DNA of 64,000 nucleotides, from the IMG/VR virus record IMGVR_UViG_3300021378_000017. One strand, given 5' to 3'. This DNA is from an uncultured virus (IMG/VR IMGVR_UViG_3300021378_000017). Its lineage: Duplodnaviria > Heunggongvirae > Uroviricota > Caudoviricetes. Under the pieces are notes generated by a model. The model was not told where the DNA came from and searched no databases. It worked only from the letters and a program-made list of their open reading frames with translations. This document shows positions 1 through 64,000 of this stretch, piece after piece (positions within the stretch are counted from its first letter, which is position 1; every line of letters starts with the position of its first letter). Position numbers and translations under genes: made by a program.

Positions 1-502
1 GAGGTCCAACTCCTCGTGCTTCAGCCCCTGTGGCTTTAGCAACATCTATTCGGGTTGACCTTACTATTTGTCTTTCCCGAACTAGATTATCAATTCCTTG
101 TCTTTCTACTACTCTAAACCAGGTTCCGCCACCTGCAGTTTTGAGAGCATCTATTAATAATTCAGTACCACCTTGGGTAACTGCAGTAGAGAATGATGCT
201 ATATTATCTACTGATTTTCTTTGGCCTGTTAAATCTTTAAATGAATATACTGCAACAACGGGCATATCCTTTGCTGGAGGTAAATTTAATAAATCTACAT
301 ATGCTGGTAACCTAACAGCCGTTGGTTCATCAACACAGATATACTTTCTTGCCATTGCTTTCTGTATACCCATTTGCAAATGTCTATTAAAACCTTGGTC
401 ATACTTTCCTTCTAAGTCATTACAATCCTGTGGATTTGGACTCCACTGTGGGACTGATGCGCATCCGCTAAGCATTAACAATAATAAAATATACTTAGCC
501 AC
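1..502 (-). CDS. csgG: Curli secretion channel CsgG-like lipoprotein (runs off window start)
   Basis: Not in ORF track. Manual translation from GTG at 502: MAKYILLLLMLSGC (lipobox)...PVVAVYSFKDLTGQRK...STAVTQGG...LIDALK...WFRVVERQGIDNLVRERQIVRSTR, the CsgG signature. Adjacent to csgF. Confidence 0.9.
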   Translation of the reverse strand, partial: MAKYILLLLMLSGCASVPQWSPNPQDCNDLEGKYDQGFNRHLQMGIQKAMARKYICVDEPTAVRLPAYVDLLNLPPAKDMPVVAVYSFKDLTGQRKSVDNIASFSTAVTQGGTELLIDALKTAGGGTWFRVVERQGIDNLVRERQIVRSTRIDVAKATGAEARGVGP

Positions 503-977
503 CGTCTGAATCCTGTCCAAAATTTCCAGTTCCTACTGGTATTTCAATAACGGTTGTAGTTCCATCTGAATCTACAATAGTCATTTTAATATATTCAGAT
601 CCATCCTCATTTGTTAAAACTTCGTATGTAACAACATTACCTTCTAATGTAAATGAGCCAAATCTTACAGATCCATCATTACTAAACATAGATTCAACTA
701 ATTGTTTTGACATCTGAGAGTATATTCTACTCTCTAAGTTTCTAATAAACTTAGCCATTGTAGTGTTTTCAGCTTCTCTTTCTGCTGCTTTTCTTGCAGC
801 CTCTAAAGCATCTTCAATTGCTTTTTTACGAGAATGTTCTTGGTTCTCAATTGTTAAATAGTGTGCACCTGTTCCAGCTCCACTAAATGACGGGTTTTTA
901 AATCCAAATTTTATTTCATCAGCAAATACCGGAAATGATAGTATCATTCCTATTAATGCTATATTTTTAATCTTCAT
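495..977 (-). CDS. csgF: Curli assembly protein CsgF-like
   Basis: Signal peptide then F.FKNPSFSG; FIRNLESRIYSQMSKQL; C-terminal TTTVIEIP; next to csgG. Confidence 0.8.
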   Translation of the reverse strand: MKIKNIALIGMILSFPVFADEIKFGFKNPSFSGAGTGAHYLTIENQEHSRKKAIEDALEAARKAAEREAENTTMAKFIRNLESRIYSQMSKQLVESMFSNDGSVRFGSFTLEGNVVTYEVLTNEDGSEYIKMTIVDSDGTTTVIEIPVGTGNFGQDSDGG

Positions 978-1233
978 TTTTCTTTTCCATATCTAATAAT
1001 TTCTGTCTTTCTCTATACTCTAGTACTACTTTAACCTTTTCTTGTAATCTAATCATATCTTGATCAAGCATTCTAACTTGGTCTATTAAACGTATTAAAC
1101 CAAAATGCATTTCTTCAAGCTTTGGCTCTAATTCATTAGAAACAAATTGCCACACATAAAAAACAAAATAACCAAGTCCTACTAACGCTACTGTTTCAAA
1201 TCCGAATTCTATAATTAATCCAGCTATGTCCAT
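967..1233 (-). CDS. Small single-TM + coiled-coil protein (holin-like)
   Basis: N-terminal hydrophobic helix then heptad pattern; resembles 1240..1536. Confidence 0.55.
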   Translation of the reverse strand: MDIAGLIIEFGFETVALVGLGYFVFYVWQFVSNELEPKLEEMHFGLIRLIDQVRMLDQDMIRLQEKVKVVLEYRERQKLLDMEKKNED

Positions 1234-1239
1234 AATACG

Positions 1240-1536
1240 TTAGTCTCTTCTTGTATCGATTTTTCCATCCTCTACAAAATTTTCGGATCTGGCCACTCGG
1301 TCGATAGGTGGTGTTAATTCTAAAGCACTAGATACTAATAAATCAATCTTAATAATTTCATTATTCATAGATCTAGCTCTATTTTCTAAAGATTTGGTAA
1401 ATATAGTTAGTGTGTTTATTTGATCTAATACACCACTAAATATTTGTTTAATTACAATAAAGACAAAGACACCACATGATATTGCAGCTGCAATAGGCAC
1501 GCCGACGTCTTTAATTAAAGTAAACAAATCTTCCAT
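1240..1536 (-). CDS. Small single-TM + coiled-coil protein (holin-like)
   Basis: GVPIAAAISCGVFVFIVI TM segment; directly downstream of a late promoter. Confidence 0.55.
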   Translation of the reverse strand: MEDLFTLIKDVGVPIAAAISCGVFVFIVIKQIFSGVLDQINTLTIFTKSLENRARSMNNEIIKIDLLVSSALELTPPIDRVARSENFVEDGKIDTRRD

Positions 1537-1542
1537 ATAATC

Positions 1543-1550
1543 TATTTATA
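1543..1550 (-). promoter_or_regulatory. T4-type late promoter TATAAATA
   Basis: Exact motif 6 nt upstream of the ATG at 1536. Confidence 0.8.
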
Positions 1551-1561
1551 AGATTAATTGT

Positions 1562-1879
1562 TTAGAACGATATTGACTGTCCACAGCCGCAGGACGCGAC
1601 CTCGTTTGGATTTAAGAATTTGAATTGTGAATTTAGACCCTCGGTTTGATAATCAAGGGTCATATTCATAAAGTTATGAAGCTGGCCTGTTTCAACAACT
1701 AAGATATAATCGCCATAATCTATTATGTGATCGTCTGCATCGCTGTCAGTAACAAATACAAACTGGTATTTCCAACCGTTGCAACCAGCAGGAAGAAGCC
1801 CAATTCTGATAATATTTTCACCAGCCTTGCGCGTCTTTTCGACGAGTTTTTCATGCGCTATCTCGGTTATATCTATCAT
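1562..1879 (-). CDS. iscA: IscA/HesB-family Fe-S cluster carrier
   Basis: GCNGWKY, LDY, FKFLNPNEVASCGCGQS motifs. Confidence 0.9.
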   Translation of the reverse strand: MIDITEIAHEKLVEKTRKAGENIIRIGLLPAGCNGWKYQFVFVTDSDADDHIIDYGDYILVVETGQLHNFMNMTLDYQTEGLNSQFKFLNPNEVASCGCGQSISF

Positions 1880-1890
1880 ACGGCATTAAC

Positions 1891-2142
1891 TTAATTGCTG
1901 TAAGCGATTTTAACTACTTTAAATGTTGCACCACCTTCTAAAGTATTAGCAGGTGCTTTAGCCAATACAATTTCTGTATTAGCTAACATCTGAATAGTAC
2001 CTAAGGTAGCACCACCAGCTGCTGCTTTTTGTGTTATAGTTCCAGCTGCAGTTGCTAATACTCTAACGACTGTTGCTTCTCCTACTGTAGTAGCTGATGC
2101 AAGATCTGTTTGAGATCCTAAAAGTTTAATTGTGCTTGCCAT
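1891..2142 (-). CDS. Hypothetical small beta-rich protein (possible virion decoration)
   Basis: ORF with AGGAG RBS; Ala/Thr-rich. Confidence 0.55.
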   Translation of the reverse strand: MASTIKLLGSQTDLASATTVGEATVVRVLATAAGTITQKAAAGGATLGTIQMLANTEIVLAKAPANTLEGGATFKVVKIAYSN

Positions 2143-2155
2143 TTCTTTCTCCTTA

Positions 2156-2347
2156 TTATGAACTAATTAAATTAAGTTCATTTATTGATTTATGCCAGTC
2201 TGAGTATCTAAAAAGACCTTGCTTTTCATGACACCAATACCAACCTTTACTTTCTTGTTCCTCTTGTGGAATACTAGATTCGACCTTTAAAGGGCCTCTA
2301 ATCTTCCCATAAGTCTTTCTGCTCTGTTCGTTACTTGCTTGTACCAT
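2156..2347 (-). CDS. Hypothetical protein (start uncertain)
   Basis: Fills the gap after the lysozyme; KGWYWCHE...FRYSDW. Confidence 0.4.
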   Translation of the reverse strand: MVQASNEQSRKTYGKIRGPLKVESSIPQEEQESKGWYWCHEKQGLFRYSDWHKSINELNLISS

Positions 2348-2757
2348 CTTGAATCTCTCCCTTCAATAGCCGCTACCGGCCAATCACCACATTGCAGCGC
2401 TGCGTTGTGCTTTTTAAATTTACTTAAGCGCGTAAGTCCCATGTTGAACATCATGTTCGCAATGACTTGTTTCACTTCTTGTGGATATCCATCCCACCCG
2501 TCGTGTAATTTTTTACAATCCTCGATTACTGTTTCTACATCCTTGGCAAAACATTCAATGACTCTATCCTCTGCCACTGGAGTACCGACCTCCAACCCAT
2601 ATTCTGGGTCTCCTTCAAGTACCAAGTGTCCAATGCCAAATGTAGCATAACCGAGGTGATCATGATAAACCTCATTTACCTGTCCCTCGTCTATAATTAA
2701 TTGTTCTCTTAATTGATCTACATCAATCACCGTTTTTTCTTCTTTATTCCAAAACAT
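2287..2757 (-). CDS. e: GH24 T4-type lysozyme / endolysin
   Basis: LIIDEG...YHDHLGYATFGIGHL catalytic E-D-T; NMMFNMG; SRWYKQVTNRAERL. Confidence 0.92.
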   Translation of the reverse strand: MFWNKEEKTVIDVDQLREQLIIDEGQVNEVYHDHLGYATFGIGHLVLEGDPEYGLEVGTPVAEDRVIECFAKDVETVIEDCKKLHDGWDGYPQEVKQVIANMMFNMGLTRLSKFKKHNAALQCGDWPVAAIEGRDSRWYKQVTNRAERLMGRLEAL

Positions 2758-2758
2758 T

Positions 2759-3121
2759 TTATACTCCAGTTACTAATTCCGTATGCTTAGTTTCATACAC
2801 ATCGGATTCTTTTATTCCAGCCCACCATAATAAATATTTTTCTTGGTACGCTAATTCATTTGCATGATTGTGTGGTTCTGTACCTACAATCAAATTTGTT
2901 TGATTCTCATCAGGTATGGTATATACCATTGATTTTGTAGCAGTAATAGTACTGTCTACATATCCCATATACAAATAACTTTGTTCATCACCGTTTTCAT
3001 CATTGTACGTCTTTGTTAATTCAGTATCTGTACTATGTTTATTTAAGGTGACGTTAATTGTCTTTGTTACATTAGAATCATCTCTAATAATGTCTAACTT
3101 TATATCTATATGTATTGTCAT
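2759..3121 (-). CDS. Hypothetical protein (tail-fibre associated?)
   Basis: ORF track; position within fibre cluster. Confidence 0.45.
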   Translation of the reverse strand: MTIHIDIKLDIIRDDSNVTKTINVTLNKHSTDTELTKTYNDENGDEQSYLYMGYVDSTITATKSMVYTIPDENQTNLIVGTEPHNHANELAYQEKYLLWWAGIKESDVYETKHTELVTGV

Positions 3122-3133
3122 TGTTTTTTCCTA

Positions 3134-3892
3134 TTAGAAACAGTTATTTGAAGTTGCTTGACAATGAATATCAAAGTCGTGACTTACAACTAGTGTATCA
3201 TTATATCCTGTGCCTCTTAAATATACTTTAGCGGTACCAATCATCCGTCTTGCATTACTAGCATAACATTCAGCTCCGACTGCGGCTTCAAGAGATGTTG
3301 TTACATCGCCTGTACTTCCGATCGCTCCCCATGAATTATTATTTACTACACTAACGCTACCCATTCCAGTATTCGTTTGTGTATAATCTAAATGTATTTT
3401 AGCATGAGTTATATCACCACTATCAATCGTGGTATTATTCTTTGAAGCCATTACTTCGGTTGTGCTTAATACAAAACTACCACCTGCGTTATTATAACTT
3501 GAAATGGCTCCGCTATATGTCTCTTTTACATATAGGTATACCCCATATGAATTAGAAAACAGCCTAAAACTAAGTCCGGCCTTATTGAAACTAGGATTAA
3601 CTATAGCAGAATATCCAGCTTTAGCACTTGTTAAACTATAACCTGAAGCAGAAGCTAATTCAACTGAATTCGTAACCATAGCTGGATAATCTACAGTTGC
3701 AGATGCTCCATAGAAATCAGCAAAATCTATCTCTGTGCCTAGTGTACTATTAATAGTTCTACCAGATGCAGCCGTTAAATTTCTAATATCAGTATCATTT
3801 AACGAAGAGATTGAGGTGGCCGCATAACCAGACCCTGCAGCCTCTACGTGAATATCTGCTAATGATATTGCTCCTGATGTTTGTAATGCCAT
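3134..3892 (-). CDS. Putative tail fibre / adhesin
   Basis: MALQTSGAISLADI...IDFADFYGA N-terminal module typical of distal fibre proteins; S/T/G-rich. Confidence 0.6.
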   Translation of the reverse strand: MALQTSGAISLADIHVEAAGSGYAATSISSLNDTDIRNLTAASGRTINSTLGTEIDFADFYGASATVDYPAMVTNSVELASASGYSLTSAKAGYSAIVNPSFNKAGLSFRLFSNSYGVYLYVKETYSGAISSYNNAGGSFVLSTTEVMASKNNTTIDSGDITHAKIHLDYTQTNTGMGSVSVVNNNSWGAIGSTGDVTTSLEAAVGAECYASNARRMIGTAKVYLRGTGYNDTLVVSHDFDIHCQATSNNCF

Positions 3893-3895
3893 TTA

Positions 3896-4750
3896 TTATG
3901 CCTCTTGCCTAGTATAAGCTTTAATATGTGTAAAGGTATTACTTGTTATATTATAAACACAGCCCCATATCATTAACTTTGGTTCAATAGAACTATCACT
4001 TATATCATAAGGAAATGTATATGAATTTTCAGTACACCAATCTTTTACAATATTCGCATCTGATAGAAAATAAACATCGATATTTTCATTTATATTATCA
4101 GATTTATCGTGTATTCTAGCATAGAAGTGGTAACTACCTAATGGAAGTCCATTTAATACTTCAATATAAGTATCTGGGTCAACTCTTTCCATTTCCTCTG
4201 CAGGAATAACAAACTTAGCTAAGACATCTTCTGTAACCTTATCAAACTTTAAACCATACCATGACATATATTGTTCGTAAGTTGCATTAAATGTTGTTTT
4301 AATCGCATCCGATGGTTCTTCAAAGTTGTAAAAAGAGATACTATCATTAGTATATGGTGGTCTTTGAGCTGTATACTCTGCTACTAGGTTTTTACCGTGA
4401 GTAGTATATGAAGAAATTTCCTCTGGCCATGTAGCTTGTAATTTTGCAACAATAGCTTGGCCTTGTGTTGTACCTACTGCATAATCATTTCTTGATACAC
4501 TTCCATCCATATAAGTTATATCGTGAGCACTATCTTCGTTTACTACTCTGGCAACATTAATTTGTGCTTTAACTGAGCCATGATTCTCATGGTAAATGTT
4601 TAAGATTTTATCCTTTGATTTAGTTTCGTTTAAAGCAGAATCATTGTCTCTTTCAGACGGGCATTCTATCTTAATATTATCTTTAACCAATGTAGTAGTA
4701 TACCCAGAAGGTGAATTTAGGTTTTCAGTGTGTGTAATTATAATCGACAT
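3896..4750 (-). CDS. Hypothetical protein in tail-fibre cluster
   Basis: Tightly packed between two fibre-like genes. Confidence 0.45.
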   Translation of the reverse strand: MSIIITHTENLNSPSGYTTTLVKDNIKIECPSERDNDSALNETKSKDKILNIYHENHGSVKAQINVARVVNEDSAHDITYMDGSVSRNDYAVGTTQGQAIVAKLQATWPEEISSYTTHGKNLVAEYTAQRPPYTNDSISFYNFEEPSDAIKTTFNATYEQYMSWYGLKFDKVTEDVLAKFVIPAEEMERVDPDTYIEVLNGLPLGSYHFYARIHDKSDNINENIDVYFLSDANIVKDWCTENSYTFPYDISDSSIEPKLMIWGCVYNITSNTFTHIKAYTRQEA

Positions 4751-4751
4751 A

Positions 4752-6134
4752 TTACGATAGTCCCGTTATATTTATTGTTGAAGTGTTATTACTACTTGGA
4801 GTAGTATTATTGCCAAAATAATTACTATAGGCTTGAGAAGTAGTCCAGGAATAAGTCATACTTGTATAGCTAGTCCCATCAAAAAATGTTGCAGAAGTTG
4901 CAGCAGTTCTAGCAAGAGTTAAATCTGGACTACCGCTAGTATTAGATTGGTTTAGATAAATTTCAACTGCTGTCCAGCCAGAATTTGCCCATGAAGTTCC
5001 ATGGTCTGAGCTATGATCTTCGAAGACAAGTCTGAATTGTTGAGATGATGAGCCATTATTAACAGAGAAAAAACGGGCTTCTGTTATTTTTACATCATTC
5101 GCATTTCTAGTTAAACCACCAAAGGTAATTGTACCAGTATCCGGGAAAGAAGCATTGCCTAAAGTATCACTAACACCAGTTGTAGCTGTTTCTCCTTCCT
5201 GATAGCCACTAAAATAGTTAGTAACATAACCACCACCCGTTGCGTAAAAGTCAGGTAGTATGGTAGTACTATGATCAATTATTAGTCCTTGAAAAGTTTT
5301 ACCATAAAAATCAGAAAATTTAATCTGAGCAGGAGGACTACCTTCTTCTGGAATCCCTGTCACATTACCTATTAAATCGCCATTTCTATAATAGTCTGAT
5401 AATTTAACATTTAAACTATCCGCACCACCCATTTCTTCTGCGATTCCGTTATTACTAGTTGTAGTTGTAGTACCAGATATAATTTCTACATCATAAGAAG
5501 TACCCGAGCTTGGTGTACCTAATGAAGTTATTGCGTTATATACAGTACCAGAAGTTCCGTGCCATTCCCACCAGCTATTTCCGTTTTCATAGGAGTCATA
5601 AGCTAAATCATCTCTGTCTATTGTAACAACAGTTCCCCCGTTTGTTGTAATTTTAATCTTTTCAAAGGTATTATCGGTGTTAGTAACACTACTACCCGAT
5701 AATGCAAATCCAAAAATTCTAGTGTTAGTATTTGGGCTAGGTGATGCATCAGGCAATCCCCATAAAAGAAATCTTATTGTTCTATTGACTGATGACTTAT
5801 CTGAATATGTATTAGAACCCAGACTTCCAAATGCGCTTTGACTACTATAGCCTCTCAGTTCACCCTGTATTCCTAGAGCAGTATTCATTGGCCAACGTTG
5901 GTGAATATAACTACTGGAAAAGTTACTTGCTGTTTGGTTAAATCCATACAGATCGCCTTGCCACATTAGAACATTTGAGAACGTGCCATCGCCAACTTCG
6001 ACCCTTTGCCTGATGGTAAGGAGGGCATCAAGTCCAGTTGTCATAGTAGTATCGAGTAACTTATTGTCAACAGTCTCTGATGGATTGGTTCCTGCGTTTT
6101 GTAAGGCCAGTGGACCGCTTGAAATTATTGTCAT
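4752..6134 (-). CDS. Putative tail fibre / adhesin
   Basis: S/T/G/N-rich; LSDYYRNG...IP...IKFSDFYGK module. Confidence 0.6.
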   Translation of the reverse strand: MTIISSGPLALQNAGTNPSETVDNKLLDTTMTTGLDALLTIRQRVEVGDGTFSNVLMWQGDLYGFNQTASNFSSSYIHQRWPMNTALGIQGELRGYSSQSAFGSLGSNTYSDKSSVNRTIRFLLWGLPDASPSPNTNTRIFGFALSGSSVTNTDNTFEKIKITTNGGTVVTIDRDDLAYDSYENGNSWWEWHGTSGTVYNAITSLGTPSSGTSYDVEIISGTTTTTSNNGIAEEMGGADSLNVKLSDYYRNGDLIGNVTGIPEEGSPPAQIKFSDFYGKTFQGLIIDHSTTILPDFYATGGGYVTNYFSGYQEGETATTGVSDTLGNASFPDTGTITFGGLTRNANDVKITEARFFSVNNGSSSQQFRLVFEDHSSDHGTSWANSGWTAVEIYLNQSNTSGSPDLTLARTAATSATFFDGTSYTSMTYSWTTSQAYSNYFGNNTTPSSNNTSTINITGLS

Positions 6135-6397
6135 TTAATAATCCCCGTAATTAAATCTTCAAATTGTTCTATCTTCTCTACTCTATTAGGCCAAAGAATA
6201 TATTCTTTTTCTGGATTTTTCTTTAAATTTGTTAACAATGGTAATATAGCATTATATAATTTATTTAGTTTTTCTTCAGCTTCTTGTAAACTAGCTGATG
6301 TATCAGAAGCTTGTGTCGTAACTTTCTGTACTGCTTCTAATTCGTTTTCGTCAACAGCTGTAAAGCCAAAATCAAAATCTAAATTTATATCTGCCAT
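6131..6397 (-). CDS. Conserved T4-like hypothetical protein
   Basis: FDFGFTAVDENEL...LKKNPEKEYILWPNR; late promoter upstream. Confidence 0.6.
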   Translation of the reverse strand: MADINLDFDFGFTAVDENELEAVQKVTTQASDTSASLQEAEEKLNKLYNAILPLLTNLKKNPEKEYILWPNRVEKIEQFEDLITGIIK

Positions 6398-6399
6398 TT

Positions 6400-6540
6400 T
6401 TATACCTCGTAACTATTTATATGCTTATGCTTCTCTTTCCTAGGAATTTTTTTAGTTTTATCTTCCTGGATTTTAGTCAAAGCATGCACTGGAACTATCT
6501 TCCTAACTTTTATATTTCTGTTATTAAACGTCAGTTTCAT
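6400..6540 (-). CDS. 46-aa basic protein with ArfA-like RKxKHK tail
   Basis: Manual translation MKLTFNNRNIKVRKIVPVHALTKIQEDKTKKIPRKEKHKHINSYEV; fills the gap exactly. Confidence 0.55.
   Translation of the reverse strand: MKLTFNNRNIKVRKIVPVHALTKIQEDKTKKIPRKEKHKHINSYEV
6414..6421 (-). promoter_or_regulatory. Late promoter TATAAATA
   Basis: Exact motif upstream of GAGG RBS and ATG at 6397. Confidence 0.75.
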
Positions 6541-7948
6541 CGTTCTTTCTTGTCCAATCACTCATACCAAACCTTAAGCTTGGATTAATTGCTATTCTCA
6601 TAAGTGTCATTAATTCTCTATTAACTAACATTTCACTTGCTGAGTCTTCTTCAGTTAAACCAATAAATGCGTTATATGATCTACCATTAAATTTAATTGT
6701 AAGTTCTACCTTAGCTCTTTCAATTTTATTATTAGGACCTCTAACACCTACTGATTTTCCAAGGTATTTGTTAACGAATTTTTGACCATTCTTTTCCCAA
6801 TAAACTTTATTATTTTTAATCTCTACTTTATCGACATGTAACATGGAAGCATCTGTTCCATTACCTGTATCAAACTTAGCTCTAATAGGTAGTTTATAAC
6901 CTTCAATATGAACTGTCTCTATATATCCAGCTTCTTGTCTAAACCAGCTTTTTCTATTGTATGGTTCTAATATATGCTTAATCATTAAATCAATTGCTTT
7001 CTCAGCAGTTAAAGGTTTAGTAGGTTTATTAGTTTCTAAATCATAACCCATAAAGTGTGATTTAGCACCAGGCGAACCGTTTACCTCAACGACATATATT
7101 TCACCATTAACTACAGTATGATCAACTCCACAATAATATGCACCAGTTGCTCGAGCAGCATTTAGTATTACTTCTACCTCTTTTTCAGATAGTTTATATG
7201 GAATTGCTTCTGCACCCCTATGAACATTTTTTCTGAAGTCCTTAGATTTTTTAGTTTGTCTTCTTTCAGCTGATGCCATAATATGGCCATTTATTACAAG
7301 TGTTCTAATATCAGATTTCATTTCTAAATATTCTTGTAATAATAACTGTGCTTCAAACTTCCATAAAGATTGGCATACTGAGATTAATGAATCATATGAT
7401 TCGACCTTAGATACACCAATACCTTGTGTTCCTGTAAGTGTTTTTATAATTAATGGATATTTACCACCAACGCTTTTTACTGCTAAATCAATAGATTCTT
7501 CATTGTTTAAAATAACTGTTTTAGGTATCTGCACATTGTTTCTTTGTAATGCGATACTTGTTGCCATTTTATTATTACATAACAACATAGATTCTAAATC
7601 GTTTATTAAAAAGAATCCAGCTGTTTGTAAAGATGATACTAATGCTTGCCCTACTAAGGTTCCTACAGCACCAGCCCTAACAAAGATGATTGTATTATCA
7701 ATGTCTAAAGATATAAGTTTACCTTCACCATCAATATTATGTATTTCAACCTTTCTTAGTTCTACATCGCTATCCGCTAGGAATGCTTTGTTGGTGTGTA
7801 TAATTGTGCATTTAACATCGTTAAACTCACAAACATTAGAGATTATGTCAGCAGCAGTTCCTTCATCAGCATCTAGTGCCAATACAGCAACTTCTGTGAC
7901 TCCTCGTTTTTCTATCTCTTCCGTGATGTAGCCATTAAAATTAATCAT
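6524..7948 (-). CDS. rimK: RimK-family ATP-grasp ligase fused to a C-terminal retropepsin-like (RimB-type) protease
   Basis: YPLIIKTLTGTQGIGV, LLQEYL, DIR, FRKNVHRG, GVD, EVNGSPG; C-terminal AKFDTGN. Confidence 0.85.
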   Translation of the reverse strand: MINFNGYITEEIEKRGVTEVAVLALDADEGTAADIISNVCEFNDVKCTIIHTNKAFLADSDVELRKVEIHNIDGEGKLISLDIDNTIIFVRAGAVGTLVGQALVSSLQTAGFFLINDLESMLLCNNKMATSIALQRNNVQIPKTVILNNEESIDLAVKSVGGKYPLIIKTLTGTQGIGVSKVESYDSLISVCQSLWKFEAQLLLQEYLEMKSDIRTLVINGHIMASAERRQTKKSKDFRKNVHRGAEAIPYKLSEKEVEVILNAARATGAYYCGVDHTVVNGEIYVVEVNGSPGAKSHFMGYDLETNKPTKPLTAEKAIDLMIKHILEPYNRKSWFRQEAGYIETVHIEGYKLPIRAKFDTGNGTDASMLHVDKVEIKNNKVYWEKNGQKFVNKYLGKSVGVRGPNNKIERAKVELTIKFNGRSYNAFIGLTEEDSASEMLVNRELMTLMRIAINPSLRFGMSDWTRKNDETDV

Positions 7949-7953
7949 ACTAC

Positions 7954-7961
7954 TATTTATA
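7954..7961 (-). promoter_or_regulatory. Late promoter TATAAATA
   Basis: Exact motif 5 nt upstream of the rimK ATG. Confidence 0.8.
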
Positions 7962-7968
7962 AGATTTC

Positions 7969-8226
7969 TTACTTAGTAGCTTCCATTAATGCCTCTATAT
8001 CCTCAACTTCTGTAACAATTTCAGATATATTTTGCTTATGAAAAGCCTTTGACATTTTCCTTAGAATTTTCTTTGGAATTTCAACATCGTCTTCCAATGC
8101 TTCAATAGCTTCTTTTACAAAAGCCCTTTCACTTTCCATTCTAATATAAGAGTTACTAATCTCTTGCATTGCTTCTCTGATACGTTTTTTGTCTGCATCC
8201 GACGATGGTATAATAATATTACTCAT
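7969..8226 (-). CDS. dsbA: T4 DsbA-like dsDNA-binding protein
   Basis: 85-aa helical protein, EISNS...E...IPKKILRKM.K.FHKQ pattern. Confidence 0.65.
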   Translation of the reverse strand: MSNIIIPSSDADKKRIREAMQEISNSYIRMESERAFVKEAIEALEDDVEIPKKILRKMSKAFHKQNISEIVTEVEDIEALMEATK

Positions 8227-8286
8227 TTCACTTTCCTTTTTTAGTTAATAATTATATATTCTAATATACATTCAAGTATATATTTT

Positions 8287-8363
8287 TGGCGCACCCTCCA
8301 GGATTCGAACCTGGGACCCACAGCTTAGAAGGCTGTTGCTCTATCCAGCTGAGCTAAGGGCGC
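8287..8363 (-). tRNA. tRNA-Arg(TCT) with encoded CCA
   Basis: GCGCCCTTAGCTCAGCTGGATAGAGCAACAGCCTTCTAAGCTGTGGGTCCCAGGTTCGAATCCTGGAGGGTGCGCCA; cloverleaf, anticodon TCT. Confidence 0.97.
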
Positions 8364-8500
8364 TGCACCTCTTTTTTATCCTGATCTTTTTTTTCGTCTT
8401 TCTTCTTTTTACCAAAGATAGCTTCCCAGTTATCAGAATATGCTTTACTTGGACCCTTACTTTTAATAGAATCCCCTGTTATTTCGTTTTTTGTTACCAT
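8354..8500 (-). CDS. 48-aa hypothetical protein
   Basis: MVTKNEITGDSIKSKGPSKAYSDNWEAIFGKKKK...; stop lies inside the tRNA 5' end. Confidence 0.6.
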   Translation of the reverse strand: MVTKNEITGDSIKSKGPSKAYSDNWEAIFGKKKKDEKKDQDKKEVQRP

Positions 8501-8519
8501 AAGTCTTATAAATAGTTAT

Positions 8520-8630
8520 ATGATTAAATTATACTGGAAGAAATTTCACAGGATGATGAAATCTGGAAGAATATCCAAGGTGGTCAGAAAATTCTGCCCT
8601 ACTACCAATGATGGATCACTCCAGAAATAA
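8520..8630 (+). CDS. 36-aa basic peptide behind a plus-strand late promoter
   Basis: TATAAATA at 8507-8514, then MIKLYWKKFHRMMKSGRISKVVRKFCPTTNDGSLQK. Confidence 0.45.
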   Translation: MIKLYWKKFHRMMKSGRISKVVRKFCPTTNDGSLQK

Positions 8631-8766
8631 TAACCAAATTTGTTATAATATAAATTAAAATAATTATTGTCCTTGCAATCGCTACATGATCGTTTTGGCG
8701 ATCATCATTTACACTTGCCTTTCCGCCTAAAGATTTAGCCCATATCTTCCAGAGATATTTAAGCAC
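8602..8766 (-). CDS. 54-aa membrane protein
   Basis: GTG start with GAGG upstream; MLKYLWKIWAKSLGGKAS...VAIARTIIILIYIITNLVIISGVIHHW. Confidence 0.6.
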   Translation of the reverse strand: MLKYLWKIWAKSLGGKASVNDDRQNDHVAIARTIIILIYIITNLVIISGVIHHW

Positions 8767-8926
8767 CTCGCCTTACCAATTCATTACGGATTTTTTGTTT
8801 CTTCTTATTAGGCGTATGTTGTTTATCCAATGCTTCTTGTAATTCTGCAAGTGGGGTTGATTTTATGTAAAAGTTTTGGACTGATCCATCTCTATTCTTT
8901 ACTGATTCTTTAAATTTTATTGGCAT
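8759..8926 (-). CDS. 55-aa hypothetical protein
   Basis: MPIKFKESVKNRDG...KKKQKIRNELVRRGA; translationally coupled to neighbours. Confidence 0.6.
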   Translation of the reverse strand: MPIKFKESVKNRDGSVQNFYIKSTPLAELQEALDKQHTPNKKKQKIRNELVRRGA

Positions 8927-9519
8927 TATACTTCTCCAGTTATATGCTTATATATGTCTTTCCACTTCCAATACCTTGGAATATCTCCTTCATAATAAGC
9001 GTTATGTTCATGAGCTACAAGAATTGAATTAAGACCAAATCCCTTTCCAACTTCTGCATTCTCTACTTTGTCTTCTACCCAAAAGCATTCTGTACCTTCG
9101 TACTTTTTAAGCTCTTCATCTTTATCAGCACCGCATGCAAGATAGATATAATCGTCAAATAACTCTTTACCAAAAAGTAATTCTAGATTTTGAGTTCTTA
9201 ATCTTTGAGCGTATTTATTATCACTTAAAGATGTAATACAATGGAATCTATAACCATGTAACATATTAAGTCTTTTCATGTAATAGACAGCATCTCTTAA
9301 AGGTGGTAAAAAAGCAATTGCAGCTGATTCATTAAACTCTTGAACACATTTCTTACTAAACTCTTGGGTCAAGTTAAATCTTTTAGCGACATTATATTGA
9401 GTGTAATCACTTGTTGGATAACCCTTATGGTTCATCCACTGCGTAAATGAGTATTCCCAATCACATAATACACCATCACAGTCTACTAAAATTATATTTT
9501 CTTTCATCTTTTTATTCAT
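8926..9519 (-). CDS. HAD-superfamily phosphatase / 5'-nucleotidase (T4 30.2-like)
   Basis: DCDGVL motif I, ITS motif II, K, WVEDK motif IV. Confidence 0.8.
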   Translation of the reverse strand: MNKKMKENIILVDCDGVLCDWEYSFTQWMNHKGYPTSDYTQYNVAKRFNLTQEFSKKCVQEFNESAAIAFLPPLRDAVYYMKRLNMLHGYRFHCITSLSDNKYAQRLRTQNLELLFGKELFDDYIYLACGADKDEELKKYEGTECFWVEDKVENAEVGKGFGLNSILVAHEHNAYYEGDIPRYWKWKDIYKHITGEV

Positions 9520-9549
9520 CTTTTCTTTATTTGTTTATTTAATATGTAT

Positions 9550-9578
9550 ATTATACCATTATTATACACATTTGTACA
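9550..9578 (-). promoter_or_regulatory. Early promoter TGTACA-N17-TATAAT
   Basis: Motif repeated 14 times in the window; partial upstream repeat TGCAGAAAACCC. Confidence 0.8.
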
Positions 9579-9590
9579 GGGTTTTCTGCA

Positions 9591-10037
9591 TTATTTCTCT
9601 TGTTTTTTAATCCTTTCGCGTAAGGACGTAGAAGAAAAAGAGTGATCTCTAGTGTTATAAACTATACGAATATTCCTTTCCTCGCATATGTTTTTACCAG
9701 TAAAGTCCTTATTTAAGTAATCGGATCCAATAATTCTTACATCAATTGGAAGTGAAAGAAATATATCCTTTAACTCTTCTTCTGTATTATAGATAATTAC
9801 ATCGTCGACATACCTAACTGCAGCAACTTGTAATTGACGTTCAACTATGGATTGAACAGGTTTGTTTTTACTTGGCCTATCAAGTGTAGGATCACACTGT
9901 AATGCTACTACTAAATAATCGCATTCGTTTTTAGCTTCAGCTAACATTGTAATGTGTCCTGCATGAAGTAAATCAAAGGCACCACATGTAATACCTACGT
10001 GGCCCTTTGATTCATAATTTTGTAACCACTTTAACAT
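9591..10037 (-). CDS. TagD-like (glycerol-3-phosphate) cytidylyltransferase
   Basis: TCGAFDLLHAGH, ER...AVRYVD, R.HSFSSTSLR. Confidence 0.85.
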   Translation of the reverse strand: MLKWLQNYESKGHVGITCGAFDLLHAGHITMLAEAKNECDYLVVALQCDPTLDRPSKNKPVQSIVERQLQVAAVRYVDDVIIYNTEEELKDIFLSLPIDVRIIGSDYLNKDFTGKNICEERNIRIVYNTRDHSFSSTSLRERIKKQEK

Positions 10038-10246
10038 TATTTAAAATAGTTTTCCAAAACTTCATATTTGTCGATGTATTCAGCCATTAAACCAAGCTCT
10101 TTTTCAAGTGTTTCCATTTGGTCTGAATGTTCACCAACTGATACGTGATTGCTTAAAATAATATCTGCATTCATCTTATGTTTTGCAGCCTGAGCTTGCA
10201 TGTATTCCATCGATGTTTTTACCATCTGATCTCTAAAGTTTTTCAT
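10037..10246 (-). CDS. Conserved hypothetical protein of marine T4-like phages
   Basis: VGEHSD.METLEKEL motif; GGAG RBS before the ATG at 10246. Confidence 0.6.
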   Translation of the reverse strand: MKNFRDQMVKTSMEYMQAQAAKHKMNADIILSNHVSVGEHSDQMETLEKELGLMAEYIDKYEVLENYFK

Positions 10247-10247
10247 A

Positions 10248-10931
10248 TTATCTCCCGAAAATCTTACGTTTTTTGTATTCAGCAATTGTCTCTAATAACT
10301 TATTGCTCCAATTATCGCGATGTTCAACGAAAACTTGTGCACCTTCGTCTCCTGCGATTACAGTTACCAATTGTGTAATTGGCATTCCTGTTCTTTCTTC
10401 CCACATAATAGCATATGCAGTTTCTTGAATAAAATAGTTTTCACACCATTCTTTTCGCTTATGTTTGGCTGCTGTTTTATAATCTATAATAGAATTTTTA
10501 CCATCCCATACACCTACACAATCGACTCTTCCGGCCAATCCTAAGTGTTTAGAATATAGTGCTGCTTCTTGTGCATAAACCAAGCTTAGCCTTTCATCTA
10601 AAATCTTTTTAACTTCAAGAAAATTAGAAGTAACAATTGGATTTGCACCATCTAAATAATCTTCATCGTTATCTACGTATTTCTCTAATACAGCATGTAC
10701 TTTTGTGCCTCTTGTAGAAGCTCTTCGTGATATCCTATTGGCTTCTTCTTCACCAACACGAGCTCTCCAAGCACGAATATGATCTTCGCTTAATATTGAA
10801 AGTACTGTTGTAACACTAGGATAGCGATTATTATCAGGATCGGCGTATTCTCGCCCAGAGCCAGTAGATTGTGCAGTAAGGTCTGTATAGCCAAGATCAA
10901 TTGGTTCATGTTTAAAGTTTCCCATTTTCAT
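10248..10931 (-). CDS. PD-(D/E)XK (Cas4-like) exonuclease
   Basis: YPSVTTVL, RGT.VH, AGRVDC, IIDYKT, YFIQETAY. Confidence 0.85.
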   Translation of the reverse strand: MKMGNFKHEPIDLGYTDLTAQSTGSGREYADPDNNRYPSVTTVLSILSEDHIRAWRARVGEEEANRISRRASTRGTKVHAVLEKYVDNDEDYLDGANPIVTSNFLEVKKILDERLSLVYAQEAALYSKHLGLAGRVDCVGVWDGKNSIIDYKTAAKHKRKEWCENYFIQETAYAIMWEERTGMPITQLVTVIAGDEGAQVFVEHRDNWSNKLLETIAEYKKRKIFGR

Positions 10932-11595
10932 ATAATTCCTTTGTCATAATAAAGTCTCTTACGAATCCACTTCGTACGATATCTTCCCATGAAAATTCGA
11001 TATGATCAAAATATTTCATGTTTTTAATAATGTTAATAAATTCTTTAATTCCGTCTTTATCGCCATTTCTTGTAAAATCAGATTGGTAATAATCACCTGA
11101 CATTATAAATCGGCAGTCTTCACCTAACCTTGTGATTACTGAACATAGCTCATGGTAATTACAGTTTTGAGATTCATCAACTATTACAATTGCATTCTTA
11201 ATAGTTAATCCTCTTATAAACGAAGTTGTAAGAAACTCTATATTTTTATTTTGGACCATTTTGGACCATCCATCGTTATCTTGAAATAAATCATTAACAA
11301 TAGCTTTATAAGGTGCAGTGTATGCATCTTCTTTTTCTTCTTGTGTTCCTGGTAAAAATCCCATATCTCTTGTAGGAACAGCAGAACGAACAATAATAAC
11401 CTTACTGTATTCTTTCTTTAAGACAGCTTCTAATGCAAGATATAGTGATATAAAGGTTTTACCTGTACCTGCTGAACCATCTAAACACATATGATTACCA
11501 GAAGCAAATGAATCAAATGCTAATTTTTGGTTTTCTGTTAGTGGTTCTAATTTGGCTAAATGTTCAATTCTAAGTTTTGATGGCTTCTTATTCAT
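10912..11595 (-). CDS. phoH: PhoH-family ATPase
   Basis: GSAGTGKT, MGFLPG, FIRGLT, IVDESQN, ITRLGE, GDYYQSD, DIVRSG. Confidence 0.95.
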   Translation of the reverse strand: MNKKPSKLRIEHLAKLEPLTENQKLAFDSFASGNHMCLDGSAGTGKTFISLYLALEAVLKKEYSKVIIVRSAVPTRDMGFLPGTQEEKEDAYTAPYKAIVNDLFQDNDGWSKMVQNKNIEFLTTSFIRGLTIKNAIVIVDESQNCNYHELCSVITRLGEDCRFIMSGDYYQSDFTRNGDKDGIKEFINIIKNMKYFDHIEFSWEDIVRSGFVRDFIMTKELYENGKL

Positions 11596-11834
11596 TGTGT
11601 TTTAATCTTATCCCTATCCTGTGGTGGTAATCCACTTTTAATTCTATCTTGAACTTCTTTCCAACCGCCTCCAGCTCTTGTTAATATAGATTTATTTCCT
11701 TCGTAACCTATATGAGATGGAGATATAACTTGCTGAATATTTGGATCTTTAACATATTCTTCCATATCAGCAATTGACATCATTTTAGTTTCTACTTCAC
11801 CAGTTTCTAAATTTTTAAAATCATACATTGGCAT
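11592..11834 (-). CDS. Conserved hypothetical protein (MPxYDF family)
   Basis: MPMYDFKNLETGE...GGWKEV; likely start at 11834. Confidence 0.6.
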   Translation of the reverse strand: MPMYDFKNLETGEVETKMMSIADMEEYVKDPNIQQVISPSHIGYEGNKSILTRAGGGWKEVQDRIKSGLPPQDRDKIKTQ

Positions 11835-12375
11835 AATTAAACCACTCCGGTACTTCTCGTTTAGTCCAAGCCATGTTGAACCTGTGTTGTTTTGTTTCAT
11901 AAAATTTACGATAAGACGTAATAGGACATTCTGATATACATTCCGGAAATGAAGCCATTGCTAATTTAAACGGTGTCATTGGTATTTGAGGAATATTATC
12001 TGGTGTATCATATAACTCACCTCTGAGTTTTGTATCTGTCGCATGTATTTTACCATATCTGTATGTATACTCATCACATAAGGCTACAAAATGTTCATAG
12101 TGCCATTTGTAATTATGTACTGATTCTCTAGTCCATACTGTAGATGGATGATTAAAATGACATGCTTTATAGAGAATATCTTCTCTTTCGTCATTCAGTT
12201 TAAAGTATTGTAACATGGAACCAGACTTCGATGGCCTACGTTCCATTACACCATCAAGCATACGATGTACTGTAGAAAGCATTTGTGCTGATTCTACAAT
12301 CATTTTGACCACATGTTTATCGCATTGATCTTGTGCCGCTTTCACTGGATCATCATTTAAAATAAATATATTCAT
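11821..12375 (-). CDS. Pyrimidine-dimer DNA glycosylase (DenV-like) family protein
   Basis: MNIFIL...DKHVVKMIVESAQMLST, H.NHPSTVW, EYTYRYGK.H. Confidence 0.75.
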   Translation of the reverse strand: MNIFILNDDPVKAAQDQCDKHVVKMIVESAQMLSTVHRMLDGVMERRPSKSGSMLQYFKLNDEREDILYKACHFNHPSTVWTRESVHNYKWHYEHFVALCDEYTYRYGKIHATDTKLRGELYDTPDNIPQIPMTPFKLAMASFPECISECPITSYRKFYETKQHRFNMAWTKREVPEWFNYANV

Positions 12376-12623
12376 AATCTAGAAATTTGCCCTAGTAAAT
12401 TATCAACTTCTGGATCGTTAAGGTAACCAATTACATCTCCTGTAATTGGTGTATCATAACATAAGTTGCCTGCTTCGTCAAGAACAGCAAGTTCCCAAAG
12501 GCCCTTTTTATATCCATAACTATTTTTATGTCTTACGACACTTGCACCATATCCGTTAGGAAATTTAAATACTTTTTGTATACCACCGTTGTATACGTTT
12601 TTTTCAATTAAAAATTCATTCAT
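12372..12623 (-). CDS. Conserved phage hypothetical protein
   Basis: FPNGYGASVV...GLWELAVL...YDTPITGDVIGYL. Confidence 0.65.
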   Translation of the reverse strand: MNEFLIEKNVYNGGIQKVFKFPNGYGASVVRHKNSYGYKKGLWELAVLDEAGNLCYDTPITGDVIGYLNDPEVDNLLGQISRL

Positions 12624-12654
12624 AATATATTTCTTTATTAGTTTATATGTGTAT

Positions 12655-12683
12655 ATTATACCATATTATGTACATGATGTACA
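12655..12683 (-). promoter_or_regulatory. Early promoter TGTACA-N17-TATAAT
   Basis: Consensus match. Confidence 0.75.
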
Positions 12684-12737
12684 CCTTTTATATGTAATAT
12701 GTGTATATTATGCCGTTTTATAAACATGTTTAGTAAA

Positions 12738-12763
12738 AGTTAACCCCACGAGTGAGGTTAACT
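12738..12763 (-). terminator. Probable intrinsic terminator
   Basis: AGTTAACC...GGTTAACT stem followed by TTT on the minus strand. Confidence 0.55.
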
Positions 12764-12769
12764 CCATGG

Positions 12770-12934
12770 TTACCTCCCCATATATACCTGTTCAAGATCT
12801 TGAAGATTCTTTTCCATATATAATACCTTTTTAGCCATTTTATATGCCAGAACTTCTTTGCCTTTTTTAATTAATCTCATTCTATAATGTTTAGTTTCAA
12901 TGATATCTCGCCTCAATCGATGAATCTCGTGCAT
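12770..12934 (-). CDS. 54-aa hypothetical protein
   Basis: AAGGAG RBS; MHEIHRLRRDIIETKHYRMRLIKKGKEVLAYKMAKK... Confidence 0.6.
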   Translation of the reverse strand: MHEIHRLRRDIIETKHYRMRLIKKGKEVLAYKMAKKVLYMEKNLQDLEQVYMGR

Positions 12935-13011
12935 GGATTCTCCTTGTTGGTTAGTTAAAATTTAAAAAAACATAATATAGGTATTGGGTTCTCCTGTTAA
13001 GTTAATTTTAA

Positions 13012-13485
13012 TTAGATTGCTTTATCAATAATAGCGTCATCTAACACCATATCACTAAATAGGTCAGGCCATACTTCTGCTACCATTTTTTTAGTAACAC
13101 CACCGAATTTACCGGTGAACGCCTTGTCCTTCATTGCAATAAGAATATCGGCTTCGTCAGGATGTACTGATTCTAACATGTCGATAAACATTTTTTCTAC
13201 CTTACTGTTTGGTAATCCCTTTGCTAAAGGATGACCTTTAACAAAGTAAGGTAATCTTTTCTGCTCTAAATGCAGATTACTAGAACTATGTCCTATAGGT
13301 GCATCGTCCTTTTTGTAAGGTGGCACACCCTCAGGAAGATTCCATTCTACAATGGGATCCCAAGCTCCTTTAAGTACTGTAATTAAGGCAACTGAATAGT
13401 TGTCTTTTAGATATTTTTGCTTCTCAGCTTTTCCTCTTTTTTTACCGGTATTAGTTAATACCTCAGAGATTAATAAATTAGCCAT
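13012..13485 (-). CDS. Conserved T4-like hypothetical protein next to rnh
   Basis: WNLPEGVPPYK, MFIDMLESVHPDEA. Confidence 0.65.
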   Translation of the reverse strand: MANLLISEVLTNTGKKRGKAEKQKYLKDNYSVALITVLKGAWDPIVEWNLPEGVPPYKKDDAPIGHSSSNLHLEQKRLPYFVKGHPLAKGLPNSKVEKMFIDMLESVHPDEADILIAMKDKAFTGKFGGVTKKMVAEVWPDLFSDMVLDDAIIDKAI

Positions 13486-14338
13486 TGTAAAATTCCTCCG
13501 CACATTCAACCAGATTCTTCAATCTGTTTTTAATTAGATAGTTTAAAACTTTCATTCGCATAGCTGGCTTTTGCTCTACAAAATTATTTATAATAGTTTG
13601 AGATAGATCAACCGGGATTTCTTCCAAATCAATAAGTTTTTTATTTCTTTGGTAATTTCTGAATTCCTCAGTTGTCATCACTTCTTGTAACTTATCGGAG
13701 TTTTCTAACCAATAAGCTATTTTCTTTTGTGTCATTGGCGATTGCCTAATTTCATCAACAAAAGAGTTATCAGGTGATAGTATATTTGGTATACCATCGC
13801 CTTTGTCGCCACGACATATATGTTCAAAACAATATGTCCTAGGATTTTTATCTGAAACAGCTTTCTTTTGAATTGGTGAAAACTGTTTCACATTTGAATA
13901 TTTGTGTAATTGTATAAAATCTTTATCAGAAGATATAATCATTACTGGTTCATGATTGCCAAACTCTTGAGTATTTTGTACTAGAGCACCAATAATATCA
14001 TCGGCTTCTGCACCTTCCATATGTACTACTTTATATGGAAAATTATCTTTAAGTTCTTCTCTAACTAAATTTAGAATTCTGAATACTTCATTCCAATCCA
14101 TAGTTGAATCAGTTTCTGCTCTCTTCTTTTTTCTATGAGCTTTGTATTCTGGAAAAAAGCTTTTTCTCCAGGTATTCATACCATCAGCACATATAACCAT
14201 TTGGCCATACTCATTTCGGTATTTTTTATTATACATTCTAATACTGTTTAGTATCATATGTCTAATCATTTTTTCATCATTTAGTTTTTGCACTATAATA
14301 TTTGATAGTGCGATTTGGCTATAATCAAGTAATATCAT
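13478..14338 (-). CDS. rnh: T4 RNase H (5'-3' exonuclease)
   Basis: WRK..FPEYKAHR, EADDIIG, SSDKDFIQL, GDKGDGIPN. Confidence 0.93.
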   Translation of the reverse strand: MILLDYSQIALSNIIVQKLNDEKMIRHMILNSIRMYNKKYRNEYGQMVICADGMNTWRKSFFPEYKAHRKKKRAETDSTMDWNEVFRILNLVREELKDNFPYKVVHMEGAEADDIIGALVQNTQEFGNHEPVMIISSDKDFIQLHKYSNVKQFSPIQKKAVSDKNPRTYCFEHICRGDKGDGIPNILSPDNSFVDEIRQSPMTQKKIAYWLENSDKLQEVMTTEEFRNYQRNKKLIDLEEIPVDLSQTIINNFVEQKPAMRMKVLNYLIKNRLKNLVECAEEFYNG

Positions 14339-14723
14339 CTTCGTCGTCAACGTCCTCTACTGTTAATTGGTAATCTTCTAGTCTGAAAGCAACTAAAGCA
14401 GCTAATTTTTCATATGAATTTTCTAAATCTTCGTGTAGGATATGATCCATTCCAGCTCTTCTAAAAAATAAGCTAACAAGCATATTAAGAATAACCATAA
14501 AATCTTTATAGTTAACATCATCAGTATCTGATAGGTCAATATTAAGATCTGGATATTCTACTGATAATTCATCTAATGCTGATTGTATCAAATCCATAAT
14601 GTAATGAGCAACGTTAATAGCATCATCTTCGTTTTGAAGCATGATATCCATTCTTTCTTCTTCTACTTCAGCTAATCTACGTTCTGTAGGAAACTGAATC
14701 ACATTACTTTTTTCTGCTTTCAT
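14325..14723 (-). CDS. Hypothetical acidic protein
   Basis: NVIQFP N-terminus; early promoter directly upstream. Confidence 0.55.
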   Translation of the reverse strand: MKAEKSNVIQFPTERRLAEVEEERMDIMLQNEDDAINVAHYIMDLIQSALDELSVEYPDLNIDLSDTDDVNYKDFMVILNMLVSLFFRRAGMDHILHEDLENSYEKLAALVAFRLEDYQLTVEDVDDEDDIT

Positions 14724-14729
14724 AGTGTT

Positions 14730-14758
14730 ATTATACCATATATTCCATTAATTGTACA
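14730..14758 (-). promoter_or_regulatory. Early promoter TGTACA-N17-TATAAT
   Basis: Consensus match. Confidence 0.75.
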
Positions 14759-14761
14759 GTG

Positions 14762-15184
14762 TTATTTTAGCCCTTTTACTGCATTTCCACCAAGTCTAAC
14801 ATTGATAATACCGTTATAATAATTATCCGACATTAGAACCTCTTTATCGAATTGCTCTTTAGCTTCCAGGTAAGCACATTCACCTTTAGTTTTACATAAA
14901 TGTAGAATATTTCTATGGAAAATATCCTCACCCTGAGTTCTAACTTCTTCAGATAAAATTTTATTCGATCCAAAATACTTTCTCCAATCTGATTCTACTA
15001 ATGTTTTTTTCCTTCGCTTTCTAGTTTTTGTTTTAGGTAATGTTTTCTGACTCCAGAAAAATTTCTTTCCTATATACTTTTTACCATTGCAACGATTTGT
15101 TATTTCATAAACAAAGCCATAGTAATCATTACTACTAAAATTTTCTGGTGGGATAAACACCCTACCTTCATATAACCATTCCAT
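14762..15184 (-). CDS. GIY-YIG (Seg-like) nuclease
   Basis: GFVYEITN..NGKKYIGKK, YFGS, E, YYN. Confidence 0.8.
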   Translation of the reverse strand: MEWLYEGRVFIPPENFSSNDYYGFVYEITNRCNGKKYIGKKFFWSQKTLPKTKTRKRRKKTLVESDWRKYFGSNKILSEEVRTQGEDIFHRNILHLCKTKGECAYLEAKEQFDKEVLMSDNYYNGIINVRLGGNAVKGLK

Positions 15185-15192
15185 AATTATAT

Positions 15193-15363
15193 TTATGTAT
15201 TGTCTATATCGTCCCAATCTTCATCAAAATCTTCTTCTGGTTCTTTATAACCACAAAATGGACAATGTTTTGGAAGTAAGTCTGGATTATCGTCTTCGTC
15301 TATTTCGTAATAAATTTCAGAGGTATGAAAACATACACTGCATTCTATTATTGTAGTTGACAT
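15193..15363 (-). CDS. 56-aa zinc-ribbon protein
   Basis: ECSVC...HCPFCG then acidic tail. Confidence 0.65.
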   Translation of the reverse strand: MSTTIIECSVCFHTSEIYYEIDEDDNPDLLPKHCPFCGYKEPEEDFDEDWDDIDNT

Positions 15364-15596
15364 TAGATTATATCCTTAAATTGGTCCCATCCTCCGATTG
15401 ATTTTCCATCAATCTTTATTTGTGGAAAGGTTCTTGCAGTTGGAAATTTTGCCATCATTTCATCTCTATCAAAATCCAACCCTAGTTTATATACTGCTGT
15501 CTTAATATCAGAACTTTCTTGCATCATTGCTTGAGCCTTATGAACTGCCATGTCGCAAAAAGGACAATGATCTTTACTATAAATTTCTATATTCAA
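15363..15596 (-). CDS. nrdC: Glutaredoxin
   Basis: CPFC, TFPQI.IDG..IGG; downstream of nrdAB. Confidence 0.9.
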   Translation of the reverse strand: MNIEIYSKDHCPFCDMAVHKAQAMMQESSDIKTAVYKLGLDFDRDEMMAKFPTARTFPQIKIDGKSIGGWDQFKDII

Positions 15597-15787
15597 TTTA
15601 CTACTCCGTTAATTACCCAAAATGATAACAACATAAAACCAAACACTGCAACTTGTATTATTGCAGCCCAGAATATTTGTTTCATAGGATGTATTTCTGT
15701 TAATTTTTCTATCCAAGATTCACTTGGTGCTAGGTTTACTACTTGTAAAACTTTCTCAGGTTTAGTGAACCATGGTACATGCATCAT
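15593..15787 (-). CDS. Small membrane protein
   Basis: C-terminal TM helix. Confidence 0.5.
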   Translation of the reverse strand: MMHVPWFTKPEKVLQVVNLAPSESWIEKLTEIHPMKQIFWAAIIQVAVFGFMLLSFWVINGVVN

Positions 15788-16857
15788 AAGCTCAATCCTG
15801 ATAATGACTTTTGATCAACATCTTGTTTAACCCCACCTGTTACATATGAACTAATTTCAGTTTCCTGTGGAGCTACTTGTACGTTTCCACCACCAATCCA
15901 TTTCTCAGTCCATGGTAATGGGTTTATTTTAGGAACAGTGTAAGGGCATGTTAAACCTAGAGCTCTCATTCTCTTACAACCAATCCATTCAATATAATTA
16001 CCTAAAATGTTTTCGTTAAGACCAATCATAGAGCCATCTTTAAATAAATAATGTGCCCATTCTTTTTCTTGTTCTATAACTTTAGTAAATAATTTAATTA
16101 CTTCTTCTTCCATTTCCTTAGCAATTTTAATATAATCTTTATCTTCTTTTAATAAATTTTTAATTAAAACTGTTGTACCTGCCAAATGTGTATTTTCATC
16201 TCTAGCGATAAACTTGATAATTTTTGCGTTACCTTCCATTTTTTTAAGTTCAGCAAATGCCCAAGAACATGCAAATGACACATAAAACCTAATGCCTTCT
16301 AAAGCATTAGCTGACATTAAACACATGTATAATGCTCTTTTATGGTCAAGTTTATTTGTTGGACCTGCATTACAATCGATTAAATCGTCATAATATTTTG
16401 CAATATCGTTACCACAATCTAATATCTCTTTAACATTAAGCATACCATCAAAAACCAATGAAGGATCCGCATAAACATTTCTAATAATATGTGTATATGA
16501 TCTACTATGGATTGTTTCAAAGAAGCTCCAAGTTTCAATCCAGTTTTCAATTTCTGGTAAACTTGCGATTGGTAAAAATGCTAAGTTTGGTGCTCTACCT
16601 TGTACAGAATCTAAAAGAATTTGTCTTTTAAGATTACTTGTAAAAATGTGTTTTTCGTGTTCAGTTAATCCTTCAAAATCTTTTTTATCTTTTGAAATGT
16701 CTACCTCTTCGGGCCTCCAAAAGAATCCAAGTTGCTTTTCTGTGATTTTATCTATTTGTGGGTATTTTAAAACATCAAACCTTTGTATATCTACTGCTTC
16801 ATCTAAAAACATATTCTTTGTTAGATGAGATTTTTTATTTTTTTTCAGTATTGCCAT
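15784..16857 (-). CDS. nrdB: Ribonucleotide reductase class Ia beta subunit
   Basis: FFWRPEEVD, ETIHSRSYTH, LEGIRFYVSF, RDENTH, VAPQETEISSY. Confidence 0.97.
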   Translation of the reverse strand: MAILKKNKKSHLTKNMFLDEAVDIQRFDVLKYPQIDKITEKQLGFFWRPEEVDISKDKKDFEGLTEHEKHIFTSNLKRQILLDSVQGRAPNLAFLPIASLPEIENWIETWSFFETIHSRSYTHIIRNVYADPSLVFDGMLNVKEILDCGNDIAKYYDDLIDCNAGPTNKLDHKRALYMCLMSANALEGIRFYVSFACSWAFAELKKMEGNAKIIKFIARDENTHLAGTTVLIKNLLKEDKDYIKIAKEMEEEVIKLFTKVIEQEKEWAHYLFKDGSMIGLNENILGNYIEWIGCKRMRALGLTCPYTVPKINPLPWTEKWIGGGNVQVAPQETEISSYVTGGVKQDVDQKSLSGLSL

Positions 16858-16868
16858 TTATATATCCT

Positions 16869-19193
16869 TTATATTTTACAGCTTTCGCAATCGTCATCGT
16901 CAATAATTACTGACTGGGTTTCAGTTGTTCCACTATCGTATGTGTGATGGTCATCGTCTTTCATTTCTCCTGCACCATCATGAGTGTTAAAATAGTAGAG
17001 TTGTTTTAATCCAAATTTATATGCATTAACAAGGTCCTGTATCATTACAGACATAGGTATCTTATTGTCTTCAAACTTTTCTGGATTGTAAGAAGTATTA
17101 ACACTAATACCTTGATCAATATATTTTTGAAGGATTGCACATATCTTGAGATATCCATCGGTTCCTTCTTGATCCCACAATAAATCGTATTTATTTTTTA
17201 AGTGGTGGTATCCTGGAACGACCTGAGCTAATACACCGTCCTTAGATTGTTTATAAGATACGAGTGCTCTAGGTGGTTCAATACCATTAGTGCTATTACT
17301 AATTTGTGCAGATGTTTCGGCTGGCATTAATGCCATTAGAGTACTGTTTCTAATACCGTGTTCTTTTAAGTGAGTTCTTAATTGCTTCCAAGGTACACGT
17401 TCTTTATGCTCTATTAAATTATCTACTGCACCTTTATATGTATCAATTGGAAGTACTCCAGAGCCGTATTTTGTGTCATCAATTGCAGATATTTTACCTT
17501 TTTCTCTAGCTAGTTTTGATGAAGCCCTAATAAGATAATATGACCAAGATTCTGCGTATTCATCTACAACTTTAAATGCTGACTCATCGTATTTTAAGCC
17601 TCTTTTTGCTAAGAAATAAGCTAGGTTTATAATACCTATACCTAATGGTCTTCGAGCCATTGTAGATTTTTCTGCAGCTGGAATTGGATATGCTTGATAA
17701 TCTAATAATTCATCTAAGCCTCTTACTGCTAATTCACAGTACTTTTTAAATTCGCCAGGATGGTTAATTAAACCCCAATTAATTGCAGATAGTGTACATA
17801 GTGAAATTTCTCCTTCCTCGTCATCATATGATTCTAATGGCTTTGTAGGTAAATCAATTTCACAGCATAGATTACTCATTCTAATTGGTGCTCTATCTGG
17901 TTTAAATGCACCATGCTCATTTGCATGGTCAACATTCATTACATAAATTCTACCAGTATCTTTTCTTTCACTTAATAACTGTTGAAATACTTCAAGTGCT
18001 GGTAAAGATTTTTTACGTACAGAATAAGCTCTTTCGTATTTTTCGTATAACTCTTTAAATTTTTCTTGGTCATCGAAGAACGATTCGTATAGGCCTGGTA
18101 CATCGTTAGGATCAAAAAATGTTATATTACCACCTTCAATCAATCTTTCATACATTAACTTATTTAATTGAAACGCATAATCCATGTGTCTTACACGGCC
18201 TTCTTCAGTTCCTTTATTGTTTTTAAGTACTACTAAGTCTTCGAATTCATAGTGCCATATTGGTAGATATACCGTTGCTGCACCACCGCGAACACCGCCT
18301 TGAGAGCATGATTTTACTGCTGATTGAAAGTATTTTAAAAATGGAATAAGCCCAGTATGAACGACTGAACCATCACCGACTTTAGCACCATTGGCTCTAA
18401 TAGAACCAGCACCAATACCAATACCTGCTTTCTTACTAATGTATTTTACAATAGAGGTGGCAGTAGCGTTAATGCTGTCAAGAGAATCGCCAGATTCGAT
18501 AAGCACACAGCTTGAAAACTGACGGGTTGGAGTACGTACTCCTGCCATAATTGGAGTAGGGAGTGATATATAAAATTGAGAAATTGCATCATAATAATCC
18601 TTTACGAATTTCATTCGAGTTTCTTTTGAGTAATTTGAAAATAGAGTTGCTGCAACCATCATGTACAGCATCTGTGGTGTTTCGTAATAGATTTTTTCTT
18701 TTCTATCTTGTACTAGGTATTTACCACGGAACTGTTCCATTCCAGCATATGTAAACAGATCATCTCTATCGTGCTTTATATATGTATCTAATTGATCTAT
18801 CTCATCGCGGGTATAGCTTTTCATAATACCGCCATCGTATACACCACGTGAAATATTTTCAATAATAAGATGAGCAAGAGGCCATGGTTTATATTCACCA
18901 TAAACTTCTTTTCGTAATTTATAATTGATTAATCGAGCTGCTACAAATTGATAATTTGGAGTATGCTCAGAGATTAATTCAGATGCACTTTTAATAAGTA
19001 GTTCGTGTATATCGTATGCAGGTATCTTATCATACAATTGAATATTAGATTTTAATTCTATTTCAGATTGTGATACTCCTGAAATATCTTTTACAGCCCA
19101 TTCTAGTACTTTATGTACTTTTTCTAAATCGAAGCTTTGAAGAGAGCCATCCCTCTTAGTGACATTTATATCCATAATGTTTATCCCGTTCAT
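16869..19193 (-). CDS. nrdA: Ribonucleotide reductase class Ia alpha subunit
   Basis: ATP cone VTKRDG, QFSSCVL, SNLCCEI, MPAETS, C-terminal CESCKI. Confidence 0.97.
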   Translation of the reverse strand: MNGINIMDINVTKRDGSLQSFDLEKVHKVLEWAVKDISGVSQSEIELKSNIQLYDKIPAYDIHELLIKSASELISEHTPNYQFVAARLINYKLRKEVYGEYKPWPLAHLIIENISRGVYDGGIMKSYTRDEIDQLDTYIKHDRDDLFTYAGMEQFRGKYLVQDRKEKIYYETPQMLYMMVAATLFSNYSKETRMKFVKDYYDAISQFYISLPTPIMAGVRTPTRQFSSCVLIESGDSLDSINATATSIVKYISKKAGIGIGAGSIRANGAKVGDGSVVHTGLIPFLKYFQSAVKSCSQGGVRGGAATVYLPIWHYEFEDLVVLKNNKGTEEGRVRHMDYAFQLNKLMYERLIEGGNITFFDPNDVPGLYESFFDDQEKFKELYEKYERAYSVRKKSLPALEVFQQLLSERKDTGRIYVMNVDHANEHGAFKPDRAPIRMSNLCCEIDLPTKPLESYDDEEGEISLCTLSAINWGLINHPGEFKKYCELAVRGLDELLDYQAYPIPAAEKSTMARRPLGIGIINLAYFLAKRGLKYDESAFKVVDEYAESWSYYLIRASSKLAREKGKISAIDDTKYGSGVLPIDTYKGAVDNLIEHKERVPWKQLRTHLKEHGIRNSTLMALMPAETSAQISNSTNGIEPPRALVSYKQSKDGVLAQVVPGYHHLKNKYDLLWDQEGTDGYLKICAILQKYIDQGISVNTSYNPEKFEDNKIPMSVMIQDLVNAYKFGLKQLYYFNTHDGAGEMKDDDHHTYDSGTTETQSVIIDDDDCESCKI

Positions 19194-19217
19194 ATTTGTG
19201 TTTCATTTAATATATCT

Positions 19218-19246
19218 ATTATACCATAAAACTCAACAAATGTACA
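19218..19246 (-). promoter_or_regulatory. Early promoter (nrdA)
   Basis: TGTACA-N17-TATAAT. Confidence 0.75.
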
Positions 19247-19256
19247 CTGGTTTGTG

Positions 19257-19502
19257 TTATTTTATTTTGAGTCTTCTTTCAATTTCAATTATGCGGGCAT
19301 GCATATTTGGATATTGTTTTGCAAATTTTGCATCCTTTTTTGCTAGTTCTAAATCATACTTTTCAGCAAAGTGTTCCATAAATCTGTCGACTTGCCTTTG
19401 GAACCATATACCACCTTTAGTACCTTGGAACCAGTTGTAAAATGAAGAACCTATGATAGAACTTAAAATAGATTTTAGTGATAGTATTAGTAGAAAGTAC
19501 AT
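19257..19502 (-). CDS. Hypothetical protein with hydrophobic N-terminus
   Basis: ORF track; coupled to the lipase gene. Confidence 0.5.
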   Translation of the reverse strand: MYFLLILSLKSILSSIIGSSFYNWFQGTKGGIWFQRQVDRFMEHFAEKYDLELAKKDAKFAKQYPNMHARIIEIERRLKIK

Positions 19503-20293
19503 TACTTTTCCTTACTCTTCCATTGTACAATGGAACAGTCCTTAAACGAGAGCTTTTTAATCGCTTTAACATAGTTTGGCATTCCATGGTCTACTACGCC
19601 ATCAAAGAATTTAAATCTTTTCCATGACTGTCCGATTCCATAAAAGAAATCTGTCCATGTTGGCTTAAGTGCTTTATCGCCAAATCTATTAAAGTAAATC
19701 ATCTCGCCATGATGTCTAAATCCTAACCATGCTGGTGGAATTCTACATACGATATCGTTATTATTCATAAATCTATAGTGTGGGCATTTAATATTTTTAA
19801 TAAAGTGTTTACCACCTACTCTTGGTGATCCGAAAGTAAAGAGTTCTTCAGGCTGATAACGAGTAGCACTAATTGTTGCCATGGCAGCACCTAAACTATG
19901 ACCAGTCATATAAACATCTTTTCTTACTTTTAATTGATCATTGTGTTCTAGTTCTTTTACAATGTCCATCCAAACATCATCCACTTCTTCTTGGAATCCG
20001 CCATGTACTTTACCACCAGCTTTAGCAGTATTTTTAATTATTTTTAAATCTGCCATAACATCATTTAGCTTAGAAGGTTCTGTTCCTCTAAAAGCAAACC
20101 ACATATCGTTTCTATCTTTTGCAATAAGTACTTCTGCACCGCCATTACTGATTAATTTACCTGATGAAAACCCTAGCTTTTTACATGCAGTTTCTGCTGG
20201 TTTAGGATTCATATAAGCAATTGCTGATAGCTTGGCCGCTATCTCTGCTCTTTGCCATACGGTTAATTGTTCTTTCATTCTAGTTGTCGCCAT
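19502..20293 (-). CDS. Class 3 lipase (alpha/beta hydrolase)
   Basis: AFRGTE, VHGGF, TGHSLGAAMA, TFGSPRVG, DIVCRIP, DH. Confidence 0.9.
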   Translation of the reverse strand: MATTRMKEQLTVWQRAEIAAKLSAIAYMNPKPAETACKKLGFSSGKLISNGGAEVLIAKDRNDMWFAFRGTEPSKLNDVMADLKIIKNTAKAGGKVHGGFQEEVDDVWMDIVKELEHNDQLKVRKDVYMTGHSLGAAMATISATRYQPEELFTFGSPRVGGKHFIKNIKCPHYRFMNNNDIVCRIPPAWLGFRHHGEMIYFNRFGDKALKPTWTDFFYGIGQSWKRFKFFDGVVDHGMPNYVKAIKKLSFKDCSIVQWKSKEK

Positions 20294-20780
20294 CTTTTTT
20301 CTCCAATTTAATTTCAACTGCTTCAGCTTGTTCATCATTTATCGTCACATTCCTATAGTAAACTATCACCTCGCCGAGCTGATTAATATATCTTTTAATT
20401 TCTTGAGTATTATAAGACATTAACTCATAATCATCAACAGTCATAGCAACAAATACAATATCTCCGCCATGGTTTTTCTTTATATCATCTATAAATTTAT
20501 CAAGGTAGGTATACCCTTCTGGATATAAATCCTCTCTGCCTAATTTACAGTTTGATTTTTTAGTTTCAGGATCTTTCAGACAATTTTCAATTATCTTGGT
20601 ATCTGAAACCACATACCATTTAGGTTCTTTTAAGTCTATTGCTCTAGGCATTACTGGCTGAACAATATCTATCTGAACTGGTTTTGTTATTATTTCAACT
20701 TCTCTTGGAGCCTGTTGAAGTAATGAACAACCACTAATCGTTAAGAGTGCTAATACGCTTGCTATCTGCTTCAATCGCAT
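20280..20780 (-). CDS. Lipoprotein, probable o-spanin
   Basis: MRLKQIASVLALLTISGC lipobox; overlaps 3' end of i-spanin-like gene. Confidence 0.65.
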   Translation of the reverse strand: MRLKQIASVLALLTISGCSLLQQAPREVEIITKPVQIDIVQPVMPRAIDLKEPKWYVVSDTKIIENCLKDPETKKSNCKLGREDLYPEGYTYLDKFIDDIKKNHGGDIVFVAMTVDDYELMSYNTQEIKRYINQLGEVIVYYRNVTINDEQAEAVEIKLEKKDGDN

Positions 20781-21126
20781 CGAATGCCTCCTTTGTTCTA
20801 GTGTTTGCTCTTTTCTCAATCATACCAGGTTTAGCACTAGCTAATTTGGATAGATTATGGCGTCTGAATATATCCATATATTCGGCCATTTCGGATTCGT
20901 ATGCTTGATTTCTGACTTGTAATCCTGTTAACTCTTGTGAAGTTTTTGCAAGATTATTTTGAATGGCCTCGATTGTGGCCTTCTGTTCTTGATCTCTTAG
21001 GTCTTGTGCTATAATTACTTTGGATTGTTCTTCCAATTTATTCTTCATAGGTACTACAGATAAATTATAATACATGAACCCTGCGAGTCCCATCGCTCCT
21101 ATAATTCCCATCAAAATTTTCGACAT
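20734..21126 (-). CDS. Probable i-spanin
   Basis: N-terminal TM, long coiled coil, AKPGMIEKRAN. Confidence 0.65.
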   Translation of the reverse strand: MSKILMGIIGAMGLAGFMYYNLSVVPMKNKLEEQSKVIIAQDLRDQEQKATIEAIQNNLAKTSQELTGLQVRNQAYESEMAEYMDIFRRHNLSKLASAKPGMIEKRANTRTKEAFDAIEADSKRISTLND

Positions 21127-21130
21127 AATA

Positions 21131-21352
21131 TTATTTCTCTATTTTTTTAGCTTCTCTGGCCAACCTCTTTGCTAACATTCTTTCTACGAATTTTCTACCT
21201 TCTTTGGTACGGCCGTCGTATTTACCTTCAGATTTTTTCTTTCTTTTAAGAAGTGCTTTTTTACCCATAGCGTTTGGAGCCATATCGACTCCACCACTTG
21301 CTACAGAATTAGCAGCTGCATCTTCCCATTGTTTAAAACTTTTATATTTCAT
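21131..21352 (-). CDS. Small basic protein with capsid-targeting-like N-terminus
   Basis: MKYKSFKQWED; YDGRTKEGRKFVER. Confidence 0.55.
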   Translation of the reverse strand: MKYKSFKQWEDAAANSVASGGVDMAPNAMGKKALLKRKKKSEGKYDGRTKEGRKFVERMLAKRLAREAKKIEK

Positions 21353-21963
21353 CTTTTTATATCCATATTTGTTATATATACAAACTGTTTGGTATTTAAG
21401 TGTTTAACCTTGTATATATTTATATCAAATAGTGTATCAGCTGGTTTTGTAGCCTCTGTTACTATTACCTTTGTGTTTTTTCTAGCGATAAATTCAGCAG
21501 TTTCTGGTGAAGCAATATCGTTAACTAATGTATAAGTGCCCTTATTTAGTTTGTTATTGTTCTCAAACCAAGCACTTTCGTTAATAGTATCTAAATCAGT
21601 TTCTCCAGATTCTATTAATATACTTTTTAATCTTTCACTTGATATTCCAGTATGTTCTTTGACAAGGAATAAAGCTGCAGCATAAGATGCTAATCTGGTT
21701 TTACCAAATGGAACCTTAGCCATTAATTTTTTAACATTAAATACTAATCTATGAAATATTGTAAACGCCGATCTTTGGTCATTAGTTTCAATTGGTATTT
21801 CTGTTCTATATCCATTTTCATCAACAAGCCCTTGTTTAAAAGCTTCTGTCTTTTTAAATGGCGTTACTAAAAGTTTAAGAAATCTAATAGCATAAACCAT
21901 ATCTGCACCACGAGACAATAAACCTTCGTTTATTTCGTTTCGTTTGTTTAATACAGTTCTCAT
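21349..21963 (-). CDS. Conserved T4-like hypothetical (probable virion) protein
   Basis: RFLKLLVTPF...G.VDENG...FHRLVFNVKK...SYAAALFLVKE. Confidence 0.6.
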   Translation of the reverse strand: MRTVLNKRNEINEGLLSRGADMVYAIRFLKLLVTPFKKTEAFKQGLVDENGYRTEIPIETNDQRSAFTIFHRLVFNVKKLMAKVPFGKTRLASYAAALFLVKEHTGISSERLKSILIESGETDLDTINESAWFENNNKLNKGTYTLVNDIASPETAEFIARKNTKVIVTEATKPADTLFDINIYKVKHLNTKQFVYITNMDIKR

Positions 21964-22331
21964 ATATTTCTTAACCTTTCCACTATGTTAGTGTCCATAG
22001 GTATTTCTACCTTATCGTTTTCTTTTATAAAATGTAAAAATACTAAAAAGGTTTTTAACGCTGGATAATGTGCTTCGTTCACTTTAAACCAAACCATTCT
22101 ATCAGCAGCTTCAATTCCAAACACATTGTATATTACAATCAGGTGATTTAGGATTAATCTTTCCTGTAAATCACCTGATTGCTCATACCTTTTCAATAAT
22201 CGCTTCAGGTATTTAAATCTACTTACATCCTCTATAAATTCTTCCACTGAAATACATTCAGGGTTATTATAATGGTTAGCAGCAAATAGCTTAAAATTCC
22301 TACTAGTTAGTTTATCAAATAATTTCATCAT
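21960..22331 (-). CDS. Conserved T4-like hypothetical protein
   Basis: YNNPEC...RFKYLKRL...ERLILNHLIV.YNVFG; late promoter at 22337-22344. Confidence 0.65.
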   Translation of the reverse strand: MMKLFDKLTSRNFKLFAANHYNNPECISVEEFIEDVSRFKYLKRLLKRYEQSGDLQERLILNHLIVIYNVFGIEAADRMVWFKVNEAHYPALKTFLVFLHFIKENDKVEIPMDTNIVERLRNI

Positions 22332-22362
22332 ATAATTATTTATACGACCAAAAGGTCAGTAA

Positions 22363-23616
22363 TTATTTATTTAAACTAGGACCGTTAACTTTACCTTTAT
22401 ACTTTTTAACAATCTTTTGAACGTTTCTATCAGCAATAAATTTCTTTAAGGAAGCTTCATCGCCATAAAATTCTAAAGAAGCTGGACCAGAAGAAGAACC
22501 ATCAAAGCTAGTTACATGCATATTTTTGATTTTACTAATTAGTTTATCCATAATTGTCATTTCGGCTTTAGTAAACCCAAAATCATCATTAAATTTGTTA
22601 GAACTATTGCCTTTTACAACTTGAATATCCAAATAAGCTTCAAAGCCTCTACGATTTCTATCTTTATAGTTTTTCATATCTCTAACATCTTCTTGAACAG
22701 ATTCTAATTTACCTTTCATAAGGCCTGGGAACATGTCGTCAATGTCACCTTTATCTAATCCGTATACGTCTGGATCCATTAACATTTTAACAACTTGCTT
22801 ATGATCACCAGTTACATCAGCAGTACCTTTTCTAGTATCTACTTTAATTTTTACTTTAAATTTCTTTTCAGCATCTTTAGTTACTTTGCTATCGCCAATC
22901 CAGTCAACATCAACTGTAACCTTACCTTCTGATACGATTTCATCTTCTTCATCGTCAGCTTCATAATTCTTATCGATATAATCAAAGAATTCTTTTTTCT
23001 TATCGCCGTCGAGTTCAGCAGGTGATTTAACGCCATACTTTTTAAGTGCTTTATTAAAGAAAGCTTGGTACTTCTTTTGCTTTGCAGATTTTTCTTCTTC
23101 TGACATTGTATCTTCGTTAGCTGCACGTAAAGCGTCATTTACTGCTTTTTCATCAGATAAACCTTTTTTCATGGCTTCGATTTTTTTAACAGCACCTGTC
23201 ATATTACCACCCATTTTAGTAGCAATTTTGATAGCAGCTTTAACCTGAGCTGGAGAGTAACCTTCAGAAAGTTCTTTATCCATTTCAATAGCTTCTTCAT
23301 GAAGTGTATCAATATCTTCTTTTACTACTGAACCATCAGATTTTGCACCAGATTTTTTAACTACATGCTTAGCTTTAAAATCCTTTTCGCCTTTTGCTCT
23401 AGGTTCTTCAGGAGATTCGTTCTTCTCATGCGTATAACCTTTAGCAGATAAAGCTTTATGCTCTTCTTCGTTGTTTGCAGTTTCTTCTTTGCCAGTTTCA
23501 GGATGATACATCGCGTGTGGATATTTTGGTTCTTCCTTAACTGCAGGCTTTTTACCTTCTAATACGTTCTGAACTGCTGCTGCAACGTTTAGAGTTTCTT
23601 TATCTTGCAATTTCAT
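22363..23616 (-). CDS. Modular K/E-rich protein, possible internal-head polyprotein
   Basis: Multiple (L/V/I)xE junctions between short modules. Confidence 0.5.
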   Translation of the reverse strand: MKLQDKETLNVAAAVQNVLEGKKPAVKEEPKYPHAMYHPETGKEETANNEEEHKALSAKGYTHEKNESPEEPRAKGEKDFKAKHVVKKSGAKSDGSVVKEDIDTLHEEAIEMDKELSEGYSPAQVKAAIKIATKMGGNMTGAVKKIEAMKKGLSDEKAVNDALRAANEDTMSEEEKSAKQKKYQAFFNKALKKYGVKSPAELDGDKKKEFFDYIDKNYEADDEEDEIVSEGKVTVDVDWIGDSKVTKDAEKKFKVKIKVDTRKGTADVTGDHKQVVKMLMDPDVYGLDKGDIDDMFPGLMKGKLESVQEDVRDMKNYKDRNRRGFEAYLDIQVVKGNSSNKFNDDFGFTKAEMTIMDKLISKIKNMHVTSFDGSSSGPASLEFYGDEASLKKFIADRNVQKIVKKYKGKVNGPSLNK

Positions 23617-23629
23617 ATTTTCTCCTATT

Positions 23630-23938
23630 TTATTGCATTATTAACATTCCAGTAATAGTGGTTGCAGCTGCAGCCATTACTATCCAAAATATTTTATTAA
23701 TTATATTAATTGTATTTGCATTGTTTATTACAATGTTTTCCACTTTGTCTATTCTATTTATAAGTAAAACAATCTGCTCTGATTGTTGTTTAGAAAAAGA
23801 TGTAAGAGTTTGAATTTTTTCTTCAGCTCGAGCAAGTGCTATAATTGCTTCAGACATTCTATCGATTTTTTCTTCTATTCTGTCTAGTCTTAAAGCAGCT
23901 TCAGCTCTTTGTTGCGATGCGGTATTGCTATTTGGCAT
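23630..23938 (-). CDS. Coiled-coil protein with C-terminal TM
   Basis: RLDRIEEKIDRMSEAIIALARAEEKI; terminal hydrophobic helix. Confidence 0.55.
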   Translation of the reverse strand: MPNSNTASQQRAEAALRLDRIEEKIDRMSEAIIALARAEEKIQTLTSFSKQQSEQIVLLINRIDKVENIVINNANTINIINKIFWIVMAAAATTITGMLIMQ

Positions 23939-24218
23939 GTTTTATAATCCTACAATGTAAGGTAGTTTTACCTTTTATTAGTCTGTGTCTTTCTCCTAAT
24001 GGTATATAAAATACCATTCCCTTTTCTATTAACCATGGTAAGCAATTTTCGTATTGGAATTGCCATCCTTCGCCATTTAATATTTCTACTTCTCTTAATT
24101 CTTTGTCAGAGTGCCAAACATATTCTACATCTTCTCTATCCAAGAAGAATGATCTTTCGATAGTAGTACTATTTAATACACTATCGATATATGGATTACC
24201 AAAAATAGTCACCACCAC
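23928..24218 (-). CDS. Cupin-like small protein
   Basis: WHSD...W.FQ...P......IP....HRLIKG. Confidence 0.55.
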   Translation of the reverse strand: MVVTIFGNPYIDSVLNSTTIERSFFLDREDVEYVWHSDKELREVEILNGEGWQFQYENCLPWLIEKGMVFYIPLGERHRLIKGKTTLHCRIIKHAK

Positions 24219-24564
24219 CTTTAAGTCCTAAGTCTTTTGCATACTTCGGTAATCTACATGACCAGTATCCTGGTGATAGTTTATCCGTTTTAGTATCGCA
24301 GTTATGACGAGATGCAAAGTTTCTTGCTGCATCTCTATCGTTTATTTTAGAGGATAAACCTCCCTTTTCGTCACCAAAATTAATTTTCTTTACATTACCA
24401 GTTTTTGGATTCTTAACGTACACAACATATTTCTTTGGACCTGAGCTTCTGCTTGGCTTATTAAGCGCTGGTTCAGGAGCTTCAATCATAGGTTGTTCTA
24501 GTGGAACATTCCTACCTTCATATAGTCCAAATCTTTCTTCGATGTGCTCTAAAAATTTATGCAT
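24196..24564 (-). CDS. Conserved hypothetical protein, capsid-targeting-like N-terminus
   Basis: MHKFLEHIEE; KKYVVYVKNP..GNVKKINFGD, FASRHNC, YWSC. Confidence 0.6.
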   Translation of the reverse strand: MHKFLEHIEERFGLYEGRNVPLEQPMIEAPEPALNKPSRSSGPKKYVVYVKNPKTGNVKKINFGDEKGGLSSKINDRDAARNFASRHNCDTKTDKLSPGYWSCRLPKYAKDLGLKGGGDYFW

Positions 24565-25313
24565 TATCCATACATCTTTGCAAATGTTTTAAGATCAAGA
24601 GTTTCAAATCCACCATTGTCATCTGTTACTCGATAACCCAATTTTCCTTTAAGTACAACTGGTTTAGCAGTATAAGTTCCTAGTTTACTTCCATGAGAAC
24701 GTCTTAGCCCACTAATTTCTGAACCATAGATAGAAAGTCCTTTAATTTTTGGTGGCTTAGCTTCATTAACATCTTCTTTGATTTTACCTTTAATTAAATC
24801 ATCAAGGTTGTTATCTAACCATTCAATGAATTCGTCTTCATCGTCTCCACGAATCTCACCATTGGAACTTGCCCAATTACTAAGTTCATCTTCTGCTTTC
24901 TTAGATAGTTCTAGGTTACCACTTTTTTGTACTTTCTGAAGTTCTCTTTTGTGTTTACGAACTATATCTTGAATCTTCTTACCTTCTGATACAGTTTCTT
25001 CTTTAATCATCTTATCTACACTTAGACCACTTTTAAGATTACCTTTACTGTCTACTGCTTTAGGGTACATTTGAGCAATTAAATCGTTATAACCTACAAG
25101 GATATTTAATATGTCTGCTTGAATTTCTTTTGTTGAAATACTTTTGATTACCCTTTTAACTGCACCAAGGTTTCCTTGATTAAGAGCTCGAGCTACTGCT
25201 TGATAATCTTTTTGGTCTTGACCTGTTTCTTTCTTAGAAAGCCTAGCCACATTTTTCTGAGCAAGATCTAAATCCTGTGCGTAGTTTTCGCGAATTGCTT
25301 TAAATTGTTTCAT
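24564..25313 (-). CDS. Modular protein, capsid-targeting-like N-terminus
   Basis: MKQFKAIRE start; internal IKEE/VSEG/VNEA junctions. Confidence 0.55.
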   Translation of the reverse strand: MKQFKAIRENYAQDLDLAQKNVARLSKKETGQDQKDYQAVARALNQGNLGAVKRVIKSISTKEIQADILNILVGYNDLIAQMYPKAVDSKGNLKSGLSVDKMIKEETVSEGKKIQDIVRKHKRELQKVQKSGNLELSKKAEDELSNWASSNGEIRGDDEDEFIEWLDNNLDDLIKGKIKEDVNEAKPPKIKGLSIYGSEISGLRRSHGSKLGTYTAKPVVLKGKLGYRVTDDNGGFETLDLKTFAKMYG

Positions 25314-25561
25314 TTTACTATTCCTTTTACTTCTCTTTTTGATAGTCCGTATACATCTACCAACCATTTTTCTAAACCTCGTTTATCTTTACTCATGACA
25401 ACAAGTTCATTTTCTCTCTTGTCCCAAGTATCAATATATACTCCATCGTCTTCCCATTCGTCGCTATACTCTCTTGGATCGCCCATATCAAAATCTAGCG
25501 TAGCTTTAAATATTCTTTCTAAGATTGTTTGGCTTTCTCTTAATTCTTTAAATAGTTTCAT
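25310..25561 (-). CDS. Small protein, capsid-targeting-like N-terminus
   Basis: MKLFKELRE...ILE. Confidence 0.55.
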   Translation of the reverse strand: MKLFKELRESQTILERIFKATLDFDMGDPREYSDEWEDDGVYIDTWDKRENELVVMSKDKRGLEKWLVDVYGLSKREVKGIVK

Positions 25562-25562
25562 T

Positions 25563-26006
25563 TTAGTTTCCTTTAATAGTTCTTACTACTTTACTTATAA
25601 TCATTTTAGTAGCAGTAAAATATGCCCAACCATATCCGTAAAAGATATGAAAGGTATGATTTTTTTCGATAGCAGCTTTATTACCAAATTTCTTAGTCCA
25701 ATTATCAACGTATTCGCCTTTGTATCTTAAGACAGCATGAGACATTTTCCATTTGCTTGGTCCAACACAACAAATACCAGCCTGGTGAGTTAATAACATC
25801 CACCACATTTTAATATGGCTTTCACCACATAATCTGTAAAGAATAGATAAAGAATAATCTTCGCAGTCTCCTACAAATTTTCCTTCGCCATTTGGTGAAT
25901 ATATAATTTTCCATGCATCAGCCATGCCGTACTGTTCTTTATCTTTTCTGTATTTCCATTTAGAGTTAAATGATGATACGATTTTGTCTCTTTCTTTATT
26001 TGTCAT
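25563..26006 (-). CDS. Transglutaminase-like cysteine protease
   Basis: GDCEDYS...HAVL...VDN putative Cys-His-Asp triad. Confidence 0.65.
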   Translation of the reverse strand: MTNKERDKIVSSFNSKWKYRKDKEQYGMADAWKIIYSPNGEGKFVGDCEDYSLSILYRLCGESHIKMWWMLLTHQAGICCVGPSKWKMSHAVLRYKGEYVDNWTKKFGNKAAIEKNHTFHIFYGYGWAYFTATKMIISKVVRTIKGN

Positions 26007-26671
26007 TTTTTTTGTCCCTTTATCCACTTAACTGCAAGTGAATTTTCCGGTGGTTTCTTAGCCCACTGTTGTATATCCTTATAAGTTTCTAATGTAGATG
26101 TTTCAATATCTGCGTCCGTTGAGTTATCTATTACTGTCATTCTATTACGAAAAAGCCCTTGGAATTTACCAATATTTTTCTGTACTGATTTCCACATTTT
26201 TTCTACTTGTTCATCTGGTAATACTCTATCTCTGCTTTTATTTCGTTTTAATGCAGTTTCTAAATCAGTATTAACAAATATCATATGTACAGCATATCCT
26301 ATAGATCTAAACTGATCAACATTAGCCTTTATTTTAGCGTAATCTTTACCAGTTCCATCTATAACTACTCCTAATCTTCCCTTTAATGCTAAGGTTAACT
26401 GTTTACCAGTAATAGTTTTAGCTTTATCTCTTAATGCTTGGCCTTGAGCAGAAAATATAGATTCTGGCTCCATTGTAAGTCCAGCCTTTTTAAGAGCATT
26501 TTCATAATTAGTATCTGTATTTATAAGTTTAAACCCTAATGACACTAATGATGTTTTACCTACAACAAATGATTTTCCAGAACCTGGACCACCTGCTAGG
26601 AATACAGCCTTAAAAATGGAAGGATCATTAATGCCTTCCATAATATTATAATGTTCTTTAAAACTATCCAC
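26003..26671 (-). CDS. P-loop kinase (Zeta-toxin / Pnk-like)
   Basis: LAGGPGSGKS, INTD, VIDGTG, ALKRNKSRDR lid; GTG start gives MDSFKEHYNIME. Confidence 0.8.
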   Translation of the reverse strand: MDSFKEHYNIMEGINDPSIFKAVFLAGGPGSGKSFVVGKTSLVSLGFKLINTDTNYENALKKAGLTMEPESIFSAQGQALRDKAKTITGKQLTLALKGRLGVVIDGTGKDYAKIKANVDQFRSIGYAVHMIFVNTDLETALKRNKSRDRVLPDEQVEKMWKSVQKNIGKFQGLFRNRMTVIDNSTDADIETSTLETYKDIQQWAKKPPENSLAVKWIKGQKK

Positions 26672-26894
26672 CGAACTCATGACCTGCAACTCTTTTCATT
26701 TGCTTATTAAATTCTGATTGTGATGGTTTAGTCTTATATAATTTAATAGATAAATGATCTTTTTCTTTACCTTTAATTCTCCACTCATAACCTTTTTCTT
26801 TATGCTCAGGCTTAGTCGTTTTTACAACTCTTCTTTTATATCCTGCTTCCCAAGATTCGCTTTTCTTTTCTCTAAGCTCTTTAAATGTTTTCAT
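26664..26894 (-). CDS. Small basic protein, capsid-targeting-like N-terminus
   Basis: MKTFKELRE. Confidence 0.55.
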   Translation of the reverse strand: MKTFKELREKKSESWEAGYKRRVVKTTKPEHKEKGYEWRIKGKEKDHLSIKLYKTKPSQSEFNKQMKRVAGHEFGG

Positions 26895-27127
26895 TTTTTA
26901 AGATCGTACCTAAATGATTTATCCTTAGCTTGACCAGCTTTCGTAATACCATAACCAGCTAGTTTTGCTAGTTGCTGTAACGCTGGCCAGTTTTTTTCCC
27001 CTTGGTTTTTTCTTTTGACTTTCATCATATCATCTTTTATTTTATTAAACAGTGTATCAACCATGTCCATATCATTCATTACTAATGGAGCTTCGTCAAG
27101 ATTAGATTGTTCTTTAAATGTTTTCAT
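26891..27127 (-). CDS. Small protein, capsid-targeting-like N-terminus
   Basis: MKTFKEQSNLDE. Confidence 0.55.
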   Translation of the reverse strand: MKTFKEQSNLDEAPLVMNDMDMVDTLFNKIKDDMMKVKRKNQGEKNWPALQQLAKLAGYGITKAGQAKDKSFRYDLKK

Positions 27128-27366
27128 TTTAACTTATACCTTTTGATAAGTAATTCCTTAGCATGGTTTATTGCCATATTTGCTTTATCTTCATCTTTTA
27201 TTTTATCAAAGATAATATCGCCACCATCGTAATCAAAGAATCTTTCAATATCTTTTAGACTTTTAATTCTTTCCTTTTTAAGAGCTTTTTCAAGGGAAGG
27301 CATAACTTTCTTTACATCAGAGCTTACGCCTTCAGATAATTGTTCTCTTAATTCTTTAAATTTCAT
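27124..27366 (-). CDS. Small protein, capsid-targeting-like N-terminus
   Basis: MKFKELREQLSE; GAGG RBS before 27366. Confidence 0.55.
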   Translation of the reverse strand: MKFKELREQLSEGVSSDVKKVMPSLEKALKKERIKSLKDIERFFDYDGGDIIFDKIKDEDKANMAINHAKELLIKRYKLK

Positions 27367-27367
27367 T

Positions 27368-27835
27368 TTATCCTCGTACCTTTTTAGCCAAGTCAGCGTC
27401 TGCTTTACCCCAGGTTCCACTGGACTTTGTTACAAATGAATTAACTCTTGCTAATCCCCATTGAACTGCAGTTGTTCCAGGTCTGTGTCCTGTTTTCCAA
27501 GCTGCAACTCCTCTATTAAATACTTGCCTTAATATACCTAATGGCATACCTGACTTATCAGCTTTATCCTTAAGTGCTTTATCTGGCCCTGAAGCTTCAC
27601 CGAACATATCTTTAAATTTCTTAGTATGCTTTGAAGGTTTAGTTTCTGCAGATTTATCGCCTGGAGCCGGTTTACTAGATTTTTTCTTAAAATGAGCTGC
27701 TCTCTTTTGTTTTGTAGACTTAGCCATTTCATCGCCTTTGGCGTCTTTAGCATAATAGGCCTTAGGTTGACTTCCTTTACGATCGCCAATATCTTTATCT
27801 TCGGCCTCAACAAAAAAGGTTTTAAAATCTTTCAT
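27368..27835 (-). CDS. Basic protein, capsid-targeting-like N-terminus
   Basis: MKDFKTFFVE; L..KADKSG....LRQVFNRGVAAWKTGHRPG..QWGLARVNSF domain. Confidence 0.6.
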   Translation of the reverse strand: MKDFKTFFVEAEDKDIGDRKGSQPKAYYAKDAKGDEMAKSTKQKRAAHFKKKSSKPAPGDKSAETKPSKHTKKFKDMFGEASGPDKALKDKADKSGMPLGILRQVFNRGVAAWKTGHRPGTTAVQWGLARVNSFVTKSSGTWGKADADLAKKVRG

Positions 27836-28131
27836 TAGTGTATGTTAACTCCTAATTGTTTTAACCTTGCTACGACGATATCGTTTGCATCCTTACCAAC
27901 CTTTCCAGTTTCTGGATGTAAATCATCTAACAACTCGTCATCGTAAATAAACCCTGCAATGGTATCTAAATATGCTTGTGATTTATCATCTCCTACTACT
28001 ATATCTTTACTTTTTCTCATGAACATTACAAGCTGTTGTGCTATCTTTTCAGCTTCATCTGGATTATCAGAAAATATACCGAATTCCATTGTTCCTTCTA
28101 ATAATTTAGATCTTAATTGCTTAAAGTTCAT
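27835..28131 (-). CDS. Small protein, capsid-targeting-like N-terminus
   Basis: MNFKQLRSKLLEGT; DDELLDDL. Confidence 0.55.
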   Translation of the reverse strand: MNFKQLRSKLLEGTMEFGIFSDNPDEAEKIAQQLVMFMRKSKDIVVGDDKSQAYLDTIAGFIYDDELLDDLHPETGKVGKDANDIVVARLKQLGVNIH

Positions 28132-29077
28132 CTTTAAAATCCCTAAATGATAATTGTTTTTTTCCGTTCTTCTTCTTTTTCTTTTTAGGAACTTCTTCGC
28201 CTGGTGTTACCTTTGCGTACTTTTGTGTAACTTTGTCTTCTCCAACTCCGCCACAGTTTTCAGCTAATGCAATATCGTCAAGCCATACTCTTTTAGTTCC
28301 AGATTCAAGTTGAATAGTAACATAGTTAGAACCAAGCATTTTAATAGTGCCTTGTTCATTTGTTTCTTTTACTATTACTGTATCTCCTACCTCAAATAAA
28401 GTTCCGTCAATGTATTCTTCTCTTGTTTCTGACACTGGATCTAATTGAATATGTTGTCTAAAATTATTAGATTCTTTTAATCCCATAGCCTTTCGTAACA
28501 TATTAAATAGGCCTTGTACATCCTTATAGCTTGATGGAACACCTTTAGAGAATGAACTAAGATCGTTGTCCTTAGCTGCTTTTCTCATTTTAGAAGCTGA
28601 CATTCCAGATACGTCATCTGAATCTGGATCTCTTTGTCCAGCTGAAACGACTTTTATTCCACCTTCAAATTGATAGAAGCCATGTCTTGCATCAACACCG
28701 TTATATTTATTTAACAGTATTTCAAATTCTTTAACTCGATCATCTCCTGCAACCATAGAAACTTTAGTGTAACCTTGATCATATAAGGATACTGCTACGT
28801 CCATAGCTGTTCGTATTCCCTTATCTGCCATAACACTTCGTGCATGTTTAGGAAACATCTTTCTTAATATCTTAACTTTTGTTTTAAAATCGAATGGATT
28901 TTTATTTGCATCTTGTGATTGTGATGCATAAATTCTATATGAACCCTTTGATACTTTCTTTAATTTATCAAATAGTAATTCATGGCCAGTAGTTGGAGGA
29001 TTAAACCTACCAAACACGAAGGTAATATCCTTTGTATCTTCTACTAAATAATTTTTAAACGACTTAATTTCCATCAC
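28121..29077 (-). CDS. HIGH-superfamily nucleotidyltransferase (cytidylyl/NMN-adenylyl-transferase-like)
   Basis: FGRFNPPTTGH, KNP, VAGDDR, SAGQRDPD, MSASKMR. Confidence 0.8.
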   Translation of the reverse strand: MMEIKSFKNYLVEDTKDITFVFGRFNPPTTGHELLFDKLKKVSKGSYRIYASQSQDANKNPFDFKTKVKILRKMFPKHARSVMADKGIRTAMDVAVSLYDQGYTKVSMVAGDDRVKEFEILLNKYNGVDARHGFYQFEGGIKVVSAGQRDPDSDDVSGMSASKMRKAAKDNDLSSFSKGVPSSYKDVQGLFNMLRKAMGLKESNNFRQHIQLDPVSETREEYIDGTLFEVGDTVIVKETNEQGTIKMLGSNYVTIQLESGTKRVWLDDIALAENCGGVGEDKVTQKYAKVTPGEEVPKKKKKKNGKKQLSFRDFKDEL

Positions 29078-29460
29078 TTCCCCATTTTATCCAATACTGA
29101 TTGTTCAGCTTTTTGTTTTTTAAGCTTATCTCTATCTGCTTGTTTAACAGAAGGAAATAGTTTTTTAGCAATCTTTTTAATTGCACCTTGTTTTTTGGCT
29201 ACTTGTTTTTCAAGTGAAGCCCTTTGAGCAAATCCTAAATCAGCTTTAGTTTTGTTCTTTAAAATCTTTTTAATTATTAGGTTTTTGGCTTGTTTTTCAG
29301 CTCGTTTTTTAAGCTGTTCAGGGGAGGCTAGTTTTTTAGCAGCTTTCTTTTTACCAAGCATAATCTTAGCTTTGTTTTTTCGAGCTGCAGCTTTCATCTT
29401 ATTACGAGTAGCAATAGACAAAGCTTCGTTTTTTGATGTGAACTCTTTAAAAGTTTCCAT
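29074..29460 (-). CDS. Highly basic protein, capsid-targeting-like N-terminus
   Basis: METFKEFTSKNE; K/A-rich. Confidence 0.55.
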   Translation of the reverse strand: METFKEFTSKNEALSIATRNKMKAAARKNKAKIMLGKKKAAKKLASPEQLKKRAEKQAKNLIIKKILKNKTKADLGFAQRASLEKQVAKKQGAIKKIAKKLFPSVKQADRDKLKKQKAEQSVLDKMGK

Positions 29461-29481
29461 ATTTCCTCGGTAAGTATCCCA

Positions 29482-30723
29482 TTAGCCTGGATTCTGCCAG
29501 CCCTTTATAATATTTGGGTCGAAGTTATTAGTTGAGAATTCTAATCTGTCAACTAACTTGACCGCGCCACCTTCCATACGATCTATTGCAACAAAACCTT
29601 CTGGGTTGGTTGCTCTAAATCCGGTTTTAGTCTTAAGAAACGTTCCGATGTTGTTAAGACCATTTAGTTTATTTATAATAATTAATTTTGCATCCACCAC
29701 ATTATTCTGTAAATTGAACACTTTTTCTAAGTTTTTTTGATTAGATTTACTAAAAAACTTTAATAATTCATCTCTTTTAGCAATTTGAGTATCTTTTCCC
29801 TTCTGAGATGATCTTTTATCAATTTCCTTTTGGTATCTATTATTAACCCATACTATTAATTCTGATACATGTTTTTTAGTATCTTTAATTCTTTCGTTAG
29901 CTCTTACCTTTGTGTTATTAAATGTATTAATCACAAGGTTTAATTCTTTATTAGATTCTATTTCTTTTAATGTAGAACCTGATATTTGTTTAAATGTTTT
30001 ACCTGCTTGAGATAAATGTCTAGTAACTTCTTCTGTTTCACTAGAAGTAAATGTTGCTGTACCTGATAAATCTGGAAGTGTTGCATCGACCATCCAAACA
30101 TCCTTTGATTTTTTTAGTTTAGGTACGATTTCTTTTCCAAACTCAGCTGACATTGTTTCAAATGTTGCACCGGTATAAACAGTATGCCATACTACTCCGA
30201 TTTTAGATGATGTAATTTCTTTAGCCAATGGAGTACCAACAGGTACTGCATATACAATTGTGTTTGGGTGAAAGGTTATATGTTTTACACCACCAATATT
30301 TTCACTCTTTAAATCACTTTTATCAAACATGAAGTCACCTTGTATAACATTGGTTATACCAAGTTTCTTAAAAGTATCATATGCTAATTTTAATTTAACA
30401 GATAAATCACCTGAGGTATCAGCATCGATATCAGCATGTGATTTATACACCATTGGGTTTTTATTAAAGATACCTTTCTTTGCAACGAAGAACTCTCCAT
30501 CACTTGGATCTATACCACAAAATACGGCGGGAGCACCGTCCCATTTAACAGTAACGTCTACAGCTGATTTTGCGTTACCGCTTAACATATCCCTGAGTGA
30601 TCTTAGGGCAAGGATTGCTTGGCGTGCTCCCTTAACTCCACCGTCCAAAATAAGATCTTCAATATGTGTCATATGAGTGTTCTTACCTGCGGCTTCGGAT
30701 AAGGTTTGTTTAAGTGTCTTCAT
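29482..30723 (-). CDS. Conserved protein with ligase-like covalent nucleotidyltransferase motifs
   Basis: TVKWDG (motif I-like), IQGDFMF (III-like), EGFVAI (IV-like), AVKLVDR (V-like); MKTLKQTLSE N-terminus. Confidence 0.55.
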   Translation of the reverse strand: MKTLKQTLSEAAGKNTHMTHIEDLILDGGVKGARQAILALRSLRDMLSGNAKSAVDVTVKWDGAPAVFCGIDPSDGEFFVAKKGIFNKNPMVYKSHADIDADTSGDLSVKLKLAYDTFKKLGITNVIQGDFMFDKSDLKSENIGGVKHITFHPNTIVYAVPVGTPLAKEITSSKIGVVWHTVYTGATFETMSAEFGKEIVPKLKKSKDVWMVDATLPDLSGTATFTSSETEEVTRHLSQAGKTFKQISGSTLKEIESNKELNLVINTFNNTKVRANERIKDTKKHVSELIVWVNNRYQKEIDKRSSQKGKDTQIAKRDELLKFFSKSNQKNLEKVFNLQNNVVDAKLIIINKLNGLNNIGTFLKTKTGFRATNPEGFVAIDRMEGGAVKLVDRLEFSTNNFDPNIIKGWQNPG

Positions 30724-30724
30724 T

Positions 30725-32113
30725 CTATTTTCCTAATTTAACGTACGTACTTGAATCTAATGTTGAGGATCCAGCGTAATTTACAAATTGCGTTACAATA
30801 GCATTAGCTTTTCTTCCAGTGTTAATATCAATATAGTAACATATGTATAATGAACCAAGTTTAGCAGATACCCAGAACCAATCCTTTTGATCTAATTCTG
30901 CATAAAATTCTTTATCAGTAACGTTTGGATAAAAGTGTTTAAACATTGTATAAAATATTTTAATAGATCTTTTATCGCCTTTTTTAATCTTTTGTGCTAT
31001 TTTTTTAACACCCTTAGCATGATCAGGAACTATTTTACCAGTTTCTCTTTTTATAAATTCTTGAAGAACACCCCATGATAATCCACCGCCTCTTGCTTTA
31101 CTTCCTTTGATTTCAGCCTTTACTGCTTCACCATTAGCGTTATCCTTAAGGTTTAATGCACCTGTATCGTACTCAATCGTTGAACTTTTTGATGACCAAA
31201 AGTTTCCTCTGTTTGATTCTAATGCAACTTTTTTTAGTTTATGATTATCTGTGTCAGGTGGATATTGGTTATTATATTCTTTTAATGGTGTAGGAAACTT
31301 TAGCATTGGTCCTTTAAGTGATATACCAACTAATCTTCTGTCATTAAAATGTTTTAATATTGCCTTATTTAAAGCTCCAACTGATGATGTTGGTAGTTCT
31401 TTATCAACATTAAAATCTGTTGATAACGCCCACATATCGCCTGGGTTCCATTTATCATCCTTTAAAGGTTTAAATCCATTGTTTTTATATGCTTGATTTT
31501 TAAGTGCATATATTTTAATCATCTTAGCATCGCCTCTATGGAATGTCATACTTTTATTAATATAACCTTCCTTAACTAACATTTTTGCAATGTTGTAAGA
31601 TGACGATACCCAAGCATCTGGTGCAGAAAGTATAGTTTTTAAATCAACGTCTACTTTTACCTTTTTGTATGCTGCTTTGAGAATATCATGAGTAAAAAAT
31701 TCTTCAGCTTGTAATCCATGGTCAAGCATTGCTTGGCACATTACAGCCTGATGACATTCGTTTCTAGCAGTATCTTTAGTACCAGAACCTGCACCACTTG
31801 ATCCTCCACCAAATACCTCTGACTTTTTAAGTTGAGACAATGGAATCATCTTATCGCCAAAAACAAATGAAATGTTTGATGGTGCTTGCTCGAATGCGTT
31901 TAATTTTTGGAGAGCGTCTTCAATGTCGGTTACAATTGCTGTACCGCCTTTTTTTAATTGAAGTGGATCACGGTTTTTAATAAGTTTTCTAAGAATATCA
32001 ACCCTAGCTTCGCCAGTGTTACTATTTGGTTTTTGCAACTCAGATTGACTTAAGGCAACGCCTTCTGTAACTTCAGTGAATCCATCTTTAAAACTATGTA
32101 TGAACTTCTTCAT
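30725..32113 (-). CDS. Putative PD-(D/E)XK-like nuclease
   Basis: NE...KWNPGDMW...LVGISLK; late promoter upstream. Confidence 0.45.
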   Translation of the reverse strand: MKKFIHSFKDGFTEVTEGVALSQSELQKPNSNTGEARVDILRKLIKNRDPLQLKKGGTAIVTDIEDALQKLNAFEQAPSNISFVFGDKMIPLSQLKKSEVFGGGSSGAGSGTKDTARNECHQAVMCQAMLDHGLQAEEFFTHDILKAAYKKVKVDVDLKTILSAPDAWVSSSYNIAKMLVKEGYINKSMTFHRGDAKMIKIYALKNQAYKNNGFKPLKDDKWNPGDMWALSTDFNVDKELPTSSVGALNKAILKHFNDRRLVGISLKGPMLKFPTPLKEYNNQYPPDTDNHKLKKVALESNRGNFWSSKSSTIEYDTGALNLKDNANGEAVKAEIKGSKARGGGLSWGVLQEFIKRETGKIVPDHAKGVKKIAQKIKKGDKRSIKIFYTMFKHFYPNVTDKEFYAELDQKDWFWVSAKLGSLYICYYIDINTGRKANAIVTQFVNYAGSSTLDSSTYVKLGK

Positions 32114-32138
32114 AAACTCTCCTGTATAAATACAATTC

Positions 32139-32146
32139 TATTTATA
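32139..32146 (-). promoter_or_regulatory. Late promoter TATAAATA heading the internal-protein cluster
   Basis: Exact motif; inverted copy at 32125-32132. Confidence 0.8.
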
Positions 32147-32151
32147 AGTTA

Positions 32152-32319
32152 TTAGCTGTCGAAAAATGGATTTGGTTTAATTCTTCCCTCTTCGTCGTAT
32201 CTAATAACACCAATTTCATGAAGTTTATCAATCATTCTGGTAGAGCCTTCACGTACTCCAATCTTATAAGAAGACCAACCTACACCAATAATAACAGTGC
32301 TAAGGATTAAATAGTCCAT
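32152..32319 (-). CDS. Small membrane protein
   Basis: MDYLILSTVIIGVGWSSYKIGVREG; likely start at 32319. Confidence 0.55.
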   Translation of the reverse strand: MDYLILSTVIIGVGWSSYKIGVREGSTRMIDKLHEIGVIRYDEEGRIKPNPFFDS

Positions 32320-32465
32320 TACACTTCCATATAAAAGCATACAGTTTCATAACCTTTATTCCGCATGTCTTCATAGAACATTACTGCATCTTCTTTAATA
32401 GCAAATATGTATTCTGCTACTAAGTCGTTATGTTCATCAACTGCTATAACCTTCCAACTATTCAT
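32319..32465 (-). CDS. 48-aa hypothetical protein
   Basis: MNSWKVIAVDEHNDLVAEYIF...; TAATG coupling on both sides. Confidence 0.55.
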   Translation of the reverse strand: MNSWKVIAVDEHNDLVAEYIFAIKEDAVMFYEDMRNKGYETVCFYMEV

Positions 32466-32698
32466 TATCCAGTCCTCATGTACTTTTCTACTGGTTTGAG
32501 CTCAATAAACTTTCTACGAGACTTTGAAAATTGTTTCATAGGAGATTTGAATTGAGTATATTTTTTAGTTCCAGTAGCTTTAAAGCCAACACATTGGCCT
32601 TGTTCATTTAAAATGTAAGTATGATTAGGAACTTTATATCCTACGTCATCCCAATTAGTTATTTCTTTTAAAGCTTTAAACTTTGTAGACATAAACAT
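32465..32698 (-). CDS. Hypothetical early protein
   Basis: LKEITNW...PNHTYIL...FSKSRRKF. Confidence 0.6.
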   Translation of the reverse strand: MFMSTKFKALKEITNWDDVGYKVPNHTYILNEQGQCVGFKATGTKKYTQFKSPMKQFSKSRRKFIELKPVEKYMRTG

Positions 32699-32993
32699 CC
32701 ATCCTTTCTGCGTGTCTTAGTGGAAGAGACTGATCATACGCCCTAGGATGTCTACCATCAGCTATTGCGTGTTTTGTTCTTGGTCCTCTTCCTTGACACT
32801 TAACTCTATACCTAGGTGATTTACTAGGTATCGTTGATGACCAACCGCTATCAAAACAATATTGATTAATCCTGTCATTTTCCTTAGCTATTTTGTTAAT
32901 AGCTTTAATTGTATTTCTAACTGTTTGAAGTTCTAGCATATCTCCAGCTGATGCTGTATGTGCTGTCATTACATGTGAGCTACTGAAATTCAT
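32676..32993 (-). CDS. Hypothetical early protein
   Basis: YRVKCQGRGPR...A.RMDVYVY. Confidence 0.6.
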   Translation of the reverse strand: MNFSSSHVMTAHTASAGDMLELQTVRNTIKAINKIAKENDRINQYCFDSGWSSTIPSKSPRYRVKCQGRGPRTKHAIADGRHPRAYDQSLPLRHAERMDVYVYKV

Positions 32994-32994
32994 A

Positions 32995-33210
32995 TTATAC
33001 TCCGTGTGTCATGTGATCATAGCAGTCATTACCGTTTTCCGATAAATCTTTTCCGCATATGCATTTTATTGATTCTTCCAGAGTTGGAGCACCTACCATA
33101 GATCTTATCTGATCTTCTGTAAGTACTTGCTTTCCGTCTACTACTGCTGTTTCAGCTAGTAGTTTAATTGTTTCTTCTAAATTCGTTTTCATTATAGAGC
33201 TCCTGTCCAT
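32995..33210 (-). CDS. Hypothetical early protein
   Basis: CICG...CYDHMTHG possible metal site. Confidence 0.5.
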   Translation of the reverse strand: MDRSSIMKTNLEETIKLLAETAVVDGKQVLTEDQIRSMVGAPTLEESIKCICGKDLSENGNDCYDHMTHGV

Positions 33211-33536
33211 CTGATTGTATAATCTTCGAAGAGGTTTCCTCTTGCGAAGTTAGTGGCCGGTGCTTTCCATGATTTAGCCATTAATATATCACCTTCTTTA
33301 AATCCTTTAGTAGGTTTAGCTACGATGAATGAATGGGTTGAATGCCCAGCACTAATTTTAATGTAGTTTCTTCCTACTGTGTAAGATAAGCCTTCACAAA
33401 ATTCATCGAACATTTGATCTTTAATTTGGTCATCACCGGTTTGACATCTATCTTGCCATCTGTGATAGTCAGCTTTAATCTTGGTAAGGTAATTACCTAG
33501 CTCTTGTACGTTCTGTTCGTGAAATTTGTTCTTCAT
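33192..33536 (-). CDS. Conserved early hypothetical protein
   Basis: GRNYIKI...HSFI...GDILMAKSWKAPATNFARGN; first gene after a strong early promoter. Confidence 0.65.
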   Translation of the reverse strand: MKNKFHEQNVQELGNYLTKIKADYHRWQDRCQTGDDQIKDQMFDEFCEGLSYTVGRNYIKISAGHSTHSFIVAKPTKGFKEGDILMAKSWKAPATNFARGNLFEDYTIRWTGAL

Positions 33537-33567
33537 AATTTGATTCCTTATCATTTAATATAGGTAT

Positions 33568-33641
33568 ATTATACCATGTCCAGACATAATTGTACAGGGT
33601 TTTCTGCATTTATTTGCAAAATAATTAGCCTAAGTATCACT
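33568..33641 (-). promoter_or_regulatory. Early promoter with conserved ~50-bp upstream repeat (copy 1)
   Basis: TGTACA-N17-TATAAT; 33591-33641 nearly identical to 54115-54165 and 56605-56645. Confidence 0.85.
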
Positions 33642-33656
33642 CCGAAGAGTATATCT

Positions 33657-34319
33657 TTATACTATTTCGTTATAAGGGAATACTTTTGATATAACTTCAC
33701 CACAAATCTTAGCAATCTCTATATGTTCCTTTTGAGTGCCGTGTGCTGACCTCAATTGGATATAGTGAATCCATGATCTAAGAGTACCATTAACGTACAT
33801 TCTGCTCATAGTTAATCCTTCAGGTAATACTGCTCTGGCCTGCTCTTTAGCAATACCAGCTTCAATAGCCCAGTCATATGCTTGTCTGCACCTTTCGATT
33901 ATTACTTCTTGGTACGATTCCCAAACATAATTAATAGAATCTTCTTGGTTTAATTCAATAGAATTCTGTCTATTTTTAGTATCCTGCATCCTAGCTTCTC
34001 TTGTGGTAAATTCTAAATCTTTAGTGGGATCAGCATACCTTTGAGAAAATTCTTGGAATGAAAAAGATCTGTGTCTTAAAATTTGTCGTGCTATATCTCG
34101 TGTAGTATTAATTTCCATACAAACTGATACCATTTCTAATGGAGACCAATGTTGATTTTTAATTAAATACTTAACGAGTTTTTCTGATGTTTCATGACTT
34201 GTTTGGTTTCCAGGATTGGACACTCGAGCACAGTATGAAACTAATTGAAGAAGATCCTCGCCCGTTGTCGGGGCGAGGTCCTCTGAGGGTTGCGAATATG
34301 ATATAAGACTCACGTTCAT
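33657..34319 (-). CDS. thyX: FAD-dependent thymidylate synthase
   Basis: HWSPLE, RQILRHRSFSFQEFSQRY, EQARAVLP, TQKEH. Confidence 0.95.
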   Translation of the reverse strand: MNVSLISYSQPSEDLAPTTGEDLLQLVSYCARVSNPGNQTSHETSEKLVKYLIKNQHWSPLEMVSVCMEINTTRDIARQILRHRSFSFQEFSQRYADPTKDLEFTTREARMQDTKNRQNSIELNQEDSINYVWESYQEVIIERCRQAYDWAIEAGIAKEQARAVLPEGLTMSRMYVNGTLRSWIHYIQLRSAHGTQKEHIEIAKICGEVISKVFPYNEIV

Positions 34320-34330
34320 GTTTTATTTCC

Positions 34331-34507
34331 TTAAGATTGTTTCTTAACTAAAGTATATACACCCCATGCAAATCCAGCCCATGCTAGTAATTTAGCAACT
34401 CCGCCGAATAGGATTACTGATCCACAGACAACACATAGTGTAGCTCCGTCCCAAGTAGTTCTTTCCCCAAGTCTTGCACTTACGTAAGTTTTAATTGTAT
34501 TTAACAT
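34331..34507 (-). CDS. 58-aa two-TM membrane protein
   Basis: MLNTIKTYVSARLGERTTWDGATLCVVCGSVILFGGVAKLLAWAGFAWGVYTLVKKQS; GAGG RBS. Confidence 0.6.
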   Translation of the reverse strand: MLNTIKTYVSARLGERTTWDGATLCVVCGSVILFGGVAKLLAWAGFAWGVYTLVKKQS

Positions 34508-34517
34508 ATATTTTCCT

Positions 34518-35906
34518 CTATATTTTAAACTCTGAAAAATCCTTGCCTTCAGATTCTCCGAATTTGTTTATTGGTTTATCAGGAACCATATCTGACATAA
34601 TATCAGTTTGTGCTTCCTCTTCTACGTCATAAAGTTTCATACGGGATCTATCGACCCCAATAACAAAGCGTTTATACTTTGTTGGATCATTATAACGATT
34701 TTTCAATTGCTTAACGAGTATTTGTCCTAACTCTTCAAGCTCCTCTGTAGATATTAACGCAAACATTAAATCAGCCGTTGCCGGTAGACCAAACGATTCC
34801 GAAGTATCTTCTAATCCAACATCAGTATTACTGAAGCCAGATCTCGTGGTTTGAGTCGCACTCACGATTGGTACATTAAACTCTACTGCTAAGCCTCTCA
34901 GCTCTTCAGCAATTGCTTTAATGTATGAATAAGTATTTATGTTTCCACCAAGGCCTTTCATACGAGAAGAGGCACAAATATTCAAATAATCTATATAAAT
35001 TATATCGGGACTGAAGTTCTTTTTAAGCTTTAATTCGTTTAATAACGCCCTAAAATGACCAACATGTGCAGCACCTGTAGGATATTCCTTTACGATTAAT
35101 TTACCAATATGTCCCTTTGCAATTTTTTCAATCTTTTGATTAAATACATTCTGTGGTAAAGTGTCCAATTGTTCTATTGGAAAATTCATTAAATTAGCAT
35201 CGACCCTTTCAGCAATTCTTTCTTCAGCCATTTCCATTGTAATGTACAATACGTTCTTTCCTTCAGAAATATTTGCAGCTGAACAGTGACACATAAAGAG
35301 TGATTTACCTACACCAGTACCAGCAAGACATATGTTTAAACTTTTCTTTGGTAAACCACCTTTGGTAATTTTATTAAAGTAATCTAAATCAAATGGTATA
35401 CGCTCTTCGACTTTATTATAGAAATCATAGCGTTCTTCTGAATTATCAATGTAATCATGGCCGATATCTTGATCGAATGATACTCCTAATGCTTGAGATA
35501 AAATATCAGGTATTGCACCTGCTTGTAACTCTGGCTTTTTACCATCGATGATTTGAATAGAATCCATGATTGCACCATAGATTGCCTTTTCTTGACACCA
35601 CTTTTCTGATTCTTTAATTAGCCATTCTGTTTCAATGTCAGATCTTTCTTTAATTTCTGTGATTAAGTGTGATGATCTATTGAGTAAATCATCTGGTGCT
35701 TGCACACCAGTTAATTCAATTTCCAATATTTTACTTGTAGGTAGTTTATTATGCGTACTTACAAAATCTACTATAAGATCAAATACTACTCTGTGTTCGC
35801 CTTCAAAATATTCCTTCTTTAAAAATGGTATTACCCTACGGCAGAATGATTCATCATTAAGTAGATGATTGAGTACGTGTGTCGGTATTTGCGTTGATAT
35901 GTCCAA
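34518..35906 (-). CDS. 41: Replicative DNA helicase gp41
   Basis: LAGTGVGKSLFMC, ITMEMAEE, IDYLNIC, SESFGLPATAD, KQLKNRY. Confidence 0.96.
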   Translation of the reverse strand: MDISTQIPTHVLNHLLNDESFCRRVIPFLKKEYFEGEHRVVFDLIVDFVSTHNKLPTSKILEIELTGVQAPDDLLNRSSHLITEIKERSDIETEWLIKESEKWCQEKAIYGAIMDSIQIIDGKKPELQAGAIPDILSQALGVSFDQDIGHDYIDNSEERYDFYNKVEERIPFDLDYFNKITKGGLPKKSLNICLAGTGVGKSLFMCHCSAANISEGKNVLYITMEMAEERIAERVDANLMNFPIEQLDTLPQNVFNQKIEKIAKGHIGKLIVKEYPTGAAHVGHFRALLNELKLKKNFSPDIIYIDYLNICASSRMKGLGGNINTYSYIKAIAEELRGLAVEFNVPIVSATQTTRSGFSNTDVGLEDTSESFGLPATADLMFALISTEELEELGQILVKQLKNRYNDPTKYKRFVIGVDRSRMKLYDVEEEAQTDIMSDMVPDKPINKFGESEGKDFSEFKI

Positions 35907-36198
35907 TTTGTCCCTTCTTTTTTTCCAATGAATCAGATATAATATATGTAAGTACGTCGCCTAAATGATTGTTAAACTCTTCATTCTTAGTAAGTTCTTT
36001 ATCATTAAATTCAGCTGGATCAATGCATGTCCAGGTAAACTCTAAGGTTCCAATATCAAGTTCTTCATCTTCTTTTATTGAAACCTTTCCGTAAACAACT
36101 GTAACGTCTTTGTACTTTCCGGTTAAAAGCTTTACGCCGTAGAAATCTGATTCAGGATTTTCTACTAGTGTAAAATCGCTATCTGATATATTATACAT
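35857..36198 (-). CDS. gp40-position protein (head vertex assembly chaperone-like)
   Basis: Synteny between uvsX and 41; similar size. Confidence 0.45.
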   Translation of the reverse strand: MYNISDSDFTLVENPESDFYGVKLLTGKYKDVTVVYGKVSIKEDEELDIGTLEFTWTCIDPAEFNDKELTKNEEFNNHLGDVLTYIISDSLEKKKGQIGHINANTDTRTQSST

Positions 36199-37258
36199 CA
36201 TCTTCCTCTGAAAGTACAGTGAAATCTTCGTCCATTGCAATTAATGGCTTCTGGCCAATTTGATAATGACCTTTAACAAATTTCTTAAAATCAGTTCCTT
36301 CAAAAATTGGAGTCCAAAATTCTTTATCAAGAGTATCTTTTTCTCTTACCTTTGGATCTAACAACTCACCTGTTTCTCTATCAACTCTACAGTACCAACC
36401 ATTGCTTGGTTTAGCAACATAATTTCCAGCTAGTGCTACATCAAGTAAGCCACTGTATTCTGAAATACCACCTTCCCATGTTACACTAATTGGAATCTTA
36501 GATTTTTCTTTTACAAACCTTGATTTCTCAACATTAACAACAAAGTCGTATCCTTTAACTTCGGATCCTTTTTTGTTCTGCCTTCTACCAATAATCCAAA
36601 TGTTATCAGCTGAATAGTAAATTCCAGTACCACCTGATACAACTGCTTTAGGAAACAATCCAATTTCTTGGTATGTATGATTAACAGCAAGTAAAGGGAT
36701 GTTCTTCATAGTCAGATAAGGAGTAACCATTCTGAACAATCCCTTTAGTGCTTTAGCTCTTGACATATCAGCAACTGATTTTTCGTTTAATGCATCTTCT
36801 AATTCTTTCTTAGAAGCTAGGTTACCAATAGAATCGATTACGACAATAACTTTATCATCTCTTTCAATCGTATCTAATTGATTAACTAAATCAAACTTTA
36901 GTTGCTCTACGTCTGTGATTGGTGTGTGTAATACCCTTGAAACATCAATTCCAAAGGACTCAAAGTAAGATTGTGGTGAACCAAATTCTGAATCATAAAA
37001 TAGCATGACTGCATCATCGTGTTCTTTCATATATGCTCCAGCCATCAATAATGCAAACGAGGTTTTAAAATGTTTACTTGGACCTGCTAAAACTGTTAGA
37101 CCAGATGATAAACCACCATCGACATCTCCTGAAAGTGCGACGTTTATCATTGGTACACTTGTTGTAACTATATCCTTTTCACCAAAGTATATTGATTTTT
37201 CTAGAGTATCAGTACCTTTAATTCTAGAGTTCTTTTTAAGTTTATCCATTATGCCCAT
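36191..37258 (-). CDS. uvsX: RecA-like recombinase UvsX
   Basis: AGPSKHFKT, FYDSEFG, IDSIGNLASKKE, DMSRAK. Confidence 0.96.
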   Translation of the reverse strand: MGIMDKLKKNSRIKGTDTLEKSIYFGEKDIVTTSVPMINVALSGDVDGGLSSGLTVLAGPSKHFKTSFALLMAGAYMKEHDDAVMLFYDSEFGSPQSYFESFGIDVSRVLHTPITDVEQLKFDLVNQLDTIERDDKVIVVIDSIGNLASKKELEDALNEKSVADMSRAKALKGLFRMVTPYLTMKNIPLLAVNHTYQEIGLFPKAVVSGGTGIYYSADNIWIIGRRQNKKGSEVKGYDFVVNVEKSRFVKEKSKIPISVTWEGGISEYSGLLDVALAGNYVAKPSNGWYCRVDRETGELLDPKVREKDTLDKEFWTPIFEGTDFKKFVKGHYQIGQKPLIAMDEDFTVLSEEDDV

Positions 37259-37518
37259 TATTTTCCTCCTCGACCACGTTCAGGTCTTAATTGCATTGAG
37301 CGTTCTTTTTTGCGCCATCTGGCTAAAGCTTCTGCTTTTTTCCTTTTCTTTTTAGCAGTTGGTTTTTCGTAAAACTCTTTACGTCTTACATCTTGAAGAG
37401 TTCCAGCTCTTTCAACTGCCTTTCTAAATTTTCTAAGAGCAACATCGAATGGCATTTCGGTTGCTGGTCTTTTATCTTTTGGGTGCCTCTTACGAGGTCT
37501 TAAATCTACACTTGGCAT
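37258..37518 (-). CDS. rpsU: Ribosomal protein bS21 homologue
   Basis: [37 protein letters not shown]. Confidence 0.9.
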
Positions 37519-37543
37519 AGTTCTCCTTGTTAATAATATAGTT

Positions 37544-37572
37544 ATTATACCATACTTTCGGTTGAATGTACA
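37544..37572 (-). promoter_or_regulatory. Early promoter (rpsU-uvsX-41)
   Basis: TGTACA-N17-TATAAT. Confidence 0.75.
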
Positions 37573-38399
37573 TGGTTAAATTGAATGTTTTGTTCTTTTT
37601 CTCTTTCGTCTCTTTCATATTGAGATCTATAATCATTGTTTATCTCAATTGCTTTGGCCAAAAGAGAAAGTTCATTACTGAATTTTGCAAAAGCCAAAGT
37701 ATCTTTAGGAAAACATGCACCGCCGTATCCTTGTTTTCCATCAAATCCTGGAACCTTAGTATGTGAAGGTGCAATTCTATTATCAGCACCAACTGCTTTA
37801 ATAATAGTATTGAAATTGACATCGCCGTTAGTTCTACACAGATCGTAGAGCTGATTAAAGAATGTAATCTTAGTTGCTAGGAATGAATTGATTGTGTATT
37901 TAACCAAAGAAGCTTCTTCATGGTTCATATGATAAGATGGGCATGGTGTACATAAACTATATTTTTCGTAGAATTCTTCTAACCTTTTAGTATTATATAT
38001 GTCTCCACCAAAGATATGAAACTCAGGATTCACAAATTGTTCACATGCAGACTTTTCTGTTAAAAATTCTGGATTATAGACAACATTATTCCAAAATTTA
38101 TATTCAGCTATTACATTTGGTGTAACAGTTGATTTAATAACAATTAGTGTTTCCTTTAAGCATTCATCGAGATTATCCATTACAGATTTTAAAATACTGC
38201 TATTGATATTACCATCGTCGCCCATAGGTGTAGGAACACACACAAAAATTAAATCGGGTTTCCAATCTTTTAATTTGTATTGATCATTATCAGTATGACC
38301 ATAGTTCGGATCTAAGATTTTCTTTTCTACTTGCTGATTACTAAATCCGTAATCAACTGCTTTACCTACAAAACCATGTCCTATAATTGCTAATCTCAT
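37545..38399 (-). CDS. UDP-glucose/GDP-mannose 6-dehydrogenase family (short form)
   Basis: [43 protein letters not shown]. Confidence 0.9.
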
Positions 38400-39193
38400 T
38401 ATATATTACCATCCCAGTTTAAGTCTAATTGTTTCATTGTTTGCGTTTTATAATCATCTTCTAATACATGGTGGTTTGCAACCCAGCCAAATTTAGTTAA
38501 AATTGTTGGATCAGCACATGTATCTTGTCGTTCACCAGTAACTTCTTTTAGTGGTAAATTATTCTCTGGCCAAACTTTATCAGCCATTTCCTTTACTGTA
38601 ACAGGTTTACCATTACCAACATCAATTGCTTTATTATGAACTATCATATCAAAGTATGTTATGCAAATATCTATTGCACTGCATACGTCATCAACATGAG
38701 TCCAATCTCTAGTATGATTAGTTAGGTATGTTAACTTTGGATCTTTTCTTAAAAGCGCATCGTATAGCATATCTTCTCTGCTATCAGGACCATACACAGT
38801 ATGGAATCTTAATCCAATAGAATTTTTAGGTGCTATAGCTTCCATAGCATATTTTGTAGAAGCATAAGGTGATAACCACCATTCATAAACACTTGATGAT
38901 GAAGCATATATGATTGGAACATTAGCTTTTTCGCATGCTTCAAAAATATACTTAGATGCTTCTACATTAGTTTTCCAATATTCTTGTGGAATTTCATGTG
39001 ATCTTCGAACTCCAGCTAAAGCTGCAAGGTGTATCACGAAATCAAAATCGCTTACGATAATACCTTCTGCATTTCTAATGTCTGCAGTGTACTCTACAAT
39101 CTCATATTGATTACCATATTTCTTTGCAAACCTGCTTCCAATAAAACCTTTCCTTGGTCCACTTTTGCTTCCTGTCAATAATATTCTTATCAT
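38399..39193 (-). CDS. NAD-dependent sugar epimerase (UDP-glucuronate 4-epimerase-like)
   Basis: HLAALAGVRRS, YASSSSVY, YASTK, GLRFHTVYGP, RDWTHVDD. Confidence 0.85.
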   Translation of the reverse strand: MIRILLTGSKSGPRKGFIGSRFAKKYGNQYEIVEYTADIRNAEGIIVSDFDFVIHLAALAGVRRSHEIPQEYWKTNVEASKYIFEACEKANVPIIYASSSSVYEWWLSPYASTKYAMEAIAPKNSIGLRFHTVYGPDSREDMLYDALLRKDPKLTYLTNHTRDWTHVDDVCSAIDICITYFDMIVHNKAIDVGNGKPVTVKEMADKVWPENNLPLKEVTGERQDTCADPTILTKFGWVANHHVLEDDYKTQTMKQLDLNWDGNI

Positions 39194-40398
39194 AAAAATG
39201 CCTCTAAACTATTTTCTTCTCTTTTATAATCATAACTTCTATTTAAATTATTTTGGAATAAGTAACTTGTTTCAACACTATCCCTTTTACCTTCTAATAC
39301 TGCTTTAACCTCTATTGCCATATCCCTTGCTGTAGCAAATGGAACGTTTTGGCAGATATGATTATAATTCTTTTCTACATCTAGTACTTCCATATCTAAG
39401 GGTAATCCCATAATAGCTTTACCTTCAGCAACATTTAAGTATCTGTCTTCTACTGGATGTGCAATAACTTTAGGTAAATGTACAACGAATGCTCCAATAT
39501 AATTAATTGGAATAATTGTACCTCTAAGCATGATTCCACCGCCTGATGCAATCTTACCTGCTTTACGTCTAGCCTTTGCAGCTTCTCTTTCAAACTGAGG
39601 ATATTGATCCATCCATTCAGCAAGTTTAAGATGATCATGCCCAAGTTTCATTAACCTAGATTCTACATTAATAGACTTTTCTTCATGTGAATGTCTTTCA
39701 ACAAATTCAGCATGAGTACATTTAGATTCAACCTCAAGTGTGTACTTATAATATGGATCATCTTGCGAAGGTGTTTTTGTATTTAAAACTTGTGTTTGAA
39801 AGTTTGTATCGACACCTTTAATTAGATCTTGAATCATAGGTCTTTCTTTATTATAATAGTTAAACAATGGAATCCTATCGTTAAATTCATCTTTTTTCCA
39901 AAAGAAAAAGAATGTCCTTTTACGATACTGTGGATTTCCATGTTGTAAACTTTTAGTTAAATAAATCGAAAAGTTATATCCATTATCTTGGCCAATCTTA
40001 TAGAGTTTTTCTCTCATAAATTTACCAATCTTTCCAGATAATCCTGGTGCGTTCTCTCCCCATAATACCTTTGGTTTAACTTCTTTTAAAACGTATTCAG
40101 ATGATTTTTCCATCCATTGATTGTTTTCGTTCTGTTCACCATGTGAGTTATGGTAAGTACTTAATCCAGCACATGGACAAACTGAAGAGACAATGTCCAC
40201 ATTTTCCATCTTTTCGGACGTTTCATCTAAAACATGATATGGAATGTCCTTTCCCTGTTCCTTATAATAATTTAAAAGGTGTGTTTCATTAGCCATAAAT
40301 CCAGAATATGTCATTAAATATTCTGGGTCTGTTCCATAAGCATCTGCTGATGCCAAAATTTCACCACCAATTAGTGGTACTATACCTGCGTGTTTCAT
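39190..40398 (-). CDS. Atypical DNA cytosine-C5 methyltransferase-fold protein
   Basis: CPCAG (IV), ENAPG (VI), QYRKRTFF (VIII), RYLNVAE..AIMGLP (IX), CQNVP (X); motif I reads VPLIGG. Confidence 0.75.
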   Translation of the reverse strand: MKHAGIVPLIGGEILASADAYGTDPEYLMTYSGFMANETHLLNYYKEQGKDIPYHVLDETSEKMENVDIVSSVCPCAGLSTYHNSHGEQNENNQWMEKSSEYVLKEVKPKVLWGENAPGLSGKIGKFMREKLYKIGQDNGYNFSIYLTKSLQHGNPQYRKRTFFFFWKKDEFNDRIPLFNYYNKERPMIQDLIKGVDTNFQTQVLNTKTPSQDDPYYKYTLEVESKCTHAEFVERHSHEEKSINVESRLMKLGHDHLKLAEWMDQYPQFEREAAKARRKAGKIASGGGIMLRGTIIPINYIGAFVVHLPKVIAHPVEDRYLNVAEGKAIMGLPLDMEVLDVEKNYNHICQNVPFATARDMAIEVKAVLEGKRDSVETSYLFQNNLNRSYDYKREENSLEAFL

Positions 40399-41228
40399 CC
40401 GAAAAATGTCTCCAAACTTGATTCTTGTTGTTTTTTAATTGCATCTTTATAAGCTTTTGACCAGCTAATATGACAAGTAATTCTGTCTTGTCCTTTCCAT
40501 GGTCCGTTAGCCAATACCTTGCTTTTTAGAGCAACATAATCTGGATAAATTTCAGCTAGTTGCTGATGCACTTTATTACTTAATTCAATTGTTCTATAAT
40601 TTGAACAACCACCTGCTGTGTTAGTCGCTGTTACGCTAACACGATACCTTGTGGTAATCCTATTTGCAAACCCTTGAGTAAGCAATTGAAGATTAGCATC
40701 AAAATCTTGAGAAGTTTCTAACCTATCCCATATAAGATTCCTTGGTAAATTTTTAGAATCAAAATAACAATTAGTCATAATCCTTACATTGTTCTGGTGT
40801 GGCCAATACTTTAGATCTGGTACAACCCACGATGTTGAGAATCCACCATGATAAATCTTTTCTTCTTTTATCCATTTATCGAATGTGGCAAAAGCGTCGT
40901 CAAACTCTTCTTCTGTCATATCCTTGGTTTCCCATTTGGTGTCCATACCTTCAGGTGCTGGGCCTTTGTATTTAAAGTATTCAAAGTCATCGTCTAAAAC
41001 CATGTGCCTTGTTCCATAAAACTCATCCCAAATCCATTGCCGTGTTGGCGATAGCCTAGAAATTTCTTTAGGTAGTTTTACTACAGCATCACCGTATCGC
41101 TCTCTCATAGGAGCGTACTCATGATCTTGAACTATAAACTTTACTAGTTTTTGATACTTTTCTGGTAAGTTATCATAAGTTCTTTGTTTGTCCATCCTAC
41201 CTAATGTAGGTATAATTAAGTGTTCCAT
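40395..41228 (-). CDS. GT-A fold DNA glycosyltransferase (T-even beta-glucosyl-hmC glucosyltransferase / TET-associated GT-like)
   Basis: IIPTLGR, TRQWI, VLDDD, QDFD..LQLL..G, GGCS.YR. Confidence 0.75.
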   Translation of the reverse strand: MEHLIIPTLGRMDKQRTYDNLPEKYQKLVKFIVQDHEYAPMRERYGDAVVKLPKEISRLSPTRQWIWDEFYGTRHMVLDDDFEYFKYKGPAPEGMDTKWETKDMTEEEFDDAFATFDKWIKEEKIYHGGFSTSWVVPDLKYWPHQNNVRIMTNCYFDSKNLPRNLIWDRLETSQDFDANLQLLTQGFANRITTRYRVSVTATNTAGGCSNYRTIELSNKVHQQLAEIYPDYVALKSKVLANGPWKGQDRITCHISWSKAYKDAIKKQQESSLETFFG

Positions 41229-41528
41229 TTATCCTCCGTTCACTAAATGCATTACTAAATTTTTAATTAGTAAAAATAATCCAGCACCATTTAATAAAAT
41301 AAGTGCTCTATCTTTCCATAAGACCGATACTATTAACCATAGAAATATTCCTACGATACTAAGTCCTAAGTCCCATACTTGAAATCCTTCAACGCCTCGT
41401 AAAGACATTGCAGCTAAAACTACGATTGAGGCTATCCATTTTATATACCAATCTAAAGTATACTTTGGTGTTGCCGATTTAAAAATTCTTTTTGAATTAG
41501 CTAATTCTTCTTCGCTATAATCAACCAT
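41229..41528 (-). CDS. Small multi-TM membrane protein
   Basis: DWYIKWIAS...G..LWLIVSVLWKDRALILLN. Confidence 0.6.
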   Translation of the reverse strand: MVDYSEEELANSKRIFKSATPKYTLDWYIKWIASIVVLAAMSLRGVEGFQVWDLGLSIVGIFLWLIVSVLWKDRALILLNGAGLFLLIKNLVMHLVNGG

Positions 41529-41775
41529 CTTTCGAAATTTCTCCTGTGTATTGAAATTCACCCTTGTCATATCGTAGTTTATATTCTTTTACAATCTCGC
41601 CAAGCATGTTCTGTTTATTTTGAACTATAATTTCTGGTGCATTTAATATATGTAATTTACTTAAATCTTTTTGAAAGCTTTCAATATGATTTTCTAAATC
41701 TTCCTTAGAGTAATCTTTAAACTTAGGGTTTCTTCTATTTTTCTTATACAGTAACTGTTCATTAAATGAAGTCAT
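41521..41775 (-). CDS. Hypothetical protein
   Basis: ORF track; overlaps neighbours. Confidence 0.5.
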   Translation of the reverse strand: MTSFNEQLLYKKNRRNPKFKDYSKEDLENHIESFQKDLSKLHILNAPEIIVQNKQNMLGEIVKEYKLRYDKGEFQYTGEISKDG

Positions 41776-42205
41776 ATGTTATACCAACCTCCTTTAATAA
41801 ATCGACTGTGTTAATTGCTGATATCTTCCATTTGTCTGGTACATCTGCAATTGTCTTAGGTGATACTACCCTCTTAACTCCAACTTGAGCTAATCCCTTT
41901 GCACATTCATTACAAACTGGTAAACCCCAAACATACATTGTAGCATTGTTTAGAGATGCTCCAGTAAATGTAGCATTATAGATACAATTCATTTCCGCAT
42001 GAACTACATAGCGGTATTTAACTTCTTTATCGTTATACCTTTCAAGTGAATCATTAACACCTCTAGGAAAACCATTATAGCCTTGTGCTAATACCTGTCC
42101 CATCTCTCCAATTGCTACTGCACCTACTTGGGTACTTGGATCTTTTGACCAAGTTGAAACTTCCCTTGCTAGGTTTAAGTATCTGTTGTCCCATTTATTG
42201 TTCAT
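41762..42205 (-). CDS. cd: dCMP deaminase
   Basis: SKDPSTQVGA, GYNGFPRG, HAEMN, PVCNECAK. Confidence 0.93.
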   Translation of the reverse strand: MNNKWDNRYLNLAREVSTWSKDPSTQVGAVAIGEMGQVLAQGYNGFPRGVNDSLERYNDKEVKYRYVVHAEMNCIYNATFTGASLNNATMYVWGLPVCNECAKGLAQVGVKRVVSPKTIADVPDKWKISAINTVDLLKEVGITYDFI

Positions 42206-42867
42206 TTGTTTACCAATTTAAAATGTCTTTCGTACACATGTAAGTTTTGTACTTGCCAAACAATTTCACCTGGAAATACTTTTAGCATATATGCCATATC
42301 GTCAAGTACTGCTTTTTGCCATGCGTAATCGTTACGATAACCAAAGATAACATCATTAGATCGCATTTGTACAACACAATCGAGTTTACCTTCACGTATA
42401 TAATATGTAACAGAGTTTGTACAGATAAAATCGTTTTTACCATTTTCATTATATTCACACCATATACTTGGTCTTGTATAAATCATTGATGCTCTACGTG
42501 AATCTGGATTTTGTAACAATTCAGATAGTGCCATATCAAATTGTGCACCGTATTTGTCTGAATAAATTAAATGACCATAATTTGAATTGATTTCACCGTG
42601 TTCATTAGCAGTCATTTTCCATGCTCCAGGTGGTTCTCTATCGCTATCTAAATAGATATCATTAATGTTTGTAGATTGGCTGTTATACCAATTTAGTTCT
42701 GCATCAATGTAAGCTTTGTTTGGAACACCAAATATAGCTGGTTCATCAGCATAAAACGAAGCACCAATTAGTTCAATTGTTTTACTACCATTTCTGTCTA
42801 CAGTAAATCTTTCATTACGAAGTTCGTTACGAAAGTAAGTTCTTAGTTGGTCGATTTCAAGATTCAT
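42202..42867 (-). CDS. 42: dCMP hydroxymethylase (T4 gp42 orthologue)
   Basis: KTIELIGASF.ADEP.IFG, GEINSNYG, NPDSRR, DFICTN, MRSNDVIFGYRNDYAWQ with the cytosine-specifying Asp, LHVYERHF. Confidence 0.92.
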   Translation of the reverse strand: MNLEIDQLRTYFRNELRNERFTVDRNGSKTIELIGASFYADEPAIFGVPNKAYIDAELNWYNSQSTNINDIYLDSDREPPGAWKMTANEHGEINSNYGHLIYSDKYGAQFDMALSELLQNPDSRRASMIYTRPSIWCEYNENGKNDFICTNSVTYYIREGKLDCVVQMRSNDVIFGYRNDYAWQKAVLDDMAYMLKVFPGEIVWQVQNLHVYERHFKLVNK

Positions 42868-43195
42868 TTTTGTTCCTATTTAAAAAGTCATTGTCTCCTG
42901 ATTGGCCATCGATACCACCTCGCATATATGCAACCATAAATGAAGCATAGTTAATTAAATCTTTACCAGAGTCTTCTAGTGATTCAAAGTTTGGGAGGTA
43001 GTCGGGATCTGATTCCATAGCTTCTAGAACTGAGAACATTCTGAGAGTTTTAGCATGGATAATATCTAGGATTGAAGCTACACCACGAGGGTAGTAATCT
43101 GCTTGTTTAATCCTAGAGTTTGGATTTTGATAGTCATTACTTTTCTTTGCCTGAAGTTCGGCACATTCTTGTAATACTTTTAGTGATTCTTTCAT
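42857..43195 (-). CDS. Nucleotide-modification-associated domain protein (Nmad1/DUF1599-like)
   Basis: KKSNDY...K..R...ESLEDS..DLINYA; first gene of the modification operon. Confidence 0.65.
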   Translation of the reverse strand: MKESLKVLQECAELQAKKSNDYQNPNSRIKQADYYPRGVASILDIIHAKTLRMFSVLEAMESDPDYLPNFESLEDSGKDLINYASFMVAYMRGGIDGQSGDNDFLNRNKNES

Positions 43196-43221
43196 AATAT
43201 AACCTTTCTGTTTATAGTACT

Positions 43222-43250
43222 ATTATACCATAGTTTTATTCAATTGTACA
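43222..43250 (-). promoter_or_regulatory. Early promoter of the DNA-modification operon
   Basis: TGTACA-N17-TATAAT. Confidence 0.78.
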
Positions 43251-43262
43251 CACTTTTTTTGA

Positions 43263-43682
43263 TTATTTTGGTTGATATATAATACCTTGCTCATTTAGAG
43301 CTTTCTTATTCCACAAGTGTCCTTGTTCAGTGTCATCTTTGGATTGACCAAAATATGGTACTGCATGGAACTCATCGATCATTTGCTGATTAACGCTTAC
43401 TGGATTATCTCCAATAAATAATTCACCAAGGATTCTACCAAACTTACCTTTATCATGTGATACTAATTTAACCTTTTGATCTTTAAGTTTTTCCACAAGA
43501 TGAGCCTTACTTGCTTTACCATAGAACTTTTCTTCTAAATTTCTAGTTCTAGATTCTGGAGTATCAATGCCCATCATACGAACTCTTTGTTTTCTATAAG
43601 ACATACCGAAACCTAAGTCGATATCTACATCAACTGTATCTCCGTCTACTACTCTTGTTACCTTTACACTGTATGTATACAT
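43263..43682 (-). CDS. Thermonuclease (SNase-like)
   Basis: RVVDGDTVD, RVRMMGIDTPE, GKFGRILG. Confidence 0.9.
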   Translation of the reverse strand: MYTYSVKVTRVVDGDTVDVDIDLGFGMSYRKQRVRMMGIDTPESRTRNLEEKFYGKASKAHLVEKLKDQKVKLVSHDKGKFGRILGELFIGDNPVSVNQQMIDEFHAVPYFGQSKDDTEQGHLWNKKALNEQGIIYQPK

Positions 43683-43933
43683 TACACTACTGCCTTGATA
43701 TGTTCCATATCGATTATTGCACCTGCCTTTCCTTCTACATCTACCGGCATAGCTTCAGGCCAAGAAAGATATACTCTATCTCCTTTGGCTACATCAACTA
43801 CATCTGGTCCTACTAAAAGTACTAGTGCGGGTTTAGACCCTTTGGTCGTGTCTGCTGTTAAAATGATACCACCTGCAGTAGTATCTTCCTTTGCTGTCTC
43901 TGTTACTAAGACGTTTGTTCCAATCATTTTCAT
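43682..43933 (-). CDS. groES: GroES-like co-chaperonin
   Basis: TTAGGIIL mobile loop, VGPDV..V.KGDRV; late promoter at 43952-43959. Confidence 0.8.
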   Translation of the reverse strand: MKMIGTNVLVTETAKEDTTAGGIILTADTTKGSKPALVLLVGPDVVDVAKGDRVYLSWPEAMPVDVEGKAGAIIDMEHIKAVV

Positions 43934-43950
43934 AATTATTCTCCTATTAT

Positions 43951-44511
43951 CTATTTATAAAACGTATGATTATTGATTATAACTGTTTGATTTAAAGACT
44001 CAGCCCAATAAGGATATACTGAGTCTGCATGGTAGTGAGTTGCCCCTTCGGTAATATCACCATACTCTCCATTCATAACGGAATCCGCAACCAGTAAAGA
44101 AAACATCCAAGTTGCACTATCAACTGGATCATCTGATTTACCATCACAGAACCAACTGAACTGACACATATGTCTAACTGGAATAAGTGTTCCTTTCCAA
44201 TTTTCTTTCCATTTTGCTTGATACACAACATCACAAATATTATTTGGATAATGTTCGTTCATAACTCTGTTCTGTACTACTTGTGCGACTGCAATTTTAC
44301 CAGCAACTGGTTGATTACCAGCTTCAAAATAAATGTTCTTTGCCATACAGTATTGTGCTTCTTCTAATTCTGGATTTAATTCTATAATATGACCATGCCA
44401 TGTATAGTTATGTTCTTCCGCTTGAACCTTTGAAAAAAAGAAAGCTAGTAATAAAGGTAAACAAATAATACCTGTTATTTTAATAATGTGTTTGTGAAAA
44501 AGTTGTTCCAT
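43951..44511 (-). CDS. SleB/Hydrolase_2 cell wall hydrolase
   Basis: CMAKNIYFEA, VAQVV.NRV, CQFSWFCDG, GATHYHA, H.FY. Confidence 0.9.
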   Translation of the reverse strand: MEQLFHKHIIKITGIICLPLLLAFFFSKVQAEEHNYTWHGHIIELNPELEEAQYCMAKNIYFEAGNQPVAGKIAVAQVVQNRVMNEHYPNNICDVVYQAKWKENWKGTLIPVRHMCQFSWFCDGKSDDPVDSATWMFSLLVADSVMNGEYGDITEGATHYHADSVYPYWAESLNQTVIINNHTFYK

Positions 44512-44520
44512 AATATAATC

Positions 44521-45438
44521 CTATATGTTGTTTTTAAAAATAAATTCAATAGCCCTTTCAGCTTCTTTATGAATTGGTCTTTTTGCGTACCAATTTCCAG
44601 TGTCTGCATCGAGATCTCTAATGATATACTCAATTTCTTTAGATGTTATTGGATAACCCTTAGACATTGCATTACCTGCTATTGAAACCATTATCTGATA
44701 TAGTTTGTAATACCAACCAGCACCTGATAAAGTTTTGTATTCTTCAATTTGTTTTTTGTTTATAAAAGGGCAGTCTTGATATCCTGTCCATGAAAAGTTA
44801 GTGTTATCGAGTTTTGCTTGTCGATGTTGTATAAGACCCCTTTTAATAGCTTCAGGTAACTTATCGAAAAACGATTCATTTGGTACGACGTATCTGTGTT
44901 GTTCCATAAGCTTTGCTGGGTCCATGGTAGATCCATCGTGTGAGAATATGAAATTGTAAGATCCTTTATATTTAGCTGGGACGTAGTACATTCTGCTGAG
45001 GTCTTTTGTTTGGGCATCTGCGATATCTCCTATCTCTTTATTTAATGCGTACCAAAAATGTTTGATTTCATCTTTATTTATAGCTCTTGTTAGTGGAAAT
45101 ACTAAACGAAACTTAGGGTGTTCTTTAGTCGAGCTAGCAGTGGAATAACATACGTATTTGTATCCGCTATATACTTCAGAAATATCATCGATACTTCCAG
45201 TATAATCGTCTACATCTACAATTCCAAAACCACCCCAACTAAGAACATTATCGTTTGCACGAGTTGTCTCCGGTATATAAGTTGCTGGAGATATTAGTGG
45301 TGCTGATTTTTTAGTTGGATATTTAGTACTTTCCGATAACTGATATAACACTTTTTCAAAATCATCAAAGGATTTATATGTAATGCTTTTATCAGTTTTA
45401 TTATCGTATATACTGTTAAATATCGTTAAACTTACCAT
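44521..45438 (-). CDS. Archaeo-eukaryotic primase (AEP/PrimPol)-like protein
   Basis: R.NDNV...IVDVDD, YSTASS, PKFRLVFPL, D.QTKDLSRMYYVP; helical C-terminal domain. Confidence 0.7.
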   Translation of the reverse strand: MVSLTIFNSIYDNKTDKSITYKSFDDFEKVLYQLSESTKYPTKKSAPLISPATYIPETTRANDNVLSWGGFGIVDVDDYTGSIDDISEVYSGYKYVCYSTASSTKEHPKFRLVFPLTRAINKDEIKHFWYALNKEIGDIADAQTKDLSRMYYVPAKYKGSYNFIFSHDGSTMDPAKLMEQHRYVVPNESFFDKLPEAIKRGLIQHRQAKLDNTNFSWTGYQDCPFINKKQIEEYKTLSGAGWYYKLYQIMVSIAGNAMSKGYPITSKEIEYIIRDLDADTGNWYAKRPIHKEAERAIEFIFKNNI

Positions 45439-45817
45439 GATTGCCTGCGTGTGATGGAGCGGTCCAACCTTCAGGTTTAATTAGGTCTGGAACTCCTAGT
45501 GGATTTGGCCTACTTGGCTTTTGTCCTACTTCTTTATTCATATTAGCTTCTAGTACAGCATCCCAAGCTTTATAGGGATCGACACCAAACGCATCAAGTG
45601 TACCAATAGCAACAACACATAGATCTATTAAACCATCTACAATTTCTTCTGGGTCATTATTAGTAACCGCAGCTGTTGTTTCCATTAGTTCTTCTTTCAA
45701 AAAATCAACTCTAAACTCAAGAAACTTTTTTAGTTTCTCAGGATTGGTTTCAACCCATTGTCTAGTAAGATATTTGCTTTGCATTAAGTGAATATCTTCT
45801 ACCCAATTCTTAGACAT
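45416..45817 (-). CDS. MazG-like all-alpha NTP pyrophosphohydrolase (candidate dCTPase/dUTPase)
   Basis: LKEELME...EEIVDGLIDL...V.EANMNK...DLIKPEGW. Confidence 0.75.
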   Translation of the reverse strand: MSKNWVEDIHLMQSKYLTRQWVETNPEKLKKFLEFRVDFLKEELMETTAAVTNNDPEEIVDGLIDLCVVAIGTLDAFGVDPYKAWDAVLEANMNKEVGQKPSRPNPLGVPDLIKPEGWTAPSHAGNHGKFNDI

Positions 45818-46106
45818 TTGTAATGATTCCTTGCTTTTCTGGCACCTGAATAGGACTGCTCATAGATTTAACTTGATCTACTAGTTCATCTAATGGATCA
45901 ACAGTAAATAGAATAAAACTATTTGGAATAGTAATACCTTCTGCTGCTTTTGTATAAGCCATAAATGGCATGAAGCCAATTTTACCTTCACCTGCTGGAA
46001 TTAAAGAATAACCATCTGTAATGGTAACTGATTCTTCGTTTTGTGTAACTTTACCAACCACTTCTTCACCAGAAGATAGTCGTACTAATTTATATTTATC
46101 TTTCAT
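45810..46106 (-). CDS. Sm-like small protein conserved next to gp43
   Basis: KLVRLSSGEEVVG...IGFMPFM.Y; early promoter at 46127-46155. Confidence 0.6.
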   Translation of the reverse strand: MKDKYKLVRLSSGEEVVGKVTQNEESVTITDGYSLIPAGEGKIGFMPFMAYTKAAEGITIPNSFILFTVDPLDELVDQVKSMSSPIQVPEKQGIITNV

Positions 46107-46159
46107 AAGTATTTTCCTTTGGTACTATTATACCATATTTTATATTAAATGTACAGTGT

Positions 46160-48673
46160 TTATCCAAAAAACTCATCTAGCGTAGATACCTCTTTTGAAG
46201 ACCAACCAATCGCATCGAGTATTGGTTCGATAGGATCTAGGAAAGTTTTTTGAAATTGGGTTTCGTGATCAATATATTTGTTTAATCCAAACTCTGTTGG
46301 AAGATAATCTAGGAATGATATAACATTTTCCTTTATAGGATTAGGCGTTCTGAGATAAATGAATTTAATCTTTTCGCCGTTATTGATTTTGTTATATCGC
46401 TTACCTAGCGATAGATCATCGATTAATTTGTTGTAAAGTATTCCGCCACGAGCATGTATCGGAGTACCTTTTCTGTAAATAGTGTTTCTGTCTTGGAATG
46501 AAGTGAGATTGGTTATACCCCTAGGGAATGCAATATCATTTGGTTCTAGTGTTCTGAAGTATTGTCTGAAATGTTCAATAGATTTTTGTACGTCAGATTC
46601 AGATGAATGCATAATAACTTTGAATATTTCTTTTAGTGCTTCTCGACATGGTGCAGGTGTAGAAGATTTAATAGCTTCAATACCCATAATTTTAAGTTTA
46701 GGTTCTGCATATCGTACACCTTCATTATCATGCACATTAAGAATGTATCGTTTCTTTGCTGTCCAAAGTCCACGATCAGCAATTACTTCTCGTCCCATGA
46801 CCATTTTGTTTTCGATACCACCCATGATACTATATAGCTTTTTATATGCTTCTTCAAGGACAGGTTCTAGCTTTTCTCTACAGACAGTGTCTAGAAAATC
46901 AATAGGATTACTAGGGTTAACTGCTTTAACTAGGTCGTTTAAGCATACATACACTGAATCTGTGTCAATTGCCAAGACGTAATCTTTGTTCGTTTTGAGC
47001 ACTTTATTGAGATACGTATTGATGGCTTCTTCAGCCCATCGTATGGTAAGTTGTCCGGAAAGTGTAATTCCTTCGGCAATTCGTTGATCGAAGAATCTGA
47101 AATACTTGTTGCCGAGAGCACCATAAAGAGAATTAAGAAGAATTTTAATAGACATTTGCCTGTTTTCGTTAATTGCAATATCCCTTTCAATTCTATAGAC
47201 TTCTTGTTTATCATTTTTATCTACCTTTTGTAATTCCTTTTGTGCTTTAATCATAGCCTTTTTAATTTGAACTCTTTCGCCATACATCTGTTCGATGATC
47301 TTAGGTAGAATACCCTTTTTGTCGATATTGAAATATTGGCCATTTGCACTTACAGCCTTTCCTCTGTTATCTACAATTGTATGGTTTTTAAGAATACTAT
47401 CGACATCATAATCAGATAATTCACCAGATGCTATTGTTTCAGGTGACATATTGTATTGCATAATTAGCGATGGATATAGTGAGTTTAAATCGAAAGATAC
47501 TACCCAATCATTTATTCCAACTTGTGGATCTTTAACATAACCGCCAGGATATGGTGTTTTTACTTTATCCTCTTGAAATGGAACTGCAATCTTTTGAGTT
47601 GAGAGATCTCTGTAAATAATAGAATCCCATATCGCTGTAGTTCCAAATGTATCGCCATAGTTAACACCACCGCGATATGCCATAGTTAAAGCTAGTGTAA
47701 TAAGACCAAGTTTGTCTTCGATCCTATCGACTAATTCAACATCCTTAATGTTATAATCAATAAACTTTTGATGATCATTTAAGTATAAACTAAATAAACT
47801 TGAGTGCTCTTCGTACGAAAGTTTTTTCTCGCCTAGAACAACATGTGATATATGATTAAGTGAATATGATTCTTGTGCACCATATGAATAACCAAACTTC
47901 TTGAATAGTTCCATATAGTCGAGTTGAGATATACCAGCAATTTCGTATGCAGTTTGCTTACGAGCCATAATAGTAACATCACGTGAATCAATTAATCCCC
48001 AAGGTGATAACTTTTTAACCCAGTCAGAACCTAGTAAATTATTGATTCTGTTTACAAGATATGGAATATCAAAGAATCTTGAGTTCCAACCAGTAACAAC
48101 ATCTGGGCAATGTGTTGGTGATGACCAATGTGTTATAAAATCCAAAAGTAATTGGCCTTCAGTATCGCACTTTTTATATACGACACGATTGGTTTGCATA
48201 ATAGATTGATTTACATCGTAATCTCTTAATGCCCACACATAATAAGTATTGTCAATATTGTTTTTAATACAGATAGCAGTAACTTCTTTTGAGGCTACAT
48301 CTGGTTCAGGAAACCCGTCGTCTGATGCGACTTCGATATCGATTGTAGTAACATTAATTGCGTTACGATCAAATTCAATATCACCTGGAAACTTTTCGTT
48401 TATAAACGTAGAAATATAACGGTTGTTTCCGTATATTTTTCGTCCTGAAACTTCTTTGTTTAAACTAATCCAATCTTTAGCATCACGCATAGATTCGAAT
48501 TGTGTGACTGGTGCAACTGGAGTTCCATCCAATGCTTTCCAATCTGTAGGTTTACTTGTAGCGACGTACAAGGTTGGTTTGTATTTTACCTTTCTGCTTA
48601 CTCGATTACCGTTTTCGATACCACGATAGAGTAACATATTGCCGTATCGGCCGACATTAGTATAAAAATTCAT
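46160..48673 (-). CDS. 43: Family B DNA polymerase gp43
   Basis: DIEV exonuclease, FDLNSLYPS, KILLNSLYGALGN, AIDTDS, KKRY; C-terminal TLDEFFG clamp peptide. Confidence 0.98.
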   Translation of the reverse strand: MNFYTNVGRYGNMLLYRGIENGNRVSRKVKYKPTLYVATSKPTDWKALDGTPVAPVTQFESMRDAKDWISLNKEVSGRKIYGNNRYISTFINEKFPGDIEFDRNAINVTTIDIEVASDDGFPEPDVASKEVTAICIKNNIDNTYYVWALRDYDVNQSIMQTNRVVYKKCDTEGQLLLDFITHWSSPTHCPDVVTGWNSRFFDIPYLVNRINNLLGSDWVKKLSPWGLIDSRDVTIMARKQTAYEIAGISQLDYMELFKKFGYSYGAQESYSLNHISHVVLGEKKLSYEEHSSLFSLYLNDHQKFIDYNIKDVELVDRIEDKLGLITLALTMAYRGGVNYGDTFGTTAIWDSIIYRDLSTQKIAVPFQEDKVKTPYPGGYVKDPQVGINDWVVSFDLNSLYPSLIMQYNMSPETIASGELSDYDVDSILKNHTIVDNRGKAVSANGQYFNIDKKGILPKIIEQMYGERVQIKKAMIKAQKELQKVDKNDKQEVYRIERDIAINENRQMSIKILLNSLYGALGNKYFRFFDQRIAEGITLSGQLTIRWAEEAINTYLNKVLKTNKDYVLAIDTDSVYVCLNDLVKAVNPSNPIDFLDTVCREKLEPVLEEAYKKLYSIMGGIENKMVMGREVIADRGLWTAKKRYILNVHDNEGVRYAEPKLKIMGIEAIKSSTPAPCREALKEIFKVIMHSSESDVQKSIEHFRQYFRTLEPNDIAFPRGITNLTSFQDRNTIYRKGTPIHARGGILYNKLIDDLSLGKRYNKINNGEKIKFIYLRTPNPIKENVISFLDYLPTEFGLNKYIDHETQFQKTFLDPIEPILDAIGWSSKEVSTLDEFFG

Positions 48674-48698
48674 TCATTCACCTTTGATAATATAGTCT

Positions 48699-48727
48699 AT
48701 TATACCATACTTTACTGCACATGTACA
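48699..48727 (-). promoter_or_regulatory. Early promoter (gene 43)
   Basis: TGTACA-N17-TATAAT. Confidence 0.78.
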
Positions 48728-48738
48728 CATGTAAAATG

Positions 48739-48769
48739 AAAAAAGTAGGGGGAGATGACTCCCCCGACT
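48739..48769 (-). terminator. Intrinsic terminator
   Basis: GGGGGAG/CTCCCCC stem followed by a T run on the minus strand. Confidence 0.8.
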
Positions 48770-48780
48770 AAGCTTAGTCA

Positions 48781-48900
48781 TTAATATGAATTCAATTGTA
48801 GATAAATTATGATTGGTGATACTGCTAGTATACCAGCCATAATAAACACTAATTCGAATCCAGTCCTAATGCCATCCTTGTGTTTACGTATGTAACCCAT
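48781..48900 (-). CDS. 39-aa membrane peptide
   Basis: GGAG RBS; MGYIRKHKDGIRTGFELVFIMAGILAVSPIIIYLQLNSY. Confidence 0.5.
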   Translation of the reverse strand: MGYIRKHKDGIRTGFELVFIMAGILAVSPIIIYLQLNSY

Positions 48901-48957
48901 GATTTGACTCCAGTAAATTGTTAAACAATCCACTGAGTTTTCGCTGCTCACCGGAAT

Positions 48958-49413
48958 CTATTCTCGAATAAATTCCTTCTTCTTTGATGCCCCAGCAGAC
49001 CCGATTTCGATCTTCCTAGGACGCCTCTCTTCTGGAACCTCAACTCTGGCGTTAACCACAAGTATTCCGTTCACTAGATCAGCCCCGTCTATTACGACAA
49101 ATTCTGAGAGTCGGAAGGACTTCTCAAATTTGCGGGATGATATACCTTTATGTGCATATTCACGTTCATCATCTTCATTATGTTGACCTTTTATTAAAAG
49201 AATACCATCCTTTACTTCCAATGAAATATCATCTTCAGAAAATCCAGCAACTGCAAGTTCGATATTGAAATTATCATCATCGATTTTCACAACGTTGTGT
49301 GGGGGATAATTATCTTGAGATCTTCCAGCTTGGTGGATTCTTTCAAGTTCATTTAATATTGGATCAAATCCAATAAAGAGGGAACGCGGCACGTTCATTG
49401 CATTTCTTACCAT
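48958..49413 (-). CDS. hsp20: Small heat-shock protein Hsp20 (IbpA-like)
   Basis: NYPPHNV, IELAVAGF, HKGISSRKF..SF.L, A.LVNGIL. Confidence 0.95.
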   Translation of the reverse strand: MVRNAMNVPRSLFIGFDPILNELERIHQAGRSQDNYPPHNVVKIDDDNFNIELAVAGFSEDDISLEVKDGILLIKGQHNEDDEREYAHKGISSRKFEKSFRLSEFVVIDGADLVNGILVVNARVEVPEERRPRKIEIGSAGASKKKEFIRE

Positions 49414-49482
49414 TTTAGTTTCTCCTATTTAAAGCAAGATTAATATGTGGACCCGATTATTCGGCATCCAAGTTTATTTATA
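49414..49482 (-). promoter_or_regulatory. Late promoter plus structured leader with ROSE-type thermometer hairpin
   Basis: TATAAATA 49475-49482; hairpin TGGATGCCGAATAATCGGGTCCA; TCTTGCT-TTAAAT-AGGAGA anti-SD hairpin. Confidence 0.65.
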
Positions 49483-49494
49483 CAACTTAGGAAG

Positions 49495-49917
49495 TTAGTT
49501 TGTGTTTCCTATGTTATATTTTGGACATAATTCCCAAAGAGCTTTATCTTTGTGTGGTATCACTTTGATTTGTCTCAAAGGTGCTACGTCCTTAAACAGA
49601 TTAGGTTCAATCATAGTGACCAATCCCCAATCTGATAACAGCGTTGCAATTGTGTTGCGTCGCTGAATATCGTTCTCTAATAGATTGGATGGTTTTCCAT
49701 CTAATAGAAATAATTCTTTAAAATGTACAATAAAGTATCTACCCTGCTTATGCAGAATATGACACGATTGATATAGTTTGCTTTCTTTGCGAGAAGCCAC
49801 TCCAATCCTGGTTAGTGTTTCTCTTACTTTCAGAAAATCGTCTGGTTCATTGAGTGATACTTCGAGCATCGAACCAGGTGTCCAATTTTGTATTGGGTTA
49901 TTATTTAGTTCTTCCAC
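49495..49917 (-). CDS. regA: Translational repressor RegA
   Basis: PDDFLKVRETLTRIGVAS...LYQSCHILHKQGRYFIVHFKELF. Confidence 0.96.
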   Translation of the reverse strand: MEELNNNPIQNWTPGSMLEVSLNEPDDFLKVRETLTRIGVASRKESKLYQSCHILHKQGRYFIVHFKELFLLDGKPSNLLENDIQRRNTIATLLSDWGLVTMIEPNLFKDVAPLRQIKVIPHKDKALWELCPKYNIGNTN

Positions 49918-50281
49918 CTTTACTAATCCTTTGATTCAAATCAGCAATTTCGTCATTGCTGAATAATGATAAAACAGATCTAGCTTTTTCATTGCTATAT
50001 CCATAATATTGTTTAATTACTTCAAGATTTTCTATGTTAGTCTTCTTAGACCATTTAGTAAATCTACTCTTTTTCTTAATAATATTTATAAGAAAATCGA
50101 ATTGAAGCTTGCTATCTAAATGATGTGATATATTCATTTCATTAGCCATAAGAACAGTATCAGGGAAAAACGATAACCCTCTATTTACCATAAAGGCGTT
50201 ATACTCATTTTCCGATAAGTCGTCTACAATAATATTCTTTTTAGAATTATTGATTGCTTTTAGATAATCGAACGGTGTCAT
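49901..50281 (-). CDS. 62: Clamp loader small subunit gp62
   Basis: FMVNRGLSFFPDTVLMANEMN; YYGYS.EKA; synteny. Confidence 0.9.
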   Translation of the reverse strand: MTPFDYLKAINNSKKNIIVDDLSENEYNAFMVNRGLSFFPDTVLMANEMNISHHLDSKLQFDFLINIIKKKSRFTKWSKKTNIENLEVIKQYYGYSNEKARSVLSLFSNDEIADLNQRISKGGRTK

Positions 50282-51213
50282 TTGAATTTAACTCCAGCCA
50301 TTATCTCAGTTAAGCATGCAACCATATTCAACTCATGATCAGCAACAAATGAATTTTTGTATTGGTAATCTGCCAAAATAAGTACCAGTTGCGGTATACT
50401 TTGAGGATCAACATATTCATTCATGTTATCGTAGACTTTACGAAAGAGTGAAGCTGGTTCTGTGTCAATGTTATCTGCAACCCATTGTCGCATAAGCTTA
50501 AAGTTTTTAAGTTTTAGATGTTCCATTAAATCACTAATAGAAGCATCAGAGAGCGTTACAAGTATTCCAGTATCAATTGTTCCACTGGTACTATATCGCT
50601 GTAACTCATTTATTACTTTACGCCAATCAGGCATGTGTTTAATAATAAGTTCTGCAACGACGTTACGATCGTAAGTAATATTTTCTTGTTCTAGAATATA
50701 TTGACAACGACTAAGAAATTGATCACAGAGTTTTGGCATTGACTTTTTAGGTACATTAAACTCAATAGTTGTACATCGAGAATGAAGCGGATCGATAATT
50801 CTGTTTTTGAAATTGCATGTTAGTATAAACCTACAGTTTCCTGAGAATTCTTCGATGAATCCACGCAAAGCTGGTTGTGTTGATTGTGGGTTCAAGTAGT
50901 CTGCTTCATCAAGGATAACTACTTTATAGCCACCCTGTAATGATACCGATGAAGCAAACTGCTTGATTTTACCTCTGAGAGTATCAATGTTACCCTCTTC
51001 GGAGCCATTAATTATAATATAATCTAATGACAACTCGTTGCACAAAGCTTTAGCGACAGTAGTTTTACCAAGGCCGGCTGAGCCGGTAAGAAGCATATTG
51101 TGTAAGTCACCCCCTTTAACAATATCTTCAAAAGTTTTCTTGATTGAATTTGGTAAAATTGTATCTTTAATTGTTTGTGGACGATATTTCTCTACCCAAA
51201 GAAATTCTTGCAT
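50278..51213 (-). CDS. 44: Clamp loader large subunit gp44
   Basis: WVEKYRP, GSAGLGKTT, LDEAD, LRGFIEEFS, SRC. Confidence 0.96.
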   Translation of the reverse strand: MQEFLWVEKYRPQTIKDTILPNSIKKTFEDIVKGGDLHNMLLTGSAGLGKTTVAKALCNELSLDYIIINGSEEGNIDTLRGKIKQFASSVSLQGGYKVVILDEADYLNPQSTQPALRGFIEEFSGNCRFILTCNFKNRIIDPLHSRCTTIEFNVPKKSMPKLCDQFLSRCQYILEQENITYDRNVVAELIIKHMPDWRKVINELQRYSTSGTIDTGILVTLSDASISDLMEHLKLKNFKLMRQWVADNIDTEPASLFRKVYDNMNEYVDPQSIPQLVLILADYQYKNSFVADHELNMVACLTEIMAGVKFK

Positions 51214-51470
51214 TATAGTACCTCCCAACCAAGAACAGTATCTAGTCTAAACGATCTCCATGCGTCTTTGTCAAGAGACCAAGCAGCAATATGATGCGTG
51301 TTAGGATCGATGTTTTCGATAATAGATTGAACTCCATTAGCTTTTAGAACTGGGGGGTTGAGAGTACATGGCATGACTCTAATTTCGTCTGAGTCAATTT
51401 TTTGAAAGGTTACTGTAACAGAACCTCGTTTTAGTGCTTCGATTAAGCGTGATGTTTCATTGCGATCCAT
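51213..51470 (-). CDS. WYL-like/SH3-fold small protein
   Basis: VTFQK.D..IRVM.CTL...WRSFRLD. Confidence 0.65.
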   Translation of the reverse strand: MDRNETSRLIEALKRGSVTVTFQKIDSDEIRVMPCTLNPPVLKANGVQSIIENIDPNTHHIAAWSLDKDAWRSFRLDTVLGWEVL

Positions 51471-51538
51471 AATAAATCCTTCATAATAAAATTAATAAAA
51501 TACGGAGGAGCCACCTCCGCAATAGGCTAATCTTTCAA

Positions 51539-51814
51539 CTAAGCGTCTGCTTCGCCAGTATCAACAGTTACATCGGGATCGCCTTCAGATGGTACCATAC
51601 CTTCTGGAGCTTTTTCACCTTGAGCTTCTGATGCTTGGTTTAGAAACTGAACGGTTCTATTTCTAAGACCGCCGATTGCTTCCATTTCTTGACCTTCAAA
51701 ACCACCTCTTTTAGAACAGATATCGATAATCTGCACAAAAGTTGAGATGTCCTGAAGACTTAGTTGTACTGGTTCTTGTTCCTCACCAGCTTGAGTTTCT
51801 ACTTGATTAGTCAT
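51539..51814 (-). CDS. Hypothetical protein
   Basis: LSLQDI...IIDICSKRGGF.G.EM..IG; AAGGAG RBS; downstream terminator hairpin at 51502-51520. Confidence 0.6.
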   Translation of the reverse strand: MTNQVETQAGEEQEPVQLSLQDISTFVQIIDICSKRGGFEGQEMEAIGGLRNRTVQFLNQASEAQGEKAPEGMVPSEGDPDVTVDTGEADA

Positions 51815-51933
51815 TTTGTTTCTCCTTTGATCAAAGTTAGACTATAATTAGTAAGACCGGTTATCCGCATCTTACACTATATCCTCATAATTATTATGAG
51901 AATTCCTATTGCGTATATAATATACCATTATAT

Positions 51934-52605
51934 TTATACGCCAAATGTTGACGCTTTCTCTAAAGCGATAAAATATTTAACTGCCATTGATGAACATGTC
52001 CACTGTGAAATTAGTTTAGAACTGATATTCACAAAGTAATCACCTTCGATCAATTTTAGATTATTAATATTTACGATGAAATTAAACTCTTCAGTACAAT
52101 CGTTATTGTCGTTAAGTTCAATATCAAATGAGTTAGCAGTGGCATCTGAACTATCAACTACTGATAGTGTTACTTTACCGCCGTTACCTTTAATAGACAT
52201 TTCAGTATGTCCAAGTACAGCAGCTGCTTTACGAACCTGTGATAAAACTTCCTGTGTAATGGAAATTCCAACTTCGGTGTCTGGCATTGTAATTTCTTTA
52301 GAAGGAGATGTTAAGATCTCTGGCTCTGAAAAGAAATATGTTACAGTGTTACCACCTGAAGTAATCTTAACGTTTTTATCTTGAAAATCAAAGTTTGGAT
52401 CTTGTACCAAATTTGAAACAGATAAGAACTCATTAAGATCATAGATTCCAAACTCTGTAGGAAAATCATCAGTGCCATCAGCAACAGCCATAATGTTTTT
52501 AGCTTCAGAGATTGTTTTTAGTTGACCACCAGGTTTAATCACAATGTTAGGATTAATGGTAGCAAAGTTTTTCAATACCTTGAGAGTATCGTTTGTTATA
52601 TTCAT
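51934..52605 (-). CDS. 45: Sliding clamp gp45
   Basis: TLKVLKNFATINPNI, FGIYDLNEFLS, YFIALE; early promoter at 52632-52660. Confidence 0.95.
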   Translation of the reverse strand: MNITNDTLKVLKNFATINPNIVIKPGGQLKTISEAKNIMAVADGTDDFPTEFGIYDLNEFLSVSNLVQDPNFDFQDKNVKITSGGNTVTYFFSEPEILTSPSKEITMPDTEVGISITQEVLSQVRKAAAVLGHTEMSIKGNGGKVTLSVVDSSDATANSFDIELNDNNDCTEEFNFIVNINNLKLIEGDYFVNISSKLISQWTCSSMAVKYFIALEKASTFGV

Positions 52606-52663
52606 AATATTACCTTTTTAATTAATAGTATATTATACCATACTTTTAGTATAATGTACATAG

Positions 52664-52951
52664 TTAGTTTGAATTAATCCTATCATGCTCATAGAGAGCA
52701 AGTAATGCATAATGCAATACTTTCATAAGATCCTTTCGGTGGTCTTTCACATCACCCTTTTTCCCGTACCTTGCATTGTATTTATCGACATTACCCAGGA
52801 AGAATCCTAGACCATGTCCACGATCCACTATAACCTCAGAGGATTGTAATCCCCCTTGTCCATAATGTGCATCGTACGTAGAATCGATATACGCTTGAAG
52901 CTCTTTGATTAGAGCTCCTTCGTTAAATTTGTAGTTAAGCTGTTTCGCCAT
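52664..52951 (-). CDS. DUF3310-like protein
   Basis: HY...GFFLGNVDKY..RYGKK....DLMK.LHY. Confidence 0.7.
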   Translation of the reverse strand: MAKQLNYKFNEGALIKELQAYIDSTYDAHYGQGGLQSSEVIVDRGHGLGFFLGNVDKYNARYGKKGDVKDHRKDLMKVLHYALLALYEHDRINSN

Positions 52952-54062
52952 TATAATCCTCGTCAGTAATTGTTTCTATACCTGCATCGACCTTACTGTA
53001 AAGATCTAGGAATGCAGCTTTTGTGTCATCGTCGAACCTTGAGATACATAGATCAATTGATTTCATCTTATCTTTAAAGATTGAGAATGTTTGTGCAATA
53101 TGACACAACCTTCTTGTTGAAATAACTTCATCGACTCCATCATCGTAGAAAGTTTTTCTGATGATGTCTGCCCATCCCACTAAGTTATCAGCAAAGTCTT
53201 TGTCGACTTCTCCAAATTTTTTCATGTGGTTATTAACAATTTTCTTTTCAACTGATACCGATGGAAATGCTTGATCAATTGATATTGTGAATCTTTCTAG
53301 GAAAGCATCATCGATAATAGAAGCTGCTGTGAATCTTCCATCGTCTGACCCTTTACCCTTTGTGTTAGCAGTTGCTATTACATTGAATCCATTAGTAGGT
53401 TTAACAACCTCTCCAGTTTTCTTAACTAGGACTGGCTTACCTTCTAGGATTCCTTGAAGACACATGATTTTATTAGTAGCTCTATCAATTTCATCTAGGA
53501 GAAGAATTGCTCCGTTTTCCATAGCTTTTAGAACTGGACCTTTGGAGAAAACTGTTTCGCCATTGATTAATCTGAATCCGCCAATTAAATCGTCTTCATC
53601 TGTCTCTGGATTAATTTGCACTCTAATAAACTCTCTACCTTCTTTAGCACATGCCTGTTCGACCATAAAGGTTTTACCATTACCGCTTAGACCTGACACA
53701 TAGATAGGGTAAAACATTTCAGATTTAACGACTTTAACGACGTCTGAATATGCACCCCATGGTACGAATGTAGGATCAACTGAAGCGAATGTTTTCTCTT
53801 CATTTACTATTGATTGCATTCCAACTACTGTTGGTGATGTTTTAGCCATTGTATTAGATTCCCTCATTGGAATAATAACAGCTGAAAGATCATATTGACC
53901 TCTGACATCGGTCCTGTTATCAGTTGAAGTTAGAGGTGAATAATCACTCTTTTTAAATCCTAGCGAATTTGCTATGGATACGATTTCTGCTTTTTTAAAG
54001 ACAGTGCTATCTGGATATGTTTCCATTAAGCTTTTTAGTATTGTATTTGTGTTTATGTTCAT
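52935..54062 (-). CDS. CobS/MoxR-like AAA+ ATPase
   Basis: GLSGNGKT, ETDEDDLIGG, LLLDEID, ATANTKGKG, AFLERF, ISTRRL. Confidence 0.9.
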   Translation of the reverse strand: MNINTNTILKSLMETYPDSTVFKKAEIVSIANSLGFKKSDYSPLTSTDNRTDVRGQYDLSAVIIPMRESNTMAKTSPTVVGMQSIVNEEKTFASVDPTFVPWGAYSDVVKVVKSEMFYPIYVSGLSGNGKTFMVEQACAKEGREFIRVQINPETDEDDLIGGFRLINGETVFSKGPVLKAMENGAILLLDEIDRATNKIMCLQGILEGKPVLVKKTGEVVKPTNGFNVIATANTKGKGSDDGRFTAASIIDDAFLERFTISIDQAFPSVSVEKKIVNNHMKKFGEVDKDFADNLVGWADIIRKTFYDDGVDEVISTRRLCHIAQTFSIFKDKMKSIDLCISRFDDDTKAAFLDLYSKVDAGIETITDEDYNGETA

Positions 54063-54091
54063 AATATAGTTCCTTATCAATTTATATAACT

Positions 54092-54165
54092 ATTATACCA
54101 TAGTTAATGCATAGTGTACAGGGTTATTTGCATTTATTTGCAAAATAATTAGCCTAAGTATCACT
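54092..54165 (-). promoter_or_regulatory. Early promoter with conserved upstream repeat (copy 2)
   Basis: Near-identical to 33591-33641. Confidence 0.85.
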
Positions 54166-56329
54166 ATGCTACTGCCTGGCCAAATTTGCTCATCAAACTC
54201 TTGTTAACCTTTTTACTTGAGCTATACTTTTTAAATGCTCTTGTTATTTGGCTTTTAGTTTGATCAGAAGTTGCTTCGAATTCGTCCTCGTCTGTACTAA
54301 ACTCTTTGTCTAACACAATGTAAAGATTATCGTAACCTTTACTGTTTTTGTACTCGATACATTTGTTTTTGTTTCTTTCCTTTAACTTTATTTTCTTATG
54401 CTTATCAAAACTGGTATCCCAATCATTAGCGTCTTTGTTTTGATCTCTATAACTTGAGAATATAGCACTATTTAGATCGCCTCTAGAATCAGCAATGTAA
54501 AATCCTATAACATTAACTCCGTATCTTTTCTTAAGATTTTGTAAAAGACTTTTAGTACCATTAACACCTCTTCCAGCTAGTGTTAACTTTTTGCCATCAA
54601 TGGTAGTTTTAATTTCTGCATCGTACCCATAGTATGAGCTCGTGGTAGGAAGCTTCTTGTCGCTAAGAGATCTATCTTCAATAATGCTTAATCTGTTTGT
54701 ATCGCCATCAGTGATTAACATAAGGTTAACTTTCTCTAGATTTTTTATTGCTTTAAACTTCTTAATTAACTTATGTGAACAAACTAGTGCGTGGTTTAAA
54801 GGTGTTGATCCCCATTCTTCGCATCTAGCATATATTGAATAATCATGAGGTCCTCTAGCACATTCCATTCTAGCATAAAGATATTTTAAAGCTAATTCAA
54901 AATCATTCTTTTTAAGATCTGAATGAATAAGCTGTGGCATTGATAGATTATCCATCTGAAAATCACCATCTCTATAAGAAGTATAATCATGATTGCCACC
55001 AGTTGTAAATGCATATACGTCAAATGGTATATTAACTGTTTTGCAAAATATAATGCTATGGATTAACTGCTCTAGTACATTACTTAAAACACCAGCCATT
55101 GATCCAGAATAATCGATTAACATAAACATTCCATGATTTTTAGAATTGGCTAGGTTAGTCGTTTGTGAAAAAATGTCTTCTGATATTTTGTATGAGTGTA
55201 ATTTGTTAACATCAATTCTACCAGTTTTTGCTGTAGTAGCATACTGCCATTGATGCGCAGCTTTCTTTTGCTCAAATTCTTTTACTGCTGGCTGAACTGC
55301 TTTCTTAACTTTACTTAAGTACTTTTTGAATTCTACTTCCATATTCATTGTAAGAACTTGTTTTTTGTTAACAGTTCCATCTTCATATTCGTGATTAAAG
55401 CTTTCTAATACCTCTTTTCTTCTAGACATTAAATCTTTAAATGGAATAACATATGGTGTAACGTCCTTAACATCATTAGCATAAAACGTATTTGATGACT
55501 CAGGTATTAACTCCTTTTCCTTTGCTCTAAAGATATCATCTGTAATAGATACATCTTCATCACTATGCTCTGGTAAAGGCGAAGCTACTGCTTTCTCCGC
55601 TTGTCCTGGTTCTTCAGAATCGTCAGATTCCTCGCCGTCTCTTGGTTCCTCTTCAGTAGCCTCTTGTTCTTTACTTAGTGTTTGCTCAAAATCATCATGA
55701 CCTTGAGTAGTAGGATCGTTATTTTCTTCAGTATCGCTTTCATCAAAATCTGGAAGCGTCTCTGGTTTTTGAATTAGTTCTTCTTGGTTTTCTTTAGTAT
55801 AAGCTAAAATATCTCTAACAACATCTAAAACTTCTTGAAATGATTCAGTAACCATTGTAGCGTTATATAATGCTGATTCTTCTGGATTCATTGGGACATC
55901 TAATAATGTACCAATCTTAGCTTTAAGATTAATTTTATCAATGAGTTTTACATTATCCCAATCAATATCAGTAAGATCACCAAAGAATTCCTTAGCTACT
56001 AATGAAGTATATCCTCTTGCCATTGGTCCAACCAATCCAGGATATTTTGATTTAATGTTTTTCTCAATTCTAGCGTCTTCAACTACATTAATGTATGACC
56101 TAGGACATCCTTCTAATTTTTCTGGGCTATCGTGCCAGCCTTCGTATGGAGTAAATAATGCATGGCCTACTTCGTGACCTATAAGAAGATCCTCAACGTC
56201 CTTTGTCATGTCTTTCCAATCTGGAAGACCTAGTACTCTGGATTTAATATCAAACCAAGCAGTATTATAATTACCAACTTGAACGGTGATATTTTCTGTT
56301 GCTAGAAGTTTTGCTAAACTATTATTCAT
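54164..56329 (-). CDS. HExxH metallopeptidase + VWA (CobT-like) protein
   Basis: HEVGH, NVVEDARIE, acidic linker, MIDAS LIDYSGSM, TPL, ITDG. Confidence 0.85.
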   Translation of the reverse strand: MNNSLAKLLATENITVQVGNYNTAWFDIKSRVLGLPDWKDMTKDVEDLLIGHEVGHALFTPYEGWHDSPEKLEGCPRSYINVVEDARIEKNIKSKYPGLVGPMARGYTSLVAKEFFGDLTDIDWDNVKLIDKINLKAKIGTLLDVPMNPEESALYNATMVTESFQEVLDVVRDILAYTKENQEELIQKPETLPDFDESDTEENNDPTTQGHDDFEQTLSKEQEATEEEPRDGEESDDSEEPGQAEKAVASPLPEHSDEDVSITDDIFRAKEKELIPESSNTFYANDVKDVTPYVIPFKDLMSRRKEVLESFNHEYEDGTVNKKQVLTMNMEVEFKKYLSKVKKAVQPAVKEFEQKKAAHQWQYATTAKTGRIDVNKLHSYKISEDIFSQTTNLANSKNHGMFMLIDYSGSMAGVLSNVLEQLIHSIIFCKTVNIPFDVYAFTTGGNHDYTSYRDGDFQMDNLSMPQLIHSDLKKNDFELALKYLYARMECARGPHDYSIYARCEEWGSTPLNHALVCSHKLIKKFKAIKNLEKVNLMLITDGDTNRLSIIEDRSLSDKKLPTTSSYYGYDAEIKTTIDGKKLTLAGRGVNGTKSLLQNLKKRYGVNVIGFYIADSRGDLNSAIFSSYRDQNKDANDWDTSFDKHKKIKLKERNKNKCIEYKNSKGYDNLYIVLDKEFSTDEDEFEATSDQTKSQITRAFKKYSSSKKVNKSLMSKFGQAVA

Positions 56330-56553
56330 TAATGTGCTACCCTTGAAACGCCGTCGACCACGATTTTTTCTAAATCCCAGTTGCCGTCGTTGATTGTAAT
56401 GTCTGACCTAGAGGCCACTGAAGCTACCATTAAGTCCCAGCTATCATTTATAGTAGGGCCTTTATCCATAGCCAATTGCATCTCTTTGCCGTTTAAAGGA
56501 ACCTCTTGAATGATCCCTGTAGCGATGTGGTGTAAAATTAAACCTTGTTTCAT
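56329..56553 (-). CDS. Hypothetical early protein
   Basis: Strong RBS; first gene after promoter. Confidence 0.55.
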   Translation of the reverse strand: MKQGLILHHIATGIIQEVPLNGKEMQLAMDKGPTINDSWDLMVASVASRSDITINDGNWDLEKIVVDGVSRVAH

Positions 56554-56581
56554 AATCCTTATCTCCTTAATTTATATAACT

Positions 56582-56645
56582 ATTATACCAGGCTGATGGT
56601 GGATTGTACAGGGTTTTCTGCATTTATTTGCAAAATAATTAGCCT
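56582..56645 (-). promoter_or_regulatory. Early promoter with conserved upstream repeat (copy 3)
   Basis: 41 bp identical to 33591-33631. Confidence 0.85.
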
Positions 56646-56698
56646 ATTTTACACTTTTGTCTACATAAAAATGTAACCTTTATGCACTTTTATGTAGA

Positions 56699-58414
56699 TT
56701 ACTTTATTTTAGAAAAGTTTCTGTCTTTATAGAACTCTATTTTAGACCTAAATTTATTCTCTAGAACATCGCCTTTATGTGATATAATAAACACATTGGT
56801 TCCTTCCTCTAGTGTATTTAGGATTTTAGTGAGGTTATCAATACCATCAAGATCTAGTGATGAGTCAAATGTCTCATCTAAAACTAGTAAGTTAGTGGCA
56901 GCTGAATTTTTCATTTTAGCAATCATTCGCCATGTGAACAATAATGCTAAATCGATTCTTTGCTTTTCACCTTCTGAGAATGATGAATAGTTAAATGCAT
57001 CCCTATGACGACTCCTAATGGTTTCGTTAAATGCTTCGTCTAAATGAAAAGCTACAAAGAAATCCAATACTTGTAAATACTGATTTATAAATCTATTCAT
57101 TACAGGCAAATACTGTTTAATAACTTTGGTTTTAATTCCAGTATCTTTAAGCATTTCACCTATAACTTCGTTGTATGTTCTTTCTTCTACATATGACAAT
57201 TTCTTTTCTGTCATAGTATCTTTCTTTTCTCTTTGGTCTGATAGGTCAGTCTTTGCGGTAGTTATATCACCTGATTGACCATTAAGGCTTCTAATATCTT
57301 TTTGTATTTTATCGATTTCTTTTTGTAGTAAACCTACAGCTTCGTTATTTGTAGTTATTTGATTTTGTTTTTTCAGTAAATGGTCTATTGTCTTTTTGGC
57401 TAAGGTTGCTTCTTTTTCTAAAAAGTTGACTTGTTTTACAACCTTAGACATTTCGTTTTGAATCTTATTCGCTTCCTCTTTAATCTGAGTAAGTTTAGCT
57501 TCTTTAAAACTATCCTCTAGGTCATGATCGCATGTAGGACAATGATCGTTGTCTTCATAAAATCTAGCCTCTTTAACCATACCTTTTATTTTATCGGTTA
57601 GTTCGTGTTCTTTTCTTTGAAGTTGTCTTATATCAGAATCAGTAACTGCATATGATCTATTAATTTCTTCTAGATTTGTAGATAAATTTTCACTAAGCTC
57701 TGCAGACTTATCGATATATCCTTTGATTTCTGTTTTATGTTCTTTCATTGTAGCATACTTAGCATCAATCATATCTTGATTAATACCTTGAAGATCTTTA
57801 ATATATTTAGTTTGGCTTTGTATTTTAGATTTTACTAATTCTAAGTTATGGTCTAAATCTATTAGTTCATCTTTAATTTTAGAATTCCTTTCCTTTAATA
57901 GACCATTCATCTTACTAAAAATGTTAATGTCTAATAAATCTTCAATGACTGCTCTACGCGACCATGGTGGTAATTGCATAAAAGGAATAAACGAACTGCT
58001 ACCTAGTACTACTACCTGGTGAAACGATTTATGATTAAGTTTAAGTATGTTTTGTTCTAAAAACTTTTGATAATCTCTGGCATTAGCTGCTTGGTTGATT
58101 ATTTTTCCATTTTGAAATATCTCAAACTTAGTAGGTTTAATAGTTCTTCTGACTTTAAAATCAACTCCACCAATTTCAAATTCAACTTCTACTTCAGTAC
58201 CCTTTTTATTAATAGAATTAACCAATTGGTCTTTCTTAATATCTCTATGTGCCTTACCAAATAGAGAATATGATAACGCATCTAGTAATGTAGATTTACC
58301 TGCTCCATTTGATCCTACTATAAGAGTAGATGGTGTTTTATCTAGTTGTATTTTTGTAAATTCGTTTCCAGTAGACAAAAAGTTCTTCCACTTTACATAC
58401 TTAAAATTTATCAT
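56699..58414 (-). CDS. 46: Recombination endonuclease subunit gp46 (Rad50/SbcC-like)
   Basis: GSNGAGKST, CPTC hook, FSEGEKQRID, LDETFD, ISH. Confidence 0.96.
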   Translation of the reverse strand: MINFKYVKWKNFLSTGNEFTKIQLDKTPSTLIVGSNGAGKSTLLDALSYSLFGKAHRDIKKDQLVNSINKKGTEVEVEFEIGGVDFKVRRTIKPTKFEIFQNGKIINQAANARDYQKFLEQNILKLNHKSFHQVVVLGSSSFIPFMQLPPWSRRAVIEDLLDINIFSKMNGLLKERNSKIKDELIDLDHNLELVKSKIQSQTKYIKDLQGINQDMIDAKYATMKEHKTEIKGYIDKSAELSENLSTNLEEINRSYAVTDSDIRQLQRKEHELTDKIKGMVKEARFYEDNDHCPTCDHDLEDSFKEAKLTQIKEEANKIQNEMSKVVKQVNFLEKEATLAKKTIDHLLKKQNQITTNNEAVGLLQKEIDKIQKDIRSLNGQSGDITTAKTDLSDQREKKDTMTEKKLSYVEERTYNEVIGEMLKDTGIKTKVIKQYLPVMNRFINQYLQVLDFFVAFHLDEAFNETIRSRHRDAFNYSSFSEGEKQRIDLALLFTWRMIAKMKNSAATNLLVLDETFDSSLDLDGIDNLTKILNTLEEGTNVFIISHKGDVLENKFRSKIEFYKDRNFSKIK

Positions 58415-59472
58415 ACGACCTCTAGGTTCTGAGCTTCAGTATAAAGCTTTCTCAATTCAATTTTTAAATGATCTTTATCTAATTCTGTATCGACAGCTTC
58501 AACATATGAATCTAGTAAAACAGTAGTATCTTCAAGGGAAACTTTATCGTCCTCAACGCTATCTCCTAAGAATTCTTCAAAGTTTTCTGCTATTTTTAAT
58601 TCGTATGTTTCAGTAGATTGCAATCTATCGATAAATTTATCAAACATGTATAGATTGTTTTTATTTAATACTATAATCTTAACAAATTTTTCTTTAAACT
58701 GTTCCATATCAATATCAGAATAATCATGTTTTTCATCGTCATAAACAAACTTTTTAAACATTGTAATAGGATTACGCACTGGTGTAATCTCTCGTGTTTC
58801 TGTATCTAATATGTGGAAATATTTTGGATCATCAACATCTGCCCAAGTAAACTCAAATTGTGAACCAAGATAATGGATTGGTCCTCTCGATGATTTCGTA
58901 TGGAAATGTCCTGACAACACTAACTCAAATCTTTGGAATATATCAGATTCCATACCGTGAGGATTTGATATACCTGCCATCATATCAAAACCTTTTAACT
59001 CAAGATGTGCTCCTACGATAGAAGCTTTACAGTTTTTAAGGAATTTTGTATATTCAGCATAATTAGAATTGTTAATCCATGGAATTGCAGCAACACCGCA
59101 ACCAGCATAATCTAATACTTTAGGTTTCATAATGATATTGACATTAGATGTAAAATAACCTAGCAATTCTTTTAGAGAACAAAGCTCATTAGTATTTTTA
59201 AAATATACATCATGATTACCAGGTATAATATCCATAGTAATACCAGCATCTCGCATTGGTTCTAAGAAGTCTCTACGGTTTTGGTTAAGAGCTTTAAAGT
59301 TAACGAATTTACGGTGTTCGTAGTAATCGCCTAGGTGAAGTATTTGTTTAATATCATGTTCTTTTAAGTAAGGAAAGAATACTTCCTCGTAAAATCTTCT
59401 TTGATAGTTTAAAAATATATCTGATGAATTTCTTACACCACAATGTGTATCGTTTAAAATAGCTACTTTCAT
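58411..59472 (-). CDS. 47: Recombination endonuclease subunit gp47 (Mre11/SbcD-like)
   Basis: DTHCG, HLGD, GNHD, GHLE, SGHFH. Confidence 0.96.
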   Translation of the reverse strand: MKVAILNDTHCGVRNSSDIFLNYQRRFYEEVFFPYLKEHDIKQILHLGDYYEHRKFVNFKALNQNRRDFLEPMRDAGITMDIIPGNHDVYFKNTNELCSLKELLGYFTSNVNIIMKPKVLDYAGCGVAAIPWINNSNYAEYTKFLKNCKASIVGAHLELKGFDMMAGISNPHGMESDIFQRFELVLSGHFHTKSSRGPIHYLGSQFEFTWADVDDPKYFHILDTETREITPVRNPITMFKKFVYDDEKHDYSDIDMEQFKEKFVKIIVLNKNNLYMFDKFIDRLQSTETYELKIAENFEEFLGDSVEDDKVSLEDTTVLLDSYVEAVDTELDKDHLKIELRKLYTEAQNLEVV

Positions 59473-59473
59473 A

Positions 59474-60040
59474 TTATACCATAAATAATTCTAGTTTTTC
59501 TAAATCTTTTTCTGCCTTAGCAAACTTCTTAATCTTTTCGTCAGAAGTTTTAACCTTAGCAATTCGTTGTCTTAGTGTATCGACATACTCCATGGTTTGT
59601 TGTGCACCTGCATCATCCATTCCCATTTGAGCAAAATCTTCGATACCCATTCTTTCAATAAACCTAAATTTAATATCCTGTTGCTTTTTCTCTTTTGTAA
59701 TTCTACGAATAAACGCAAAGTAACAAATTTGAGTAAAGTAAGAAAACGCATTTGGCTTTCCAGTTCTTGTTGCTGTTTCAATATTGTAATTAGAAATAGC
59801 CTTTAAACAATTTTCTACTGCATCCATAACCATTTCTTCTCTGTATGTGTATCTTACAAAGTTTGGTCTGTGGGATAAACCTTCTGATATTTTTAAGAAG
59901 CAAGAGGCAATATAGTTAGTAACCTTAGGGGTTTCTTTACCTTCTTCTTCCAACTTATTTTTATTAGTAACATACTCAACTACAGCGAGTGAAAATTCTT
60001 TGTTATTAATATAGTGTGGCTTTTGCTTTGGATCTGCCAT
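59474..60040 (-). CDS. 55: Late-transcription sigma factor gp55
   Basis: HYINNKEF, LSHRPNF..YTYREEMVMDAVENC, NAFSYFTQI..FAFIRRI.KEK; early promoter at 60076-60104. Confidence 0.95.
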   Translation of the reverse strand: MADPKQKPHYINNKEFSLAVVEYVTNKNKLEEEGKETPKVTNYIASCFLKISEGLSHRPNFVRYTYREEMVMDAVENCLKAISNYNIETATRTGKPNAFSYFTQICYFAFIRRITKEKKQQDIKFRFIERMGIEDFAQMGMDDAGAQQTMEYVDTLRQRIAKVKTSDEKIKKFAKAEKDLEKLELFMV

Positions 60041-60089
60041 AGTTAAATCTCCATTATTAATGTTGTATAGGTACTATTATACCATAAAT

Positions 60090-60293
60090 TCACTCATTTG
60101 TACATAGTTTTGTGAATGTTGTTTGCATGAATCCCTCATCTGTTTTATTAACGCTAACGCGTAGGGTGTCCCCATCATTAAAGTTAAAAAACTTTTGAAC
60201 ATTAAGCTCTTTATCAAGTACTAATGCTTTATCTTTTCGATGTATTCTGTATTCACAAAACATCATCTCATTTTGATCAGGTTTATATATCAT
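60090..60293 (-). CDS. Hypothetical protein
   Basis: ORF track. Confidence 0.5.
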   Translation of the reverse strand: MIYKPDQNEMMFCEYRIHRKDKALVLDKELNVQKFFNFNDGDTLRVSVNKTDEGFMQTTFTKLCTNE

Positions 60294-60321
60294 TTTAATT
60301 GCCCTTTATTGCAGAAAGTCC

Positions 60322-60350
60322 TGTACAAATTACAGAAAACGTGGTATAAT
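60322..60350 (+). promoter_or_regulatory. Early-type promoter on the plus strand (antisense to genome flow)
   Basis: TGCAGAAAGTCC-TGTACA-N17-TATAAT, with TGG extension. Confidence 0.7.
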
Positions 60351-60383
60351 AATAGAGTGGTTCCGAGGGAGGGTAATATAAAG

Positions 60384-60782
60384 CTAATGTATTGTTCGTT
60401 CCTTTGTATCATCATCAACTGATGGTTCCTCCATATCACTAGTAGGATCGATGTCTCTTAACATTCTGACATATTCCTCTAGACCTTCAGAGTCCGAATC
60501 GCCGACAGGCGTCTCTAAAGTTCTTTTCTGTGAAGCTATACTGATGTAAGCCTCTCTTATTTCAGCACTTATTTCGGCTGAATGAATAATTCTTGATCGT
60601 AGTATTTTAAATAGGGTTTGGTCTGAAAATTGGAACCAAGGAGTTAATTGGTATTGACCAACTAAGTTCTGAATAAGTTTAAACGGTCTCTCGACAATAT
60701 AATTTTCACCATCAACCTTGTTGACCAAAGCAATAACGTCTTCGCCACTGTATAATTTAAATTGTCTTACCGATATGTCCAT
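60384..60782 (-). CDS. Sm-like hypothetical protein downstream of uvsW
   Basis: QFKLYSGEDVIA...P....LTPW. Confidence 0.6.
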   Translation of the reverse strand: MDISVRQFKLYSGEDVIALVNKVDGENYIVERPFKLIQNLVGQYQLTPWFQFSDQTLFKILRSRIIHSAEISAEIREAYISIASQKRTLETPVGDSDSEGLEEYVRMLRDIDPTSDMEEPSVDDDTKERTIH

Positions 60783-62293
60783 TAAATTTTTATCTCAAAT
60801 ATTTTATAATTAAACTTCTCTTTACTATATATGCTAATTCGTACACCTGCGTGCTCTAATGTGTAATTCTTCTTGTTCTTCCAATGTAGGTCATCTGCAA
60901 TATCGTACACTTTAGTATTTATACCATCTGCACTCTTCCGCAACCCTCTTCCTATGCTTTGTAAAACCCTAATTTGAGACTTACTTGGTGAAGCAAATAC
61001 GATATTATGAAGACGCTTAATATTAATTCCAGTAGAAAAAGTACCCATGGAAGCAACAATAATTGCGTTATCTTGTTGCTCTGTGATTGATCTAATCTTC
61101 TCCCTAGTATCGACATCGGTTTCTCCTGAGACATAAAATAATTTTCTTTCCTCGGAACGAGGTAGTTTACTTATCTTATCCTGTAAAAGCGAGTGCAATG
61201 GTTTACCATGCTTCTCTACAAATTGAAATAGTATAAGTGTGTTTCCATCTTGGTCTAAAGCTAAATTACTAATAAAGTTATTCCGTGGTTCGTACTTTAC
61301 AATAAAATCTAACTCATCGTGGTATTTCATTTTCTTCACAAGCTTACAATACTCGTCAGCATACTTTAAGAGCAATACCTGAATCTCTAATTGTGCTAAT
61401 GTATTTTTATCCATTAACTCTTTAGTTGTTGTAACTTTATGTACAGGCCCAAACAAACCTTCTAAAACTAACTGATGAGTTAATGTACCATCAAGAGTTC
61501 CTGTCGTACCTACTCTGTATTTAGCTTCCGTACATTTTTCTAATATTGACGTTAATGACTTAGCTTTAAATGAATGTGCCTCATCTCCTATAACCATACC
61601 GTATTGTTCAAACCATTCATGGTGCATCTTATATATTGATTGCCATGTGGTAATAATGACCCTAGGTTTTATATTATATTTTTCCTTACCTGAGTATATT
61701 CTATGGCAGTTATCTTCTACGTTCCAATCCTCAAGTTGAGAATAGTCATTAAAGTCAGAATACATCTGTTCAACAAGTGACGTCGTTGGTACTACTAAAA
61801 GGACTTTGTTATCATACGTCTCTAAGTAATATCTAACAGCTAAATATATAATCAAACTCTTTCCAGAAGCCGTTGGTGATAGTAGAAGGCTTTTAGTTTT
61901 AGAAAGCAAGAGCGAGAGTGCCGTAAGTTGATAGTCATGGGGGATAATACCCTTACCGTTCACGCTAGGCCGTAATTCACTCATAAACCCTTCAATATCA
62001 ATAATTTGTTCAATATCAGGCCTTGAATAGTACTCATCTTCCTCTATCTTCAGGGTGTAGTCCCTAACTTCACAAAATTCATTGAGGTATTGGAACAATC
62101 CACCATACAACGTCTTACGCCTAAGATCGTACAAGCGTATTTTACCGTCCCACATCCTATTTTTATACGCTGGCATGAATTTATACCCTGGAACGTAAAA
62201 ACAGAAGTGTTCTGTTAACTCTTGCTCGATACCAGGATCAGTTAGTATCTGTATAAAGGTTTCGTTAAGTTTCTTAACTGTCACTATGTCCAT
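60782..62293 (-). CDS. uvsW: SF2 helicase UvsW
   Basis: PTASGKS, VPTTSLV.QM, DEAH, TTGT, QSIGRGLR. Confidence 0.96.
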   Translation of the reverse strand: MDIVTVKKLNETFIQILTDPGIEQELTEHFCFYVPGYKFMPAYKNRMWDGKIRLYDLRRKTLYGGLFQYLNEFCEVRDYTLKIEEDEYYSRPDIEQIIDIEGFMSELRPSVNGKGIIPHDYQLTALSLLLSKTKSLLLSPTASGKSLIIYLAVRYYLETYDNKVLLVVPTTSLVEQMYSDFNDYSQLEDWNVEDNCHRIYSGKEKYNIKPRVIITTWQSIYKMHHEWFEQYGMVIGDEAHSFKAKSLTSILEKCTEAKYRVGTTGTLDGTLTHQLVLEGLFGPVHKVTTTKELMDKNTLAQLEIQVLLLKYADEYCKLVKKMKYHDELDFIVKYEPRNNFISNLALDQDGNTLILFQFVEKHGKPLHSLLQDKISKLPRSEERKLFYVSGETDVDTREKIRSITEQQDNAIIVASMGTFSTGINIKRLHNIVFASPSKSQIRVLQSIGRGLRKSADGINTKVYDIADDLHWKNKKNYTLEHAGVRISIYSKEKFNYKIFEIKI

Positions 62294-62740
62294 TTAAATA
62301 CCACTAGTAAACTTTCTCCACTCAATCATATTCTTAATAGTTTGATGTCTCCACTTAACATTATCTAAAATTTCCTTTAGTGTATCTGCAGTGGTTTTAA
62401 GATACTCAATGCGCGCCTGAGCTTTTTGAATATCAGGATCTGAATCGTAGTAATAATCCATATCACCCTTTAATACTTTTAACCCATTTAATGGATCATA
62501 ATCCCAGCCTCTATCGTCAATATCTTCTTTGGACATTTTTCCATTATAGTGCAACCATTTATCTTTAAGTAAGACCTTAAATTCCATTTCTCTTTTCTTA
62601 AGATCTAAACGATTATGTGTTACAAATTCGAGGTATTTTGCGTGGAGTTTTGCTGAGTCTTTAGAAGATTCGTCAAGTTGCATTTCATCAATGTTTGAGT
62701 CTTTCTTCCACATTTCTAATATTTTTTCAATATCTAACAT
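62294..62740 (-). CDS. uvsY: Recombination mediator UvsY
   Basis: LHAKYL, W.HYNGK, IKNMIEWRKF; synteny. Confidence 0.9.
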   Translation of the reverse strand: MLDIEKILEMWKKDSNIDEMQLDESSKDSAKLHAKYLEFVTHNRLDLKKREMEFKVLLKDKWLHYNGKMSKEDIDDRGWDYDPLNGLKVLKGDMDYYYDSDPDIQKAQARIEYLKTTADTLKEILDNVKWRHQTIKNMIEWRKFTSGI

Positions 62741-62777
62741 AATTAATTTCCTATACTACTATATATGATAGTAGTTA

Positions 62778-63242
62778 TTATATAAATTCAAACGAGGTAT
62801 ATTTAAAAGTTACGTCTGCTTGTAAGTATTCAATTTCAGTAGCACCTGTTGTAAATTCAACACCACTTAAACTAATAGGAAAAACATCTGAGAACCTAAT
62901 AGTTTTACTTACGTTATTGTGTGAGGTTAATATACTTAAAATGGCATCAGATTTAAATTGCTCTCCAACATTAACTATATTATGAATCCAATCAAAAGTT
63001 TCCTTATAGTTATCCATATCTTCAGTAATATTAAACTTAACAGTTAAATCATCGAATGTAATTCTGTCTCCAGTAAACCCTACATTAGCTCCTCTGAAAG
63101 GCATTGGTGCTTCAGCAATACTAATTGATGGTAAAGATACTGCAGTACAAAAGTATTCTAAATTAGGGTACAATTGATTGTCAATAGTAAATTTAAATCC
63201 AACAGGACTTAAATAGTTTTTATTTGAAGTTAGTGTAGCCAT
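62778..63242 (-). CDS. 3: Tail completion / sheath stabiliser gp3
   Basis: NYLSPVGFKF, FCTAVSLPSI, F.ITEDMDNY, FPISLS; late promoter at 63261-63268. Confidence 0.8.
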   Translation of the reverse strand: MATLTSNKNYLSPVGFKFTIDNQLYPNLEYFCTAVSLPSISIAEAPMPFRGANVGFTGDRITFDDLTVKFNITEDMDNYKETFDWIHNIVNVGEQFKSDAILSILTSHNNVSKTIRFSDVFPISLSGVEFTTGATEIEYLQADVTFKYTSFEFI

Positions 63243-63291
63243 ATAATAATCTCCTAATACTATTTATAAGTCTTTTAGCATAGAACTCAGA

Positions 63292-63320
63292 CAAAAAAAG
63301 AGGGATCCTAAGACCCCTCT
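63292..63320 (-). terminator. Intrinsic terminator after gene 23
   Basis: AGAGGGGTC-TTAGG-GATCCCTCT followed by T7. Confidence 0.85.
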
Positions 63321-63350
63321 CCATCAGAATTAGAATTAACTAATTACGGT

Positions 63351-64000
63351 TTACACCATAATTCCGTCTACTCTAAAGATTCTGAAATATGGGTTGACAC
63401 GGTTAGTACCCGCACCTGTAGCTGTTCCCACGAATGGGTTCTGCTGCATTCCATATCTAGTTTTGAATCCAATTCTTGGCTGGAAGTCATTCTCGCCAAT
63501 CGCTTTAACCATAGTTAAAGGAACGTATGGGCAATAGAAGATACCTGCGTCGTATGGATTTGAACCTCTGTAACCTACACAAGCAAAGTCGCCAGTAGCA
63601 TAAGGATCGATATATACTTTCAATCTACCGTTAAGAACACCAGCAAAAGTATTACCAGTATCGTCAACGTTTAAGTCAGTTGAAAGAGCAGGAGTGTAGT
63701 CTAAAAGACCAGCTGCTGCTAGTGCTGAAGCAACATCAGAAGAACAAAGTACAAAATTACCTTTTCCTCTTCTTGTTTCTTTAGCGATTACGTTAGCTTC
63801 TCTTTCGAGTTGCATGATGAGACCTTTGAATCTCTCAACCATCCATCTTCCGTCAGAATCAGTATTAACGTTAAATACACCTTTAAGTGCAACACTTGCT
63901 TGAAGTGCACCGATTTTAGCTTTAGTAAGAATAGTTCTAACCATCTCTCTGTTGATTTCCGCAAGGATTTCAGAAGAAAGAATATTAGCCAATTCGCCTT
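63351..64000 (-). CDS. 23: Major capsid protein gp23 (3' part; starts beyond window)
   Basis: ILAEINRE, TRRGKGN, YIDPY, DAGIFYCPYVPL, FQPRIGFKTRYG. Confidence 0.98.
   Translation of the reverse strand, partial: GELANILSSEILAEINREMVRTILTKAKIGALQASVALKGVFNVNTDSDGRWMVERFKGLIMQLEREANVIAKETRRGKGNFVLCSSDVASALAAAGLLDYTPALSTDLNVDDTGNTFAGVLNGRLKVYIDPYATGDFACVGYRGSNPYDAGIFYCPYVPLTMVKAIGENDFQPRIGFKTRYGMQQNPFVGTATGAGTNRVNPYFRIFRVDGIMV

Follow-up and report, generated by a model that had tools for sequence, protein, structure and literature searches.

Described Systems of Cytosine Hypermodification

In the pathway of phage T4 (gp42, gp56 dCTPase, gp1 kinase, and the alpha- and beta-GT), 5-hydroxymethyl-dCMP (5hm-dCMP) is made by gp42 before replication, and sugar is transferred to hydroxymethylcytosine (hmC) after replication by glycosyltransferases. 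The T4 alpha-GT is described as binding the sliding clamp gp45 (PMC13216743). Metavirome mining has placed GT-A glycosyltransferase genes near ThyS, dCMP deaminase, methyltransferase, and clamp genes; as the text of that work reports, pairs of a GT-A enzyme and an epimerase gave hexuronic-acid-5hmC (433 amu), and this product was epimerase-dependent in E. coli (bioRxiv 10.1101/2023.12.21.572611). Its "subclass II" clusters (e.g., contig 57) join a C5-MT and 5mYOX (TET) to a JGT-like GT-A enzyme with the motif R...DDD...EDY/F and an epimerase. The arabinosyl-5-hydroxycytosine clusters of RB69, DLP3, and HY126 group a TS homologue with activated-sugar synthesis and DNA glycosyltransferases, as described in the text of PMC13326640. 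Finally, a glucuronate derivative is chemically established in the DNA of Bacillus phage SP-15, whose UGDH gene lies by glycosyltransferase genes.

The window analyzed here (the whole stretch of 64,000 nucleotides) belongs to a marine, pelagimyophage-type T4-like phage and contains a nine-ORF early operon. As in T4, 5hm-dCMP would be made before replication by a gp42 orthologue, and the sugar would be added after replication by a clamp-associated enzyme. However, the glycosyltransferase is of the GT-A, TAGT/JGT-like type, outside the T4 alpha-GT and beta-GT families; enzymes of the sugar-nucleotide type and a Dcm-fold protein are additional members of the operon, and no gp1 or gp56 homologues were identified. 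With subclass II the locus shares the type of GT-A enzyme, an epimerase, a C5-MT-fold gene, and the adduct proposed, whereas its hmC would come from gp42 before replication and the phage supplies its own short UGDH. In the text of the metavirome paper, "dehydrogenase" appears a single time, as part of a HAD-like enzyme's name. When four related partial genomes were searched for the TET family, there were no matches, nor were there any for the control. The initial annotation was not aware of a hexuronate on hmC in T4-like phages; given the product already described in that text, it is not a new adduct. The RB69, DLP3, and HY126 clusters resemble the locus in architecture and in their T4-like setting, but their sugar route (Ru5P to UDP-arabinose) and GT-B transferases, as that source gives them, are unrelated to those of the window. 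The SP-15 UGDH is full-length (436 aa) and ~30% identical to the window protein, and the SP-15 adduct, a phosphoglucuronolactone on dihydroxypentyluracil, is a uracil derivative in phosphodiester linkage, unlike the scheme considered here.

An Early Operon between Two Promoter Copies

The nine ORFs and the promoter heading them were all confirmed at the places first annotated. All nine are on the minus strand, and neighbors abut or share overlaps of 1-50 nt. The sole intergenic gap at the operon (43196-43262) contains an early-type promoter (43222-43250, minus strand), TGTACA-N14-TGGTATAAT, which was the top-scoring site found by the scan. Mismatch-free copies of TGTACA-N14-TGNTATAAT numbered 14 in the window against 0.08 expected, and none of 100 shuffles reached 14; therefore, the promoter family is not a chance occurrence. 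No exact copy lies within the operon. The next one (37544-37572, minus strand), at the 3' end and ahead of the S21 gene, marks the end of the operon, so that all nine ORFs lie between two copies.

The first gene (42857-43195) encodes a four-helix protein of 112 aa, which had been called Nmad1-like. This label held in part: the window protein itself had no Pfam match, even at E 5, but two homologues (L083 and L061, 73-75% identical) matched DUF1599/Nmad1 (PF07659, E 3.7e-4 and 1.3e-3) below the curated cut-off. Its AF2 model has a pLDDT of 93.3, and MazG/dCTPase folds appeared as weak rows only in the comparison. The protein matches positions 170-252 of phrog_18404 "hydrolase"; positions 47-139 of the same family are matched by a MazG-like NTP pyrophosphatase encoded outside the operon (45416-45817, minus strand; PF01503, E 1.1e-11; phrog_671), a candidate dCTPase/dUTPase with a weak match to the DR2231 MazG-like enzyme. 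In 32 of 54 loci, gp42 is preceded within 700 nt by the 112-aa gene, whose product is possibly a nucleotide pyrophosphatase-type partner of gp42.

The two small ORFs of the operon were both found where they had been reported, but one of them is doubtful. The DUF6552 gene (41229-41570; PF20189, E 4.3e-19) encodes a small hydrophobic, membrane-like protein with 61-92% identity across syntenic relatives, missing from the loci L021-L024 and L083. The other, orf84 (41521-41775), had no family match and occurs in close relatives only, with 81-93% identity where adjacent genes reach 97-100%; one RNA-library contig has insertions within the region. Conservation is poor, and this ORF may not represent a true gene.

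Probable Synthesis of Hydroxymethylcytosine

The identification of the TS homologue (42202-42867) as a dCMP hydroxymethylase was borne out. In phmmer, it aligned over its full length (residues 3-220) with the T4 enzyme (1B49/1B5D/1B5E) at E 3.4e-69, as expected of a gp42 orthologue. Its DFICTN and MRSNDVIFGYRNDYAWQ blocks agree with T4, and it has Cys and Asp where the PDB variants 6a9a and 6l18 depart from wild-type T4. Residue rules separating 5hmdCMP from 5-hydroxy-dCMP TS homologues are given in the text of PMC13326640, where the enzymes of RB69, DLP3, and HY126 carry D169N and make 5-hydroxy-dCMP. By these rules, the window enzyme has the equivalents of N177D and L143D, and its D169 equivalent is still Asp, as in T4; therefore, it is of the 5hm type. 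A 5-hydroxy-dCMP synthase was ruled out by this signature.

ThyX, which had been noted elsewhere in the genome, was located at 33657-34319 (minus strand; PF02511, E 5e-41), and with the dCMP deaminase of the operon (41762-42205; PF00383, E 1.3e-18; phrog_174, E 4.3e-41) it would supply dTMP. No hm-dCMP kinase was identified in the window, where the lone P-loop kinase candidate (26003-26689) is also found in the gp42-less genome G003. We predict that hmC is very probably present in the phage DNA.

A Glycosyltransferase and a Dcm-Fold Protein with Clamp-Type Tails

The glycosyltransferase (40395-41228; PF20691, E 6.8e-18; phrog_842, E 1.6e-36) falls in the TET-associated/JGT-like (TAGT) family, in agreement with its initial annotation as a putative DNA glycosyltransferase. 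Residues R11, D79-D80-D81, and D175-F176 are invariant among its homologues, and R...DDD...(E/Q)DF is the motif of phage GT-A/JGT enzymes in the text of bioRxiv 10.1101/2023.12.21.572611. Its C-terminus, SSLETFFG, is like that of the gp43 DNA polymerase, STLDEFFG (46160-48673, minus strand; Pfam DNA_pol_B). Among the main ORFs of the window, a C-terminal [ST]L[DE]xF[FL] was found only in the polymerase, the TAGT, and the Dcm-fold protein. This type of tail ends 51 of 51 polymerase, 37 of 37 TAGT, and 32 of 33 Dcm-fold homologues, and none of the 53 epimerase, 102 UGDH, and 37 gp42 homologues. The TAGT and the Dcm-fold protein share a conserved polymerase-type tail, and action on DNA is therefore indicated. 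Judged from these predicted tails, both appear to ride the replication clamp, with gp45 (51934-52605, minus strand; PF09116) as the presumed docking partner. Because family, motifs, and tail support it, we consider it probable that the TAGT transfers sugar onto hmC.

The Dcm-fold protein (39190-40398; PF00145, E 1.6e-17) has PLIGG, PCAGLS, WGENAP, Q.R.R, and CQNVP invariant in 21 sequences. It has motifs IV (PC), VI (ENx), VIII (QxRxR), and X in common with canonical C5-methyltransferases (M.HhaI, M.HaeIII, and Dcm), and alignment with M.HaeIII/HhaI was limited to motifs IV-VIII and IX-X. In contrast to these enzymes, its N-terminal 64 residues (the motif I-III region) could not be aligned, profile mode included; the canonical FxGxG is replaced by the invariant PLIGG; the variable region is highly conserved; and a putative clamp-type tail is present. 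Left without a role by the initial annotation, it is the tightest companion of gp42, which lies upstream of it in 50 of 53 loci, and it tracks gp42 and not the sugar genes. DNA fully substituted with hmC offers a C5-methylase no obvious substrate, which counts against the leading scheme.

Sugar Enzymes and Alternative Explanations

The epimerase (38399-39193; PF01370) is an extended SDR closest, by sequence, to the UDP-glucuronate 4-epimerases MoeE5 and BcUGAepi, which upholds the initial annotation, but in a shortened form of 264 aa. Its best solved relatives were 6kv9 (MoeE5, E 1.1e-15), 5u4q, and 6zl6 (BcUGAepi). It retains TGxxGFIG, S98/S100, Y110xxxK114, and GLRFxTVYG but has lost several loops present in relatives of 312-319 aa. 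The dehydrogenase (UGDH; 37545-38399; 284 aa) has PF03721 and PF00984 only. It covers positions 76-298 of the 413 of TIGR03026 and aligns with 4a7p (E 6.8e-26) by residues 48-254 onto 85-301 of 446. GHGFVG, T91, NPEFLxE, K167/N171, and GGACFPKD are invariant, and every catalytic residue is kept. Nevertheless, the C-terminal UDP-binding domain is absent, so the production of UDP-GlcA claimed for this enzyme is unproven and the claim is weakened. The best 120 homologues (211-294 aa) have the same two domains, and the window enzyme is one of a large family of short forms that occurs in pelagimyophages. No characterized two-domain UGDH was found.

The co-occurrence of the sugar enzymes with gp42 expected at the outset was seen in all TAGT-seeded loci of sufficient reach, each of which carries gp42, Dcm, Epi, and UGDH (of 24 loci, Dcm in 24, Epi in 23, UGDH in 22, and gp42 in 20, with all misses at contig ends). 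It did not extend to a sister TAGT clade (L131-L137 and L140-L142), arranged as gp42-deaminase-TAGT-Dcm-UvsX without Epi or UGDH, nor to the complete genomes of G003 and phage C48C1, where UGDH is present and both gp42 and TAGT are absent. The adduct first suggested, hmC bearing a hexuronate made by UGDH and Epi, is thus plausible, short of proof and of novelty, and we give it a probability of about 45%.

The strongest competitor, which we regard as rather unlikely, is that a neutral sugar of the host pool (e.g., UDP-glucose) is placed on hmC, with UGDH and Epi neighboring by chance as host-surface or metabolic genes. Both breaks in the co-occurrence favor it, as does the position of the short UGDH, with or without Epi, beside uvsX in most related contigs, whether gp42 is present or not. 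Of the UGDH-seeded loci, 24 extend 8 kb or more upstream and 4 kb or more downstream; gp42 was found in only 12 of these and TAGT in 10. In 10 loci without detected gp42, one of which is truncated at its start, Epi immediately precedes UGDH. The presence of UGDH in genomes without gp42 and TAGT implies that UGDH and Epi have, or also have, another role. The TAGT relatives of T-even-like phages are annotated as glucosyltransferases, and the text of PMC7029224 reads pelagimyophage UGDH, rfaE, and glycosyltransferases as LPS-type host-surface genes and describes restriction systems as rare in SAR11, which we count against the leading scheme. On the other hand, the loci L021-L024 hold TAGT-Epi-UGDH-Dcm contiguous at another genome position, beside gp45, on a 67-kb contig without uvsX. 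In the 25 TAGT rows examined, Epi and UGDH were both present or both absent, and the TAGTs with both nearby formed one clade (16 rows, support 90/96, branch 0.45); among sequences that are related, this pattern in the tree counts as one or two events. The enclosure of all nine ORFs by two promoter copies and the experimental precedent of epimerase-dependent hexuronic-acid-hmC in the metavirome text also speak against chance neighbors.

It is much less probable that UGDH and SDR tailor the sugar on the DNA, glucosyl-hmC being oxidized and epimerized in place after the TAGT has acted. Such tailoring would account for the missing UDP-binding domain, which the best 120 homologues also lack while the catalytic residues are invariant, and for the missing epimerase loops near the sugar pocket. 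However, neither enzyme has the clamp tail in any homologue, genomes lacking gp42 and TAGT also have this short UGDH, and in L021-L024 it is paired with a full-length epimerase of 314 aa; we also know of no precedent for such enzymes acting on glucosyl-hmC.

Slightly less probable again is hydroxymethyluracil as the base: 5hm-dUMP would arise from 5hm-dCMP through the deaminase, the TAGT would glycosylate hmU like the base-J glucosyltransferase, and the Dcm-fold enzyme would have a substrate in ordinary cytosines, which it would methylate. In 22 of 24 TAGT and 50 of 53 Dcm loci, gp42 is followed by the deaminase, and the text of the metavirome paper relates the TAGT family to JGT, an hmU-acting enzyme. 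But the deaminase also adjoins UGDH in gp42-less relatives and is therefore a core gene, the phage ThyX provides normal dTMP, and a dUMP hydroxymethylase would be a more direct route. T4, too, encodes a dCMP deaminase as well as gp42. An acceptor other than DNA (the host envelope or a protein of the virion), leaving bare hmC in the DNA, is the least probable of all, for although pelagimyophage glycosyltransferases are read as O-chain modifiers in the text of PMC7029224 and the AF2 model of the TAGT is too poor for inspecting a DNA-binding surface, the tail is universal among TAGT homologues, PF20691 is a DNA glycosyltransferase family, and gp42 adjoins TAGT wherever the locus reaches far enough.

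Proposed Scheme

Returning to hexuronate on hmC, we propose that the gp42 orthologue converts dCMP to 5hm-dCMP, a step well supported by homology, while MazG-like and/or Nmad1-like small all-alpha proteins may deplete dCTP and hm-dCTP would be incorporated at replication. The TAGT, docked on gp45 via its polymerase-like C-terminal peptide, would then add sugar to hmC in new DNA. The donor in this lineage would, at about even odds, be a UDP-hexuronate: the short UGDH would oxidize glucose at C6, the SDR would convert the product to its galacturonate form, and hmC would end up bearing an anionic hexuronosyl group. The Dcm-fold protein, which is the most novel element of the operon, would act on the same DNA, and in the simplest reading it would methylate cytosines that escaped replacement.

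Operon Layout and Promoter

The window carries the genes of a T4-like marine myophage, including those for gp23, gp43, gp45/44/62, UvsX/Y/W, RNR, ThyX, and regA. Four further products, S21, the curli protein CsgF, a nucleotidyltransferase of the rfaE kind, and a UDP-glucose dehydrogenase, are named as pelagimyophage hallmarks in a survey (PMC7029224). The S21 homologue (37258-37518) is the downstream neighbor of the dehydrogenase gene, the CsgF homologue lies at 495-977, and the rfaE-type gene, which resembles heptose-1-phosphate adenylyltransferases (9591-10037; phrog_7878, E 6.4e-35) and would be a further gene for sugar activation, is distant from the operon. No match to the operon and no close relative were returned by megablast against 50,697 phage records; IMG/VR contains near-identical contigs as well as contigs with 45-79% identity at the protein level of its glycosyltransferase (TAGT).

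The operon consists of nine minus-strand ORFs running from 43195 down to 37545, in the order 112-aa Nmad1-like protein, gp42, dCMP deaminase, orf84, DUF6552 protein, TAGT, Dcm-fold protein, epimerase-like SDR (Epi), and dehydrogenase (UGDH). Neighboring ORFs overlap by 1-50 nt, and the sole gap, upstream of the run, contains the promoter-like motif TGTACA-N14-TGGTATAAT. Fourteen exact copies of this motif were found in the window against 0.08 expected, spread from 9550 to 60350, with 13 on the minus strand; none lies within the nine-ORF run, and the next copy is at 37544-37572. Thus, the promoter-headed, tightly packed operon of the initial annotation was confirmed, and its reading as a transcription unit is well founded. 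In this phage, the motif probably marks transcription units of the early or middle class. In four seawater RNA libraries, each from a different study, contigs 90-99% alike span 25-30 of the operon's 30 bins, and some of them cover the promoter region, although such libraries can contain DNA. Directly upstream of the promoter, at 43263-43682, lies a gene for a staphylococcal-nuclease-type endonuclease, which could degrade unmodified (host) DNA.

A T4-type dCMP Hydroxymethylase

The thymidylate synthase homologue gp42 (221 aa; 42202-42867) matched T4 dCMP hydroxymethylase with an E value of 3.4e-69 (phmmer), its residues 3-220 aligning to residues 6-226 of 246. The two enzymes are identical across the MRSND...FG.RNDYAWQ block, the Asp preceding FICTN and the RSND block are the same in both, and DFICTN and YRND align with DFMCTN and FRND of T4. 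Deposited T4 variants in the PDB depart from the wild type at two places (FMSTN in 6a9a; FRNN in 6a9a and 6l18), where the window gp42 has Cys and Asp. According to a recent study (PMC13326640, 2026 NAR), Asp at the position of ThyA N177 indicates a dCMP substrate, an acidic residue at that of L143 a non-methyl product, and Asn at D169 the 5-hydroxy-dCMP synthases newly found in RB69 and DLP3. When the E. coli ThyA numbering was mapped onto gp42 by reading the T4 alignment, the three positions were occupied by Asp, Asp, and Asp, which assigns the window enzyme to the T4 (5hm) type; unlike the D169N enzymes of RB69 and DLP3, it keeps the Asp of T4 at D169. The earlier reading of Asp as the mark of a dCMP hydroxymethylase was therefore borne out, and we consider it very likely that the phage DNA contains hmC.

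The dCMP deaminase gene comes next after gp42, and ThyX is encoded 8 kb away. Neither a gp1-type kinase nor a gp56 homologue was identified in the window. An ORF at 26003-26689 was considered as an hm-dCMP kinase; it had no PDB relative and also occurs in the complete genome G003, which lacks gp42, so it was rejected as a specific partner. Only two candidates for dCTP removal were found, a MazG-like ORF (45416-45817) and the product of the first gene of the operon, the 112-aa protein (42857-43195). The latter was modeled as a confident four-helix unit (AF2, pLDDT 93.3) with only weak likeness to MazG/dCTPase folds. It did not match PF07659 (Nmad1/DUF1599) even at E 5, and two of its homologues scored 19.5-21.2 bits on this family, below the cut-off of 25. 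On the single profile phrog_18404, the MazG-like ORF matches positions 47-139 and the 112-aa ORF positions 170-252; thus, fused forms seem to exist. Because the two ORFs also adjoin directly in a number of relatives, they may form a nucleotide hydrolase of two parts.

The Glycosyltransferase and Clamp-type Tails

The 277-aa glycosyltransferase (40395-41228) scored 65.8 bits against PF20691 (TAGT), for which the curated cut-off is 27.5, and matched phrog_842 with an E value of 1.6e-36. R11, D79-D81, and D175-F176 were invariant in seven sequences, and the first position of the (E/Q)DF motif was Q in six of them and E in that of locus L083. A pattern of R...DDD...EDY/F is given as the signature of phage GT-A/JGT-like enzymes in a preprint (bioRxiv 10.1101/2023.12.21.572611). 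No PDB chain matched the TAGT sequence at E 1 or better. The AF2 model built from a seven-row alignment was poor (mean pLDDT 59.7), and a Foldseek search with it had no match that reached E 0.001; GnT-I and TarP appeared only as weak rows.

The DNA polymerase ends in STLDEFFG, TAGT in SSLETFFG, and the Dcm-fold protein in NSLEAFL, and among the main ORFs of the window only these three end in [ST]L[DE]xF[FL]. Among the fetched relatives, this tail was found in all 51 polymerases, all 37 TAGTs, and 32 of 33 Dcm-fold proteins, but in none of the epimerases (0/53), dehydrogenases (0/102), or gp42s (0/37). The C-terminal peptide of the T4 and RB69 polymerases docks on the gp45 sliding clamp, which is encoded here at 51934-52605. 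Binding of gp45 by the T4 alpha-glucosyltransferase is stated in another report (PMC13216743). From the tails, the docking of the polymerase, and the T4 precedent, we infer that the two tailed operon enzymes, TAGT and the Dcm-fold protein, would work on DNA at the fork or in its wake, and that gp42, Epi, and UGDH would be enzymes of the soluble pool. The clamp-type tail and the linkage to gp42 support only indirectly the transfer of a sugar to hmC (or hmU) in DNA by TAGT, and we put the probability that hmC is glycosylated by this enzyme at roughly three in four. In the genomes of T4-like phages, a clamp-type tail may also offer a simple, testable rule by which glycosyltransferases and base-modifying enzymes that act on DNA can be told from enzymes of the envelope.

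The Sugar Genes

The initial annotation took the 264-aa SDR (38399-39193) for a UDP-glucuronate 4-epimerase-like protein, and the comparison with solved structures agreed: its top three PDB sequences were MoeE5, 5u4q, and BcUGAepi, of which we take MoeE5 and BcUGAepi to be UDP-GlcA 4-epimerases. In Epi, the NAD motif is retained, as is the Ser/Tyr/Lys triad. At 264 aa against 312-346 aa in its relatives, the protein is shortened and has several loops deleted; it corresponds to epimerases of 312-319 aa that occur in relatives.

The dehydrogenase (284 aa; 37545-38399) had been expected to make UDP-GlcA, an expectation that is weakened by its domain composition. The Rossmann motif and all catalytic residues are kept, including the cysteine of GGACFPKD, and GHGFVG, KST, NPEFLxE, K167/N171, and GGACFPKD were invariant in 17 sequences and align to 4a7p and 3vtf. 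However, the protein stops near position 298 of the 413-position model, after the central domain, and lacks the C-terminal UDP-binding domain (PF03720), so it cannot be filed as a bona fide UGDH. The best 120 of 6029 homologues have the same two domains without PF03720 (211-294 aa); thus, the short form does not reflect damage to one gene. No characterized enzyme of this two-domain form was found.

A short tblastn match had suggested the UGDH of phage SP-15, whose DNA carries a glucuronate derivative, as another short form. This was ruled out, because its coding sequence of 1311 nt specifies a full-length protein of 436 aa, in contrast to the 284 aa of the window enzyme. Several phages with unusual DNA also have UGDH-like genes, namely Campylobacter phages CP220, CP21, and CPt10, Listeria phage LIS04, Vibrio phage Kuja, and Microbacterium phages; in the Microbacterium phages, the gene adjoins one for a glycosyltransferase.

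Co-occurrence across Relatives

With TAGT as the seed, all 24 loci contained the Dcm-fold gene, 23 contained Epi, 22 each UGDH and the deaminase, and 20 gp42; every missing gene falls at a contig end. In four loci (L021-L024), the TAGT-Epi-UGDH-Dcm block lies beside gp45 and not beside uvsX, which argues for functional coupling. The co-occurrence expected from the initial annotation was weaker when viewed from UGDH. In most of the best 80 of 566 UGDH relatives, the gene lies just upstream of uvsX, and among the 24 of these loci with enough flank, gp42 was present in only 12 and TAGT in 10. Two complete genomes, G003 and that of phage C48C1, contain UGDH and neither gp42 nor TAGT.

More distant TAGT loci showed two further combinations. 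Ten of them (L131-L137, L140-L142) have the order gp42-deaminase-TAGT-Dcm-UvsX, without Epi or UGDH, and two (L128, L129) have gp42-deaminase-TAGT-Epi-UGDH, without Dcm. Gain or loss affects Epi and UGDH jointly, and a single clade (16 rows, support 90/96) unites the TAGTs that have both in their vicinity; this amounts to only one or two events among related sequences. A hexuronate donor made by Epi and UGDH is plausible, if a little short of an even bet. The main rival, in which the donor is a neutral sugar supplied by the host, we regard as rather unlikely.

Other gene contents were observed in single loci. In L083 (288-5267; same contig as L138), Nmad1, a cupin, a phosphomannomutase-like HAD, and a cytidylyltransferase-like gene lie directly upstream of gp42-deaminase-TAGT-Epi, a set that hints at a different activated sugar. 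L021 contains a B12-binding radical SAM protein between gp42 and TAGT (4437-6383) and, between Dcm and gp45, a phrog_1574 protein of 315 aa that matches GT-21 faintly (11314-12261). The gp42-positive, TAGT-negative locus L061 encodes a 374-aa phrog_14998 protein (18360-19484) between the deaminase and a full-length epimerase; it occupies the slot held by TAGT elsewhere and so may be another DNA glycosyltransferase.

The Dcm-fold Protein

The C5-cytosine methyltransferase-like protein (39190-40398; PF00145) belongs to a family with at least 2260 further members, each about 400 aa long, in which PLIGG, PCAGLS, WGENAP, Q.R.R, and CQNVP are invariant and the variable region is highly conserved. 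Motifs IV (PC), VI (ENV), VIII (QxRxR), and X of C5 methyltransferases are present. However, solved methyltransferases align only from motif IV on, by sequence or by profile; residues 1-64 aligned to none of them, and the invariant PLIGG replaces FxGxG of motif I. An acidic residue after N37 and the invariant D58 could serve in AdoMet binding.

When Dcm was the seed and at least 4 kb of upstream sequence was required, 53 loci remained; gp42 was found upstream in 50, and the three misses were at contig starts, whereas TAGT was present in only 14 and UGDH in only 13. Distant homologues in cultured phages, namely S-TIM5-like cyanophages and Pseudoalteromonas phage vB_Psh_XG4, are paired with a dCMP-type thymidylate synthase homologue. 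Thus, the Dcm-fold protein goes with hmC synthesis and not with a particular sugar. In vB_Psh_XG4 (PP712099.1, 100-6580), the order is gp42-like synthase, HAD, nucleotidyltransferase/APH-kinase fusion, two GT-B-like genes, and Dcm-fold, the last without a clamp-type tail; this cluster sits in an unannotated record of a cultured phage. Two genes from the Dcm-fold homologue of cyanophage S-TIM54, the product annotated as "ThyA" (4114-4956) carries Asp and Cys where ThyA has N177 and L143, respectively, so it may act on dCMP.

The machinery for attack at C6 appears to be kept, the N-terminal cofactor region may be rebuilt, a polymerase-type clamp peptide is present, and the gene follows gp42 at 50 of the 53 loci, irrespective of the decorating enzymes encoded between them. 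On this basis, the protein could be something other than an ordinary methylase, an enzyme that finishes or edits the modification once it is on DNA. For instance, it could hydroxymethylate cytosines left unreplaced, or derivatize them in another way, or it could activate hmC or glycosyl-hmC so that the C5 substituent is exchanged. Taken whole, the proposal of a new clamp-tethered DNA-cytosine enzyme of the hmC pathway, together with a domain-less UGDH family of marine phages whose substrate may not be a free UDP-sugar, seems to us unlikely.

Relation to Known Systems and Implications

The general design of the operon follows the T4 paradigm. The initial annotation was not aware of the proposed adduct in T4-like phages. 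According to the preprint, hexuronic-acid-5hmC (433 amu) was produced in E. coli from metavirome C5-MT/TET clusters that pair a GT-A with an epimerase, and database mining found GT-A genes about equally often beside thymidylate synthase homologues, in neighborhoods that include genes for dCMP deaminase, methyltransferase, epimerase, and clamp proteins (bioRxiv 10.1101/2023.12.21.572611). Hence, the adduct is not new and the architecture had been seen at survey level. When four related partial genomes were searched for the Tet_JBP family, no match was obtained, and the control genomes were silent too. Literature searches on gp42 with a glycosyltransferase and UGDH in phages, and on clamp-linked C5 methyltransferases in hmC phages, returned no account of this operon, although the supplements of the preprint could list it. 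New here are the particular pelagimyophage operon built around a T4-type gp42, a dehydrogenase that is encoded by the phage and lacks the UDP-binding domain, tails of the clamp type on both TAGT and the Dcm-fold protein, and the strict linkage of gp42 and Dcm.

The Dcm-fold family poses a concrete puzzle, a conserved cytosine-attacking enzyme in genomes where little unmodified cytosine should remain, and the cultured vB_Psh_XG4, which has both gp42 and Dcm-fold genes, makes it directly testable. Seawater contains phages of the pelagimyophage type in great abundance, and to our knowledge their DNA chemistry is essentially unexplored. If hmC does bear an acidic sugar, the range of natural DNA glycans would reach into this abundant marine group, the presence of sugar-oxidizing enzymes in a phage of a streamlined host would be explained, and the sequencing, cloning, and restriction of such genomes would be affected.

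Follow-up and report, generated by a model that had tools for sequence, protein, structure and literature searches.

A phage-only clade of C5-cytosine-methyltransferase-fold proteins with an altered cofactor side, found alongside cytosine-specific TS homologues

The window, a 64,000-nucleotide stretch of DNA from an uncultured virus (IMG/VR record IMGVR_UViG_3300021378_000017), carries a gene for a 402-amino-acid protein of the C5-cytosine-methyltransferase fold (hereafter the MT-like gene) within a four-gene operon. The source is a T4-like phage of marine origin that, by its gene content, incorporates 5-hydroxymethylcytosine (hmC) into its DNA. The genes of the operon and its surroundings are as follows.

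37545..38399, minus strand: UDP-glucose/GDP-mannose dehydrogenase family protein, last of the four-gene operon (PF00984, E 1.3e-18; PF03721, E 5.5e-15)
38399..39193, minus strand: NAD-dependent sugar epimerase/dehydratase (PF01370, E 3.4e-22; phrog_540)
39190..40398, minus strand: C5-cytosine-methyltransferase-fold protein, 402 amino acids, of the phage-only PLIGG/QNVP clade (open reading frame, PF00145, AF2 model, homologues)
40395..41228, minus strand: TAGT, a TET-associated-type DNA glycosyltransferase (PF20691, E 6.8e-18; phrog_842, E 1.6e-36)
41762..42205, minus strand: dCMP deaminase (PF00383, E 1.3e-18; phrog_174)
42202..42867, minus strand: T4-type dCMP hydroxymethylase, gp42 homologue (E 3.4e-69 to PDB 1B49/1B5E)
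42857..43195, minus strand: small hydrolase-like protein upstream of gp42 (phrog_18404 'hydrolase', E 1.1e-11)
45416..45817, minus strand: MazG/PRA-PH-type NTP pyrophosphohydrolase, candidate dCTPase (PF01503, E 1.1e-11)

The operon runs TAGT, MT-like gene, epimerase, and UDP-glucose dehydrogenase, with overlapping starts and stops. ATGA overlaps join the MT-like gene to both neighbors, its start to the TAGT stop codon and its own stop to the epimerase start, and the epimerase and dehydrogenase reading frames have base 38399 in common. The MT-like gene is translationally coupled to the DNA-glycosylation genes, and its position between a glycosyltransferase and a sugar epimerase, as proposed in an earlier sequence-only reading, is confirmed by the PF20691 and PF01370 matches. 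The dCMP hydroxymethylase gene lies 1.8 kb from the MT-like gene, and its product carries DFIC (acidic residue 143), RSND (Asp169), and RND (Asp177). Since Asp177, an acidic residue 143, and Asp169 are described as hydroxymethylase diagnostics (PMC13326640; PMC8670742), the D143/D169/D177 signature of this T4-type enzyme upholds the earlier view of the genome as one with gp42. The small hydrolase-like protein is conserved with gp42, having a tblastn match in 46 of 81 related loci, and has no sequence match in the PDB. The 45416..45817 protein, which weakly matches MazG-like DR2231, is one of two MazG/PRA-PH-like proteins in the window that are candidate dCTPases, and it may serve in that role; PF01503 is reported to co-occur with thymidylate synthase (TS) homologues on cytosine-modified contigs (PMC8670742). 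As in the T4 hmC system, the window holds a gp42 homologue, a dCMP deaminase, a MazG-type pyrophosphatase, and a DNA glycosyltransferase; in contrast to T4, which has alpha- and beta-glucosyltransferases, the glycosyltransferase of the window is of the TAGT type and is accompanied by uronic-acid-type sugar genes.

Within the 402-amino-acid protein, the following motifs were located.

40363..40380, minus strand: motif I variant VPLIGG, residues 7-12 (translation)
40279..40308, minus strand: rebuilt motif II region with Tyr31, Phe34, Asn37, Glu38, and His40 (HMMER offset and predicted strand)
40225..40227, minus strand: Asp58, candidate motif III acid (conservation and predicted strand 54-56)
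40159..40179, minus strand: motif IV CPCAGLS with Pro75-Cys76, catalytic Cys76 (translation)
40042..40056, minus strand: motif VI ENAPG, residues 115-119, with Glu115 (translation)
39916..39930, minus strand: motif VIII QYRKR, residues 157-161, with Gln157, Arg159, and Arg161 (translation)
39388..39459, minus strand: motif IX HPVEDRYLNVAEGKAIMGLPLDME (translation, aligned to motif IX of 8yf3 and HaeIII)
39340..39354, minus strand: motif X variant CQNVP, residues 349-353 (translation, alignments to M.HaeIII and 8yf3)

The Pfam match to PF00145 (E 1.6e-17) is confined to residues 56-357, and residues 1-55, which hold motifs I and II, do not align to the profile. The motif IV Cys, the motif VI Glu, and the Q-x-R-x-R of motif VIII are all present, while the canonical F-x-G-x-G-G of motif I, the acid of motif II, and the G-N-x-V-P of motif X are all absent. 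The translation agrees with the earlier description of an intact catalytic PC, ENxxG, QxRxR, and motif IX, and the sequences given there for motif I (VPLIGG) and motif X (CQNVP) are exact. For motif X the description can be refined, as alignments indicate that the motif itself is kept and that the change that counts is Asn to Gln (G-N-x-V-P vs C-Q-N-V-P).

Solved C5-methyltransferases show marginal sequence similarity to the protein (E 0.002-0.008). Its AF2 model (pLDDT 84.9) matches canonical C5-methyltransferases in Foldseek (E 2.3e-12) and superposes on M.HaeIII (VIA Z 23.2) and M.HhaI (Z 23.0) over 275-299 aligned residues, as well as on CmoX 8yf3 (VIA Z 21.6). Residue equivalences rest on structural offsets together with HMMER alignments. 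Model residues 1..371 correspond to HhaI 12..325, with residue 1 equivalent to HhaI 12 and CmoX 19, and the superposition places Val7 on Phe18, Leu9 on Gly20, and Gln350 on Asn304 of M.HhaI. Alignments likewise equate the Gln350 position with HhaI Asn304 and CmoX Arg350 (C-terminal offset 371 = HhaI 325). In canonical C5-methyltransferases, an acid at the end of beta2 (motif II) contacts the ribose hydroxyls and the motif III acid contacts adenine N6. Tyr31 is placed on the former, HhaI Glu40, at the end of beta2 (HMMER offset A36 = HhaI A45 and predicted strand 27-30), and Asp58 is a candidate equivalent of HhaI Asp60, a position at which HMMER instead paired the non-conserved Asp51. Thus, the predicted structure and its pocket support the earlier proposal of a Dcm/M.HhaI-type enzyme with altered SAM-side motifs: the fold is that of a two-domain C5-methyltransferase, and the equivalents of Phe18, Gly20, Glu40, and Asn304 are replaced. 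When profiles were compared, E. coli Dcm could be aligned over motifs IV-VIII only (probability 0.4%), and no N-terminal equivalences resulted. The possibility that invariant His and Cys residues form a metal site in the pocket was ruled out, since S-TIM54 and XG4 do not retain H3, C74, H347, and C349.

These features extend well beyond the window and far exceed chance. Homologues number 2260 at E <= 0.001, and PLxGG is found in 252 of the 267 homologous proteins retrieved. Among 243 full-length homologues (28-79% identity), the catalytic residues are invariant or nearly so (Cys76 in 242; Gln157 in at least 242; Glu115, Arg159, and Arg161 in all 243), and the cofactor-side replacements are nearly as constant: position 7 is Ile or Val in 228/243 and never Phe (0/243), position 9 is Leu in 238/243 and Gly in 1/243, position 31 is aromatic in 235/243 and acidic in 1/243, and position 350 is Gln in 240/243 and Lys in 2/243, with Arg not among the residues seen. 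The clade has acquired an invariant set of its own, comprising Phe34, Asn37, Asp/Glu38 (D/E in 240/243, seven residues past Tyr31), and His40; position 58 is D/E in 228/243, and position 32 is an acid in 70/243. Among 111 distant members, median identity is 40% in the N-terminal region and 48% in the core. Since the N-terminal region is about as conserved as the core, the pocket appears to be under selection and not decaying, and the altered cofactor-side motifs are, judging from these alignments, a signature of the clade. The target-recognition region has a median identity of 17% among distant members; an initial suggestion that a conserved recognition domain implied a fixed target fell once these members were added.

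The clade is a large, phage-only group of folded C5-cytosine-methyltransferase-fold proteins with thousands of members. It is virus-only in Atlas clusters and occurs in GTDB genomes only on MAG contigs (15 loci). The 402-amino-acid protein is matched by 9 of 50,697 isolate phage records, none of them T4 or another enterobacterial T-even; six isolate records carry the clade, and no isolate phage gave a megablast match to window positions 37500-43200. The record nearest to the window is a 16.5-kb fragment that does not include the gene. No description of the PLIGG/QNVP clade was found in the literature. The MetaGPA supplement lists DNA_methylase in 6 selected vs 846 unselected contigs (p 0.40), from which nothing can be concluded about the clade. 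A zf-CXXC finger, a reader of unmodified CpG, is fused to one member.

With canonical C5-methyltransferases (PF00145; M.HhaI, M.HaeIII), the clade has in common the fold, motifs IV, VI, VIII, and IX, and the catalytic Cys, Glu, and two Arg, but it differs in having I/V-P-L-x-G-G, an aromatic residue in place of the motif II Glu, and Gln in place of the motif X Asn. A somewhat unlikely account is that its members remain SAM-dependent C5-methyltransferases with an idiosyncratic pocket, forming 5mC at defined motifs, on escaped cytosines ('mop-up') or in a partly substituted genome. Most PF00145 proteins are real methylases, and membership in this family with a full catalytic set argues for such a role, as does the divergence of the recognition region, which resembles that of sequence-specific methylases. 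In addition, Gly11-Gly12, Asp58, and the acid at position 38 could, with Tyr31 and Phe34, re-create an adenosine site. One member carries a CXXC finger, as does DNMT1. Against this account, the equivalents of Phe18, Gly20, Glu40, and Asn304 are all replaced, and invariably so. At the first two of these positions, the M.SssI changes F17S and G19D are reported to reduce methyl transfer greatly (PMC3804486). The M.SssI variants and the clade are thus alike in the two motif I positions changed (Phe and the first Gly), but the former are laboratory mutants, whereas the changes in the clade, which is known from sequence, are natural, invariant, and joined by further pocket changes. Even CmoX, which uses a SAM derivative, is described as keeping the canonical adenosine contacts (PMC12783734), and the clade does not.

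CmoX, the DNA cytosine C5-carboxymethyltransferase of Synechococcus phage S-B43 (PDB 8YF3; PMC12783734), is the closest solved relative of the window protein by sequence (8yf3; E 0.0023 in a single-sequence search and 8e-7 in a profile search). It is a phage C5-methyltransferase homologue repurposed, as the clade may be, by change at the HhaI Asn304 position, which in CmoX contacts the transferred group (PMC12783734). By this analogy, the clade would transfer a group other than methyl to C5 of unsubstituted cytosine, taking it from a host metabolite (SAM-derived or otherwise) bound in the rebuilt pocket, a role that seems quite unlikely. In its favor, the group-selecting position (Asn304 to Arg350 in CmoX; PMC12783734) is an invariant Gln, or Lys in 2/243, and polar residues stand invariant where adenosine once bound, which hints at a ligand there. 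However, CmoX is reported to keep the adenosine contacts Phe25, Glu47, Phe48, and Asp69, to have Arg350 and an SPPC motif, and to depend on a phage CmoA (PMC12783734). The window protein has Val7, Tyr31, Ser32, and Gln350 at the equivalent positions, so that the contacts kept by CmoX are changed, and its motif IV reads CPC, not SPPC; Gln is moreover a poor partner for a carboxylate. No CmoA was found in related records (TIGR00740 in 0/5, four of them at least 90% complete, with the control detected in E. coli), the window ORFs scanned gave no methyltransferase-fold match that could be CmoA, and no cofactor-synthesis neighbor of the clade is conserved in related loci.

The check suggested earlier, whether PLIGG-type homologues always accompany gp42, comes out in favor of the sequence-only reading, as every related contig with good coverage has such a partner. 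A cytosine-specific TS homologue is present in the retrieved locus in 41/41 cases of set 1 (at least 6.5 kb of upstream flank) and, with at least 10 kb of flank, in 25/31 of set 2 and 8/8 MAG contigs, and it is carried by 13/13 records that are at least 45% complete. The converse fails, as 944 isolate phages have a gp42 homologue vs the six isolate records with the clade. The hydroxymethylase signature is found in 103/109 partner loci, and of the other six, four are truncated or motif-less and two have no determinable residue 143; among evaluable partner synthases beyond the S-TIM5 clade, the proportion is 103/105. The S-TIM5 clade is different: in 10/10 loci with enough flank, its partner is an N177D enzyme of ThyA length that lacks the acidic residue 143 typical of hydroxymethylases and, by these residues, probably makes 5-methyl-dCMP. 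Since the clade occurs only in phages with a cytosine-specific TS homologue, the cytosines of these phages would be C5-substituted before replication, and the clade enzyme therefore probably does something other than ordinary methylation. In a genome fully substituted with hmC, a SAM-dependent methylase would lack an evident substrate, and the constant company of the TS homologue would go unexplained, although in the S-TIM5 clade its product would be the very base that the presumed dCMP methylase makes. The unmodified-cytosine substrate of a CmoX-like transfer is missing for the same reason.

The sequence-only reading had proposed that the enzyme is repurposed to edit or derivatize hmC. In this scheme, Cys76 adds to C6 of flipped hmC and the hydroxyl is expelled, leaving an exocyclic methylene to which a nucleophile is coupled or from which formaldehyde is released, with the result that a further hypermodified cytosine is formed or hmC is edited at chosen sites. 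C5-methylases do act on hmC without SAM in vitro, and the operon coupling to TAGT, epimerase, and dehydrogenase, the 103/105 evaluable partners with a hydroxymethylase signature, and a polar Gln350-Asn351 where the C5 substituent would point all argue for such a reaction. So does gene order: in related loci the MT-like gene always lies at the edge of a variable hypermodification cassette, and in XG4 and the L156 clade it stands at the end of sugar cassettes. The glycosylation genes beside it vary (AGT in 17 loci, TAGT in 11, two further families in 23 each), and in relative L209 the same slot lacks the TAGT-MT-epimerase-dehydrogenase cassette and holds a different one. However, the pocket of the clade is unchanged whatever cassette adjoins. 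In the S-TIM5 clade, the same pocket occurs beside the ThyA-like N177D synthase without acidic 143, and a Pfam scan of four neighboring ORFs detected no sugar gene; because 5-methyl-dCMP has no exchangeable hydroxyl, this clade weakens the hmC-editing idea. The enzyme and the glycosyltransferases would be in competition for one hydroxyl, conservation singles out no candidate as nucleophile or partner, and the CXXC fusion points to unmodified DNA. Thus, the proposal of a repurposed enzyme gains from the intact catalytic half, the rebuilt cofactor side, and the TS company, whereas its choice of hmC as the substrate is unlikely in view of the S-TIM5 partner lacking the hydroxymethylase residue 143, the cassette-independent pocket, and the CXXC fusion.

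It is improbable that the protein performs no DNA-modifying catalysis, being instead a base-flipping or DNA-binding accessory (e.g., to the small TAGT) or a Dnmt2-like RNA or nucleotide enzyme, or that it is the methylase of an MT-TET-GT cluster with an undetected oxygenase. Dnmt2-like enzymes act on tRNA, and the family of the TAGT neighbor is named for its association with TET. Phage clusters of a C5-methyltransferase, a TET, and a glycosyltransferase are known (PMC8256090; bioRxiv 10.1101/2023.12.21.572611), and the window resembles them in having a cytosine-methylase-fold gene beside a TAGT-type glycosyltransferase and sugar-nucleotide genes. In contrast to these clusters, hydroxymethylation takes place before replication, through a dCMP hydroxymethylase, so that gp42 already provides hmC, and TET/JBP was not detected: Tet_JBP was found in none of the 71 window proteins scanned, in none of five large records, in 0/45 related records (PF12851; a search in which no positive control registered), and, at E <= 10, in none of four records with first-look candidates. 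The invariant catalytic Cys, Glu, and Arg also argue for catalysis. A 334-amino-acid gene that follows the MT-like gene in the L156 clade was considered as a hidden TET or TS and has no sequence match in the PDB; its family consensus contains a DDD motif and H-x-x-G-x-x-K-P, which we take to indicate a GT8-like glycosyltransferase, and the oxygenase assignment was therefore rejected. A UDG-like neighbor of 130 amino acids (PF03167, weak at E 0.00059) had no PHROG match and was dropped.

The preferred reading, held at a probability of roughly 0.3, is that methyl transfer has been lost and that the enzyme attacks unsubstituted cytosine of non-phage DNA independently of SAM, deamination of C to U being the leading candidate reaction. 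The partner synthases are of two chemical kinds, the hydroxymethylase type and the ThyA-like N177D type, so the common substrate would most simply be unsubstituted cytosine, either of non-phage (host) DNA or at stray unmodified sites. The residues needed for cytosine flipping and attack on C6 (Cys76, Glu115, Arg159, and Arg161) are all kept. Leu9 and Gln350 would plug the methionine/sulfonium part of the pocket, and Tyr31, Phe34, Asp/Glu38, and Asp58 would re-implement its adenosine part; with the pocket so changed, the Cys76-C6 adduct would be left to react with water. On unmodified DNA, this would deaminate C to U or else leave the adduct stalled; the phage genome, being C5-substituted, would be spared, and the usefulness of the enzyme would depend on the phage's own cytosines being C5-blocked. 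T4 EndoII/EndoIV and Alc are specific for C-containing DNA, and the proposed logic matches that of these nucleases and Alc by analogy.

For deamination, the invariant catalytic residues combined with near-invariant cofactor-side replacements are suggestive, as is the one-way dependence on a cytosine-specific TS, the 10/10 S-TIM5-clade loci included. The zf-CXXC fusion and the lack of a conserved cofactor-synthesis partner point the same way, and the S-TIM5 partner, the unchanged pocket, and the CXXC fusion agree no less well with unsubstituted cytosine than with hmC as the target. By analogy, the M.SssI motif I mutants at the same positions also favor it: G19D is reported to deaminate cytosine to uracil in E. 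coli at physiological SAM, and an adenosine analogue without the methionine part to speed deamination, none being detected on m5C (PMC3804486). However, deamination by methylases is described as a slow side reaction (PMC3804486), which counts against the reading. SAM might still be bound, though in a shifted pose, by Gly11-Gly12, Asp58, and the invariant Asp/Glu38, an acid occupies position 32 in 70/243 members, and the recognition region diverges like that of ordinary sequence-specific methylases. The embedding in a glycosylation operon by ATGA overlaps, together with the L209 cassette swap, looks like a biosynthetic step and not a weapon, and the 103/105 hydroxymethylase-type partners could point instead to hydroxymethyl-specific chemistry. 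A broader proposition, that methyl transfer was abandoned and the Cys-C6 adduct reused, whether for deaminating or trapping unmodified non-phage DNA or for hydroxymethyl exchange on hmC that yields a new hypermodified base, comes close to even odds while falling short of them.

C5-methyltransferases are among the best understood DNA enzymes, and it took until recently for a natural member, CmoX, to be shown to transfer a non-methyl group. The present clade shows a single, constant remodeling of the cofactor half and is restricted to settings in which cytosines receive their C5 substituent ahead of replication. Cultured carriers exist among S-TIM5-like cyanophages and in Pseudoalteromonas phage XG4, which makes the question of its function testable, and an enzyme that discriminates C from 5-substituted C would be useful in modified-base sequencing. 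Should the clade enzyme still be a methylase, SAM would be held in a new manner, and hmC or 5mC genomes would carry a second layer added after replication. Otherwise, it would be a new way of making hypermodified cytosine, or else the first phage enzyme to turn methylase chemistry on unmodified DNA.

The methyltransferase (MT)-like gene encodes a protein whose catalytic motifs are those of C5-cytosine methyltransferases, with variant motifs I and X. Each motif named in an earlier sequence-only reading translates as stated there:

39190-40398, minus strand: MT-like gene, 402 residues
Residues 7-12: motif I variant, VPLIGG
Pro75-Cys76: within motif IV, CPCAGLS
Residues 115-119: motif VI, ENAPG
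Residues 157-161: motif VIII, QYRKR
Residues 314-337: motif IX
Residues 349-353: motif X variant, CQNVP

The Pfam PF00145 match (E 1.6e-17) begins only at residue 56. Single-sequence comparison with solved methylases is marginal, the best match being CmoX, the CmoA-dependent C5-carboxymethyltransferase of Synechococcus phage S-B43 (PDB 8YF3; E 0.0023), followed by M.HhaI (E 0.0048). A 20-sequence profile brings these to 8e-7 and 1e-6, the alignment remaining limited to motifs IV-VIII and IX-X. The AF2 model built from that alignment is confident (pLDDT 84.9, pTM 0.83) and is matched to M.HhaI by Foldseek at E 2.3e-12. VIA superposes it on M.HaeIII (Z 23.2, rmsd 3.1, 275 aligned), M.HhaI (Z 23.0, rmsd 3.3, 299 aligned; model 1..371 on chain 12..325) and CmoX (Z 21.6; 1..371 on 19..372). 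The structure prediction proposed in the sequence-only reading thus gives a clear C5-methylase fold. The protein belongs to PF00145 by fold and catalytic motifs but fails three of its defining cofactor motifs.

Structural offsets place Val7 on M.HhaI Phe18 and CmoX Phe25, Leu9 on Gly20, Gly11-Gly12 on Gly22-Gly23, and Gln350 on M.HhaI Asn304 and CmoX Arg350. The placement of Gln350 is supported by HMMER, which sets i-c-q-n-v-p against I-G-N-A-V-P of M.HaeIII and V-G-R-M-V-P of 8yf3. Tyr31 would correspond to M.HhaI Glu40, since the HMMER offset pairs A36 with A45 and the predicted strand 27-30 ends just before it. The Asp of motif III can be assigned with less confidence: M.HhaI Asp60 is paired by HMMER with the non-conserved Asp51, and the conserved Asp58 lies two residues past the predicted strand 54-56. 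In the canonical pocket of CmoX, the adenine is stacked by Phe25 and Phe48, Glu47 contacts the ribose hydroxyls, Asp69 contacts the adenine, and the Asn304 position contacts the transferred group (PMC12783734).

Searches returned 2260 homologous proteins at E <= 0.001, and an exhaustive search of representatives gave 726 clusters at that threshold, of which 209 reach E <= 1e-30; almost all of the matches begin at residue 1. PLxGG occurs in 252 of 267 fetched proteins. Conservation was counted in 243 full-length homologues (340-460 aa; 28-79% identity to the window protein, median 47%):

Position 7: I/V in 228, F in 0
Position 9: L in 238, G in 1
Position 31: aromatic in 235, acidic in 1
Position 32: acidic in 70
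Position 38: D/E in 240
Position 58: D/E in 228
Cys76: present in 242
Glu115, Arg159, Arg161: each in 243
Position 350: Q in 240, K in 2, E in 1
Position 351: N in 237

The altered motifs are the signature of a clade. The more distant members, 111 with less than 40% identity, retain a median identity of 40% in the N-terminal region of motifs I-III, versus 48% in the catalytic core, and their motif VIII-IX interval has drifted to 17%. Since conservation of the N-terminal region is close to that of the core, the altered cofactor side is under purifying selection, and the recognition region, drifting between motifs VIII and IX, evolves like that of sequence-specific methylases. Sequence and model together present the protein as a catalytically equipped, putative cytosine-flipping enzyme whose cofactor side is rebuilt and fixed. 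Atlas labels the clade's clusters only as 'DNA (cytosine-5-)-methyltransferase family protein', and no description of the clade was found in the literature searched. Some members, from metagenome contigs of 2-5 kb, bear long K/E-rich C-terminal tails (P0213, 598 aa; P0168, 653 aa; P0202, 1462 aa) and look eukaryote-like or giant-virus-like. P0213 carries a zf-CXXC domain (E 6.6e-7), a domain with a CpG-binding role, and another tailed member has C2H2-like finger motifs.

Chemistry other than methylation is given a little under even odds for this enzyme. Ranked first, with a rough probability of 0.3, is attack on unsubstituted cytosine with no transfer of a methyl group. Here the methionine part of the pocket would be plugged by Leu9 and Gln350 and the adenosine part re-implemented by Tyr31, Phe34, Asp/Glu38 and Asp58, which would be the configuration of accelerated C-to-U deamination. 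In a study of M.SssI, substitutions at these same two positions of motif I, F17S and G19D, greatly reduced methylation; with SAM at its physiological level G19D unmasked C-to-U deamination, which was sped by an adenosine analogue without the methionine part and was not detected on m5C (PMC3804486). Attack on unsubstituted cytosine also fits the zf-CXXC fusion, but the known deamination side reaction is slow and the recognition region is divergent. It is doubtful that the enzyme instead methylates with SAM through a shifted pocket, mopping up stray cytosines; a non-catalytic or non-DNA role is the least probable of the readings weighed.

The sequence-only reading had placed the gene between a glycosyltransferase and an epimerase, as holds, and had referred to gp42 (T4-type dCMP hydroxymethylase), of which the window has a homologue:

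40395-41228: DNA glycosyltransferase of the TET-associated type (TAGT), upstream of the MT-like gene (PF20691, E 6.8e-18; phrog_842)
38399-39193: NAD epimerase, downstream
37545-38399: UDP-glucose-dehydrogenase-family protein, downstream
42202-42867: gp42 homologue, 1.8 kb upstream (E 3.4e-69 to T4 dCMP hydroxymethylase)
Rest of the module in the window: dCMP deaminase, small hydrolase-like protein, PRA-PH/MazG-type pyrophosphatase

The MT-like gene overlaps both neighbors by ATGA, its start with the TAGT stop and its stop with the epimerase start, and base 38399 is common to the epimerase and dehydrogenase ORFs; therefore, the four genes form one tight operon. The dehydrogenase-family protein is just 284 aa, matching the N-terminal and central Pfam domains without a match to the C-terminal UDP-binding domain. 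The gp42 homologue has an acidic residue 143 (DFIC), Asp169 (RSND) and Asp177 (RND), residues that by published diagnostics mark a hydroxymethylase specific for cytosine rather than a 5-hydroxy-dCMP synthase (PMC13326640; PMC8670742). The same module is reported on cytosine-modified contigs (PMC8670742). Coupling to glycosylation genes counts against attack on unsubstituted cytosine and favors the proposal of the sequence-only reading, a repurposed base-flipping enzyme that edits or derivatizes hmC.

The window comes from a marine, T4-like phage with ~34% G+C. Nearly all genes are on the minus strand, and the genes present include gp23, gp43, gp44/62, gp45, gp41, UvsX/Y/W, RegA, NrdAB, PhoH and ThyX. 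ThyX (33657-34319; PF02511, E 5e-41) is encoded together with the gp42-type hydroxymethylase (42202-42867) and dCMP deaminase, so thymidylate and hm-dCMP would be supplied by two unrelated enzymes. Three genes are unusual cargo for a T4-like phage:

495-977: CsgF-like protein (PF10614, E 1.6e-14)
19502-20338: class 3 lipase (E 6.5e-21)
48958-49413: Hsp20 (E 1.1e-17)

The clade occurs only with a pre-replicative, cytosine-specific thymidylate-synthase (TS) homologue.

Occurrence of the TS homologue in loci carrying the MT-like gene
Set 1, 80 IMG/VR loci fetched with the close alignment: 61/80; 41/41 with at least 6.5 kb of upstream flank
Set 2, 80 IMG/VR loci fetched with the distant alignment: 37/80; 25/31 with at least 10 kb of upstream flank
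Third set, 15 loci from GTDB genomes, all MAG contigs (L173-L187): 11/15; 8/8 with at least 10 kb of upstream flank

The TS gene lies upstream on the same strand in every case in set 1, and upstream in 31 and downstream in 6 loci of set 2. The set 2 loci that lack it despite enough flank, L156-158 and L160-162, form a single clade. CheckV puts the completeness of their records at 7-45%, and the MT-like gene there lies within a large sugar-nucleotide and glycosyltransferase cluster; two of these records have a hydroxymethylase-type TS 56 kb away. Across whole set 2 records, a TS homologue was found in 32/42 and in 3/3 at >=90% completeness (L162 outside the count), and each of the 13 records with a completeness of 45% or more holds both a clade member and a TS homologue. 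D143/D169/D177, the hydroxymethylase signature, is present in 103 of 109 partner TS loci; two more have D169/D177 with residue 143 not readable, and four are truncated. The gene order of the viral contigs, gp42 - dCMP deaminase - MT-like gene, recurs in 7/8 MAG contigs with full 10-kb flanks. The 15 GTDB matches span unrelated taxa (Rhodobacteraceae, Planctomycetes, Pacearchaeota and others), and these 'bacterial' and 'archaeal' matches probably represent phage sequence placed in MAGs by binning. The reverse dependence does not hold. A gp42 homologue at E <= 1e-20 occurs in 944 isolate phage records, 16 of 22 relatives anchored on gp42 and flanked downstream by 6 kb or more have the MT-like gene, and PF00145 was found in none of five MT-less gp42 records searched, including one of 141,675 bp with terminal repeats.

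Full-length clade members occur in six isolate records, those of Pseudoalteromonas phage XG4 and five S-TIM5-like cyanophages. XG4 has PLIGG and AQNVP, with a gp42-like gene (PND) 4.6 kb upstream and sugar genes in between. The S-TIM54 member (PLVGG, CQNVP) has, at a distance of 2 kb, a ThyA-like gene of 280 aa (L001:5114-5956) with Asp at 177 and Cys at 143 (HCPPCH ... GVPLD). The arrangement is shared by 10/10 IMG/VR loci of the S-TIM5 clade that have sufficient flank, and by 10/14 overall (L218-L230). These residues suggest that the ThyA-length enzyme is a dCMP methylase and the genome 5mC-substituted. The check proposed in the sequence-only reading, whether PLIGG-type homologues always accompany gp42, comes out in its favor as a TS partnership in most well-flanked loci; in the S-TIM5 clade the partner is ThyA-like.

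Set 1 neighbors include the T4 alpha-glucosyltransferase family (17 loci), TAGT (11), two families without assigned function of ~369 aa (23) and ~368 aa (23), UDP-galactopyranose mutase (10), a 5-hmdU-DNA-kinase-like protein (16) and an inositol-phosphate-synthase-like protein (13), and the clade's pocket residues are constant whichever is present. The interpretation of the sequence-only reading is partly supported, and derivatization of hmC is itself unlikely: the operon and the hydroxymethylase type of 103/105 evaluable partner synthases favor it, but the S-TIM5 clade and the constancy of the pocket oppose it. At 16 loci, gp42-type phages have homologues of the helical domain of 5-hmdU DNA kinase (PF18723; L016:4254-5345 and L216:14219-15307, E 2e-8 and 1.5e-9) within their cytosine-modification islands, which may point to a route from hmC that is activated by a kinase, as is known for hmU. 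In L209, a close IMG/VR relative, the TAGT/MT-like/epimerase/dehydrogenase operon is absent, and the slot between DUF6552 and UvsX (window 37545-41228) holds a different three-gene cassette (11059-14145) of a 423-aa protein without assigned function, a 291-aa PLP-enzyme-like protein and a 317-aa protein without assigned function; this looks like a swap of hypermodification module. At L156:318-16000 (IMG/VR; from a clade at 37-38% identity), the MT-like gene is embedded in an extensive sugar cluster encoding DAHP-synthase/NeuB-like, PseB-like dehydratase, PglD-like acetyltransferase, DegT aminotransferase, GT2, FkbM methyltransferase, nucleotidyltransferase, epimerase and GT1 proteins. The 334-aa product of the gene downstream of it has DDD and HxxGxxKP motifs, and we take it to be GT8-like.

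Transfer of another group, as by CmoX, is unlikely too and ranks after derivatization of hmC: no conserved cofactor gene accompanies the clade, and the adenosine contacts are altered. Unlike CmoX, the MT-like protein has neither Arg350 nor SPPC, and CmoA (TIGR00740) was found in 0/5 records, four of them at least 90% complete, in a search whose E. coli control matched. CmoX phages extend 5-carboxymethylcytosine by ATP-dependent amide ligases (PMC12783734). A RimK-like ATP-grasp ligase (window 6524-7948; PF08443, E 1.2e-32) lies 31 kb from the MT-like locus, and no link between the two was found. As far as testable here, the protein is also not the methylase of an MT-TET-GT cluster. Tet_JBP was found neither among 71 window proteins scanned nor in five large related records, and its absence from 45 related records is weak evidence, as no positive control matched in that search. 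PF00145 has exactly one match in each of five large records, the clade member itself.

The MT-like gene belongs to phage cytosine-modification islands as an accessory component. Attack on unsubstituted cytosine, the first-ranked reading, would explain why the gene depends on C5-substituted genomes, which are of two chemical kinds, without the reverse being true.
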